From Candidatus Rokubacteria bacterium CSP1-6 (GTDB taxonomy: Bacteria; Methylomirabilota; Methylomirabilia; Rokubacteriales; CSP1-6): a DNA stretch of 49,178 nucleotides. The notes below the pieces were generated by a model. The model was not told the DNA's origin. It searched no databases and saw only the letters and a list, made by a program, of their open reading frames with translations. Position numbers and translations under genes: made by a program. Below are positions 1 to 49,178 of the stretch, in pieces (the first letter of the stretch is position 1; every line of letters starts with the position of its first letter). Where the stretch lies: contig LDXP01000008.1 in assembly GCA_001443385.1 (NCBI GenBank), positions 1 to 49,178 of the forward strand. The letters are read 5' to 3'.

Positions 1-13
1 CCCCGCCCACTAG

Positions 14-137
14 ACGCCGTGCCGATAACCGTCGCATCCCGGCGTTCTCGGTCGTCGCCCTTCCTCAACGTACAGAGAGTACGTCTCCGGTGGGCTCCTC
101 CCTCGGGCCTTGGGCTGCTCGGTTCTCGCCACGGCGT
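14..137. repeat. MITE/REP-like structured element, short form
   Basis: Terminal inverted repeats ACGCCGTGCCGATAACCG (14-31) and CGGTTCTCGCCACGGCGT (120-137), 16/18 complementary; internal hairpin ACGTAC-agaga-GTACGT; shares sequence blocks with 16511-16718 in reverse orientation. Confidence 0.75.
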
Positions 138-149
138 GAACTGACCACC

Positions 150-1061
150 GTGCAGATCGGATTCGTAGGCCTCGGCCGGATGGGAGCCGGCATGGTGGAG
201 CGCCTCCTCGCGGGCGGGCACAGCGTTGCAGTCTATGATCTCTCCCGCGACGCCCGGCGCGCCGCCGCAGCCAAGGGCGCCTCCGACGCCGCCTCCCTCG
301 ACGACCTCGCCCGGGCCCTCGCCCCGCCCCGCGCCGTATGGGTGATGGTGCCTGCCGGCAACCCCACGGAAGAGACCATCCGGGCCCTCGCGTCACTGCT
401 CGCCGGGAACGACGTGATCATCGACGGCGGAAACTCCTATTACAAAGACGATGTGCGCCGCGCCGACGAGCTCAAGCCGCGCGGCATCCACTACCTGGAC
501 GTGGGAACGAGCGGAGGCGTCTGGGGGCTGAAGCACGGCTACTGCCTGATGATCGGCGGCGAGCGGCCGATCTTCGAGCGCCTGGAGCCTGCGTTCAAGA
601 CGCTGGCGCCGCCGGACGGCTACGCGTACGTAGGCGGCCACGGCGCCGGCCACTACGTCAAGATGATCCACAACGGGATCGAGTATGGGCTGATGCAGGC
701 CTACGCCGAGGGGTTCGAGCTGCTCCACGCCTCGGAGTTCCAGCTGGACCTGGCCGCCATCGCCCACCTCTGGAACCAGGGGAGCGTCGTCCGGTCCTGG
801 CTCCTGGAGCTCGCCGAGCTGGCCCTGAGGGCCGACCCGCGCCTCGAGGGCATCAAAGGGTACGTGGAGGACTCGGGGGAGGGGCGCTGGACGGTCGAGG
901 ACGCCCTCGAGAAAAACGTGCCTGCTCCCACCATCGCGCTCTCGCTCTTCGGGCGCTTTCGCTCCCGCCAGGGCGATCCCTTCGCCGACCGGATGCTGGC
1001 CGCCCTCCGCAACGCCTTCGGCGGCCATCCCCCGCGCAAGAGCGGCCCCGGCGGGCCCTGA
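150..1061 (+). CDS. gnd: 6-phosphogluconate dehydrogenase, decarboxylating (short YqeC type)
   Basis: GFVGLGRMG Rossmann motif, IDGGNS, DVGTSGG, KMIHNGIEYG, DSGEGRW, LRNAFGGH; GTG start chosen at 150. Confidence 0.95.
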   Translation: MQIGFVGLGRMGAGMVERLLAGGHSVAVYDLSRDARRAAAAKGASDAASLDDLARALAPPRAVWVMVPAGNPTEETIRALASLLAGNDVIIDGGNSYYKDDVRRADELKPRGIHYLDVGTSGGVWGLKHGYCLMIGGERPIFERLEPAFKTLAPPDGYAYVGGHGAGHYVKMIHNGIEYGLMQAYAEGFELLHASEFQLDLAAIAHLWNQGSVVRSWLLELAELALRADPRLEGIKGYVEDSGEGRWTVEDALEKNVPAPTIALSLFGRFRSRQGDPFADRMLAALRNAFGGHPPRKSGPGGP

Positions 1062-1068
1062 GCCGTCC

Positions 1069-2562
1069 ATGCCCTCGGACGAGCCGTTCGCGCTGATCAT
1101 CTTCGGCGCCTCGGGCGACCTGACGAAGCGCAAGCTCGTCCCCGCCCTCTGGAGCCTCTTCCAGGGGCGCGTGCTTCCCGAGCCCTTCGTCATCCTGGGC
1201 GTGGCGCGCTCGGAGATGTCCGACGAGGACTTTCGCCGCCGGATGCGAGAGGCGGTGGGCGAGTTCGCCCGGGTCCAGCCCCCCGCGGCCCACGTCTGGG
1301 AGCGCTTCGCGTCCTCCCTCTTCTACTGCCCCGGGGATCCCGCGGATGCCGCGCTCTACGACCGGCTCGGCGCGCGCCTGCGACAGCTGGAGACGGACAA
1401 GGGCACGGGCGGCAACCGGCTCTTCTACTGCTCCACCCCGCCGAGCCTCTACCCGGCCATCGTCACCCGGATGGGCGCCTCCGGGCTCCAGCGGGAAGGG
1501 AACGGCTGGACACGCGTCATCATCGAGAAGCCGTTCGGCCGGGACGTGTCGAGCGCGCGGGAGTTGAACCGGATCGTCTCCCGGGTCTTCACCGAGGATC
1601 AGGTCTACCGGATCGACCACTACCTGGGGAAGGAAACGGTCCAGAACCTCCTGGTCTTCCGCTTCGCCAACGGCATCTTCGAGCCGCTCTGGAACCGCAA
1701 CCACGTCAACCATGTCCAAATCACCGTGGCGGAGAGCCTCGGCGTAGAGGGGCGCGGCGCGTACTACGAGGAGGCCGGCGCGCTGCGCGACATGATCCAG
1801 AACCACATCCTCCAGCTGCTCTGCCTGGTGGCGATGGAGCCGCCGGTCTCCTTCGACGCCGACCCGGTCCGCGACGAGAAGACCAAGGTGCTGCGCGCCA
1901 TCCGCCCGATCCCGCCCGACGGGGTGGACGAGGTGGCGGTCCGCGGCCAGTACGGCCCCGGTTTCCTCGAGGCCCACCGCGTCCCCGGCTACCGGGCCGA
2001 GAAGGGCGTGGCGCCGGATTCCAGGGCCGAGACCTTCGCGGCGCTCAAGCTCTTCATCGACAACTGGCGCTGGGCGGGGGTCCCCTTTTACCTCCGGACG
2101 GGCAAGCGTCTCCCCAAGCGGGCCAGCGAGATCGCCATCCAGTTCTGGGGCACCCCACACCTCCTCTTCCGGCGGCCCGATCCCGCCGACCGGATCGACC
2201 CGAACCTCCTGGTCGTCCGGATCCAGCCCGACGAGGGCATCGCGCTCACGTTCGGAGCGAAGCTTCCCGGTCCGGAGATCAACATCCGCCCGGTCACCAT
2301 GGACTTCCGCTACGGCGCCTCCTTCGGCGCCGAGCCGCCCGAAGCCTACGAGCGCCTCCTGCTGGATGCTATCCACGGCGACGCGACCCTCTACGCGCGG
2401 AGCGACTGGGTGGACGCGGCCTGGCAGGTTCTGACGCCGGTGCTGGAGGCGTGGGGGGCAGGGCCGGCGCCGAAGTTTCCGAACTACGAGGCCGGCACCT
2501 GGGGGCCTGCGGAGGCGGACGCCTTCGTCGAGCGCGATGGACGGCGATGGCACCGCCCGTAG
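1069..2562 (+). CDS. zwf: glucose-6-phosphate 1-dehydrogenase
   Basis: IFGASGDL, EKPFG, RIDHYLGKE, RDMIQNH, RWAGVPFYLRTGK motifs. Confidence 0.97.
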   Translation: MPSDEPFALIIFGASGDLTKRKLVPALWSLFQGRVLPEPFVILGVARSEMSDEDFRRRMREAVGEFARVQPPAAHVWERFASSLFYCPGDPADAALYDRLGARLRQLETDKGTGGNRLFYCSTPPSLYPAIVTRMGASGLQREGNGWTRVIIEKPFGRDVSSARELNRIVSRVFTEDQVYRIDHYLGKETVQNLLVFRFANGIFEPLWNRNHVNHVQITVAESLGVEGRGAYYEEAGALRDMIQNHILQLLCLVAMEPPVSFDADPVRDEKTKVLRAIRPIPPDGVDEVAVRGQYGPGFLEAHRVPGYRAEKGVAPDSRAETFAALKLFIDNWRWAGVPFYLRTGKRLPKRASEIAIQFWGTPHLLFRRPDPADRIDPNLLVVRIQPDEGIALTFGAKLPGPEINIRPVTMDFRYGASFGAEPPEAYERLLLDAIHGDATLYARSDWVDAAWQVLTPVLEAWGAGPAPKFPNYEAGTWGPAEADAFVERDGRRWHRP

Positions 2563-3347
2563 CCGATGTTGTCGTAGTTGCAACTCCGGCGGGGCTGGCC
2601 GAGCAGGCCGCCAGCCGCTTCGTCGAGGCCGCGACCAAAGCGCTCGCCGACTTCGGAACGTTCCGCGTCGCCCTCTCGAGCGGCACGACGCCCCAGGGCC
2701 TCTACGCGCGGCTCGCGGCCGAACCCTTTCGCTCGCGCGTGGACTGGGAGCGCGTCCAGGTTTTCTGGGGAGACGAGCGCTGTGTCCCGCCTGACCACGC
2801 CGACTCCAACTACCGCCTCGCCCACGAGCTACTCCTCTCGAGGGTCCCGGTGCGCCCGGAGAACGTGTACCGGATGCGCGGCGAGGCAATCGACCCGGAC
2901 CTGGCGGCGGCCGAGTACGCGGGCGAGCTCCAGACGGCGTTCGGCCTGAAGCGGGGCGAGCGGCCGCGGTTCGACCTCATCCTGCTGGGCATGGGGGCCG
3001 ACGGCCATACGGCCTCGCTCTTCCCGCACTCCCCCGCGCTCCGGGAAGTCACGCGCCTCGCGGTGGCCGTCTATGTGGAGGCCGTCAAGGGCTACCGCAT
3101 CACGCTGACGCTTCCGGTGCTGAACAGCGCCGCCTCCGTCTTCTTCCTGGTCAGTGGCGGCGACAAGGCCGAGCGGCTCCGGGCGGTACTGGGGGGCAAG
3201 CCTTCGCACGCGGCGCCGGCCTCCATGGTGCGGCCCGAGCGTGGCACGCTCCACTGGATCGTGGACCGTGCCGCCGCCACCGGCCTCGCCGACACGAAGA
3301 GCTCCCCTCTCCCCCCGCGGGGAGAGGGGAATCCGGGGCGGGGCTGA
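2547..3347 (+). CDS. pgl: 6-phosphogluconolactonase (DevB type)
   Basis: FWGDERCVPPDH, LGMGADGHTASLFP, RITLT; overlaps the end of zwf; ATG at 2547. Confidence 0.93.
   Translation: MAPPVADVVVVATPAGLAEQAASRFVEAATKALADFGTFRVALSSGTTPQGLYARLAAEPFRSRVDWERVQVFWGDERCVPPDHADSNYRLAHELLLSRVPVRPENVYRMRGEAIDPDLAAAEYAGELQTAFGLKRGERPRFDLILLGMGADGHTASLFPHSPALREVTRLAVAVYVEAVKGYRITLTLPVLNSAASVFFLVSGGDKAERLRAVLGGKPSHAAPASMVRPERGTLHWIVDRAAATGLADTKSSPLPPRGEGNPGRG
3303..3330. repeat. REP-like palindrome (CCCTCTCCC..GGGAGAGGG family) within the pgl 3' end
   Basis: TCCCCTCTCCCC-ccgc-GGGGAGAGGGGA perfect stem; related to 9371-9422 and 48121-48217. Confidence 0.7.
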
Positions 3348-3351
3348 GAGG

Positions 3352-3759
3352 TCAGCGAGTGGTCGTAGAACCGGGGGCGGCGAGGACGCGGGTGGTCGTC
3401 ACCTCCACCAGGGTGTTCCACCAGCCCTCGTAGATCAGGACCTGGAGGGAGTTGCCGCCCTTCTCGTAGACCTGGGTCGTCCCGTGGCCCGGCGCGCTCG
3501 TGGAGCTGATGTGGCGCCAGCCGTTGGCCTCCAGCGTCGTCCTGAAAGCGGTGCCGAGGCTTTCCGGCTCGACCCGCCCGGCGTACACCTGCCGCGCGGC
3601 CTTGACGCTCGGGGATTCGATGATCGTGGACCTGTCGGCCTTGAATTCGAGGCCCTTGGGAACCGGGATGTCCTCGAAGCCGCTCTGCACCGCCCGCGGC
3701 GGCGTCGAGGCGCAGCCCACGATGGTGAGCAGAATGACGGCAATGCTCAGGTACCGCAT
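3352..3759 (-). CDS. hypothetical lipoprotein
   Basis: Signal peptide with lipobox-like IVGC; AGGGAGG RBS upstream. Confidence 0.75.
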   Translation of the reverse strand: MRYLSIAVILLTIVGCASTPPRAVQSGFEDIPVPKGLEFKADRSTIIESPSVKAARQVYAGRVEPESLGTAFRTTLEANGWRHISSTSAPGHGTTQVYEKGGNSLQVLIYEGWWNTLVEVTTTRVLAAPGSTTTR

Positions 3760-3836
3760 GCTTGATCCTCCCTTCTAAGGGTTCAACGTGAGCCTACCAC
3801 GGCGGGTAGGGCGCCCCCCAAGAGAATTCTTGCCGG

Positions 3837-3845
3837 TGGTATAAT
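3837..3845 (+). promoter_or_regulatory. extended -10 promoter element (TGgTATAAT)
   Basis: Consensus TGnTATAAT ending 8 nt before ATG 3854; no SD sequence. Confidence 0.6.
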
Positions 3846-3853
3846 TTGGGCCG

Positions 3854-5140
3854 ATGAGTCTACGTCACCCATTCCTCCGGTGCGTCGCGTGGTCGCTCGT
3901 GACGGCCCTGCTCGCCGGGTGCGCGAGCACCAAGGTGCCGCCGATCGGCGCCGGGCGGCCGTTTCAGCTCGAGGCGGACGAGCGCCGGATCTGGACGGAC
4001 GCCGAGAAGGAAGAGGCAAAGCTCGAAAAGTCGGGGAAGGTTTACGACGACCCGCTGCTCGAGGAGTACCTGGGCCGGATCGGCGATCGGCTGGTGGGGA
4101 GCGAGGTCAAGGAGGCCGGGGTGGGCCTCCGCTTCACCGTCTTCCGCGATCCCAGCCTCAACGCCTTCGCGATGCCGAACGGGCGGGTGTACGTCCACAC
4201 CGGGCTCCTCGCGCGGATCGAGAACGAGGCCCAGCTCGCCACGGTCCTCGGCCACGAGCTGACCCACGTCACCAACCGGGACGCGCTCCGCTTCCAGCGG
4301 GACGCCACGAACAAGAAAATCGCATACACCGTGGCTGCCATTGCATTGAGCATCGGCGTCGCGGTGGCGGCCGGCAAGCAGGCCGAGCACGGGAACGTCG
4401 TGGGCGCCGCGGTGCTGAGCCAGACCGCCAACGCGATCCTCGGTCTCGGGCTCCAGCTCGCGGCTCTGGCCGCCATCAATGGGTACGGGCGGGACATCGA
4501 GCGCCAGGCCGACGAGGAGGGCCTGGCCCGGATGGTCAAGGCCGGCTACGACCCCACGCAGGCCCCGCGGGTCTACCAGCTGCTCAAGAAGGACGGCGGC
4601 GATCCGGGTCGGCTCGAGAACTTCTTCTTCGGCGACCACCCGCGCCTGGACGAGCGCATCGAGACCACCGGCGCGCTCCTCGCGAGCCGCTACGCCGCCC
4701 AGGCCCAGGCGCCGGACCGGATCGTCGATACCCCGGAGTTCAATCTTCGAATACGCACGGTGGTGAGGGAGAACGCCGCGCTGGACATTCGCGCCGGCCG
4801 CTTCAACCTGGCCAAGGCCCAGCTCGACCGGGTGCTGGCCATCATCCCGCGCGATCCGGTCGCGCATCTCTACTACGGCGACCTCTACCGGATCCAGTCC
4901 CAGCGGGCGAGGGCGCTGGCTGATAAGGAAAGCCTGGTTCGGCGCGCGATCGACGAGTACACCGAGGCCGCCCGGCTCGACCCCGCGTATCCGGACCCGT
5001 TCCGTCAGCTCGGCTTCCTCTACTACCAGCAGGAGGAACGGGACCGGGCGCGCGAAGCGTTCCAGACCTACCTCCGGCTCAAGCCCGACGCCCCCGACGC
5101 GCGCCGCATCAAGGAGTATCTCCTCGAGCTCGACCGCTAA
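3854..5140 (+). CDS. M48 family metalloprotease with C-terminal TPR (BepA/YfgC-like lipoprotein)
   Basis: LLAGC lipobox, NAFAMPNG, GHELTH zinc motif, ERQADEEG, AGYDP, DHP; TPR-like C-terminus. Confidence 0.88.
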   Translation: MSLRHPFLRCVAWSLVTALLAGCASTKVPPIGAGRPFQLEADERRIWTDAEKEEAKLEKSGKVYDDPLLEEYLGRIGDRLVGSEVKEAGVGLRFTVFRDPSLNAFAMPNGRVYVHTGLLARIENEAQLATVLGHELTHVTNRDALRFQRDATNKKIAYTVAAIALSIGVAVAAGKQAEHGNVVGAAVLSQTANAILGLGLQLAALAAINGYGRDIERQADEEGLARMVKAGYDPTQAPRVYQLLKKDGGDPGRLENFFFGDHPRLDERIETTGALLASRYAAQAQAPDRIVDTPEFNLRIRTVVRENAALDIRAGRFNLAKAQLDRVLAIIPRDPVAHLYYGDLYRIQSQRARALADKESLVRRAIDEYTEAARLDPAYPDPFRQLGFLYYQQEERDRAREAFQTYLRLKPDAPDARRIKEYLLELDR

Positions 5141-5175
5141 GGCGTGGCGCAGCCCGTCCAGGCCTACCGCCTCCC

Positions 5176-5184
5176 TGGTATAAT
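5176..5184 (+). promoter_or_regulatory. extended -10 promoter element (TGgTATAAT)
   Basis: Consensus match ending 12 nt before ATG 5197. Confidence 0.55.
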
Positions 5185-5196
5185 CCGAGCCACCCG

Positions 5197-8100
5197 ATGA
5201 TCTGCCCCCGCTGCCGGCACGAGAACACCCCCGCCGCCAGGTTCTGCGTCGAGTGCGGACAGAAGCTGGCTCCCGGCTGCCCCCAGTGCGGCGCCGAGGT
5301 TCCGGCGGCAGCCAAGTTCTGCGCCCAGTGCGGGACGTCCCTGACGCCGGCGGCGCCACCCGAAAAAAACTTCGCGTCACCCCGCGCCTACACTCCCGCC
5401 CACCTGGCGGAGAAAATTCTCAAAGCCCGCGGGGCGCTCCAGGGCGAGCGGAAGCAGGTCACGGTCCTTTTCGCCGACGTGTCGGGGTTCACGGCCATCT
5501 CGGAGAAACTGGATCCCGAGGAGGTCCACCGCCTCATGAACGGCGCCTTCGAGCTGATGCTGGGCGCCATCCACCGATTCGAGGGGACGGCAAACCAGTT
5601 TCTCGGCGACGGCCTCATGGCGCTCTTCGGCGCGCCCATCGCCCACGAGGACCACGCCCAGCGCGCCGTGCACGCGGCGCTCGAGATCCAGCGCGCCCTC
5701 CGCGACTACCGCGAGCGGCTCGGGCGCGAGCGTGGCGTGGACTTCAGGATGCGGATCGGGCTCAACACCGGGCTCGTGGTGGTCGGCGCCATCGGCGACA
5801 ACCTCAGGATGGATTACACGGCCGTCGGCGACACTACCAACCTGGCGGCCCGGATGCAGCAGATCGCCCAGCCGGGCCAGATCATCGTGGCCGAACCCAC
5901 CCACCGCCTCGTCCACGGCTACTTCGAGACCCACTCTCTCGGCAGCGTCACCGTGAAGAACCGGCAGGAACCCGTCGGGGCGTGGGAGGTCGTGCGGTCC
6001 AAGGGGGTGCGGACCCGCCTGGCGGTCCAGGCCGAGCGCGGGCTGACGCCGTTTGTCGGCCGGGAGCAGGAGCTCCTGGCCATGGAGCGGGCCTTCGCCC
6101 TGGCGAAGGACGGCCACGGCCAGATCGTCTTCCTGGTGGGCGAGGCCGGCATGGGGAAGTCCCGCCTCCTCCTGGAGTTCCGGCGGCGGGGCGAGGGAGA
6201 AACGGTGACCTGGCTCGAAGGGCCGTGCATCTCCTTCGGCAAGTCCATTCCTTTCCTGCCCATCATCGAGATGCTGAAGCGGAATTTCCACATCGAGGAT
6301 GCGGACTCGGAGGCCGAGATCATCGCCAAGGTGGACCGGGGATTAGCGTTCCTCGGTGGTGATGCCCCGGCGGTCGCACCGTATCTCAAGTATCTGCTGT
6401 CTGTGAATCCCGGAGATCCCGCCGTGGCCGCCCTGGACCCCGCGCAGCGGCGACCGCGCATCTTCGAGGCCCTCCGCCAGATCACCCTCAGGGGAAGCCG
6501 GCGTCGCCCCATCGTCATGGTGATCGAGGACCTCCAGTGGATGGACGCGGCTTCGGAGGAATATCTGAAGTTCGCGGCCGACAGCCTGGCGGGCGCAGCG
6601 GTGCTCCTGATTCTGACGTACCGCCCCGGCTATTCCCAGCCCTTCGGGGATCGAACGTACCACTCCCGCATCGCGCTCGGGCCACTCTCCGACGAGGAGA
6701 GCGCCCGCATGGCGCGGGGGCTCCTCGAGGCCTCGGATCTGCCGGAAGAAGTGCGGGCGATGGTGAGCCGGAAGGCCGAGGGAAATCCCTTCTTCCTCGA
6801 GGAAATCCTCCGCTCCCTCGTGGAGACGGGCGCGCTCCGCCGCGACAACGGCCGGTACGTCCTGGCCCGATCGGCGGGAGACATTCACGTCCCCGACACG
6901 ATCCAGGATCTCATCATGGCGCGCATCGACCGGCTGGCCGACGAGCAGAAACGGACGGTTCAGGTGGCGTCCGTCATCGGCCGGGAGTTCGCGCTCCGCC
7001 TCCTCAAGCGGATCTCGGACATTCGCGAGCAGGTGGAGCGGTGCCTCGGCGAGCTGAAGAGCCTGGAGTTCATCTACGAGAAGACCATCTTCCCCGACCC
7101 GGAATACATCTTCAAGCATGCGCTCACCCACGACGTGGCCTACGCCTCGATCCTCCACTCCCAGCGCCGGGAGCTCCACGCGACCATCGGACTGGCCGTC
7201 GAAGAGCTGTACGCCGACCGGTTGGAGGAACGATTGGAGGAGCTGGCCTATCATTTCGGCCAGGGCGAGGTTTGGGATAAGGCGTTCCACTACCTCCGTC
7301 AAGCCGGGGCGAAGGCGGTGGCCCTCTGCGTGGACCGCGAGGCGGTGGGTTTCTACGAGCGGGCTCTGGAGGCGCTCGACCACCTCCCCGAAGACCCGGA
7401 GCGCGACCGCCAGGCCATCGACCTCCGCCTCGAGATGCGCGCCCCCCTCTGGCGCCTGGGACGGCTCGATCGGCTGTTCACCCTCTTCCAGGGGGCGGAA
7501 GAGCTTGCCCGGCATCTCGGAGACCCAGTCCGCCTCCATAAGATTTACGCTTTCCTGGTGCAGTACTACTGGGCCATGGGCGAGCCGATGCGCGCCATCG
7601 AGTACGGCCAGCGTTGTCTTGAGACGGCCGACGCCCTGAACAACCTGACGCTCCGGGTCACGGGGAACCTCTACCTCGGTCACGCCTACCATTCCCTCGG
7701 GCAGTTCGCCAAGGCTGTCGAGTACCTCGCCCGGAACGTGGAGCTGCTCGAGGGGGAGCGAGCCAGGGAGCAGTTCGCCCTATCAGGGTTACCCTACGTG
7801 GTCTCCTGCGCCTGGGCCCTTGAATCGCTTGCGTTCCTGGGAGAGTTCGAGCGAGCGGAGGAGCTCGCTCGGCGTGGCGCCCGGGTGGCGGAGGCTGCCG
7901 ACCACCCCTACAGCCTAGCCGCGATCCGGACCTGCACCGGCTATCTCCACACCTTCAAAGGGGAACTCTCGGAAGCCATCGCGCTGCTGGAACCGGCTCT
8001 GCGCGTCTGCCGCGAGAAGAACTTCGCGGGCTGGACGATGCGATCCGCCACAGCCCTCGGAATCGCCTACGCCCTGACAGGCCGCCCAGCTGAGGCTATA

Positions 8101-8562
8101 TCCCTCCACGAAGAGGCGATCCGCCTCCAGGAGGAGGCCGGAGCCCTAGTCAACCGCGGGCACTGGTGGACGAACCTGGGCGAAGCCCTCCTCCTCGCAG
8201 GCCGGACAGAGGAAGCGCGCCGCGCAGGCCAGGAGGGGCTGAAGTTCGCTCAGGCTCACGCCGAGCAAGCCCAGGAGGCCTCAAGCCGGTTGCTCCTCGG
8301 GGAAGTTGCCGCCTGTCAGACCCCGCCGGCGCGAACAGAGGCCGAGGAGCAGTTTGGGGGAGCCGCCCGCCTCGCCGAAACCCTGGGCCTCAAACCCCTC
8401 CTCGGTCGCTGCTGGATGAGCCAGGGAGTCCTAGCCAGGAAGCTCGGCGATGAAGAGAAAGCGAAAGTGTTCCTGCAAAAGGCCGCTGCCCTGTTCCGAT
8501 CTCTCGGGATGACCTGGTGGGAAGCCGAGGCCCGGAAGCTGCTAGAGTCCCCCTCACCGTGA
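5197..8562 (+). CDS. double zinc ribbon + class III adenylate/guanylate cyclase + AAA/STAND ATPase + TPR protein
   Basis: Four CxxC at the N-terminus; TVLFADVSGFT, FLGDGLMALFG, GDTTNLAARMQ; Walker A GEAGMGKS; EDLQWMD; GNPFFLEE; TPR-like tail. Confidence 0.92.
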   Translation: MICPRCRHENTPAARFCVECGQKLAPGCPQCGAEVPAAAKFCAQCGTSLTPAAPPEKNFASPRAYTPAHLAEKILKARGALQGERKQVTVLFADVSGFTAISEKLDPEEVHRLMNGAFELMLGAIHRFEGTANQFLGDGLMALFGAPIAHEDHAQRAVHAALEIQRALRDYRERLGRERGVDFRMRIGLNTGLVVVGAIGDNLRMDYTAVGDTTNLAARMQQIAQPGQIIVAEPTHRLVHGYFETHSLGSVTVKNRQEPVGAWEVVRSKGVRTRLAVQAERGLTPFVGREQELLAMERAFALAKDGHGQIVFLVGEAGMGKSRLLLEFRRRGEGETVTWLEGPCISFGKSIPFLPIIEMLKRNFHIEDADSEAEIIAKVDRGLAFLGGDAPAVAPYLKYLLSVNPGDPAVAALDPAQRRPRIFEALRQITLRGSRRRPIVMVIEDLQWMDAASEEYLKFAADSLAGAAVLLILTYRPGYSQPFGDRTYHSRIALGPLSDEESARMARGLLEASDLPEEVRAMVSRKAEGNPFFLEEILRSLVETGALRRDNGRYVLARSAGDIHVPDTIQDLIMARIDRLADEQKRTVQVASVIGREFALRLLKRISDIREQVERCLGELKSLEFIYEKTIFPDPEYIFKHALTHDVAYASILHSQRRELHATIGLAVEELYADRLEERLEELAYHFGQGEVWDKAFHYLRQAGAKAVALCVDREAVGFYERALEALDHLPEDPERDRQAIDLRLEMRAPLWRLGRLDRLFTLFQGAEELARHLGDPVRLHKIYAFLVQYYWAMGEPMRAIEYGQRCLETADALNNLTLRVTGNLYLGHAYHSLGQFAKAVEYLARNVELLEGERAREQFALSGLPYVVSCAWALESLAFLGEFERAEELARRGARVAEAADHPYSLAAIRTCTGYLHTFKGELSEAIALLEPALRVCREKNFAGWTMRSATALGIAYALTGRPAEAISLHEEAIRLQEEAGALVNRGHWWTNLGEALLLAGRTEEARRAGQEGLKFAQAHAEQAQEASSRLLLGEVAACQTPPARTEAEEQFGGAARLAETLGLKPLLGRCWMSQGVLARKLGDEEKAKVFLQKAAALFRSLGMTWWEAEARKLLESPSP

Positions 8563-8585
8563 TCCCCCCCTCACCCTTGGGGGTT
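8549..8585. repeat. degenerate CCCCCTCACC REP-like repeat between convergent genes
   Basis: CCCCCTCACC occurs twice in tandem and overlaps the cyclase stop codon. Confidence 0.5.
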
Positions 8586-8586
8586 C

Positions 8587-9351
8587 TCAGCCCTGGATGG
8601 AATAGCCCCCGTCCACGGGGATGGCGGCGCCGGTGACGAAATCGGAGGCGGGGCTGGCCAGGAACACCGCAACGCCCGATAGGTCGTCGGGCACCCCCCA
8701 GCGGCCCGCGGGTGTACGGGCCAGGACGCGGTCGTGGAGCCCGGGGACGTCCTTGCGGGCCTGGAGGGTGAGCTCGGTGTCGATCCAGCCGGGCAGGACG
8801 GCGTTGACCTGGATCCCGTCCTTGGCCCACGCGGAGGCGAGCCCCCGGGTGAGCTGGACGATGCCGCCCTTGCTGGCGCCGTAGGGGACCGCAAAGGAGG
8901 CGCCGAAGAGGGATGTCATCGAGCCGACGTTGATGATCTTTCCTCCGCCGGCCTTCCTCATGTGTGGATAGACGGCCTTTGAGCACATGAAGGCGCTCGT
9001 GAGGTTGGTGTCGAGGATCCGGCGCCACTCATCGAGCGTGTAGGTTTCGGGCGACTTGCGGATGTTGATCCCCGCATTGTTCACCAGGATGTCCAGCCGG
9101 CCGAAGCGGTCGGCCACCGCCTGAACCATCGCTGCCACTGAGGGCTCGAGGGTCACGTCCACTTCCACCGCGAAGGCCTGAGCCCCGAGGGTCTCCAGCG
9201 ACTTCACCGCGGTGGCGCTCTTGGCCATATCGCGCGCCGCCACCGCCACGCTCGCCCCCGCCGCGGCCAGCCCCCGGGCCATCCCCAAGCCGATCCCGCC
9301 GTTGCCGCCCGTGACGATGGCCACCTTGCCTTTCAGGTCGAACCCGTTCAT
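8587..9351 (-). CDS. short-chain dehydrogenase/reductase (KduD / gluconate 5-dehydrogenase-like)
   Basis: TGGNGGIG, NNAG, YGASKGG catalytic motif, VDGGY. Confidence 0.9.
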   Translation of the reverse strand: MNGFDLKGKVAIVTGGNGGIGLGMARGLAAAGASVAVAARDMAKSATAVKSLETLGAQAFAVEVDVTLEPSVAAMVQAVADRFGRLDILVNNAGINIRKSPETYTLDEWRRILDTNLTSAFMCSKAVYPHMRKAGGGKIINVGSMTSLFGASFAVPYGASKGGIVQLTRGLASAWAKDGIQVNAVLPGWIDTELTLQARKDVPGLHDRVLARTPAGRWGVPDDLSGVAVFLASPASDFVTGAAIPVDGGYSIQG

Positions 9352-9370
9352 GGACCCTCCCCAAGCCGGC

Positions 9371-9422
9371 CCCCCTCACCTTTATCCTCTCCCCCGATGG
9401 GGGAGAGGGCAGGGTGAGGGGG
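9371..9422. repeat. REP-like palindrome, full-length form
   Basis: CCCCCTCACC-tttat-CCTCTCCCCC-gat-GGGGGAGAGG-gcag-GGTGAGGGGG nested stem. Confidence 0.8.
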
Positions 9423-9427
9423 AACTA

Positions 9428-10225
9428 CTAATGCATGACGGTGCCGCCATCGACGTTGAGCGCCTGTCCCGTGATATTCCGCGCCTGGTCCGAGGCCAGG
9501 AAAACGGCGGCCCAGCCGATATCCTCAGGCGTCTGCTCCCGCCCCATCGGGATCAGATCCTTCACCCGCTTGTCGAACACCTGGCGGGGCGTCATGCCCT
9601 TGAAGGCAGGGTTTGTCTCGGCGATGTGGGCCGCCAGCCCCTGCCAGAAGTCGGTCCAGAGCACCCCCGGGCAGAGGGCGTTCACCGTCACGTTGTGCGG
9701 GGCCAGTTCCTTGGCGAGGATCCGGGTGAAGGTGATCACGCCCATCTTGGACACGCTGTACGGTGGCATGGTCACGGCCGAGATCGGCCCCGCGATGGAG
9801 GCGATGTTGATGATCCGCCCCTGTCGACGCTCCATGAAGTGGGGGGTGAGGGCCTTCGCGAGCAGGAAGATGGACTTGACGTTCACCGCGAAGACCTGGT
9901 CCCAGTCCGCCTCCGTGTTGTTCGTGAAGGGCATCCCGGGGCGCGAGGCGACGCCGGCGTTGTTGACGAGAATGTCGAGCCTGCCGAAGGTCTCAAGCGC
10001 TTTGCTGACGATACGATCAATATCGGCCTGCCGGGTCACGTCGCACTCGAGGGCCAGAGCCCGGCGGCCGAGCCCTTTCACCTCGTCGGCCACCCGGGCG
10101 GCGTTGGCCGCCTGGATGTCGGGGATGACGATGTCCGCCCCCTCCCCCGCCATGCAGCGGACGATCCCCCGACCGATCCCGCTCCCCCCGCCCGTCACCA
10201 TCGCCACCTTGTCGGCCAGTCGCAT
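9428..10225 (-). CDS. short-chain dehydrogenase/reductase
   Basis: TGGGSGIG, NNAG, YSVSK, VDGG; GGAGG RBS. Confidence 0.9.
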   Translation of the reverse strand: MRLADKVAMVTGGGSGIGRGIVRCMAGEGADIVIPDIQAANAARVADEVKGLGRRALALECDVTRQADIDRIVSKALETFGRLDILVNNAGVASRPGMPFTNNTEADWDQVFAVNVKSIFLLAKALTPHFMERRQGRIINIASIAGPISAVTMPPYSVSKMGVITFTRILAKELAPHNVTVNALCPGVLWTDFWQGLAAHIAETNPAFKGMTPRQVFDKRVKDLIPMGREQTPEDIGWAAVFLASDQARNITGQALNVDGGTVMH

Positions 10226-10338
10226 GAGACAATCCTCCCCGGGAACTCTGCCCCGGGAGGAGCATAAACGAAAAGCGGGCGGTTGTCTCCCCTCAGGCGA
10301 CGAAGCGGGATGCGGCGCGCGGTCGTTAAGGCGGAATT

Positions 10339-10824
10339 TTGTCCTGGCTGGCCCGCGGGCTTAAGATCATCTCGACGCAGATGTTCAACCTATTGCCGTG
10401 GCGGTGGACCCACTGGATCCTTCTGTTGGTGGGACCCCTCTTCGTTGTCGCCTACCTCAGCCTTTGGTCGTGGGGGCCGATCGACGAGGCGATCCAGCGG
10501 CTTCAGCACCAGCCGGAACTGCTCAACGCCGGTCGGAATGTCGGCGTCCTCCGAGCGGAGACGCTCGTCGGCTTGGTCTCATTGCTCCTGCTGACACCGC
10601 TCGTCGGCACGGTCGCGCTCTTCATGCTCCTGTTCGCCATGGTGATCCTGGCGGTCACCCTCGGCCCGCTCGTTCGCGTGCTGGGGTTGCCCGAATGGGT
10701 TCTCGTGCTGCTCCTGGGGGGCGCGATCTCCAGCGCGGTGTATGCCGAGAGCGAGGTGTGGCTGCCGTGGTCCTGGTGGTTGCTCGACCACCTCGCGACC
10801 GCCTACATCATCCTGGTTCTGTAG
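10339..10824 (+). CDS. hypothetical membrane protein (start uncertain; ATG 10381 is an alternative)
   Basis: Several strongly hydrophobic segments; fills the gap between neighbouring genes. Confidence 0.6.
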   Translation: MSWLARGLKIISTQMFNLLPWRWTHWILLLVGPLFVVAYLSLWSWGPIDEAIQRLQHQPELLNAGRNVGVLRAETLVGLVSLLLLTPLVGTVALFMLLFAMVILAVTLGPLVRVLGLPEWVLVLLLGGAISSAVYAESEVWLPWSWWLLDHLATAYIILVL

Positions 10825-10825
10825 G

Positions 10826-11815
10826 CTACTGGATTACCTCGGTCGCCCGGAGGAGAACGGACTGCGGCATCGTGAGGCCCAGGGCTTTTGCAGCCTTGAG
10901 ATTGACGACTAGCTCGAACGTTGCCGGTCGCTCCACGGGCAGGTCGGCCGGGCTGGCCCCTTTGAGGATCTTGTCCACGTACGTCGCGGCCCGCCGGTGC
11001 ATCCCCGCGTAGCTCGGCCCATAGGACATCAACCCGCCCGCCTCAACCAACTCCCGGTACGCATGCACCCCCGGCAAGCGGTGCTGGGCGGCGAACTCCA
11101 TGATGCGCGCGCGATTATGAAGGAACAGGCGATCCGCCAGCACGAGGAGTGCGCCCGGCCGCTCCCTGGCGATTGCGGCGAGCGCGTCCTCGATCTCTTC
11201 CCGGGTTCGCACCCCCAGGGACAGCACTTTCATCCGCAACACCTTGGCCGCGGCTCGCACCTCCGTCTCCGCGATCACCTGGAACGGACTCACCGGATTC
11301 CAGAGCATCGCGACGTGGGAGAGTTTGGGAACGACTTCTCTCAGCAGCTCCAACCGTTTCCCCTCCAGTTCCGGTGAGATCGAGGTCAACCCCGTGATGT
11401 TCCCACCGGGCCGGTTGAGGGACGCGACGATACCCGTGCCGACGGGATCGCCGACGGCCACCATGACGAGAGGGACCGACGTCGTCGCCTTCTTGACGGC
11501 GAGGGTAGCAGGTGTGCCGGCGGTCACGATCACATCGATCTTCATGGCGATCAGCTCGGCGATGAGAGCGGGAAAGCGCTCGTACTTCCCTTCAGCCCAC
11601 CGATACTCGATCAGGACGTTTCGGCCCTCGACATAGCCGAGGTCACGCAGGCCTTCGCGGAACGGCCCGACGAGATTGGCCTCGAGGGCGGCGGTGGAGT
11701 TCCCCAGGAACCCGATTCGGTGAACCTTTCCCGACTGCTGGGCCTGAGTGGCCAGGGGTGCCAGAAGGATGCCGAAGGCGACGGTGGTGACAAGGCCGGC
11801 CGCTCGGATCTTCAT
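10826..11815 (-). CDS. ABC transporter substrate-binding protein (ABC_sub_bind / PF04392-like), orphan
   Basis: Signal peptide AQQ, FREGLRDLGYVEG, RPGGNITG, GGLMSYG, DLPVERP, NLKAAKALGL; GGAGGT RBS before ATG 11815. Confidence 0.88.
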   Translation of the reverse strand: MKIRAAGLVTTVAFGILLAPLATQAQQSGKVHRIGFLGNSTAALEANLVGPFREGLRDLGYVEGRNVLIEYRWAEGKYERFPALIAELIAMKIDVIVTAGTPATLAVKKATTSVPLVMVAVGDPVGTGIVASLNRPGGNITGLTSISPELEGKRLELLREVVPKLSHVAMLWNPVSPFQVIAETEVRAAAKVLRMKVLSLGVRTREEIEDALAAIARERPGALLVLADRLFLHNRARIMEFAAQHRLPGVHAYRELVEAGGLMSYGPSYAGMHRRAATYVDKILKGASPADLPVERPATFELVVNLKAAKALGLTMPQSVLLRATEVIQ

Positions 11816-11863
11816 GTTTACCTCCAGGGGCTGCGTCCCCAGCAATGTATCGGATTCTGGACG

Positions 11864-11892
11864 TTGACGCCAGAGGATCAGCGCCAGACAAT
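11864..11892 (+). promoter_or_regulatory. putative sigma70 promoter of comM (leaderless)
   Basis: TTGACG-N17-GACAAT ending 7 nt before ATG 11900. Confidence 0.45.
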
Positions 11893-11899
11893 CGCGGCT

Positions 11900-13420
11900 A
11901 TGCTGGCCCGGGTGCTCTCGGCCGCCGTGACCGGGATCGAGGCCGCGCTCGTCTCCGTCGAGGTGGACGTCACGTCAGGCCTTCCCGCCTTCAACATGGT
12001 CGGGCTCCCCGATTCCACCATCCGCGAGAGCCGCGACCGCGTCAGGAGCGCCATCCGGAACGCGGGCTACACCTTCCCCATGGAGCGCATCACGGTCAGC
12101 CTTGCCCCCGCGGATCTCCGAAAGGAAGGTGCCGCCTTCGACCTCCCGATCGCCCTGGGAATCCTCGCTGCCACGGGACTGGTGAAGGGTGACGCCCTCC
12201 AGCGTTTCCTCCTGATCGGCGAGCTCTCCCTCGACGGCGAGGTCCAGCCGGTGCGCGGCGTGCTGCCCATCGCGCTCGCCTGCCGCCGCGAGGGGCTCGA
12301 CGGCCTCCTCCTCCCCGCCGCCAACTGCCGCGAGGCCGCCATGATCTCCAACCTCACGGCCCTCCCGCTCCGACGCCTCAGCGAGGCCGTTGAGTGGCTG
12401 GCCGGCGAGCGAACGATCGAGCCGGCGCGCGTGGACCCCGAGGCGCTGGCCGGTCAGGCGAGCGTGGACGACGTGGACTTCTCCGAGGTCCGGGGCCAGG
12501 CCCACGCCAAGCGGGCCCTCGAGATCGCCGCCGCCGGCGGCCACAACGTCCTCATGATCGGCCCGCCCGGCGCTGGGAAAACGCTGCTCGCCCGCCGGCT
12601 TCCCACGATCCTGCCCCCTCTCGCGCTGGAGGAAGCGATCGAGGTCTCCGCCGTGTGGAGCGTGGCCGGGCTCCTGGCTCCGAATGATGGGCTGCTGAGA
12701 GTTCGTCCCTTCAGGGCGCCCCACCACACGATCTCCGAGGCCGGGCTCATCGGCGGCGGGAGTGTTCCCCACCCGGGGGAAGTGAGCGTCGCTCATTCGG
12801 GCGTGCTCTTCCTCGACGAGATGCCCGAGTTTTCCCAGCACGTGCTCGAGAGCCTCCGCCAGCCCCTCGAAGACGGCGCCGTGGTCGTGGCGCGCGCCGC
12901 GGGGGCCTCGCGCTTTCCCGCCCGCTTCCAGCTCGTGGGCGCCGCCAACCCCTGCCGCCGGGGCTGCCCCAGCCTCCAGGCCTGCCTCTGCACTCCCGGC
13001 GAGCGCGAGCGCTACCTGGCCCGCCTCTCGCGCCCTTTGCTGGACCGGATCGACCTCCACCTGGACGTCCCGGCGGTCCCCTTCCGGGAGCTCTCCCGGG
13101 ACGCGTCCGGGGAAACGTCGGCGGCGATCCGCGAGCGCGTCCTCAGGGCGCGCGCGATTCAGGCGCAGCGCTTCACGAAATCGGCGGCCCGCGTGAACGC
13201 GCGCATGAGCGCCAGCCAGCTCCGGCGATTCTGCGCCATCCCCGCCGACGGGCAGAAGCTCCTCGCCCTGGCCGTCGAGCGGCTCGGGCTCTCCGCCCGC
13301 GGCCACGACCGGATCTTGAAGGTGGCGCGGACTATCGCGGACCTGGAAGGTCGTGAGACAATCGCGGCCGAGCACCTCGCCGAGGCGATCCAGTACCGTG
13401 GCCTGGACCGGTGGCTCTGA
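11900..13420 (+). CDS. comM: YifB/ComM Mg-chelatase-like AAA+ ATPase
   Basis: GLPDSTIRESRDRV, DLRKEGAAFDLPIA, GPPGAGKT, PFRAPHH, LFLDEMPEF, DRIDL, ARTIADL, EAIQYR. Confidence 0.95.
   Translation: MLARVLSAAVTGIEAALVSVEVDVTSGLPAFNMVGLPDSTIRESRDRVRSAIRNAGYTFPMERITVSLAPADLRKEGAAFDLPIALGILAATGLVKGDALQRFLLIGELSLDGEVQPVRGVLPIALACRREGLDGLLLPAANCREAAMISNLTALPLRRLSEAVEWLAGERTIEPARVDPEALAGQASVDDVDFSEVRGQAHAKRALEIAAAGGHNVLMIGPPGAGKTLLARRLPTILPPLALEEAIEVSAVWSVAGLLAPNDGLLRVRPFRAPHHTISEAGLIGGGSVPHPGEVSVAHSGVLFLDEMPEFSQHVLESLRQPLEDGAVVVARAAGASRFPARFQLVGAANPCRRGCPSLQACLCTPGERERYLARLSRPLLDRIDLHLDVPAVPFRELSRDASGETSAAIRERVLRARAIQAQRFTKSAARVNARMSASQLRRFCAIPADGQKLLALAVERLGLSARGHDRILKVARTIADLEGRETIAAEHLAEAIQYRGLDRWL
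13348..13420 (+). repeat. direct repeat copy 1 (comM 3' end, attL-like)
   Basis: 73 bp, 67/73 identical to 15403-15475. Confidence 0.92.
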
Positions 13421-13442
13421 GTGTCGGAATCTCTCCCGTTGG

Positions 13443-15335
13443 CTACCGCCGCTCAGCGGGACTTCCAGCCGATGTCGGGGGAGGCAGTTGTCCGGCGAGG
13501 CGCGGATTGAGGCGACGGAGAATTTCGGATTGCTCCTGGGCCGCGGCGGTGTTCCCCAAGGCCAGATATGCACGCGCAAGCCCGAGGCGTGGCAGCGGGG
13601 CATTCTGATAGAGCGCGATCGCGCGCTGGAAGTAGGGGATCGCGTCCATAGGCCTGCCGAGTTCGACCAGTGCTATCCCGAGGTGCGTGAGGGCGCCCAT
13701 GTGAGTCGGGTTCTGTCGGATAACCAGCTCCAGGTGTGGAACCGCCTCCCCGGGCTTTCGTTGTTGGACGAGGGCTTCACCCAGATAGGCCCTCGCGTCA
13801 ACATTCCCGGAGTCCTCTGAAAGGACCCGCTGGAAGTGTTCGCTGGCTCTCGCTGGGTCACCAACTCGCAGCAGGACGAACCCGAGGTTGTGGTGGGCGA
13901 CGAGGAGGTGGGGTCTGGACGCCACGGCGCGCTCAAAATGCTCGATCGCCCGGGGGAAAAGGCCGCGGCTGCCCAGGGCAACACCCAAGTTGTTGTGGCA
14001 CCACGCGCAGTCCGGGTCGATTTGCAGAGAATGGCTCCACAGCGTGTCCGGATCTCGCCAGATCTGCACCTGGTTCCAGGTGAGCGCCCCCAGCCCGATG
14101 ATCCAGGCTGCGGTAGCCGCCAGTGCCGCGCGCGCCAGCGGTCGAGTAAGTGAGCGACCGGTCGCGCCCCTGACCATGGCGGCCACCGCCGCCCCCGCGA
14201 GGAGGGTCCAGCCGAGACATGAAAGATAGCTGTAGCGGTCGGCGGCGAGTTGTCCGCCATCATGGAATAGGCCGCTCACCGGCAGCAACATCACAATGTA
14301 AGTGAGCCACACGGCCAAGCCGGCAGGCCACCGCCGCCGGAGCAGGAAGAACCCCGCGGAGAGAATTCCGACCGCGATTGCGCTCCCGAGGAGCGGCAGA
14401 GCCAGCGGGTCGACCGGCCCACGTAACTCGTACAAGGGTGAGAGCCCCTGGGGCAACACGGTCTTCCAGACATAGAAGCAGAAGCTCCAAAGCGCGATGG
14501 CCACACGGGAGAGGAGAGGCAACTTCTCTAGGGATGTCGGTGACGACCCAGTCCGCACCGCGTAAAGCGCGATGGCTCCTCCGATGAGGGACAGGAGGAG
14601 ATAGGGCACCTTCTCCTTCCACACCTGCCGGACTTGGGGAGCGAACCAGTCCCGCAACCGTCCACCGATGCGGCCGAGCGGGTACGCGTCGATCACAATC
14701 AGAACAAAGGGGAGCGTCATGACAATGGACTTCGACGCCAAGGCAAGAATGTAGCATCCCACCGAACTGCCCAGCCATCTTCGTCGTGTTGCGCCCTGCG
14801 CGTCGCACGCGTTCAGGTACGTCAGGATCGTAAGCAGGAAGAAGAGGCCCGAGAGGACGTCGCGGCGTTCCGTCACCCAGGCCACGGACTCTGCTCGAAG
14901 GGGGTGCAGAGCGAAGGAGAGTGCCGCCGTCGCCGCGCCCAAGCGAAGCCCGATCTCTCCAAACCCCGTCATGGCCTTTGCAAGCAGCCGGTAGGCCACG
15001 AAATAAAATGCTGCGGCGTTGGCGGCGTGGAGCAGGATGTTCGTGAGGTGATAGCCGATTGGGTTCATTCCCCACACGAGATAATCCAGGCCAAACGTAA
15101 TCCAGGTCAGGGGAATCCAGTGCCCCATGAGGAAGGTGGTGAACATCCATCGGAGTTGCTCCCAGCCGAGTCCCCGGAAGTGCGGGTTGTTGAGGAAGTT
15201 TGCCGAGTCGTCCCAGTCCAGGAATTGGTTCGGAAGCGCGGGGGAGTAAATGACGAACGTCACCACCCCAATGGTGATGGCAAGGCCACTCCGACCCAGC
15301 AAGGCAGAAACAAGACGAAGGACACTGGCCGCCAT
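13443..15335 (-). CDS. TMTC-like multi-pass membrane glycosyltransferase (GT-C fold) with C-terminal TPR repeats
   Basis: FLDWDD acidic motif, YHLTNILLH, HPLRAESVAWVTERRD, EKVP, ADRYSYL, W-x-D-x-x-T-L-W, then TPR repeats; GGAGGGA RBS before ATG 15335. Confidence 0.85.
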   Translation of the reverse strand: MAASVLRLVSALLGRSGLAITIGVVTFVIYSPALPNQFLDWDDSANFLNNPHFRGLGWEQLRWMFTTFLMGHWIPLTWITFGLDYLVWGMNPIGYHLTNILLHAANAAAFYFVAYRLLAKAMTGFGEIGLRLGAATAALSFALHPLRAESVAWVTERRDVLSGLFFLLTILTYLNACDAQGATRRRWLGSSVGCYILALASKSIVMTLPFVLIVIDAYPLGRIGGRLRDWFAPQVRQVWKEKVPYLLLSLIGGAIALYAVRTGSSPTSLEKLPLLSRVAIALWSFCFYVWKTVLPQGLSPLYELRGPVDPLALPLLGSAIAVGILSAGFFLLRRRWPAGLAVWLTYIVMLLPVSGLFHDGGQLAADRYSYLSCLGWTLLAGAAVAAMVRGATGRSLTRPLARAALAATAAWIIGLGALTWNQVQIWRDPDTLWSHSLQIDPDCAWCHNNLGVALGSRGLFPRAIEHFERAVASRPHLLVAHHNLGFVLLRVGDPARASEHFQRVLSEDSGNVDARAYLGEALVQQRKPGEAVPHLELVIRQNPTHMGALTHLGIALVELGRPMDAIPYFQRAIALYQNAPLPRLGLARAYLALGNTAAAQEQSEILRRLNPRLAGQLPPPTSAGSPAERR

Positions 15336-15402
15336 ATATCTCGAACTCCCTCCAGATGAGTGTAAGCCACACGCAGAGACATTCAAAGTATCATCGTCCC
15401 CC

Positions 15403-15475
15403 AGGTCGTGAGACAATAGCCGCCGAGCACCTCGCCGAGGCGATCCAGTATCGCGGCCTCGACCGATGGCTCTGA
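15403..15475 (+). repeat. direct repeat copy 2 (displaced comM 3' fragment, attR-like)
   Basis: Encodes the same GRETIAAEHLAEAIQYRGLDRWL* as the comM end, with 6 synonymous differences. Confidence 0.92.
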
Positions 15476-15502
15476 TGCCTGCGCGAGGAGGTAGAGGGAG
15501 GC

Positions 15503-16063
15503 ATGCCGCACCCGATGAAGCTCACCCGCGACGGGAGCGCGCTCATCGTGGTGGACGTGCAGGAGCGGCTCTTCGCCGCCATGGACGCCGAGCACCGGGA
15601 GGAAGTGGTCAAGAACCTCAAGGTGCTTGCGACGGCAGCCCGGCGACTCGGGCTGCCGACCCTGATCACCGAGCAGTACCCCGGGGGGCTCGGCCACACG
15701 CTGCCCGAGCTCAAGGAAGCGCTCGGTCCCGTCGAGCCGGTCGAGAAGGTGGCGTTCTCCTGCTGCGACGCCGAGGGGTTCAGTTCCCGGCTCAAGGCGA
15801 CCGGTCGGAGGCAGGTGATCCTGGCGGGGATCGAGGCCCACGTCTGCGTCCTGCTGACCGGCCTCGACCTCCTGGCGGACGGCTACACCGTGCACGTGGC
15901 CGCCGACGCCGTGACCTCGCGCACCCAGGGGAGCTGGCGGATGGGCGTGGATCAGCTCCGGCAGGCCGGCGCGGTGATCACCACGACCGAGAGCGTGCTC
16001 TTCCAACTCCTCCAGAAAGCCGACACGGACGACTTCCGCATCCTCGCCAAGCTGATCAGGTAA
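15503..16063 (+). CDS. isochorismatase-family hydrolase
   Basis: VVDVQERL, TEQYP..LGHT, EKVAFSC, GIEAHVCV, DAVTSR. Confidence 0.9.
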   Translation: MPHPMKLTRDGSALIVVDVQERLFAAMDAEHREEVVKNLKVLATAARRLGLPTLITEQYPGGLGHTLPELKEALGPVEPVEKVAFSCCDAEGFSSRLKATGRRQVILAGIEAHVCVLLTGLDLLADGYTVHVAADAVTSRTQGSWRMGVDQLRQAGAVITTTESVLFQLLQKADTDDFRILAKLIR

Positions 16064-16491
16064 TGGCCCGCTACTTCGACATCCGCTCCACGATCCTCAT
16101 CGTGGTGGGGTACGGCATCCTGCCCGAGGAGGAGGATCGGCCCATCGCATACGAGCTGAGGCGCCTCGTCAACACGCGCGGCGCAGGGGCCGAGAACCGG
16201 TCGGCGGTGGTCCTCACGGACATGTGGGTGATGAATCAGGAGATGGCCGAGTTCTTTCCCGCCATCGCCATCGGCGGTCCGGGCGTCAACGCCTTCACGG
16301 CTCAGATCTACGAGGACCTGCCGGTGGCGTTCACGCGGGACCAGCAGCTGTTCATCCAGATGAACCCGGAGTCCGGCAAGCGCGCCGCCATCTGGGGCAT
16401 GGATCACCGGTCCACGCGCGAGGCGGTGGACGTCTTCGTCAACGACGGGTTCCTGGACCGGTTCCTGGATCTGGTCTGGCGCCGCGCCTAG
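16063..16491 (+). CDS. hypothetical protein
   Basis: TAATG coupling with the upstream gene; typical codon usage; begins MARYFDIRSTILIVVGYG. Confidence 0.75.
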   Translation: MARYFDIRSTILIVVGYGILPEEEDRPIAYELRRLVNTRGAGAENRSAVVLTDMWVMNQEMAEFFPAIAIGGPGVNAFTAQIYEDLPVAFTRDQQLFIQMNPESGKRAAIWGMDHRSTREAVDVFVNDGFLDRFLDLVWRRA

Positions 16492-16510
16492 CGCCTGGCG
16501 GGCCCGTCGG

Positions 16511-16718
16511 ACGGCGGGCCGAGAAGCGAGCCGGGTACCCACCGAAGGTGGGTGGAGGCCCGAGGGAGGAGCACACCGGAGGCGTAACGACCCAGCCCGC
16601 CTCCTGCGGGACTGGGTGCCCGCAAAGGAGTGGCGACGACCGAGAGGTCATCGGTCGCCGAAGGCGATCCCTGGCGGGCACCCGCGAAGCGGGTCGTGCG
16701 AAGCTTATCGGCCCGCCG
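16511..16718. repeat. MITE/REP-like structured element, long form with nested hairpin modules
   Basis: Inverted repeats CGGCGGGCCGAGAAGC (16512-16527) and GCTTATCGGCCCGCCG (16703-16718); collinear with the reverse complement of 14-137; four internal hairpins. Confidence 0.75.
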
Positions 16719-17397
16719 AGGGGAAGACGGGCGGGATGTTCGTGTAAACGATGCTGCCCTGCGAGTCCTCGTATCGGTAGATGACCTGGGGCGTGCCCGC
16801 GCCTGAGCCCCCGCCGTACAGGGAGAGGATGCGCCGGACGTACTGCTGCGTCTCGGGGTACGGCGGGATCCCGCGGTACCAATCGACCGCCTGGGCGCCG
16901 GCGTTGTAGGCGGCCAGCGCCAGCAGCAGATTCCCCCCGTAGCGATCAATCAGGCTCCGCAGGTGGCGCACGCCGCCGTCGATGTTCTGGGCCGGGTTGA
17001 AGGCGTCACGGACCCCGAGCGAGGATGCCGTCTTGGGCATGAGCTGCATGAGCCCCCGCGCCCCCTTGCGCGAGACGGCCCACGGGTTGAAGGCCGACTC
17101 GACCCGGATCACCGACTGGACGAGGCTCGGGTCAAGGCCGTAACGGTCAGCCGCGTCCACGATCTCCTGGGCGTACCGCCCCCGCACGGCTTCGGGGATC
17201 GCCAGCCAGCCTGACGCCGTGCCGCTCCACCCGGGCTGGGGCTGGTAGCGGGGACTGGTGGGAGCGTTGGTCAGGTGGACCACCCCATCCTTGTCCACCA
17301 TCCGGAAAGACGACGCCGGCGCCGGGTCGGCCCAGCCCAGGAATCCCAGCGCCGCCGAGAAGAGGAAAAGAAGCGAACGTCGCACAGTACGCTCCAT
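16705..17397 (-). CDS. soluble lytic transglycosylase (SLT domain) with short N-/C-terminal DUF4124-like segments
   Basis: VIRVESAFNP, SRKGARGLMQLMP, ALAAYNAG, PPYPETQQYV; real start may be GTG 17385. Confidence 0.9.
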   Translation of the reverse strand: MERTVRRSLLFLFSAALGFLGWADPAPASSFRMVDKDGVVHLTNAPTSPRYQPQPGWSGTASGWLAIPEAVRGRYAQEIVDAADRYGLDPSLVQSVIRVESAFNPWAVSRKGARGLMQLMPKTASSLGVRDAFNPAQNIDGGVRHLRSLIDRYGGNLLLALAAYNAGAQAVDWYRGIPPYPETQQYVRRILSLYGGGSGAGTPQVIYRYEDSQGSIVYTNIPPVFPSAGR

Positions 17398-17506
17398 CGT
17401 AGAGGGCCGCGCTCCGGCCTGTCAAGTTTTGGGGATTTCGTTCTAGAGCAAAGGACGTGCCAGGGGCGACGGATCAAGAAGTCGAGAGGTTAGCCTCGGC
17501 TCGGTG

Positions 17507-19921
<2,415 letters not shown>

Positions 19922-19937
19922 GGTCGGTCCCCCACCG

Positions 19938-20324
19938 TCAAAACACGTCGAGCGGGCGGAGCTGGCCCGACGCCGCGCGGACCAGCGCCTCGCCGGGGCC
20001 CCGGTCCCGGTGCTCCCGGGACCGGCCGGCGTCCTCGCGGACGTAGGCCAGCAGGTCTTCGATCTGCTTCTGCATGTCGAGCATCCGGCGCCTCATCTTT
20101 AAGATGGTCTCGACGCCCGCAAGATTCACCCCGAGGTCGCGCGTGAGGCGGACGACGCGGGAAATGTCCTCGACGTCCTCCGCGGAGTACATCCGGGTTC
20201 GGCCCACGGTGCGGCTCGGCTGGATCAAGCCCTTCTTCTCGTAGAACCGGAGGGTCTGAGGGTGGAGCTTGAGCATGTCGGACACCACGCCGATCATGTA
20301 GAGCGGCTTGCCCTTGTTCGTCAC
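19938..20324 (-). CDS. hspR: MerR-family heat-shock repressor, HspR-like
   Basis: YMIGVVSDMLKLHPQTLRFYEKKGLIQPSRT..RMYS..LGVNLAGV; located in the dnaK operon. Confidence 0.85.
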   Translation of the reverse strand: MTNKGKPLYMIGVVSDMLKLHPQTLRFYEKKGLIQPSRTVGRTRMYSAEDVEDISRVVRLTRDLGVNLAGVETILKMRRRMLDMQKQIEDLLAYVREDAGRSREHRDRGPGEALVRAASGQLRPLDVF

Positions 20325-21193
20325 GCGGCCCCCCCTCGAAAGCGCTCGCAGCCGGCGCGCGGCGTTTCCGGCAACAGGCGCTCGAGCTCGCGGAAGATCC
20401 CCTGGGTCCGCGCGTCCAGCCCCCGCGGGATGCTCACGCGCACCGTGACGTACAGGTCGCCGGTGCCCTCGCCGTGCAGCCGCCGCATGCCCTTGCCGCG
20501 GAGGCGAAAGACCTGGCCGCTCTGGGTGCCGGGCGGCAAGACCAGCGCCGTCTCGCCGTCGAGCGTCGGCACCCGAATCCGCGCGCCGAGCACCACCTCG
20601 CCGAGCGTCACGGGCACCTCGCAGTGCACGTTGTCGCCCTTGCGGATGAAGAATGGATGCTCCGCGACGCGCGTGATCACGATCAGGTCACCCCGCGGGC
20701 CGCCGAACGGCCCCGCATGCCCCTCCCCCGGCGCGCGGAGCTGCGCCCCCGTGTCCACCCCCGCGGGGATCGCGACCGGCACCTCCGCGACCTCCGGCTG
20801 AAGGCCGCGGTCGCGGCATGCCGGGCACCCCGCCGCGGCGCACTCCGGGCACGGCCGGAAGCGCTCCACGTTCAGCGTCAGCCCGACGCCGCGCGCCGCG
20901 TCGGCGAACGAGAGCTCCACGGGGACGTACACATCGTCCCCCCGCTGCCCCTGCGCTTCGCCCGCCGGTCGGCGGAACACGCGGTGGCCGAAGCGATCGT
21001 ACAAAGAGCGCGCACCGGGATCACTGAGAATCCGATAGGCTTCAGAGATCTCGTCGAACAGCCCCCCTGCCTCGACATCCCACAAGTTGACGTCGGGGGA
21101 GTACTGGCGGGCCAGCCGGCGGTAGGCCTGACGGAGCTCCCGCTGGCCGGCGCCGATACTGACGCCCAGCACCGCGTAGTAGTCCCGCCTCAT
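20321..21193 (-). CDS. dnaJ: DnaJ/CbpA-like co-chaperone with non-canonical J-domain (SPD)
   Basis: [33 protein letters not shown]; two CxxC; DnaJ C-terminal domain. Confidence 0.82.
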
Positions 21194-23107
21194 TTACTTC
21201 TTCTCGCCGAGATCCTCGAACTCGGCGTCCACCACATCTCCCTCGGGCGCCTTGGACTTGGCCTGGCCCGCCGCCCCGGCGTCGGTGCTCCCGGCGCCGG
21301 CCTTGGCCTGGGCCTCGCGGTACATGATTTCCGCCAGCTTGTGCGAGGCCTTCATCAGGTTCTCCTGGGCGCGCGTGATCCGGTTGATGTCGTCTCCCTT
21401 CAGCGCCTCGCGGGCCTCGTTGAGCGCGTCCTCGATCACCTTGCGCTCGCCCTCCGGAACCTTGTCGCCGTGCTCCCGCAGGGTCCGCTCGGTCGTGTAC
21501 ACCAACGAGTCCGCCTGGTTGCGGACCTCGATCTCCTGCCGGCGCTGGGCGTCCTCCGCCGCGTGCGCCTCCGCCTCCTTCATCATCCGGTCGATCTCTT
21601 CCTTGGTGAGCCCGGACGAGGCCGTGATCGTGATGTTCTGCTGCTTGCCCGTCGCCGTGTCCCGGGCCGAGACGTTCACGATGCCGTTCGCGTCGATGTC
21701 GAACGTCACCTCGATTTGCGGCACGCCGCGCGAGGCCGGTGGGATCCCGACCAGGTGGAACTTGCCCAGCGTCCGGTTGTCGCGCGCCATGGGCCGCTCG
21801 CCCTGCAGCACGTGCACCTCCACCGACGTCTGGTTGTCGGCGGCGGTCGTGAAGATCTCGGACTTTTTCGTCGGGATCGTGGTGTTGCGTTCGATGAGTC
21901 GGGTCATCACGCTTCCGAGCGTCTCGATGCCGAGCGACAGCGGCGTGACGTCGAGCAGGACCATGTCCTTGACGTCGCCGGTGAGCACGGCGGCCTGGAT
22001 GGCCGCGCCGACGCCCACGACTTCGTCCGGGTTCACGCCCTTGTGGGGCTCCTTCCCGAAGAGGGCTTTCACCATCTCCTGCACCTTCGGCATCCGGATC
22101 TGGCCCCCGACCAGGATGACCTCGTCAATGTCCCGCGGGCTCTTGCCGGCGTCCTGCAGCGCCTGCCGGCACGGGCCGAGCGTGCGCTCGATCAGGTCGG
22201 CCACCAGCGATTCGAGCTTCGCGCGCGTCAGCGTGAGCACGAGGTGCTTGGGCCCGTTCGCGTCGGCCGTGATGAACGGGAGATTGATCTCGGTCTGGAG
22301 GGTCGTCGAGAGCTCGCACTTGGCCTTCTCCGCGGCCTCCTTCAGCCGCTGGAGCGCCATCCGGTCCCTCTTGAGGTCGATGCCGTTCTCACGCTTGAAC
22401 TCCTCGGCGATCCAGTCGACGACCCGCTGGTCGAAGTCATCGCCCCCCAGGTGCGTGTCGCCGTTGGTGGCCTTCACCTCGAACACGCCGTCGCCGATCT
22501 CCAAGATCGAGATGTCGAAGGTGCCGCCGCCCAGGTCGTACACCGCGATCGTCTCGTCCTTCTTCTTGTCCATCCCATAGGCGAGCGCGGCGGCCGTCGG
22601 CTCGTTGATGATCCGGAGCACTTCGAGGCCGGCGATCTGCCCCGCCTCCTTGGTGGCCTGGCGCTGGCTGTCGTTGAAGTACGCCGGGACGGTGATGACG
22701 GCCTTCGAGACCTTCTCGCCCAGGTAGGCCTCGGCGGCCTCCTTGAGCTTGCGGAGGATCATGGCCGAGATCTCGGGAGGCGAGTACACCTTGCCGCGCA
22801 CCTCGACGCGCGCGTCCGCGTTGTCGGTCTTGACGACCTTGTACGGGACGAGCTTGGTCTCTTGCAGCACCTCGTCGTGGCGGCGCCCCATGAAGCGCTT
22901 GATGGAAAAGACCGTGTTCTCGGGGTTGGTGATGGCCTGGCGTTTCGCGACCTGCCCGACCAGGATCTCGCCGTCCTTCGTAAAGCCCACCACCGACGGG
23001 GTGAGGCGGCTCCCCTCCTGGTTGGAGATGACCGTCGGGTCACCGCCTTCCATGACCGCCACCACGGAGTTCGTCGTCCCGAGGTCGATACCGATTACCT
23101 TCGCCAT
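21194..23107 (-). CDS. dnaK: molecular chaperone DnaK
   Basis: [45 protein letters not shown]. Confidence 0.98.
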
Positions 23108-23135
23108 GTACGTTCTCCTTATCTGGCCTCGAAAA

Positions 23136-23180
23136 CCTTAGTCTGTTCACCTTATATCATCTGAGTTTAGGCTTGTCAAT
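23136..23180 (-). promoter_or_regulatory. dnaK promoter with overlapping HAIR-like (HspR) operators
   Basis: Minus-strand TTGACA-N17-TATAAG (23179-23151); TCTGAGT-N7-TGTCAAT and CCTTAGT-N7-CCTTATA partially match CTTGAGT-N7-ACTCAAG. Confidence 0.6.
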
Positions 23181-23261
23181 ATGTGTCTCGAAAAACCCCA
23201 GGATCTCAAATAAAACCTTTTTTTATTGATCCTTATGAGACGCCGGTGCTAGGGTTCGGCT

Positions 23262-23909
23262 ATGAAGTTCGGTTGTATGGGGTGTTTCGTCCTCCTTTTG
23301 ATCCTGGCGGTGGCCCTCGTCGGGGGGGCGGTGGCGCTCTACTACGCGGGGTCGCTCTTCGACATGCCGGCCATTCCCAGCATCGAATACACCCCCTCTG
23401 ACGGCCACCGGGCCCAGCAAAAGCTGTTCGAACTCGCCACGCGGGACTCTAGGCGCTCCGCAGAGTCTGTGGTGCTCACCGAGCGCGAGCTGAACGCGTT
23501 CCTGGCCCGGCACCTGGAAGAGAGCGAGGGCCTCCCCTTCTCGCCGATCATCGTGAGACTCTCCCCGGGCACCATCGAGGTGCAGGGGCGGACGACACTC
23601 GTCAACCTCTTCCAGGGTTTCCCCTTTTCCCTGCTGGCAGAGTACCTCCCCGCCTCCGCGCTGGATCGTCCCGTCTGGGTGACGGTGAGCGGGACCATCG
23701 AGGTGCAGAAGCGGCGATCCAGGACCGAGCGCCCGTACGGGCAGCTCGTGGTCAGCGAATTCAGCCTGGGCAATCAGGACCTGGGTTCCTGGGTCCTGTC
23801 CTGGATGATCGGCGGAAGGCGACAGTCCCTGCTGCGGTGGCAGCTACCGCCGGCGGTGGACGGGATCACGATCGAGCAGGGAAGGGTGGTCATCACGCCG
23901 CGAACGTAA
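23262..23909 (+). CDS. hypothetical membrane-anchored protein
   Basis: Cys-rich N-terminus plus TM helix; preceded by TGcTAGGGT -10-like element. Confidence 0.75.
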   Translation: MKFGCMGCFVLLLILAVALVGGAVALYYAGSLFDMPAIPSIEYTPSDGHRAQQKLFELATRDSRRSAESVVLTERELNAFLARHLEESEGLPFSPIIVRLSPGTIEVQGRTTLVNLFQGFPFSLLAEYLPASALDRPVWVTVSGTIEVQKRRSRTERPYGQLVVSEFSLGNQDLGSWVLSWMIGGRRQSLLRWQLPPAVDGITIEQGRVVITPRT

Positions 23910-23921
23910 TTCCTGCCCGGG

Positions 23922-24320
23922 TCAGCGCGAACGCGCCGCCCGGACGAAGCGCATCTCGCGGTCGTAGAGAATCCCTTCAAGAAGCCGGCTCTCGTCGGGC
24001 GACCGGTGCCCCTCGGTCTTCTCCCTCAACAGCCGCAACAGGTCGATGCTGAATTGGGCCTGGGCCAGGTCCACCGGGGCCGCCTCACCCGCCGCGTCCG
24101 CCCCCTCGCCCAGATGATAGAGGGCCGAGTTCGCCAGCAGCAGGAACAGCGCAGCGAGATCCGCCTCCGGCGCCGCCTCGGCAGCTCGCGGCGACGCCGG
24201 GGCCCCTTCCGGCAGGATGGTGGCAGCGCGCTCAAGAGGCCGAGCGGCTTCGGGCTCGTCGCCCCGGCCCCGGCGATCTCTGACGGTAAACCCTTCTTCG
24301 GGGGCGTCCTGGGGAGGCAA
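23922..24320 (-). CDS. DUF1844-like protein
   Basis: EGFTVRDRR, DLAQAQFSIDLLRLLREKTEG..E..LL..ILYD; TTG start uncertain. Confidence 0.75.
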   Translation of the reverse strand: MPPQDAPEEGFTVRDRRGRGDEPEAARPLERAATILPEGAPASPRAAEAAPEADLAALFLLLANSALYHLGEGADAAGEAAPVDLAQAQFSIDLLRLLREKTEGHRSPDESRLLEGILYDREMRFVRAARSR

Positions 24321-24423
24321 CGCTCCGAGCCTACCACACCGATCGGAGGCGGAACAAGGCGCGGGGCCAATGGTGCTTGGAGCCTGGATTTCCCCTTGTG
24401 TATAATGCGCTTACCATTCCCAG

Positions 24424-25257
24424 GTGCCGGACATGACCGACTCTCCCGGAACCCTCTTTGACTCCCTCCTCGCCGTGATGGCCCGTCTCAGGGCAGAGGA
24501 GGGCTGCCCCTGGGACCGCGAGCAGACCCGCGCCTCGCTCAAGCCCTACTTGATCGAGGAAGCCTACGAGGCTCTCGAGGCGCTGGAAGGCGGCGAGCGG
24601 GACGCCATCATGGAGGAGCTGGGGGACCTGCTCTTTCAGGTGGTGTTCCACGCGCAGGTCGCCCGCGAGCTGGGGGAGTTCACCATGGCCGACTTGCTCG
24701 AGCGGCTGGTCGCAAAAATGGTGCGGCGCCATCCTCACGTCTTCGGCGAAGCGAAGGTCTCCACCGCCCGGGAAGCCTTCTCCCAGTGGGAGCGGATCAA
24801 GCACGAGGAAGCGACCCGGGGCGGGGCGTCCCGCTCCGTGCTGGACGGCGTGCCGCAGAGCCTGCCGGCGCTCCTCCGGGCCCAGCGCCTCCAGGAGAAG
24901 GCGGCCCGCACCGGTTTTGACTGGAAGGACGCGGCGGGGGCGTGGGCCAAAGTCAAAGAAGAGGTCGGCGAGGTGGACGAGGCCCTCGCCGGCGGCGACG
25001 GCGCCCAGCTCCAGGAAGAACTGGGGGACCTGCTCTTCGCCGTCGTCAACGTCGCGCGCCTGCGCGGTCTCGACGCGGAAGGATGCCTCCGGGGATCGGC
25101 GGACAAGTTCCGCCGCCGCTTCATGCTTATGGAACGCGAGCTCGCCGCTGAGGGGAAGAGCCTCTCCGAGACTTCCCCGGAGCGGATGGACCGATCCTGG
25201 GAGGCGGCAAAAGCTCGGGAGAAGGACCCGGGCGGATCGGAGACCGGGCGGCCATGA
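24424..25257 (+). CDS. mazG: nucleoside triphosphate pyrophosphohydrolase MazG
   Basis: GCPWDREQT, EEAYE, EELGDLL (twice), RRHPHVF, GFDW; TATAAT at 24401; ATG 24433 is an alternative start. Confidence 0.95.
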   Translation: MPDMTDSPGTLFDSLLAVMARLRAEEGCPWDREQTRASLKPYLIEEAYEALEALEGGERDAIMEELGDLLFQVVFHAQVARELGEFTMADLLERLVAKMVRRHPHVFGEAKVSTAREAFSQWERIKHEEATRGGASRSVLDGVPQSLPALLRAQRLQEKAARTGFDWKDAAGAWAKVKEEVGEVDEALAGGDGAQLQEELGDLLFAVVNVARLRGLDAEGCLRGSADKFRRRFMLMERELAAEGKSLSETSPERMDRSWEAAKAREKDPGGSETGRP

Positions 25258-25781
25258 AGGCGCGGATCGGGAAGACCGACGTTGTCATCGAGCGAGGCGA
25301 TCTCACCGACTGGGAGGTGGACGCCATCGTCAACGCCGCCAACTCCCACCTCTGGATGGGAGCGGGCGTCGCCGGGGCCATCAAGCGAAAGGGTGGAGTG
25401 ATCATCGAAGAAGAAGCGGTCCGCCAGGGTCCAATCGAGGCGGGGGAGGCCGTGATCACGACCGCCGGCAACCTTCCCGCCACGCACGTCATCCACGCGG
25501 CCGCCATGGGTCAGGATTTAAAGACCGACGCCCCGAAGATCGCCCAGGCGACCCGCTCGAGCCTGGCCCTGGCCGACAAGCGCAAGCTCACCTCCATCGC
25601 CTTCCCCGCCCTGGGCACCGGCGTTGGCGGCTTTCCGGCCGCCGCAGCCGCCGAGGCGATGCTCGGCGCCGTGGTGGCCCACCTCAAGGCGGGAACCACC
25701 AGCCTCCGCAAAATCGCGTTTGTGCTGTATCAGGAAGATGCGTGGAAGGCCTTCACGGATACGCTAAAGCGGCTCGTGTAA
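25254..25781 (+). CDS. macro domain protein (ADP-ribose hydrolase family)
   Basis: GDLT, DAIVNAANSHL, GAGVAGAI, VIHA, SIAFPALGTGVGGF. Confidence 0.92.
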   Translation: MKARIGKTDVVIERGDLTDWEVDAIVNAANSHLWMGAGVAGAIKRKGGVIIEEEAVRQGPIEAGEAVITTAGNLPATHVIHAAAMGQDLKTDAPKIAQATRSSLALADKRKLTSIAFPALGTGVGGFPAAAAAEAMLGAVVAHLKAGTTSLRKIAFVLYQEDAWKAFTDTLKRLV

Positions 25782-25792
25782 CGATTCCCGCC

Positions 25793-25931
25793 GTGACATG
25801 TCGGTCCATTACGGAGTCCATTACGGTGTCACAACGGCACAATCCAGCGAAGATTCTGGCCATAAAAAGTAGAAAAATTTAATGTTTCCCGGCTGTTGCA
25901 ATTTCCGGCTGTTGCTGGCATCCTCCCTGCA
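25793..25931 (+). promoter_or_regulatory. sigma54 promoter of pilB with upstream activator-like repeats
   Basis: TGGCAT-N5-CTGCA at 25916-25931; GTGACA..TGTCAC dyad enclosing 2x GTCCATTACGG (25793-25832); AT-rich tract between them. Confidence 0.6.
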
Positions 25932-26049
25932 CATTCCAAGACCGAATGCGTTGGGCCTGTCATTGCGCCACGTGGATTTCCAAATACCTGGACCGGCCCG
26001 CCTGCGGTACACTAACGGGAACGACACTCGGGTAGGGTGACAGCAGTTC

Positions 26050-27789
26050 ATGGCACAAAGCAAAGTCGGACAGCCAGTTAGCCGGCGCCTGGGGGATCTC
26101 CTCGTCAACGAGGGCCTCATCACCCAGGAAAATCTGCAACGCGCCCTCGCCGAGCAGAAGGGCTCGAACGAGAAGCTCGGCTCGATCCTCGTCCGGCTCG
26201 GGCTCATCCAGGAAGATCAGCTGATCGGCTTCCTCTCCCGCCAGTATGGCATCCCGTCCATCACGCTCTCCCAGCTCGACATCGACCCCGAGGTCGTCAA
26301 GCTCGTGCCGGCCCAGATCGCCAAGAAGTACGAGGTGCTCCCCGTCAAGCGCACGGGCAACGCCCTGACGCTGGCCATGGCCGACCCGACGAACGTCTTC
26401 GCCCTCGACGATGTCGCCTTCATGACGAACCTCCAGGTCCTCCCGGTGGTAGCCTCCCAGGGCGCCATCCGCCAGACCATCGAGCGCCTCTACGAGCCGC
26501 AGGCCTCCGCCTTCAGCGAGGTCATCACCGCCATGGAGGGGGAAGCCCCCGACGTGGAGCTCGTGGAAGGCGGGGAGGATGTCGCGCCGTCGAAGATCGA
26601 CATCTTCGAGCTGAAGGACGCGTCCGAGGAGGCGCCGGTCGTCAAGCTGGTCAACCTCATCCTGACCGACGCCATCCGCCGGGGCGCCTCCGACATCCAC
26701 CTGGAGCCGTACGAAAAGGTGTTCCGGGTCCGCTACCGCATTGACGGCGTGCTGCAGGAAATGATGGCGCCGCCGAAGCGGCTCGAGGCCGCGCTTCTCT
26801 CCCGCGTGAAGATCATGTCCAACTTGGACATCGCCGAGCGCCGGCTCCCCCAGGACGGGCGGATCAAGATCCGCTACTCGAGCCGGGAGATCGATCTCCG
26901 CGTCTCCACGCTGCCGACGATCTTCGGCGAGAAGATCGTGATGCGAATCCTCGACAAAGAAGCGCTCACGCTCGATCTGGCGAAGCTTGGCTTCGACGAC
27001 TGGAGCATGGAGAACTTCAAGAAAGTGATCCACCAGCCCTACGGCATGATTCTGATCACCGGGCCAACCGGGTCCGGCAAGACGACGACCCTCTACTCCG
27101 CCGTCCACACCATCAACTCGCCGGACATCAACATCATGACCGCCGAGGACCCGGTGGAGTACAACCTGAAGGGGGTCAACCAGGTCCAGGTCAACGAGGA
27201 GATCGGACGCACCTTCTCCGCGGTCCTCCGGTCCTTCCTCCGCCAGGACCCCGACGTCATCCTGGTGGGCGAGACTCGCGACCTCGAGACCGCTCAGATC
27301 GCCATCCGCGCCGCTCTCACGGGCCACCTCGTCTTCTCCACCCTGCATACCAACGACGCCCCCGGCACCATCGCCCGGCTCCAGGACATGGGGATCCCGC
27401 CATTCCTGGTGGCCTCATCCATCCTCCTGGTGCTGGCCCAGCGCCTGGCGCGCCGGGTCTGCAAGGAGTGCCGGGAGCCCTACGAGGTTGACGAGGAGAG
27501 CCTGACGCCCTACGGCCACGTCCCCCAGGGGCTGGGGAGGGTCACCCTGTACAAGGGCAAGGGATGCCAGGCCTGCAACTTCACCGGGATGAAGGGGCGA
27601 ACGGCGATGTACGAGGTGATGGTGGTCAGCAGCGAGATCCGGGAGCTGATCCTGCGTGGCTCCAGCACCACCGAGCTGCGCGAGCTGGCACAGCAGCAGG
27701 GGATGAAAACCCTCCGCCAGGCGGGGCTCTTGAAAGTGCTCGAGGGGGCCACCACGGCGGAGGAGATTCTCCGCGTGACGATCGGCTAG
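26050..27789 (+). CDS. pilB: type IV pilus assembly ATPase PilB
   Basis: MshEN-like RLGDLL..GLI motif, ASDIHLEP, ERRLPQDGR, GPTGSGKTT, LRQDPD, tetra-Cys motif. Confidence 0.96.
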   Translation: MAQSKVGQPVSRRLGDLLVNEGLITQENLQRALAEQKGSNEKLGSILVRLGLIQEDQLIGFLSRQYGIPSITLSQLDIDPEVVKLVPAQIAKKYEVLPVKRTGNALTLAMADPTNVFALDDVAFMTNLQVLPVVASQGAIRQTIERLYEPQASAFSEVITAMEGEAPDVELVEGGEDVAPSKIDIFELKDASEEAPVVKLVNLILTDAIRRGASDIHLEPYEKVFRVRYRIDGVLQEMMAPPKRLEAALLSRVKIMSNLDIAERRLPQDGRIKIRYSSREIDLRVSTLPTIFGEKIVMRILDKEALTLDLAKLGFDDWSMENFKKVIHQPYGMILITGPTGSGKTTTLYSAVHTINSPDINIMTAEDPVEYNLKGVNQVQVNEEIGRTFSAVLRSFLRQDPDVILVGETRDLETAQIAIRAALTGHLVFSTLHTNDAPGTIARLQDMGIPPFLVASSILLVLAQRLARRVCKECREPYEVDEESLTPYGHVPQGLGRVTLYKGKGCQACNFTGMKGRTAMYEVMVVSSEIRELILRGSSTTELRELAQQQGMKTLRQAGLLKVLEGATTAEEILRVTIG

Positions 27790-27852
27790 GCGACAGGCCG
27801 GAAACCCGGCACTCGGCGAATCTTCGACTTGAGAATAAAGGAACGGTGACAC

Positions 27853-28962
27853 ATGGCCGCGACGATGCACGAGCTGTTGACCATCCTGATCGACCGGGGG
27901 GGGTCTGACCTCCACCTCACGACCGGCACGTACCCCCAGATACGGCTGCACGGGAGGCTCGTCCCGCTGACCGAATTCGAAGTCCTGGCGCCGCAGGACA
28001 CGCAGCGCCTGGGCTACAGCGTCCTCAACGAAGGCCAGAAGCAGAAGTTCGAGGAGGAGAACGAGCTCGACCTGTCCTTCGGCATCCAGGGGCTGGCCCG
28101 CTTCCGGTCCAACGTCTTCCGCCAGCGGGGGGCGGTGGCGGCCGCGATCCGCGTGATCCCCTTCAAGATCCGCTCCTTCGACGACCTGGGGCTGCCCCCG
28201 GTGGTGGCGCAGCTCGCGGAGCGCCCGAAAGGACTCGTCCTCGTGACGGGCCCGACGGGCTCCGGGAAGTCCACGACGCTGGCGGCCATGCTCGACAAGA
28301 TCAACAACGAACGCTCGGACCATATCGTCACCATCGAGGATCCCATCGAGTTCGTTCACCAGCACAAGAAGTGCATGGTGAACCAGCGCGAGGTCACCTC
28401 GGACACCCACTCGTTCACCCAGGCGCTGAAGTACGTCCTCCGCCAGGATCCGGACGTCGTCCTGATCGGCGAGATGCGTGACCTGGAAACGATCTCCGCC
28501 GCCCTCACCATCGCCGAGACCGGCCACCTGACCCTGGCCACCCTGCACACGAACTCCTGCGCCCAAACCATGAACCGAGTCATCGACGTGTTCCCCCCCC
28601 ACCAGCAGCCCCAGGTCCGGTCCCAGCTCTCGCTGGTGCTCGAGGGCGTGCTCTCCCAGACCCTGATTCCCCGGGCCGACGGCAGGGGGCGCGTGATGGC
28701 GCTGGAGATCATGATCAACACCCCCGCCATCCGAAACCTGATCCGGGAAGAGAAGATCCACCAGATCTACTCCGCCATGCAGGCGGGGACGAAGTTCGGG
28801 ATGCAGACCCTGAACCAGTCCCTTGGCTCACTGGTCCAGCGGGGTCTTATCACCCGCGACGATGCCATGAACCGGTCGACGCTTCCCGACGAGCTCAACC
28901 AGCTCCTGTCCGGAATGGCGTCGCGCGTCGCGGCGGAAGCGACCCCGTTCGCGAGACACTGA
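27853..28962 (+). CDS. pilT: type IV pilus retraction ATPase PilT
   Basis: SDLHL, GPTGSGKST, TIEDPIE, LRQDPD, AIRNLIRE, GMQT. Confidence 0.96.
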   Translation: MAATMHELLTILIDRGGSDLHLTTGTYPQIRLHGRLVPLTEFEVLAPQDTQRLGYSVLNEGQKQKFEEENELDLSFGIQGLARFRSNVFRQRGAVAAAIRVIPFKIRSFDDLGLPPVVAQLAERPKGLVLVTGPTGSGKSTTLAAMLDKINNERSDHIVTIEDPIEFVHQHKKCMVNQREVTSDTHSFTQALKYVLRQDPDVVLIGEMRDLETISAALTIAETGHLTLATLHTNSCAQTMNRVIDVFPPHQQPQVRSQLSLVLEGVLSQTLIPRADGRGRVMALEIMINTPAIRNLIREEKIHQIYSAMQAGTKFGMQTLNQSLGSLVQRGLITRDDAMNRSTLPDELNQLLSGMASRVAAEATPFARH

Positions 28963-28978
28963 GGAGGAGGGAGTCGCG

Positions 28979-30192
28979 ATGCCGTTCTTCGCTTATCAGG
29001 GACGCACCACCCAGGGCTCCACCGCCGGCGAGATCGAAGCGCCCGACCGCACGGCCGCCGTCGCGGAGCTGCGCCGCAAGGCCATCCTGGTCACCCAGAT
29101 CAAGGAAAAGGCCGGCGGGCCGGCGAGGGCCGCCGGCGTCGGTGGGCGCTTCGGCGGCAAGGTCAAGGACAAGGAGATGGCGATCTTCACCCGCCAGTTC
29201 TCCACGATGGTGGACGCGGGGCTTCCCCTGGTGCAGTGCCTGACGATCCTGGCCGAGCAGAGCGAATCGAAGACCCTCCGCACGGTGACGTCCAGGGTGG
29301 CCGGAAGCGTGGAGGCGGGGTCCACCCCGCCGACGCCCTCCGGAGGCACCCGAAGACCTTCGACGAGCTGTACGTGAACCTGGTCGAGGTCGGAGAGGCG
29401 GGCGGTATCCTGGACACGGTCCTCCAGCGGCTGTCCGTCTACATCGAAAAGGCTGCGGCCCTGAAGCGGAAGGTCAAGTCCGCCATGATCTACCCCCTGA
29501 CCATCGTCGGCGTCGCGTTCATCGTGGTTATCTTCATGCTCACCTTCGTCATCCCGACATTCGCCAAGATGTTCGCCGGCATGGGGGCCGATCTCCCCCT
29601 GCCCACGCTGATCGTCATCAGGCTCTCCGACTTTGCGACCCGCTTCTGGTGGCTCATCCTCGGGGGCGCCATCGGCATCGTGGTCGGGATCCGCGCCTAC
29701 TACAGGACGGAGGGCGGGCGATCGCTCATCGACGCCCTCGTGCTCAAGCTTCCCGTGTTCGGCACGCTGATCCGAAAGGTGTCGGTGGCCCGCTTCACCC
29801 GCACCCTCGGCACGCTGGTCTCGTCCGGCGTCCCGATCCTGGAGGGTCTTCGCATTACCGCGCGGACGGCGGGCAACCGTGTCGTGGAGCGGGCGGTGCT
29901 GGAGACCCGCGCCTCCGTCACCGCCGGGAAGACGCTGGCGGAGCCGCTGAAGGCTTCCACGGTCTTCCCCCCCATGGTCGTGCAGATGATCTCGGTGGGC
30001 GAGCAGACGGGCGCCCTGGACGCGATGCTGAACAAGATCGCCGACTTCTACGACGACGAGGTGGACACTGCCGTCACCGCGCTCACGGCCCTGCTCGAGC
30101 CGATGATGATCGTGTTCCTGGGCGTGGTCATCGGCGGCCTGGTCATCGCCATGTACCTCCCGATCTTCAGGCTGGTGACCCTGGTCAAATAG
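28979..30192 (+). pseudogene. pilC: type IV pilus platform protein PilC, split by a 1-nt deletion near 29327
   Basis: N-half (FTRQFSTMVDAGLPL) and C-half (GEAGGILD..KVKSAMIYP..GEQTG) are in different frames; the junction TCCACCCCGCCGAC lacks one base of the expected GSTLADAL; could be a sequencing error. Confidence 0.85.
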
Positions 30193-30195
30193 CGA

Positions 30196-31842
30196 GTGGC
30201 AGTGCTCGAGGTCCCCAACCTCTCGGCAGTCCTACGCGGACTCAGCGTCGCGCGGCTGCTGGCGGCCGGCCTGCTCCTGGGCATGGGGGCCCTCCTCAGA
30301 CTGTGGGGAAGCCTCCTTTACCCGTTCCTTCCCTTCGCGCTGTGCCTCGCCGGCGCCGGGACGGCGTCGGTGATCTTCCTCCTCCTCCAGCCCGCGGCGG
30401 GAAACCTGCGGCGCTTCGCCTGGCTGCAGCTGATCCTCGACAGCCTGGTGGTGACGGCCATCGTCGCGTTCACCGGCGGGCCCCGGAGCATCTTCACATT
30501 CCTGTACGTGCTCGTCGTCACGGCGGCCTGCGTGGTGCTGGCGCGCCCGGGAGGGCTCGCCATCGCAGCCCTGTCCAGCCTCCTGTACACGGCGCTCGTG
30601 CTGAGTCGTACCGCGCTCTCCCTGCTCGTCGAGCCCACGGAAACGACCGCCCTGGAGGTCATGACGATCTTCCTCAACACGGCGGCCTTCCTGGTCGTCG
30701 GCGTCCTCGCCGGATCGCTCGGGGAGCGGTACCACGTCATGCATCGCGCCCTGGCGGACCAGAGCAAGGACCTCTCCGACCTCCAGGCCTTCAAGGACCT
30801 CATGTTCGAGTCCCTGGGCTCCGGCCTCGTCGGGATGGACCTCGAGCGGCGAATCACGGCCCTCAACCGCGCCGCCGAGGAGATCACCAGCTACCAGGCG
30901 GCCGAGGCCGTGGGACGCCGCTGGGAATCCGTCTTCGGTGACGGGATCCCCCCGGACGAGATCGACCTCGCCGCGCGCGTCGAGGGCTGGCAGGTCCGGC
31001 GCTACGAGATGCGGCTCCGGCGCAAGGACGGGCGGGAAGTTCCCCTGGGAATTTCGTTCTGGCCCCTCCGATCGGGCCGGGGAGAGCTGGCCGGCATCAT
31101 CGGCGTCTTCCAGGATCTCTCGAGCATCAAGCAGATGGAGGAGCGGATGCGCCAGGCGGACCGCCTCGCGACCATCGGGCGCCTGGCGGCCAACATCGCC
31201 CACGAGATCCGGAATCCGCTGGCGTCGATGTCGGGCGCCATCGAGGTGCTAACCCGGGAGCTGCCCCGCGGCGGGCCCCATGACCGTCTTATCGAGATCG
31301 TGCTGCACGAATCGGATCGGCTGAATCAGATCGTCAAGGAGTTCCTCGAATACGCGCGTCCGGCTCCCCTGCATCCCCTGCCGATGAACGTGGGGGAGGT
31401 GCTCGACGAGGTCCTGCTGCTGCTCGAGCACCGGGCCCTCCCCCCGGATCTGAAGATCGCGCGGGAGTACGACGGCACGGCGACCGCGCGCGTGGACCCC
31501 CAGCAGTTCCGCCAGGCCATCTGGAACCTCTGCATCAACGCCCTGGAGGCCATGCCGGCGGGAGGAGAGCTCCGCATCGGGGCCGGGATCGTGACCCAGC
31601 GGAAGACCAGGAAGCTGGAGGTTTGGGTGGCCGACACCGGAACCGGGATCGACCCGGAGAGCCTCCTGCACATTTTTGAGCCCTTCTTTTCCACCAAGCC
31701 CGCGGGCAGCGGGATCGGCCTCGCGCTGGTCCATCGGGTGATCCAGGACCACGGCGGCGACATCGAAGTGCGAAGCGAACCCGGAGTCGGGACGACGTTC
31801 ACCCTCCGGCTGCCCCTGGCCGAATCCGCCCGCGACGCCTGA
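30196..31842 (+). CDS. pilS: PilS-like sensor histidine kinase
   Basis: Multi-TM N-terminus, PAS-like region, AHEIRNPL, NALEA, DTGTG, FEPFFSTK, GIGL. Confidence 0.88.
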   Translation: MAVLEVPNLSAVLRGLSVARLLAAGLLLGMGALLRLWGSLLYPFLPFALCLAGAGTASVIFLLLQPAAGNLRRFAWLQLILDSLVVTAIVAFTGGPRSIFTFLYVLVVTAACVVLARPGGLAIAALSSLLYTALVLSRTALSLLVEPTETTALEVMTIFLNTAAFLVVGVLAGSLGERYHVMHRALADQSKDLSDLQAFKDLMFESLGSGLVGMDLERRITALNRAAEEITSYQAAEAVGRRWESVFGDGIPPDEIDLAARVEGWQVRRYEMRLRRKDGREVPLGISFWPLRSGRGELAGIIGVFQDLSSIKQMEERMRQADRLATIGRLAANIAHEIRNPLASMSGAIEVLTRELPRGGPHDRLIEIVLHESDRLNQIVKEFLEYARPAPLHPLPMNVGEVLDEVLLLLEHRALPPDLKIAREYDGTATARVDPQQFRQAIWNLCINALEAMPAGGELRIGAGIVTQRKTRKLEVWVADTGTGIDPESLLHIFEPFFSTKPAGSGIGLALVHRVIQDHGGDIEVRSEPGVGTTFTLRLPLAESARDA

Positions 31843-31853
31843 GGCATCCGACC

Positions 31854-33251
<1,398 letters not shown>

Positions 33252-33393
33252 CGTTTTTTGACGGGGCCGCCAACAGATTGCGTCAGCGTTCGGACCGGAA
33301 TCGACGCAGAGACTAGCCCGGGGTGGTTCCAAATCGCTCGTCTTTCCCACCACTTACCCTGAGAGCCGTCCACCGGAGCGTATCCCCGATCCC

Positions 33394-33409
33394 TGGCATC
33401 GAACCTGCA
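33394..33409 (+). promoter_or_regulatory. sigma54 -24/-12 promoter of pilA
   Basis: TGGCAT-CGAAC-CTGCA; TGACG repeats and a TGCGTC/GACGCA dyad at ~33249-33308 upstream; directly after pilR. Confidence 0.72.
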
Positions 33410-33514
33410 GGATAACCGGGCAGGGATGAGGGAACTCATAGGCTCCCTCGAACGCTCGGAGGACAAAGGGTCCTCGGAATCCCTAAACCGAGAGAAAAAA
33501 GGAGGATGACTCAG

Positions 33515-33988
33515 ATGATGAAGTGGTGGAGGAAGCGGGTGACCTTCGGTAACCGACGGGGCTTCACGCTCATCGAGTTGATGATCGTGGTGGCCATCAT
33601 CGGGATCCTGGCGGCGATCGCGGTGCCGCTGTACCAGAACATCCAGTCACGGGCGCGGACCGCGAAGGCCCAGGCCGATACGCGCTCGATCGCCTCGGCG
33701 ATCGTCCAGTATTCCGCCCACTGCGGCGATTACCCAGCAAGCGCTGGCGATAGCTGCATGGGCCCCTTGCCGGGCGCTGGCGGCGCCCTCTATGCCGCGG
33801 GCGGCCTGACTGGGGTGGTGACCAATTCTGGCAACCAGACGGCTGGCCCGTTCTTCTCGGCGAATCCCGTTCCCCCCGCCGGCTGGGGCGCAGCCTATCT
33901 CGTCGCGTACCCGGCGCCAGGCACGTTCTCGGTCACCGCGACCCCGACCAACGGCGACAACAGCGGCAACCCGGTCGTAGCTCCGTAG
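33515..33988 (+). CDS. pilA: major type IVa pilin
   Basis: G|[22 protein letters not shown]; own sigma54 promoter and terminator; GGAGG RBS favours ATG 33515 (ORF opens at 33506). Confidence 0.9.
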
Positions 33989-34012
33989 CTGAGACCGCAA
34001 GCCCAAACGACG

Positions 34013-34046
34013 GAGGGGAGGCCAAAATCTGGCCTCCCCTCTTTGT
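34013..34046 (+). terminator. intrinsic terminator after pilA
   Basis: GAGGGGAGGCCA-aaatc-TGGCCTCCCCTC followed by TTTGT. Confidence 0.75.
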
Positions 34047-34117
34047 CTCCCGGGTGGGGCTGCTGGAAAGGACCCCCCCACTGTGATAGAGGACAGAGAG
34101 GATGGAGGAGGCTCCGC

Positions 34118-34240
34118 GTGGCGCGGTTCGTGCACCGAAGAGGCCCTCGCGGCTTCACGCTCATCGAGCTTCTGGTCGTCGTGGATATCATCGGGATCCT
34201 GGCGGCCAGCGGCGACGGAACCGTGGTGACGGTGCCGTGA
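34118..34240 (+). CDS. head-less micro-pilin or internally deleted pilin remnant (40 aa)
   Basis: GGAGGAGG RBS, GTG start, MARFVHRRGPRG|FTLIELLVVVDIIGILAASGDGTVVTVP*. Confidence 0.6.
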   Translation: MARFVHRRGPRGFTLIELLVVVDIIGILAASGDGTVVTVP

Positions 34241-34262
34241 GGCCCGCGGTGGCGAGGAAGGC

Positions 34263-35027
34263 ATGATGGTGGCGGGTGCCCTCGCGCTGGGAGGAATCGT
34301 GGGGAGCTTCCTCAACGTCTGCGCCTCGCGCCTCCCCAATGGGAGAAGCCTCTGGAGGCCCGGCTCGGCCTGCCCCGCCTGCGCGCACCCCATCCGCTGG
34401 TACGACAACGTGCCCGTCCTCAGCTTTATGGTCCTCCGGGGGCGTTGCCGGGACTGCCGCGCGCCTATCGCGTGGCGGTATCCGGGCGTGGAGTTCGGAA
34501 CGGCGCTGCTCTTCGCCCTCGCCTACGTCCACCTCGGGCTCGGCTGGGAGCTGGCCCTCGCCTTCGTCTTCCTTTCGGCGCTCATGGTCATCACGGTCAT
34601 CGACCTCGAGCACCAGCTGATCCCGGACCGGATCACCCTGCCGGTCATCGCGGCCGGCTTTCTGGCCAGCGTGGTCCTGGGCCGGCCCTCCTGGCCCCAT
34701 TCGCTCCTGGGCATCGTCGTGGGCGGAGGAATCATCTACGCGATCATCCTGGGCAGCCGGCTGGTCATGGGGGTGGAAGGGATGGGCGGAGGCGATATCA
34801 CGCTTGCCGCCATGCTCGGCGCGTTTCTCGGCTGGAAACTTTTGCTCCTCGGCCTGTTTCTGGCGGTGCTGCTCGGAGCCGGCGTTGCCGTGGCGCTCCT
34901 GGCCACCGGCCGGAGAGGCGGGAAGGATCCGATCCCCTTCGGCCCATTCCTGGCCTTGGGGGGCGCGGTCAGTCTGTTTTGGGGGAAGGAGATCCTGCAA
35001 TGGTACCTCAGAGGATTCGTCGGCTAG
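34263..35027 (+). CDS. pilD: prepilin peptidase / N-methyltransferase
   Basis: GSFLNV, CPAC..YDNVP..GRCRDC, IDLEHQLIPD, GMGGGD, IPFGPFLA. Confidence 0.95.
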   Translation: MMVAGALALGGIVGSFLNVCASRLPNGRSLWRPGSACPACAHPIRWYDNVPVLSFMVLRGRCRDCRAPIAWRYPGVEFGTALLFALAYVHLGLGWELALAFVFLSALMVITVIDLEHQLIPDRITLPVIAAGFLASVVLGRPSWPHSLLGIVVGGGIIYAIILGSRLVMGVEGMGGGDITLAAMLGAFLGWKLLLLGLFLAVLLGAGVAVALLATGRRGGKDPIPFGPFLALGGAVSLFWGKEILQWYLRGFVG

Positions 35028-35485
35028 ATCGGGGAGGCTGGAGCCTCCTGGAACTCTTGGTGGTGGTCGCCATCATCGGGATTCTCGCCGCGATCGCGAT
35101 CCCGCTGTTCGCCAGCTATTGGCGGAGCGCGGCGGTCAGGGCGGGAGCCCAGGAGATGCGCACCGCCCTGCTCCAGGCCAAGCAGCTCGCCATCACGCGG
35201 CGCCAGCCCATCTGCGTCCTGCCCGTCGCAGCTCCCGTCAACGGGTACCAGTTCCGCCAGAACAACTGCGCTGGCGCGGTCGTCCCCCTCCAGTTCACGC
35301 CCGGGGCCTTGGCGGGGGGAACCTTCCGCCTCCAGAACAACGTCACGGTCGCCGCCCTCGCAGGGCCCCCCGTCTTCACCCCGCTCGGCGCGGCCGCCCC
35401 GGGCGGACAGTTCCGGGTGACCGGCCCGAGCGGCGATGCCCTTACCATCACGGTCTCGGCGGCCGGTCGCGTCACCTCCCCTTAG
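35000..35485 (+). CDS. fimT: FimT/GspH-like minor pilin
   Basis: G|[50 protein letters not shown]; AAGGAG RBS inside the pilD end. Confidence 0.78.
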   Translation: MVPQRIRRLDRGGWSLLELLVVVAIIGILAAIAIPLFASYWRSAAVRAGAQEMRTALLQAKQLAITRRQPICVLPVAAPVNGYQFRQNNCAGAVVPLQFTPGALAGGTFRLQNNVTVAALAGPPVFTPLGAAAPGGQFRVTGPSGDALTITVSAAGRVTSP

Positions 35486-35496
35486 AACCTCGGGCC

Positions 35497-35531
35497 AAAG
35501 AGGGCCGGAGACCGGGTCTCCGGCCCTCTTT
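35497..35531. terminator. bidirectional intrinsic terminator-like hairpin
   Basis: AAAGAGGGCCGGAGACC-g-GGTCTCCGGCCCTCTTT. Confidence 0.7.
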
Positions 35532-35535
35532 GAAT

Positions 35536-35652
35536 CCTGTCAGTAGCAAGACACCCTCTCAGACACCTGTCAGTATCCCTTGCCTCTCCTCGGCCGGGCG
35601 CCCCCGGAAACCCCTTGGTATGTCATCTCTATGGCCTGGCACATGCGATGCA
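35536..35652 (+). promoter_or_regulatory. sigma54-like promoter with tandem CCTGTCAGTA sites
   Basis: TGGCAC-ATGCG-ATGCA at 35637-35652; CCTGTCAGTA at 35536 and 35566. Confidence 0.55.
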
Positions 35653-35851
35653 TTCCCATCGTCCGAGAGTCTGGGACTGATGGCAGCGACTCACAGAACG
35701 AACCGGGCCGACGGCCGCCCTGCAGGGACCTGGGGGCGTGGATCCTCAGGCCGGCCCCATCCACCCCTCCGCGTCGAAAACCCCTAGCCATTGCCCCTCC
35801 CCGGGCAACCCTCCAGTCCCCGTTGTGGTAAGGGCAATGTCCAGAGAAAAG

Positions 35852-35881
35852 TTGACTTTAAAAAATCGAACTACCTATAAT
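35852..35881 (+). promoter_or_regulatory. sigma70 promoter of pilMNOPQ
   Basis: TTGACT-N18-TATAAT within an AT-rich tract. Confidence 0.65.
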
Positions 35882-35987
35882 TACTGCAATTCGACATTTC
35901 CGCTTATTTTAAAAGGGGTTCTCTTATCCTCAGTTCGGGGCCGATCCGGCCGGGTCGGCAGGGAGTAAAGGAAGAGGGTTAGGGGCG

Positions 35988-37055
35988 ATGGGATTGTTTT
36001 CCACCAAGAAGACCGGTTTTGGTCTGGATGTGGGATCGAGCGCGGTGAAACTCGTCCAGCTGCAGGAGGGCTCGAAGGGCTTCACGCTCGAGACCTTCGC
36101 GATGGTGGAGCTTCCGCCAGACGCCATCGGCGAGGGCATGATCAAGGACCCCCCGGTGGTCGTGGACGCGATCAAGGAGGTCGTGAGCAGGGCGGGGGTC
36201 AAGACCAAGGACGCCGTCCTCAGCGTCTCCGGCCGCGAGCTCATCATGAAGAAGATCCAGCTCCCCAAGGTCACCGCGAAGGAGTTGGGCGACGCGATCA
36301 TGCTGGAGGCCGAGCATCACATTAACCTTCCCATCGATGAGGTCTACCTGGACCACCAGGTCGTGGGACAGTCGGCCGGCCAGGGCGGAACGATGGACGT
36401 GATGCTGGTCGCCGTCAAGAAGAGCAAGATCAACGAGTACGTGGCGGTGGTGGAGGAAGCGGGGCTCACGCCGGTCGTGGTGGACGTGGACGCCTTCGCG
36501 CTCCAGAACCAGTACGAGATGAACAGTCCGGAGACGACGGCGGAGGCGGTGGCGCTGATCGACATCGGTGCCTCGATCATGAAGACGAACGTCGTCCGGG
36601 GAGGGGTTTCGATCTTCGCCCGCGACATCGCTTTCGGCGGGAACAATTACACGCGAGCGATCTCCCAGCGGCTCAACGTCCCCTTCGACAGGGCCGAAGC
36701 CGCCAAGAAGGGGGAAGAGGTCCCGGGCGTCCGCTGGGACGACCTCGTGCCGTCCCTCGAAGCGGTCTCCCGCGAGCTGTCGCTGGAGATCCAGCGCACC
36801 TTCGACTATTTCGCGTCCACGGCCGAATCGGAGCGGATCAGCCGGATCGTCCTCTCCGGGGGCTGCGCCAAGCTCTCCGGGATCGACGAGTTCCTCTCCT
36901 CCAGCTGGGGAATCCCGGTGGAGGTGGTCAAGCCGTTCCAGAACGTCCAGTTCGATCCAAACCGGTTCCCCGCCGATGACCTCTACGCGGCAGGCCCCCT
37001 GCTGGCCGTCGCGGTCGGGCTCGGGATGCGACGCGCGGAGGACAAGCCCGCATGA
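35988..37055 (+). CDS. pilM: type IV pilus assembly protein PilM
   Basis: GLDVGSSAVKLV, VDVDAFAL, IDIGAS, LSGGCA, AVAVGLGMR. Confidence 0.95.
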   Translation: MGLFSTKKTGFGLDVGSSAVKLVQLQEGSKGFTLETFAMVELPPDAIGEGMIKDPPVVVDAIKEVVSRAGVKTKDAVLSVSGRELIMKKIQLPKVTAKELGDAIMLEAEHHINLPIDEVYLDHQVVGQSAGQGGTMDVMLVAVKKSKINEYVAVVEEAGLTPVVVDVDAFALQNQYEMNSPETTAEAVALIDIGASIMKTNVVRGGVSIFARDIAFGGNNYTRAISQRLNVPFDRAEAAKKGEEVPGVRWDDLVPSLEAVSRELSLEIQRTFDYFASTAESERISRIVLSGGCAKLSGIDEFLSSSWGIPVEVVKPFQNVQFDPNRFPADDLYAAGPLLAVAVGLGMRRAEDKPA

Positions 37056-37603
37056 TTAAGATCAACCTCCTCCCGGCGCGCCCGCGCAGGCGGTTCGCGA
37101 TCGCGCTCCCCACCCTGCCGGGCCTCGGCCTGCTCTTCGGGGTCGTCTACGTCGTCGTGATCGTGGCGGTCGTCGGCTACTGGGTCTACCTGAACAACCA
37201 GGGCAACTCGCTCACAGCGGAGATTGTCCGCCTGGAGGCCGAAACGGCGCGGCACAAGGCGTCCATCGCCGAGGGCACGCGGTTCAAGAAGGAAAAGGAG
37301 GACCTGGAGCGGCGCGTGGCGCTCATCGACCTCATCGCCCGAAACCAGGCCCGCCCGATCTACCTCATGGACGCTCTGGCGGACACAGTTCCCCAGGACA
37401 TCTGGCTCACGTCGGTGGAAGAGAAAGAGCAGGTGCTGAAGATCGCCGGCTCGGCGTTTTCCACGACGGCGGTGGCCGACCTCATGTCGAACCTGAAAAA
37501 TTCGGGAAAGTTCAGGGACGTGGACCTGATCGTCTCCAGGCAGGACCTGGCCAAGACACCCCGGGTGGTGACCTTCGAGGTCACCTGCCGCTTCAGCATC
37601 TAG
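37052..37603 (+). CDS. pilN: type IV pilus assembly protein PilN
   Basis: MIKINLLP motif, TM, coiled coil, PQDIWL. Confidence 0.93.
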   Translation: MIKINLLPARPRRRFAIALPTLPGLGLLFGVVYVVVIVAVVGYWVYLNNQGNSLTAEIVRLEAETARHKASIAEGTRFKKEKEDLERRVALIDLIARNQARPIYLMDALADTVPQDIWLTSVEEKEQVLKIAGSAFSTTAVADLMSNLKNSGKFRDVDLIVSRQDLAKTPRVVTFEVTCRFSI

Positions 37604-37607
37604 GCCC

Positions 37608-38243
37608 ATGGCGCTCGAGATCATCACCCAAGCCCCGCGCTCCCAGAAGATCGTCTTCGGGGTCATCATCTTCGTCGTCCTCCTCGCCGGCGGGTACTAC
37701 TTCCTGCTCTCCCCGAAGATGGCGGTGGTGGCCGACCTCCGGCAGCAGCGGGCGGCCAAGGAAACGGAGATGCTCCAGAGCCGGGCGCTGGCGGCGAGCC
37801 TGGCGCGTTTCAAGCAGGAGGCGGCGGCCCTCCGCGCGAGGCTTGAGACCGCGAAGGAACGGCTCCCGTCCGAAAAGGAGATCCCCGGCCTCTACCGGCA
37901 GGTCTCGGACCTGGCCTACCAGACCGGAATGGCCGTCAGCCTGTTCCAGCCCAGGCCCCCGGCCACGAGGGACGTCTACGAGGAGGTCCCGATCTCCATC
38001 AGCGCCGAGGCGGACTACCATCAGCTGGGCACGTTCCTCGATCGCATCGCCCGGCTTTCGAGAATCGTGAACCTGACGGACATGAAAATCACCGGGATCT
38101 CCCGACCTACGGGCACGATTCGGGCCGACCTCACCCTGGCGACGTACGTCTTCCGCCCGGAGGGGGCGCCCCCTTCGCCGGCGCCGGGAGCAAGGCCGGG
38201 AGCCAGGCCGCCCGCACCGCCCCCGCCGGGAGGCGCGCGATGA
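37608..38243 (+). CDS. pilO: type IV pilus assembly protein PilO
   Basis: TM, coiled coil, LPSEKEIP, YEEVPI, YHQLGTF..RLSRIV. Confidence 0.93.
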   Translation: MALEIITQAPRSQKIVFGVIIFVVLLAGGYYFLLSPKMAVVADLRQQRAAKETEMLQSRALAASLARFKQEAAALRARLETAKERLPSEKEIPGLYRQVSDLAYQTGMAVSLFQPRPPATRDVYEEVPISISAEADYHQLGTFLDRIARLSRIVNLTDMKITGISRPTGTIRADLTLATYVFRPEGAPPSPAPGARPGARPPAPPPPGGAR

Positions 38244-38725
38244 GGTCCGCATGGATCGCCGCGCTCGGCCTGATTGGCCTGCTGGCAGGCTGCGGCGGCC
38301 CACCGGCGCCCGCGCCGGCCCCGCCGCGGCCCGCGACGTCCGCGCCGGCCGCCCCTGCCCCTGCTGCGCCCGCCAGGCCGGCGGGGCCCCCGGTGGCAAT
38401 GCCCAAGGAGCCGGAGGTCAAGCCGCTCGAGCCACTGGCCTACGACCCGAAGGGCCGCCGCGACCCGTTCGTCTCGTTGGCAACGGCCGAGGGCGCCAAG
38501 GGTCTCACCGTCGCTGCCGTGAAGCTCGTAGGCATCGTTCACGGGCGGCAGGGACGCCTGGCGCTGGTGGAGGCCCCGGACGGCCTGGGGTACATCCTGA
38601 AGGCCGGAGACCAGATCGGTGATGGCCGAGTGGCGGACATCGGCCGCGACAGCCTGACCTTTTCGGTGGCGGCTCGACCCGGGCTGCCCCCGACGCCGGT
38701 TGTGAAGCGACTCAGAACGCAGTAA
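38240..38725 (+). CDS. pilP: PilP-like lipoprotein
   Basis: LAGC lipobox, YDPKGRRDPF, LVGIV, ALVEAPDG.GY. Confidence 0.88.
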   Translation: MRSAWIAALGLIGLLAGCGGPPAPAPAPPRPATSAPAAPAPAAPARPAGPPVAMPKEPEVKPLEPLAYDPKGRRDPFVSLATAEGAKGLTVAAVKLVGIVHGRQGRLALVEAPDGLGYILKAGDQIGDGRVADIGRDSLTFSVAARPGLPPTPVVKRLRTQ

Positions 38726-38737
38726 GGGAGGACAGCG

Positions 38738-41128
38738 ATGAAGCGGTTTGGGTGGATGTGGGGTTTCCTCCTCGGTCTCGGCCTGGTGGGCGGGCTGGCC
38801 GCCCCCGGTTCCGGGGAGTCTCCGACCGGTGAATCGCTCGTCCAGCTTCGAGACATCAGCGTGGAGCCGCGCGACGCCGGGCTCGCGGTCCAGATCAAGA
38901 TGAGTGGACCCGCGGCGTACGAGACCGCTCTGATCGACAGGCCGACCCGCCTCGTGATCGACCTGGAGTCCACCGGCTACGGCTGGCGCAAGACCCCGCT
39001 GAACGTGGGGATGGACCCGCTCCGCACGATCCGGGGAAGCCAGCTCAAGAAGGGGGTCTCCCGCGTCGTTCTGGAGCTGAGCCGGAAGGTCGGCTACCGG
39101 ATCGACGAGGGGCCTGAAGGGCTCACCGTGATGCTGGAGCCCGCGTCCACCGCGGGGGCGCCGGCGCAGGCCGAGACCAAGCCCGCCGAAGTCGCCAGGG
39201 CCGAGGCGCCCAAGGCACCTGTGCCCTCGCCCGTCGCGAAAGCTGAAACGGCGAAGGCTGAGCCTCCGGTCGCGGAAGGTGCGAAAGAGAGCGAGCCGCC
39301 CAAGGCGGAGCTCGCCAAGCCCGCAGCCCCCGCGCCAAAGGCGAAGACGGCGCGCCCGCCCGTCGTGGCGATGGCTCCGCCCCCGCCGTCACCCGCCGCG
39401 GCCCCGGCCCCGATTCGCGTGGCTCAGGCGCCCCAGGCTCAGCCGCCCGCCTCTAACGGCCCGCGGCCGATCTCGCTCGACTTCAAGGACGCGGACATCG
39501 CCAATCTCCTCCGGATCCTCGCGGCAGAGAGCGGCCGCAACATCGTGGCGGGCGAGGACGTGAAGGGAAAGGTCTCCATCTCCCTACAGAACGTCTCGTG
39601 GGAGCTCGCCCTGGATACGATCCTGGAAGCCAGGGGGCTCCAGAAGACGGAAAAGGATGGCGTGATCCGGATCGTGTCCACCGAGCAGCTCATCAAGGAG
39701 CGGGAAGGCCTGGCCAAGGCCCAGGAGGCCAAGCGGAAGGGCGAGGCGGAGGCTCGCGCCAAGGAGGCCGAGGCCGAGCTGAAGGAGGTCAACGCGAAGC
39801 TGGCCAAGCAGGCGCAGGAGGCGGCCATCGCCGAAGCCCAGGCCCGCGGGCCGCTCCGGGAAGAGACGATCCGCCTGAAATACGCCGATCCGGAAGAGGT
39901 GGTCACCACCCTCGAGGGAATTCTGGGGCTCCCCAAGGGCGGAGCGGTGGCCGCGACCGGTACCGTGCTGAAGCAAACCGGAGTAACGCCAGCCATCGGC
40001 CTTGGCGGCCCGCCGCCCATCGCGGAGCCGCCGTTCCAGCAGCTCTACGGCGCCCAGCCGGGGGCGCCGCCGGCCGGCCCGGTCTCCGTCAGCGCCGAGG
40101 TCCTGGCCAAGGGGATCACCATCCGCGCCCACAAGCCGACCAACACGATCTTCATCCGCCATTATCAGGCCGACCTCGAGCGGATCAAGAAGCTCATCGC
40201 GGAGACGCTGGACGTCCCGGTCCCCCAGGTCAAGATCGAAGCCCGGATGGAGATCCTCGACCGGCCTGCCCTGCTTGACATCGGCATCCAGTGGGGGGGG
40301 GCGGGGACCAGAAGGGATGGTCAAAATATCCTCCTCGCACAGGGAGCTAACGCTCGTACCGCCGGCATTTTGCCGGGGCCGGCCCCCATCTTTGATCCGG
40401 CGTCGCCCATCAACCCCAACCTCCCGCTGACGAACTTCCTCCCTGTTAGCGGGACTACGGGCCTGCCCACCGGCGGGAACCTTGTGAACATTCCGTTCGC
40501 CTTCCCGGGGTCGCCGCTGTCGCCTGGAGGTCCCACCGGCTCGATCAATTTCGGGATCGTTGGGACGCGGTTTAACGTGAACCTGGCCCTCCAGGCGCTC
40601 GAGGTCCTGCAAAAGACCAAGACGCTGGCACGCCCGGAGATCGTCACGGTGGAAAACAAGGCGGCTCAGATGTCGATCGGTGAGGAAATTCCCTACTCGA
40701 CGGTCAGCTCGGCGGGAACCCAGGTCCAGTTCAAGGAGGCGGTGCTCAAGCTCGAGGTGACCCCCACCGTGATCCGTGAGCCAGATGGCAACAAAATCAA
40801 GATGAAGGTCATCGTCGAGAATAACTCCCGCGGCACGGTAACCGGCGGCATTCCGGCCATCGACAAGCGGAGGGCGGAGACGGAGGTCATCGTAAAGGAA
40901 GGCGAAACTCTCGTCATCGGCGGGGTGAAGCAGCGTCAGGCGCGGGAAGTCATCACGAAAGTTCCCCTGTTCGGGAATATCCCCCTTCTCGGCTGGCTCT
41001 TCAAGACCCGCTCAGAGGAAGTCAATCCGGATCGGGAGCTGGTCATCTTCATCACGCCGTCGGTCATCAAGGGCGGAGGCCCCGTTCAGACCACGAAGCC
41101 ACCCGCGGAAAAGCCCAAGGGGTCATGA
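38738..41128 (+). CDS. pilQ: type IV pilus secretin PilQ
   Basis: AMIN-like domain, Pro/Ala linker, ISLDFKDADI, PQVKIEAR, GEEIPY, VPLFGNIPLLGWLFK, ELVIFITP. Confidence 0.94.
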   Translation: MKRFGWMWGFLLGLGLVGGLAAPGSGESPTGESLVQLRDISVEPRDAGLAVQIKMSGPAAYETALIDRPTRLVIDLESTGYGWRKTPLNVGMDPLRTIRGSQLKKGVSRVVLELSRKVGYRIDEGPEGLTVMLEPASTAGAPAQAETKPAEVARAEAPKAPVPSPVAKAETAKAEPPVAEGAKESEPPKAELAKPAAPAPKAKTARPPVVAMAPPPPSPAAAPAPIRVAQAPQAQPPASNGPRPISLDFKDADIANLLRILAAESGRNIVAGEDVKGKVSISLQNVSWELALDTILEARGLQKTEKDGVIRIVSTEQLIKEREGLAKAQEAKRKGEAEARAKEAEAELKEVNAKLAKQAQEAAIAEAQARGPLREETIRLKYADPEEVVTTLEGILGLPKGGAVAATGTVLKQTGVTPAIGLGGPPPIAEPPFQQLYGAQPGAPPAGPVSVSAEVLAKGITIRAHKPTNTIFIRHYQADLERIKKLIAETLDVPVPQVKIEARMEILDRPALLDIGIQWGGAGTRRDGQNILLAQGANARTAGILPGPAPIFDPASPINPNLPLTNFLPVSGTTGLPTGGNLVNIPFAFPGSPLSPGGPTGSINFGIVGTRFNVNLALQALEVLQKTKTLARPEIVTVENKAAQMSIGEEIPYSTVSSAGTQVQFKEAVLKLEVTPTVIREPDGNKIKMKVIVENNSRGTVTGGIPAIDKRRAETEVIVKEGETLVIGGVKQRQAREVITKVPLFGNIPLLGWLFKTRSEEVNPDRELVIFITPSVIKGGGPVQTTKPPAEKPKGS

Positions 41129-41203
41129 GGTTCCCGGAGGGGGGCTACCGCCCCCCTTCCGGACCTCCCCCCCGGGCTGCGCCGGCAAAGCCGGCGCTCG
41201 AAC
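41127..41203. repeat. REP-like double hairpin
   Basis: CCGGAGGGGGGC-tacc-GCCCCCCTTCCGG stem, then GCGCCGGC-aaa-GCCGGCGC. Confidence 0.55.
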
Positions 41204-41233
41204 AGGAAATTTCAAGAAGCGAGAGGTAGTCCA

Positions 41234-42406
41234 GTGAGCCTTGCGTTCCGCTTCCTCACCGCGGGCGAATCCCACGGTGAGGCCTTGGTCGCCGTCATTG
41301 ACGGCGTCCCGGCCGGGCTCTCCCTGACGGAAGCGAACATCAACGAGGACCTGGCTCGCCGCCAAAAGGGCTACGGCCGCGGCGGCCGGATGAAGATCGA
41401 GCGGGACCGGGTCCACCTGACGTCGGGAGTCCGCTGGGGGCTCACGCTGGGCAGCCCCATCACGCTGACGATCCCCAACCTGGACTGGGAAAACTGGAAG
41501 GCGACCATGTCCGTCGGCCCCCCGGAGCCGGGCGCCGCCGCCAAGCAGATCACGCGCCCGCGGCCGGGACACGCCGACCTCGCCGGGGCGATGAAGTACG
41601 GGCACCGGGACATCCGGAACGTCCTGGAGCGCTCGAGCGCGCGCGAGACCACGGCGCGGGTCGCCGTGGCCGGGGTGGCGAAGAAGCTCCTGGGCGAGTT
41701 CGGCATCCAGATCCTGAGCCACGTCGTCGAGATCGGGGGGATCCGGGGGGGAGAGCTCGACCTGCCCTGGGCCGAAATCCAGCGCCGCGCGGAGGCCTCA
41801 GAGGTCCGCTGCGCCGATGGGGAGGCGGAGAGGCGGATCATCGAGGCCATCGACGACGCCAAGGCCAAGGGAGACACGCTGGGCGGGATCTTCGAGGTCG
41901 TCGCCCTCGGCTGCCCGGTCGGCCTGGGCTCCTACGTCCAGTGGGACCGGCGGCTGGACGGCCGCCTCGCCCAGGCGTTCTGCGCGATCCAGGCCATCAA
42001 GGGCGTCGAGGTCGGCCTGGGCTTCGAGACCGCGCGGCGCCCGGGCTCGCAGGTCCACGACGAAATCCTCTACGACGCCGACGCGGGGTTCAAGCGGACC
42101 ACCAACAACGCGGGAGGCCTCGAGGGAGGCGTCACGAACGGTCAGCCCGTCGTGGTCCGCGCCGCCATGAAGCCCTTGTCCACGCTCCGCACGCCACTCC
42201 GCTCCGTGGACGTGGCGACGAAAGAGGCCGTGGAGGCGGTGGTCGAGCGGAGCGACGTCTGCGCGGTCCCCGCCGCCGGCATCGTCGGTGAAGCCATGAT
42301 GGCGATCGTCCTTGCCCAGGCGTTCCTGGAAAAATTCGGCGGCGACAGCCTGGAGGAGATCCGCCGGAACTACGACGCGTATCAGGCATCTTTGAAGAAC
42401 TGGTAG
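41234..42406 (+). CDS. aroC: chorismate synthase
   Basis: [49 protein letters not shown]. Confidence 0.97.
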
Positions 42407-42409
42407 CGC

Positions 42410-42487
42410 GACCACGCCGGCCTCCGGCCGGTCGTGGTGCCCGCAAAGGACTTGGCCTCCATCTACCCGCCGCGCCTCCGGCGCGGA
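42410..42487. repeat. hairpin module shared with the 16.5-kb element, plus a second CTCCG-loop hairpin
   Basis: 42410-42450 aligns without gaps to 16589-16629, with compensatory changes. Confidence 0.75.
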
Positions 42488-42508
42488 TCCACATGAGGAG
42501 GGCCCTTC

Positions 42509-43603
42509 ATCACCGAGATAACCGTGAATCTAGGGCCACGATCCTACCCGATCCTCGTCGGGACGGGAGCCCTCCGGTCGGTCGGAGAGCGGCTGGCCGC
42601 GCTCGGAGCAGGGCGGAGAACCGCGCTCGTCAGTGACCGGTCCGTCATGGCGCTCCACGGATCCGTCGTCATCGAGAGTCTCCGCGCTTCCGGGTTTTCC
42701 GTGGCCGAGATCCGCGTGCCGGAGGGGGAAACCGCCAAGACCCTGGCCGTGGCCGAGCGCTGCTGGGACGATTGCCTGGCGGCCGGCCTCGATCGCACCT
42801 CCACGCTCCTGGCGCTGGGGGGCGGGGCCGTGGGAGATCTGGCCGGGTTCGTCGCCGCCACGTACATGCGGGGAATCCCCTTCGTCCAGCTTCCCACCAC
42901 GCTCCTCGCCCAGGTGGACGCGTCCATCGGGGGAAAGGTCGCCATCGATCATCCGCGGGCCAAGAACCTCATCGGAGCCTTCCACCAGCCCCGGCTGGTG
43001 GTCGTGGACCCCTCGGTGCTGTCAACGCTGCCCGACGCCGAGTTCAGGTCGGGGCTGTCCGAAGTGGTCAAGCACGGGATCGTGCTGGACACCGCCTATT
43101 TCGCCGACATCGAGGCCCACGTGCGCGAGATTCTCGCCAAGGACCTCCCCACCTTGGAACGGGTCATCGCGGGGTCCTGCCGGCTGAAGGGCCGCGTCGT
43201 CGAGGCCGACGAGCGCGAAGGCGGGCCGCGGGCGGCGTTGAACTACGGTCACACCGTGGGGCATGCCCTGGAGGCGGCCACCTCCTTTTCCAAGTGGCTC
43301 CACGGCGAAGCGGTATCGCTCGGCATCGCCGCGGCCGCACTGATCGCCCAGCGCCTCGGTATGGCCGACGCCGAGACCGTGACCCGTCAGGTCGGCCTGC
43401 TCAAAGCCCTCGGGCTGCCGGTCACGTTCTCGGGTCCGGCGCCCGACGCGGTCGTCCAGGCGATCGCTCGAGACAAGAAGGCGCGCGACGGCAAGGTTCC
43501 TTTCGTGCTGGCCCCGCGGATCGGCGAGTTCCGGCTCGTCTTCGACATCCCTCCCGACGCCGTCTTGAGCGTGCTGGGGAAAATGCAGGAAGCCGCCGGT
43601 TGA
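42509..43603 (+). CDS. aroB: 3-dehydroquinate synthase (start ATC 42509 or GTG 42524)
   Basis: GETAKT, LDR, GGGAVGDLAGF, PTTLLAQVDASIGGK, LNYGHTVGHA, HGEAV, DKK. Confidence 0.95.
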   Translation: MTEITVNLGPRSYPILVGTGALRSVGERLAALGAGRRTALVSDRSVMALHGSVVIESLRASGFSVAEIRVPEGETAKTLAVAERCWDDCLAAGLDRTSTLLALGGGAVGDLAGFVAATYMRGIPFVQLPTTLLAQVDASIGGKVAIDHPRAKNLIGAFHQPRLVVVDPSVLSTLPDAEFRSGLSEVVKHGIVLDTAYFADIEAHVREILAKDLPTLERVIAGSCRLKGRVVEADEREGGPRAALNYGHTVGHALEAATSFSKWLHGEAVSLGIAAAALIAQRLGMADAETVTRQVGLLKALGLPVTFSGPAPDAVVQAIARDKKARDGKVPFVLAPRIGEFRLVFDIPPDAVLSVLGKMQEAAG

Positions 43604-43629
43604 CAACCACCACGCCCGACACTTATAAA
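43600..43629 (+). promoter_or_regulatory. sigma70 promoter
   Basis: TTGACA-N18-TATAAA at the aroB stop codon. Confidence 0.5.
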
Positions 43630-43638
43630 AGAGAGGCC

Positions 43639-44313
43639 ATGGCCGACAACGCCCCTCGGCCCGGCGGGGGAGGCATGGCGGAGGACACCGTGGCGGCCAG
43701 CGCCATCCGCCGCTACGCAGAGCGCCTGGCCAAAGACCCGACCTCGCTGGCGTTCGCTCCGCTGGCCGATCTCTACCGCAAGGCCGGGCGGAACGGGGAC
43801 GCGATCGCCCTCTGCCGCGACGGGCTCCGGCGCTATCCGACCTACGCGACGGCCCGGCTGATCCTCGCCAAGGCGTATCTGTCCGAGGGCAATCAGGAGG
43901 GCGCCCTGGCCGAGCTGAACCAGGTGGTCGCCCAGAGCCCGAACGACCTCCAGGCCCACCGGATGCTGGCGGATATCTATCGCCGCCGGGGTGACCTGGA
44001 CCGTGCCGCGCGCCACCTGGAACGGGTGGTGGCCCTGGATCCGGCGGATCGCGAGGCGGCGCGGCTCCGCGATCTGCTGAAGAGCGGCGGCGCGCCGGGA
44101 GAAGGATCGGGGCTCAGGAAAATTCTCGAGGATGACACCTTCGCCACCGTCAGCTTCGGAATCATCTGCCTCGAGCAGGGACTCCTGGACGAGGCGGCGG
44201 CGATCTTCTTGCGCGTCCTCAAGCGGGATCCCGGGAACCGCGGGGCGCGCGACGGGCTGGAAGAAGCGCTGGGTGGCAGGGGCCGGAAGCGCGCCGCGGC
44301 CGTGAAAGAATAG
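43639..44313 (+). CDS. tetratricopeptide repeat protein
   Basis: DPTSLAFAPLADLYRKAG and TPR-like repeats; ATG 43639 or 43675. Confidence 0.8.
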   Translation: MADNAPRPGGGGMAEDTVAASAIRRYAERLAKDPTSLAFAPLADLYRKAGRNGDAIALCRDGLRRYPTYATARLILAKAYLSEGNQEGALAELNQVVAQSPNDLQAHRMLADIYRRRGDLDRAARHLERVVALDPADREAARLRDLLKSGGAPGEGSGLRKILEDDTFATVSFGIICLEQGLLDEAAAIFLRVLKRDPGNRGARDGLEEALGGRGRKRAAAVKE

Positions 44314-44337
44314 CCCCCCTCACCCCAGGGGAGACCG

Positions 44338-44916
44338 ATGCAGGTATCGACCAACGATTTCAGAAAGGGCATGAAGATCGAGGTGGACGGGGCCCCCTAC
44401 GCCATCGTGGACTTCCAGCACGTGAAGCCCGGCAAGGGCGGGGCGTTCGTCCGCACGAAGCTCAAGCACCTGAGGCTCGGGACGGTGATCGACAGGACCT
44501 TCCGGGCGGAAGAGAAGGTCCCGCTCGTCAACTTCGAGGAGAAGCGGATGCAGTTCCTGTACCGGGACGACCGCTTCCACTTCATGGACCTCGAAACCTA
44601 CGATCAGATCGCCCTCAGCGAGGACGAGGTGGGGGACGCGCGGCAGTTCCTCCAGGAGAACACGGAGGTGGAGGTGCTCTACGTGGACGGCGCTCCCATC
44701 GGGATCGAGCTGCCGAATTTCGTGGATCTCGTGGTGGTGAAGACCGAGCCGGGAGTCCGCGGCGATACGGCCTCGGGCGGCTCCAAGCCCGCCACGCTTG
44801 AAACGGGCGCCGTGGTGTCCGTCCCCCTCTTCATCAACGAGGGGGATGTCTTGAGGGTGGACACCCGCACCGGCGCCTACATCTCTCGGACGGCCGCTGC
44901 GGCCGGAGCGGGGTAG
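44338..44916 (+). CDS. efp: elongation factor P
   Basis: [32 protein letters not shown]. Confidence 0.97.
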
Positions 44917-44920
44917 GAGC

Positions 44921-45361
44921 GTGGCGAAGCGCAAAGAGGACTCGGGCCTTCCCCTCAACGAGGTGCGCCAGCTCATCGATCTCGCGCAGGCGCGCGGCCT
45001 GTCGGAACTGGAGGTGAGCCGGGGGGAAACCCGCATCCGTATCCGGCGGGAGGTGGCTCACGCCGCGGCGCCCGTCGCGCCGACCCCGCCGGAGCAGGCC
45101 GAGAGAGCCGGGGCCCCCCTCGTCACCGTCGAGGCACCCATGGTAGGCACCTTCTACCGGGCGCCTTCCCCGACCACCGACCCGTACGTGAGGGAGGGGG
45201 ACGTCATCAAGGAAGGGCAGGTGCTCTGCATCATCGAAGCCATGAAGCTCATGAACGAGATCGAATCGAAGGTGGCCGGCCGGATCTCCAAGATCCTGGT
45301 CGAGAACGGTCAACCGGTCGAGTACGGCCAACCCCTCTTCCTCATCGAACCCCGGGCCTGA
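44921..45361 (+). CDS. accB: biotin carboxyl carrier protein
   Basis: APMVGTFYRAPSP, EAMKLMNEIE, VEYGQPLF. Confidence 0.96.
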   Translation: MAKRKEDSGLPLNEVRQLIDLAQARGLSELEVSRGETRIRIRREVAHAAAPVAPTPPEQAERAGAPLVTVEAPMVGTFYRAPSPTTDPYVREGDVIKEGQVLCIIEAMKLMNEIESKVAGRISKILVENGQPVEYGQPLFLIEPRA

Positions 45362-45377
45362 CCCGAAGGAAATCCCA

Positions 45378-46772
45378 GTGGCGACCTGCCCCAACTGCGG
45401 GTCAACTCTCCTCAGCGCCGGCTCCCGGTGCGCGACGTGCCGGCCCCCGGCGCTGCGGCCGGCGTCAGGCGCCTTCAGGGGCGCCGCAGGGGTACTCAGC
45501 GCCGTCGCTCTCGCGCTGCTCGCCCTTTCCATCGCCGGTCCCGCGTTCCTCTGGAAGCCTCCCGCGCCGGCCGACCAGCCGGGCAATCCCGGAACCCGGC
45601 TCGTCGGGCTGCCGCCCTCGCGGGCCGAACTCCCCGAGGTCTCCCTCCTCACGGAAGAGGGAATCCGGTTCTACAGCGCCGGCCAGTATCCCGACGCCTG
45701 CCAGCGCTTCGCCGACGCCATGGAGCGGGAGCGAGAGAACTCGATCCTCCGCCAGAACGTGGCGCGCTGCTTCGAGGGCTGGGGCTGGCAGAGCCTCCGC
45801 GCCGGCAAGGCCGAGGAGGCCCGCCTTCTCTTTGGCCAGGGGCTCCAGCAGGAGCCCGAATCCTCGCCCCTCCTGACGGGATTCGCCCTGGCCGCCATCC
45901 ACGCGGGCCGGCCCAACGAGGCGCTGGAGCCGCTGGAGCGGGCGGTCAACGCCTCCCCGGATCCCGAAGCGACGCTGCTGCTGGCCCGGCTCTATGACCA
46001 GCGAGACCGGAGCGACCGCGCGATCGCGCACCTCCACCGACTGCTGGAGCGCGACCCTTCCCACCCCGAGGCCACCCGGCTCCTGGACAAGCTCGAGCGG
46101 GAGCGCCGGGCGGAGGCGGGGTACCGGAAGGACGAGACCGCGCACTTCGTGGTGAAGGACCGCGAGCCCGGGGAGCCCGAGATCCGCCGGGTGGTGCTCG
46201 GGATCCTCGAGGAGATCCGCGCCGCCGTCGGGCGCGAGTTCAACTTCCTTCCCTCGGAGAAGATCACCGTCATCCTCTATCCCGACGAGCGCTTCCAGGA
46301 GGTCACCGGCACCCACCACTGGGTGAGCGGGATCTTCGATGGGAAGATCCGGCTCCCTGTGGGAGCCCTCCGGGGGCGCACGCGAGCGCTGGAGCGCCTG
46401 CTGACCCACGAGTACACCCACGCGGTCGTCCACGTCCTCTCGAGGGGCCGGGCTCCCCGCTGGCTCCAGGAGGGGCTGGCCCAGCACGCGGAGCGGATTC
46501 CCGACGATCCCGATCTGCACCTCTCCGGAGGGATGACCCTGGCCGGCCTGGAAGCGCTGCTGCGGGATGGGGACCTGGCCAAGGCCCGGATGGGCTACCA
46601 GGTCTCGCTCTGGGTCGTCCGCGACCTGCTCCAGCGCGGCGGCATGGAGCGCATGCGTGAGCTGCTGGCGCGTCTCGGCAAGGGCGAGTCGGCGGCGGCC
46701 GCGGTCCCGCGCGTGTACGGGCTGCCGCTGGCCGAGCTCGAGGCCCAGTGGCACCGCATCCTTGGAGGGTAA
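45378..46772 (+). CDS. zinc-ribbon + TM + TPR + peptidase MA-like (HExxH) protein
   Basis: CPNC..CATC, TM segment, TPR-like repeats, GIFDGKIR, HEYTH, PRWLQEGLA. Confidence 0.8.
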   Translation: MATCPNCGSTLLSAGSRCATCRPPALRPASGAFRGAAGVLSAVALALLALSIAGPAFLWKPPAPADQPGNPGTRLVGLPPSRAELPEVSLLTEEGIRFYSAGQYPDACQRFADAMERERENSILRQNVARCFEGWGWQSLRAGKAEEARLLFGQGLQQEPESSPLLTGFALAAIHAGRPNEALEPLERAVNASPDPEATLLLARLYDQRDRSDRAIAHLHRLLERDPSHPEATRLLDKLERERRAEAGYRKDETAHFVVKDREPGEPEIRRVVLGILEEIRAAVGREFNFLPSEKITVILYPDERFQEVTGTHHWVSGIFDGKIRLPVGALRGRTRALERLLTHEYTHAVVHVLSRGRAPRWLQEGLAQHAERIPDDPDLHLSGGMTLAGLEALLRDGDLAKARMGYQVSLWVVRDLLQRGGMERMRELLARLGKGESAAAAVPRVYGLPLAELEAQWHRILGG

Positions 46773-46781
46773 AGTTGGGTC

Positions 46782-48116
46782 GTGTTTAACAAGATACTGA
46801 TCGCAAACCGCGGCGAGATCGCCCTCCGGATCCTGCGGGCCTGCCGCGAGATGGGGATCCGGGCCGTCGTCGCCCATTCCAAGGTGGACGCCAATTCCCT
46901 CCCCGTTCGCCTCGCCGACGAGTCCATCTGCGTCGGGCCCGACGATGCCCGGTCGAGCTACCTGAACATCCCGAGCATCATCTCGGCGGCGGCCGTGACC
47001 GACAGCGAAGCGATCCACCCCGGCTACGGGTTCCTTTCCGAGAACGCCGCGTTCGCGGATATCTGCCGGGCTTGCGGGATCACGTTCATCGGCCCGTCCC
47101 CGGAAGCCATCCGCCTCATGGGCGACAAAGCCCAGGCGCGGGAGCTCGCCCGTCAGGCCGGCGCGCCCATCATTCCGGGCAGCGAAGGCCCCCTCAAGGA
47201 CGAGGACCAGGCCCACAGCGCGGCCGAGGCCGTCGGGTTTCCCCTGATCCTCAAAGCGGCCGCCGGCGGGGGCGGGCGCGGGATGCGCATTGTCCGCGAG
47301 CGCGAGGCCCTGGCGCAGGCCTTTCACACGTGTCAGGCGGAGGCGGCCGCCGCCTTCGGCTCCTCCGAGGTCTATCTGGAAAAATTCGTGGAGGAGGCCC
47401 GCCACGTGGAGGTTCAGGTCCTGGGAGACCGGGCCGGCACGCGCATCCATCTGGGCGAGCGCGACTGCTCCGTCCAGCGCCGGTACCAGAAGCTCCTCGA
47501 GGAGTCCCCCGCGCCGGCCATCCCGCCCGCGACCCGGGCGGGCCTCCACAAGGCCGCGCTGGCCGTGGCGCAGGCCGTGAATTACACCAGCGCCGGCACC
47601 GTGGAGTTTCTCGTGGACCGGGAGGGAAACTTCTACTTCATCGAGATGAACACCCGCATCCAGGTCGAGCATCCAGTCACGGAGATGCTGACGGGGATCG
47701 ATCTCGTCCGCGAGCAGATCCTGATCGCCGGGGGAGAACCTCTCCGCTGGAGGCAGAGCGATATCCGCCCCGTCGGGCACGCCATCGAGTGCCGGATCAA
47801 CGCCGAAGATCCCGACACCTTCACCCCGAATCCGGGACGGGTCACCGCGTGGGTTCCCCCCGGAGGCCCGGGGGTCCGGGTGGACAGCCACCTCATGCCC
47901 GGCTACACGGTCCCGTCCGTCTACGACTCCCTCATCGCCAAGATCATCGTCCAGGGCGCCGACCGCCCGGAGGCGATCAACCGCATGCGGCGCGCGCTCT
48001 CCGAGACCATCGTCGAGGGGGTCAAGACCACGATCCCGTTCCACCTGCGCCTGCTCGAAGACCCCGTGTTCCGCGCCGGCAGTTTCCCCATTCCGAAGCT
48101 CGAGGTCGCGCTGTGA
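46782..48116 (+). CDS. accC: biotin carboxylase
   Basis: KILIANRGEIA, HPGYGFLSEN, GGGGRGMR, EMNTRIQVEHPVTE, YDSLIAK. Confidence 0.97.
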   Translation: MFNKILIANRGEIALRILRACREMGIRAVVAHSKVDANSLPVRLADESICVGPDDARSSYLNIPSIISAAAVTDSEAIHPGYGFLSENAAFADICRACGITFIGPSPEAIRLMGDKAQARELARQAGAPIIPGSEGPLKDEDQAHSAAEAVGFPLILKAAAGGGGRGMRIVREREALAQAFHTCQAEAAAAFGSSEVYLEKFVEEARHVEVQVLGDRAGTRIHLGERDCSVQRRYQKLLEESPAPAIPPATRAGLHKAALAVAQAVNYTSAGTVEFLVDREGNFYFIEMNTRIQVEHPVTEMLTGIDLVREQILIAGGEPLRWRQSDIRPVGHAIECRINAEDPDTFTPNPGRVTAWVPPGGPGVRVDSHLMPGYTVPSVYDSLIAKIIVQGADRPEAINRMRRALSETIVEGVKTTIPFHLRLLEDPVFRAGSFPIPKLEVAL

Positions 48117-48120
48117 ACTG

Positions 48121-48217
48121 CCCCTCACCTTCATCCTCTCCCCCCCCCTCACCCTACCTCTCCCCGCTGGGGAGAGGAGAAAAGGTGAGGGGCATCTGAG
48201 TTGGGCAGGGTGAGGGG
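48121..48217. repeat. compound REP-like palindrome (same family as 9371-9422)
   Basis: CCCCTCACC twice, CCTCTCCCC-gct-GGGGAGAGG, GGTGAGGGG twice. Confidence 0.78.
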
Positions 48218-48863
48218 ACGATTCGAGCTCGACCTGTATGTGATCCTGGACCGGACGGCCAGCCACGGGCGCGACCTCCGCGAGATTCTGGATGGCGTGA
48301 TTGCCGGAGGGGGTCGCTTGGTCCAGTTCCGCGAAAAGGAGTGGCCCCTCCGCCGCTGCCTCCCCCTCCTCGAGGATCTCCGGCGGAGGGCGAGGCAGGC
48401 CGGGATCGGCTTCGCCGTCAACGACCGGCTGGACCTGGCCCTGGCCGTGGAGGCCGACGGCTTGCACCTCGGCCAGGATGACCTTCCGGCCTCAGTGGCC
48501 CGCCGGCTCCTGCCGCCCTCGATGTTCCTCGGCGTCTCGACCCACACCGGGGAGCAGGCGAGACAGGCCGAACGCGAGGGGGCCGATTACGTCGCGGTGG
48601 GCTCGATCTTCCCCACCGCCACCAAGCCGGAGTTCCAGCTCGTCGGGCTGGACCTGCTCCGAGAGGTCCGCGGCCAGATCAGGGCCCCTCTCGTGGCCAT
48701 CGGGGGGATCACGGTGGACAACGCCGCCCAGGTCGTCGAGGCCGGCGCCGACGGGGTGGCGGTGATCTCGGCCGTTTGCGGGGCGCCCGATCCGGCGGAG
48801 GCCACCCGGCGCCTGCTCGAGCGAATCCGCCCCTCCTTGACAGCCCGGGACAGGCGGCTATAA
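48201..48863 (+). CDS. thiE: thiamine-phosphate synthase (start uncertain)
   Basis: LYVILD, VQFREK, VNDRLDLA, HLGQDD, GVSTH, IFPTATK, VAIGGI, VAVISA. Confidence 0.93.
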   Translation: MGRVRGRFELDLYVILDRTASHGRDLREILDGVIAGGGRLVQFREKEWPLRRCLPLLEDLRRRARQAGIGFAVNDRLDLALAVEADGLHLGQDDLPASVARRLLPPSMFLGVSTHTGEQARQAEREGADYVAVGSIFPTATKPEFQLVGLDLLREVRGQIRAPLVAIGGITVDNAAQVVEAGADGVAVISAVCGAPDPAEATRRLLERIRPSLTARDRRL

Positions 48864-48864
48864 T
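48837..48864 (+). promoter_or_regulatory. sigma70 promoter inside the thiE 3' end
   Basis: Perfect TTGACA-N16-TATAAT. Confidence 0.7.
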
Positions 48865-48934
48865 CAGGGGCCAGACAGCAGCCTGGAGCCTGCCTTATCC
48901 ATTTGTGCGAAACCCAGCCAAGAGGAGGGAGTCG

Positions 48935-49178
48935 ATGAAAACCTTCCACATCCGAACGGCGCTCGTGATCCTCGCCGCCCTGGCGCTGGTGCTCCCGGTG
49001 GCCTTCACCGACGCCCAGATGAAAGGCACCATCAAGATCGCGACCCAGAGCCCGCTCTCCGGCGGCCAGGCGGCCCTCGGCGAGGGGATCAAGCTGGGCA
49101 CCCAGCTGGCCATCGAGCAGAAGAAGGGCCCGATCGAGAAGCTGGGCTTCAAGGTGGAACTGGTTCCCTACGACGACC
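48935..49178 (+). CDS. branched-chain amino acid ABC transporter substrate-binding protein (truncated by window end)
   Basis: GAGGAGG RBS; signal peptide then IKIATQSPLSGGQAALGEGIKLG..VELVPYDD (LivJ/K-like N-terminus). Confidence 0.85.
   Translation, partial: MKTFHIRTALVILAALALVLPVAFTDAQMKGTIKIATQSPLSGGQAALGEGIKLGTQLAIEQKKGPIEKLGFKVELVPYDD

Follow-up and report, generated by a model that had tools for sequence, protein, structure and literature searches.

In the soil Rokubacteria genome studied here (G000), a single foreign gene lies directly behind an intact comM between two copies of the comM 3' end, of which the one completing comM carries alleles foreign to the genus and the one beyond the insert is the native remnant. 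Comparison across genomes further indicates that defence and cell-surface genes have entered repeatedly at the comM 3' end in this class, which belongs to an uncultured soil phylum; the slot adjoins a gene that acts in natural transformation. We give an even chance to the reading that the islet is the product of a recombinase-free, homology-anchored acquisition. To our knowledge, little is understood of how bacteria gain single genes without mobile-element machinery, and it is unsettled how long target duplications come about; the comM slot provides a concrete and testable model.

The islet and its empty sites

A repeat search of the window, that is, of the whole 49-kb stretch of DNA analysed, returned one 73-nt direct repeat at 13348-13420 and 15403-15475 (67 of 73 positions identical, 92%; start-to-start distance 2055 nt). 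[quoted passage not shown] The initial annotation had described a 73-bp comM end repeated across one opposite-strand gene of lower GC content, and repeat search, alignment and composition all bear this out. The alignment likewise agrees with its statements that the initial 15 nt are identical and that all six mismatches are synonymous third-codon-position changes in the comM frame (ATC/ATA, GCG/GCC, TAC/TAT, CGT/CGC, CTG/CTC and CGG/CGA). The features of the region are as follows.

11900..13420, + strand: comM (YifB family Mg-chelatase-like AAA+ ATPase), intact, 506 aa; Pfam Mg_chelatase, ChlI and Mg_chelatase_C, and TIGR00368
13294..13347, + strand: comM stretch just 5' of the repeat with G000-specific sites 13294, 13330 and 13336; possibly imported (weak hint from site comparison)
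13348..13420, + strand: left repeat copy, the functional last 24 codons and stop of comM; probably donor-derived, judged by alignment and alleles
13421..13442, no strand: 22-nt spacer from the comM stop to the cargo stop (convergent genes), read from the sequence
13443..15335, - strand: cargo gene, 630 aa, with a predicted N-terminal multi-pass GT-C-fold glycosyltransferase domain (PMT-like; AlphaFold2 model) and C-terminal TPR repeats (Pfam TPR)
15336..15402, - strand: 67-nt AT-rich region (49% GC) upstream of the cargo gene, up to the right junction; sequence and composition
15403..15475, + strand: right repeat copy, an orphan comM 3' end and the native remnant, from its similarity to same-genus comM ends and the native RBS spacer that follows
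15476..16491, + strand: native downstream genes, with a 27-nt spacer containing an RBS, an isochorismatase-family hydrolase (15503-16063; Pfam Isochorismatase) and a 141-aa ORF (16065-16491)

The comM product is a full-length member of the YifB/ComM family (TIGR00368, 612 bits against a cut-off of 362), and the right repeat copy sits inside a 65-codon open frame with no sign of translation. Only 89 nt of the 2055-nt unit are non-coding. No terminator-like site was found in the 22-nt spacer, nor a sigma-70-like site in a simple scan of the 67-nt region, and the region as a whole gave no Rfam family (E up to 0.1), no tRNA and no promoter- or terminator-like sites. Genome-wide comparison of G000 with itself yielded 33 ungapped direct-repeat pairs, with no second pair that was both stop-ended and all-synonymous. 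A dyad overlapping the left copy, reported earlier, is indeed present (GACCT-gga-AGGTC at 13340-13352; GACCTGGAG/CGGTC at its counterpart in relatives), but its arms of only 5 bp place it by estimate at chance level, and a role as recombination core, together with the 15 identical bases, does not hold up given that the duplicated lengths vary among genomes.

Both junctions were found in independent assemblies of four sequencing runs. Single Logan contigs cross both copies and the whole insert in X6 (13246-15900, no differences) and in X7 (12900-15682, three differences); X11 contigs bridge each junction, and in X5, a run that also holds the comM end of a second strain, exactly 31 letters bridge the right junction. 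The Logan contigs of these four runs, which drop rare forms, showed neither a circle joint nor one that leaves out the 2055 nt. The independent-assembly check covers G000; the orphan instances in seven other genomes described below rest on their own MAG assemblies.

The insert is real and derived. The initial annotation had proposed a search for empty sites, and in the nearest relatives (G003, G001, G010 and G014) the insert is absent, with isochorismatase following comM after about 21-27 nt. The isochorismatase gene and the 141-aa ORF stand directly behind comM in these four genomes as well as in G160, G157, G155 and G135, and the comM end is single-copy in each relative. A 4.3-kb interval in G007, carrying hybrid histidine kinase and thiolase-like genes but no orphan, was rejected as the same phenomenon and reflects a different gene order.

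The two copies differ in their affinities. Within the genus, comM is 95% (G003), 95% (G002) and 91% (G001) identical at the amino acid level; to the same-genus comM ends the right copy is 98%, 94% and 93% identical and the left copy 93%, 92% and 92%. The left copy reads ATC GCG where the right copy and all seven close relatives read ATA GCC, and it also carries CGT, which is unique, and CTG, as in other genera. The right copy, moreover, is continuous with a native RBS-containing spacer that is the same as in relatives. If the right copy is modelled as decaying freely and the left as accepting synonymous changes only, six synonymous differences out of six have a probability of about 0.005-0.007. 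With foreign alleles on the left and a genus-like copy with its native RBS on the right, it is most likely, as had been suggested, that the incoming DNA brought its own comM end. A donor tract reaching upstream of the repeat is weakly hinted at, as G000 departs from all three same-genus relatives at 35 sites, 8 of which fall in the last 127 nt of comM (P 0.007 for this 127-nt stretch, 0.09 as a scan statistic). As a separate observation, the genus has a comM gene that is mosaic through recombination, diverging from G002 by 1-3% at nt 601-1200 and by about 10% elsewhere.

Recurrence behind comM in the class

A protein search found a match to the comM C-terminus in 213 genomes of the class, 13 of them with two or more matches. 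For comparison, the control gene ends AroC and AroB gave two or more matches in 3/158 and 3/171 genomes, none shown to lie nearby. An orphan lies 0.8-3.2 kb downstream on the same strand in G000, G071, G101, G234, G237 and G242; in G172 it lies 43.6 kb downstream, directly before isochorismatase, and in G186 at a contig end. Orphan comM 3' ends thus occur in seven genomes besides G000. The cargo there is different and comprises a type II R-M system, an acyltransferase, toxin-antitoxin-like pairs and the 43.6-kb region of G172, which has CRISPR-Cas. One genome holds three tandem orphan copies. The events span three families, and all inserts are lower in GC than comM. The "swappable cargo slot" of the initial annotation therefore holds in the sense of a hotspot. 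G000 had seemed a unique case when the 73-nt DNA query, run against 159 family genomes, found two full copies in G000 only; this query was too specific, and the protein search found the others. A limited full-text literature search returned no paper on orphan comM 3' ends.

The duplicated lengths are 73, 87, 93, 106, 181, 189 and 487 nt, with repeat starts 73, 88, 91, 107, 162, 188 and 488 nt before the stop. At the other end the duplications finish within 2 nt of the stop codon, except in G101 (+19), so that five of the six resolved genomes have a stop-ended unit. Synonymous differences predominate across G000, G242 (487 nt) and G234 (21 of 25; P 1.5e-5 to 4.7e-5). About half of the differences in G242 are unique to the orphan, and some divergence must accordingly have arisen in place.

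The cargo of G234 and G237 is a type II R-M pair (MTase_II, and REase_II at 395 bits). These two genomes share exactly the same right junction, while both orphans are similar, over their whole length, to the comM end of the genome in which they lie. Two species with 92% identity between their comM genes have one R-M unit in common at 95% identity, with unrelated downstream flanks and the same junction.

Routes of acquisition

In the homology-anchored reading, the donor DNA would derive from a related lineage with a different gene directly behind comM, and would contain the donor comM 3' end, the gene for the PMT-like GT-C/TPR glycosyltransferase and that gene's own upstream region. It would recombine into the resident comM via the conserved 3' end, and its far end would attach at a point 73 nt short of the resident stop codon, leaving an intact comM with donor-type last codons, followed by the cargo and then by a displaced, non-functional orphan on the native downstream genes. 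The same process, acting repeatedly behind comM in the class, could have brought in the R-M, toxin-antitoxin-like and cell-surface genes. The data show the structure, the empty sites, the polarity of the copies, the recurrence, the varying duplication length and the lack of recombinase genes; the homologous-recombination step we infer, and its intermediate may have been a circle that entered through a single crossover or a linear fragment with one end joined illegitimately. Few parts of comM are as conserved as its 3' end, and the sequence right after the stop varies among relatives; one-sided homology is therefore expected here. Variable lengths combined with stop-codon ends argue against one fixed att core and for recombinase-free capture anchored by homology. 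The shared junction of G234 and G237 is more demanding, since plain circle-plus-crossover would need crossovers in the first few bases, later gene conversion or one ancestral event. Also counting against capture are that the cargo of G000 is a single known instance, that no donor with comM convergent to the cargo gene was found, that part of the G242 divergence arose in place, that the upstream donor tract is only weakly hinted at, and that two orphans start alike with AGGTCG.

This reading resembles homology-facilitated illegitimate recombination (HFIR) and single-crossover integration, where foreign DNA is anchored by homology on one side. In its classical form HFIR leads to loss of recipient DNA and not to duplication, and we know of no experimental demonstration of HFIR or single-crossover integration in this phylum. 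The minimal mobile elements of Neisseria also exchange different whole-gene cargo between conserved flanks without dedicated mobility genes, with homology on both flanks and no gene-end duplicates. In the E. coli experiments of PMC3240628, single crossover with a gene-end fragment gave a duplication-diagnostic PCR product in 56 of 60 recombinant clones, and 14 sequenced clones carried gene-end duplications of 109-950 bp. HFIR has also been invoked to explain Rhs arrays and, in the T6SS arrays of Vibrio, the orphan immunity genes and the displaced 3' ends of effectors (PMC5361080).

A true long target duplication, in which the cargo entered without comM sequence and the insertion process (a break repair or replication-fork event) duplicated 73 resident nt, we regard as unlikely; the copies would later have diverged through allelic homologous recombination over the functional comM or through synonymous changes. 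The layout equals that described for RM systems by Furuta, Abe and Kobayashi (2010; PMC2853133), citing Nobusato et al. (2000). In that account, the repeats are 45-423 bp long and single-copy at the empty site, some overlap a gene 3' end, and GC content is often deviant. The G000 islet shares with these cases a relative with an empty site and alignable flanks on either side, a direct repeat longer than 30 bp (73 nt) that is single-copy at the empty site, and an insert below 20 kb without mobility genes (the 2055-nt one-gene unit); R and M genes within the insert, as that account has them, are lacking in G000 and present in G234 and G237. That each orphan of these two genomes resembles its own comM end over the whole length, and that comM is a recombination mosaic in this genus, would also suit a duplication. 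However, changes specific to the left copy come as close as 15-21 nt to the stop, where the tract of a cargo-free donor would have to end; the stop-codon end in five of six resolved genomes fits a limit of donor-recipient homology and not a random target segment; and six synonymous differences out of six have a probability of about 0.005 under in-place decay. Differing alleles with the functional copy foreign, together with a duplicated unit stopping at the stop codon, favour homology-anchored donor capture over target duplication. Compared with the RM insertions as that source presents them, the comM slot involves one gene end in three families and mostly non-RM cargo, and its upstream copy is allelic with synonymous differences, suggesting an imported gene end. 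Insertion with long target duplication is nevertheless the known kind to which the islet belongs.

A more speculative and rather doubtful extension of homology-anchored capture would make the comM 3' end a portable homology arm: circles of cargo plus comM end would pop out between copies, enter by one RecA-type crossover and stack R-M, toxin-antitoxin and surface-modification genes behind a transformation-helicase gene in the (probably competent) Methylomirabilota. The R-M unit that is 95% identical in two species with the same junction fits this proposal.

Site-specific integration, by an element with an attP resembling the comM 3' end and an integrase that was lost or acts in trans, appears distinctly unlikely. 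Its model is e14/phage 21 in icd (PMC13626634), where icd stays intact through a substitute 3' end brought in by the element, icdC is a pseudogene of the displaced native end, and the differences are largely synonymous; the topology at comM is the same. The sharp left boundary with its 15 identical first bases, the AGGTCG start shared by two orphans (G000 and the 106-nt copy of G242) and the junction common to G234 and G237 could also be read in this way, and comM is truly targeted in this family, as shown by a 9.6-kb island in the comM 5' end of G008 that encodes a large serine recombinase. By contrast, e14 as described there has its own integrase and excises site-specifically, whereas the comM insertions show neither a linked recombinase nor the same crossover core in independent events. 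The 85 ORFs of at least 170 aa in the window gave no recombinase or transposase Pfam match (E 1e-10), in keeping with the earlier observation that the islet encodes no recombinase, and none was found among the cargo ORFs scanned in the inserts of other genomes. The G000 genome (91% complete) holds only XerD and a XerC-like protein, with no serine recombinase and no resolvase-family (PF00239) match, giving no pointer to the dedicated trans recombinase that a trans-mobilised cassette, as once proposed, would use. A reduced island, the other earlier proposal, is unlikely with only 89 nt of non-coding DNA in the unit, which leaves no decayed remains. There is no common crossover point because the duplicated lengths vary, the boundaries being placed anywhere between 73 and 488 nt ahead of the stop.

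Tn6022 (the AbaR backbone) and Tsy share the target gene. According to PMC10293859, both have TnsF, a tyrosine-recombinase-related target selector, to which Tsy adds the YRec tyrosine recombinase and Tn6022 Tn7-type transposition genes, and both insert at the Walker B motif, splitting comM. In G000, by contrast with these elements as described there, comM is intact, the insertion follows the stop and the window has no TnsF or YRec genes; the comM slot lies in the last 73-488 nt of the gene.

An assembly artefact, with two strains joined via their common comM end, is extremely improbable: MAGs of the relatives G002, G045, G082 and G109 break at exactly this place and run X5 holds a second strain's comM end, but a MAG-assembly chimera, the caveat of the initial annotation, is excluded for this window because Logan contigs of X6, X7, X11 and X5 carry the junctions, and the right junction couples unique cargo sequence to the repeat, a joint that shared k-mers could not make.

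The cargo gene

The cargo protein has TPR Pfam matches at aa 444-603, while aa 1-440 gave no Pfam match even at E 5, and no NCBIfam or PDB sequence match. In its AlphaFold2 model (pLDDT 89), residues 7-441 match yeast Pmt1-Pmt2 (Z 18.1, rmsd 4.7, 360 aligned), and residues of about 7-450 match Pmt4 (Z 17.5), AglB (17.4), STT3 (17.0), ArnT (15.4) and PglB (15.1); Foldseek matches are dominated by TPR. On the strength of this model, the N-terminal domain has a GT-C membrane fold and is predicted to work like a GT-C enzyme. Sequence profiles did not place it in Pfam PMT_2 or TMTC_DUF1736, and hhalign against the PMT_2 protein of G172 was not significant; the sole pointer to PMT_2 is an Atlas feature search leading to PMT_2 clusters.

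The gene has a GC3 of 0.73, against 0.84-0.93 in neighbouring genes. It is single-copy in G000, was not found in three same-genus genomes, and is 58-59% identical to its best orthologues, which are 65-72% alike mutually. A search for a donor among 41 relatives, 159 family genomes and GTDB contigs gave a best match of 63% over the N-domain and none adjoining comM; a gene beside comM in G034 was rejected as an unrelated paralogue (43% identity). Relatives of the cargo gene usually adjoin type IV pilin genes. This pilin-adjacent copy is apparently missing from the genus, which suggests a biological reading of the gain. The ENA protein P0001 is 98% identical to the cargo protein.

The comM islet and the polarity of its two gene ends

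The metagenome-assembled genome (MAG) of Candidatus Rokubacteria bacterium CSP1-6 (G000) comprises 2.88 Mb, is 91% complete, and includes the window as its contig C8; the source names of homologues assign it to Rokubacteria/Methylomirabilota. The islet consists of the following features:

11900-13420, + strand: comM, a full YifB/ComM-family gene, ending in the left copy of a repeat (13348-13420)
22 nt: spacer from the comM stop to the cargo gene
13443-15335, - strand: cargo gene, 630 aa, the sole gene between the copies
67 nt: AT-rich stretch on the cargo side of the right copy
15403-15475: right copy, an orphan comM 3' end before the isochorismatase gene

The final 73 nt of comM are present again in the right copy with 67 of 73 positions identical, and in an alignment of the copies the homology sets in abruptly at AGGTCG and runs to TGA. 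The six differences are all synonymous changes at third codon positions. The repeat around a single opposite-strand gene described in the initial annotation is confirmed. [quoted passage not shown] An open frame of 65 codons contains the orphan, and an in-frame ATG there would give a putative 38-aa peptide ending in the 23 ComM residues (15362-15475, + strand).

A comparison with relatives revealed empty sites in eight genomes, with comM directly before the isochorismatase gene: in G003, G001, G010 and G014, comM is followed after approximately 21-27 nt by this gene and a 141-aa ORF, and G160, G157, G155 and G135 have the same gene order. The insert is the derived state. In the same-genus genome G002, the comM end is divided between two contig ends (C223 end, C306 start) with a 30-nt overlap, the second contig continuing into the native spacer.

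The right copy is followed by a spacer bearing a ribosome-binding site that is common to the relatives, and it is 98%, 94% and 93% identical to the same-genus comM ends, while the left copy reaches 93%, 92% and 92%. The codons ATA GCC occur in the right copy and in all seven close relatives, ATC GCG in the left copy only; the left copy further carries CGT, which is unique, and CTG, which is found in other genera. One change (CGA) is unique to the right copy, which has TAT in common with G002. Since the native spacer and genus-like alleles belong to the right copy and the foreign alleles to the left, these patterns indicate that the orphan is the resident comM end and that the functional end is foreign, in line with the imported replacement end suggested initially. 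Eight of the 35 comM sites specific to G000 fall within the last 127 nt, three of these eight upstream of the repeat (P 0.007 for those 127 nt taken singly and 0.09 as a scan statistic), a hint, but only a hint, that the imported tract may extend upstream of the repeat. Within the genus comM is a recombination mosaic, differing from G002 by 1-3% at nt 601-1200 but by roughly 10% in the stretches nt 1-600 and 1201-1350.

Orphan comM ends elsewhere in the class

The last 70 aa of ComM were used as a query against 251 genomes of the class; 213 matched, 13 of them with at least two matches. In controls, at least two matches were seen for the AroC end in 3 of 158 genomes and for the AroB end in 3 of 171, with no nearby second match found (2 of the 6 cases resolved). 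Two of the second ComM matches (G104, G034) are weak and unrelated. Outside G000 there are the following orphans, of which those marked "same strand" also share the contig of comM:

G071: 189-nt repeat, 84% identical with indels, same strand; cargo an Acyl_transf_3 protein; isochorismatase gene directly after
G101: 181 nt, 79% identical, in-frame TAG, same strand; cargo a formyltransferase fragment
G234 and G237: 87 and 93 nt, same strand; cargo a type II methyltransferase and restriction enzyme (REase_II, 395 bits)
G242: three orphans of 106, 43 and 487 nt, same strand; cargo a DUF5615/PIN-like module and a nucleotidyltransferase/HEPN module
G172: 43.6 kb downstream of comM, same strand; isochorismatase gene and 141-aa ORF directly after
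G186: at a contig end

These orphans with different cargo support the idea of a swappable cargo slot in the initial annotation, and the search for tandem 3' copies was answered by the three orphans of G242. At least seven distinct junctions can be counted, kin genomes not being independent; five unpublished genomes enter these tallies only, and the instances other than G000 are known from MAG assemblies alone. Every insert has a GC content below that of comM, and no recombinase was seen among the insert ORFs scanned (14 + 28 + 10). Eight same-genus relatives of G234, G237 and G242 have a single comM end, one of them being a single-contig 2.75-Mb genome. The G172 region (C127:72000-116500) has genes for a PMT_2 glycosyltransferase, for sulfur metabolism (rhodanese, DsrE and sulfite-reductase-like proteins) and for radical SAM proteins, as well as a CRISPR-Cas system of type I (Cas1, Cas7/DevR, Cas3), with native-like GC (about 0.70) and no recombinase in the 28 ORFs scanned.

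In three more of the 13 genomes, G045 (C85/C107), G082 (C382/C668) and G109 (C132 start), contigs are broken within the comM end; together with G002, the breaks show overlaps of 30 to approximately 138 nt, and in G109 the comM-end fragment and the isochorismatase gene are 1.5 kb apart. In these four MAGs such a repeat structure may be present but unassembled, or strains may be mixed. In G228 (C8:110000-118500), the sequence directly past the comM stop resembles the left ends of the G242 and G237 cargo, with a nucleotidyltransferase/HEPN-like stretch 3 kb further and no orphan detected, possibly a donor-type arrangement. In G007 (C148:17500-26500), comM and the isochorismatase gene are 4.3 kb apart, separated by genes for a GAF-PAS hybrid histidine kinase, a thiolase-like and a ChsH2-like OB-fold protein, with no second comM end in the interval.

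Junctions and the origin of the islet

The repeats start 73, 88, 91, 107, 162, 188 or 488 nt before the stop and end within 2 nt of it, G101 excepted (+19). Given this variation in starts, one fixed crossover core is excluded, and the 15-bp core with its dyad, initially put forward in this role, is not supported. Repeats ending at the stop codon are expected if the sequence shared by a donor and a recipient with unlike downstream neighbours gives out there; the sequence past the comM stop does differ among relatives, and the 3' end belongs to the best-conserved parts of comM. We give an approximately even chance to a recombinase-free, homology-anchored capture, in which donor DNA carrying a comM end with an unlike gene behind it would have entered by homology, either as a linear fragment, joined homologously at one end and illegitimately at the other, or as a circle integrated by single crossover. 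Single crossovers duplicating a gene end have been shown experimentally in E. coli (excerpt of PMC3240628), and a proposal for the orphan 3' ends of T6SS and Rhs arrays invokes one-sided homology (excerpt of PMC5361080); in full-text literature searches, no description of orphan 3' ends of comM came up. Other direct repeats in G000, 95-97% identical and 1.3-8 kb apart (C119 771-954/2053-2236, C9 45083-45588/47016-47521, C37 13481-13601/21612-21732), differ from the comM pair in not being both stop-ended and all-synonymous.

Among young pairs, synonymous differences make up 6 of 6 in G000, 11 of 14 in the 487-nt pair of G242 and 4 of 5 in G234, in total 21 of 25 (for in-place decay, P 1.5e-5 to 4.7e-5); old pairs carry indels and a stop, as expected of dead remnants. 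Some observations qualify this picture. In G242, roughly half of the differences occur in the orphan only. G234 and G237 have one junction in common, yet each orphan resembles its own genome's comM; their restriction-modification units are 95.3% and their comM genes 91.6% identical, and the flanks past the orphan are unrelated. This pattern fits either horizontal spread of a junction-carrying unit or a single old event with subsequent gene conversion and turnover of the flanks.

A true target duplication followed by allelic exchange appears unlikely, and site-specific integration, by a recombinase since lost or acting in trans, a little less likely still. The insertion of e14 in icd, with its icdC remnant (excerpt of PMC13626634), has the same topology, but an integrase is absent from the islet. 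The only recombinases found in G000 are XerD and a XerC-like tyrosine recombinase, and the 91% complete genome gave no resolvase-family match. The known comM-targeting transposons enter at the Walker B motif and leave the gene divided (excerpt of PMC10293859); site and outcome both differ from those of the islet. A bona fide recombinase-borne island in comM, at another site, is present in G008 (C10:26500-39500), where the gene is interrupted close to the 5' end, with residues 2-35 encoded some 9.6 kb upstream of residues 29-504. The intervening DNA begins with the gene for a large serine recombinase of 609 aa (Resolvase, Recombinase, Zn_ribbon_recom) and encodes an AAA_25 protein as well.

The strain-chimera artefact raised initially is ruled out for G000, with a negligible residual probability, and the islet is genuine: 20 of 24 listed sequencing runs contain at least 79% of sampled words from 12900-15900, the runs with this stretch being from soil, and in the four runs whose junctions were examined as Logan contigs (X5, X6, X7, X11; none flagged as a possible source), single contigs span 12900-15682 in X7 and 13246-15900 in X6, X11 contigs cross each junction, and the right junction is crossed by 31 letters in X5. 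No Logan contig of these runs omits the insert or joins its ends, rare forms being invisible in contigs. A 93-nt lower-depth contig in X5 represents another strain's comM end, with C at 13348 as in the same-genus G001 and G002.

The cargo gene and the type IV pilus cluster

The C-terminal third of the cargo protein consists of TPR repeats, and its first 440 aa have no sequence match in Pfam, NCBIfam or PDB. In a predicted model (pLDDT 89), residues ~7-450 match GT-C glycosyltransferases structurally, with protein O-mannosyltransferases from yeast ranking first, namely Pmt1-Pmt2 (Z 18.1, rmsd 4.7, 360 aligned) and Pmt4 (Z 17.5), followed by oligosaccharyltransferases, ALG12, ArnT and PglB. Relatives of the cargo at 98% and 69% are known as P0001 (ENA) and P0002 (NCBI). 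The family is a large one in the lineage, with 5289 matches and up to 9 copies per genome; G000 has one, and none was found in three same-genus genomes (90-93% complete). The best orthologues are 58-59% identical to the cargo over the full length and 65-72% among themselves. An N-terminus that we take to be type IV pilin-like, from its motif, lies within ~1.5 kb at 19 of the 42 paralogue loci, those of the five best orthologues among them. A role of the cargo in pilin glycosylation may be inferred. In these 19 loci of relatives, the GT-C/TPR gene is found directly behind pilin genes. The window itself contains:

26050-41125: type IV pilus cluster with PilB- and PilT-like ATPases, PilC, a PilS/R-like two-component pair, prepilin peptidase and PilMNOQ
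33560, 34151 and 35036, + strand: three pilin-like N-termini inside this cluster
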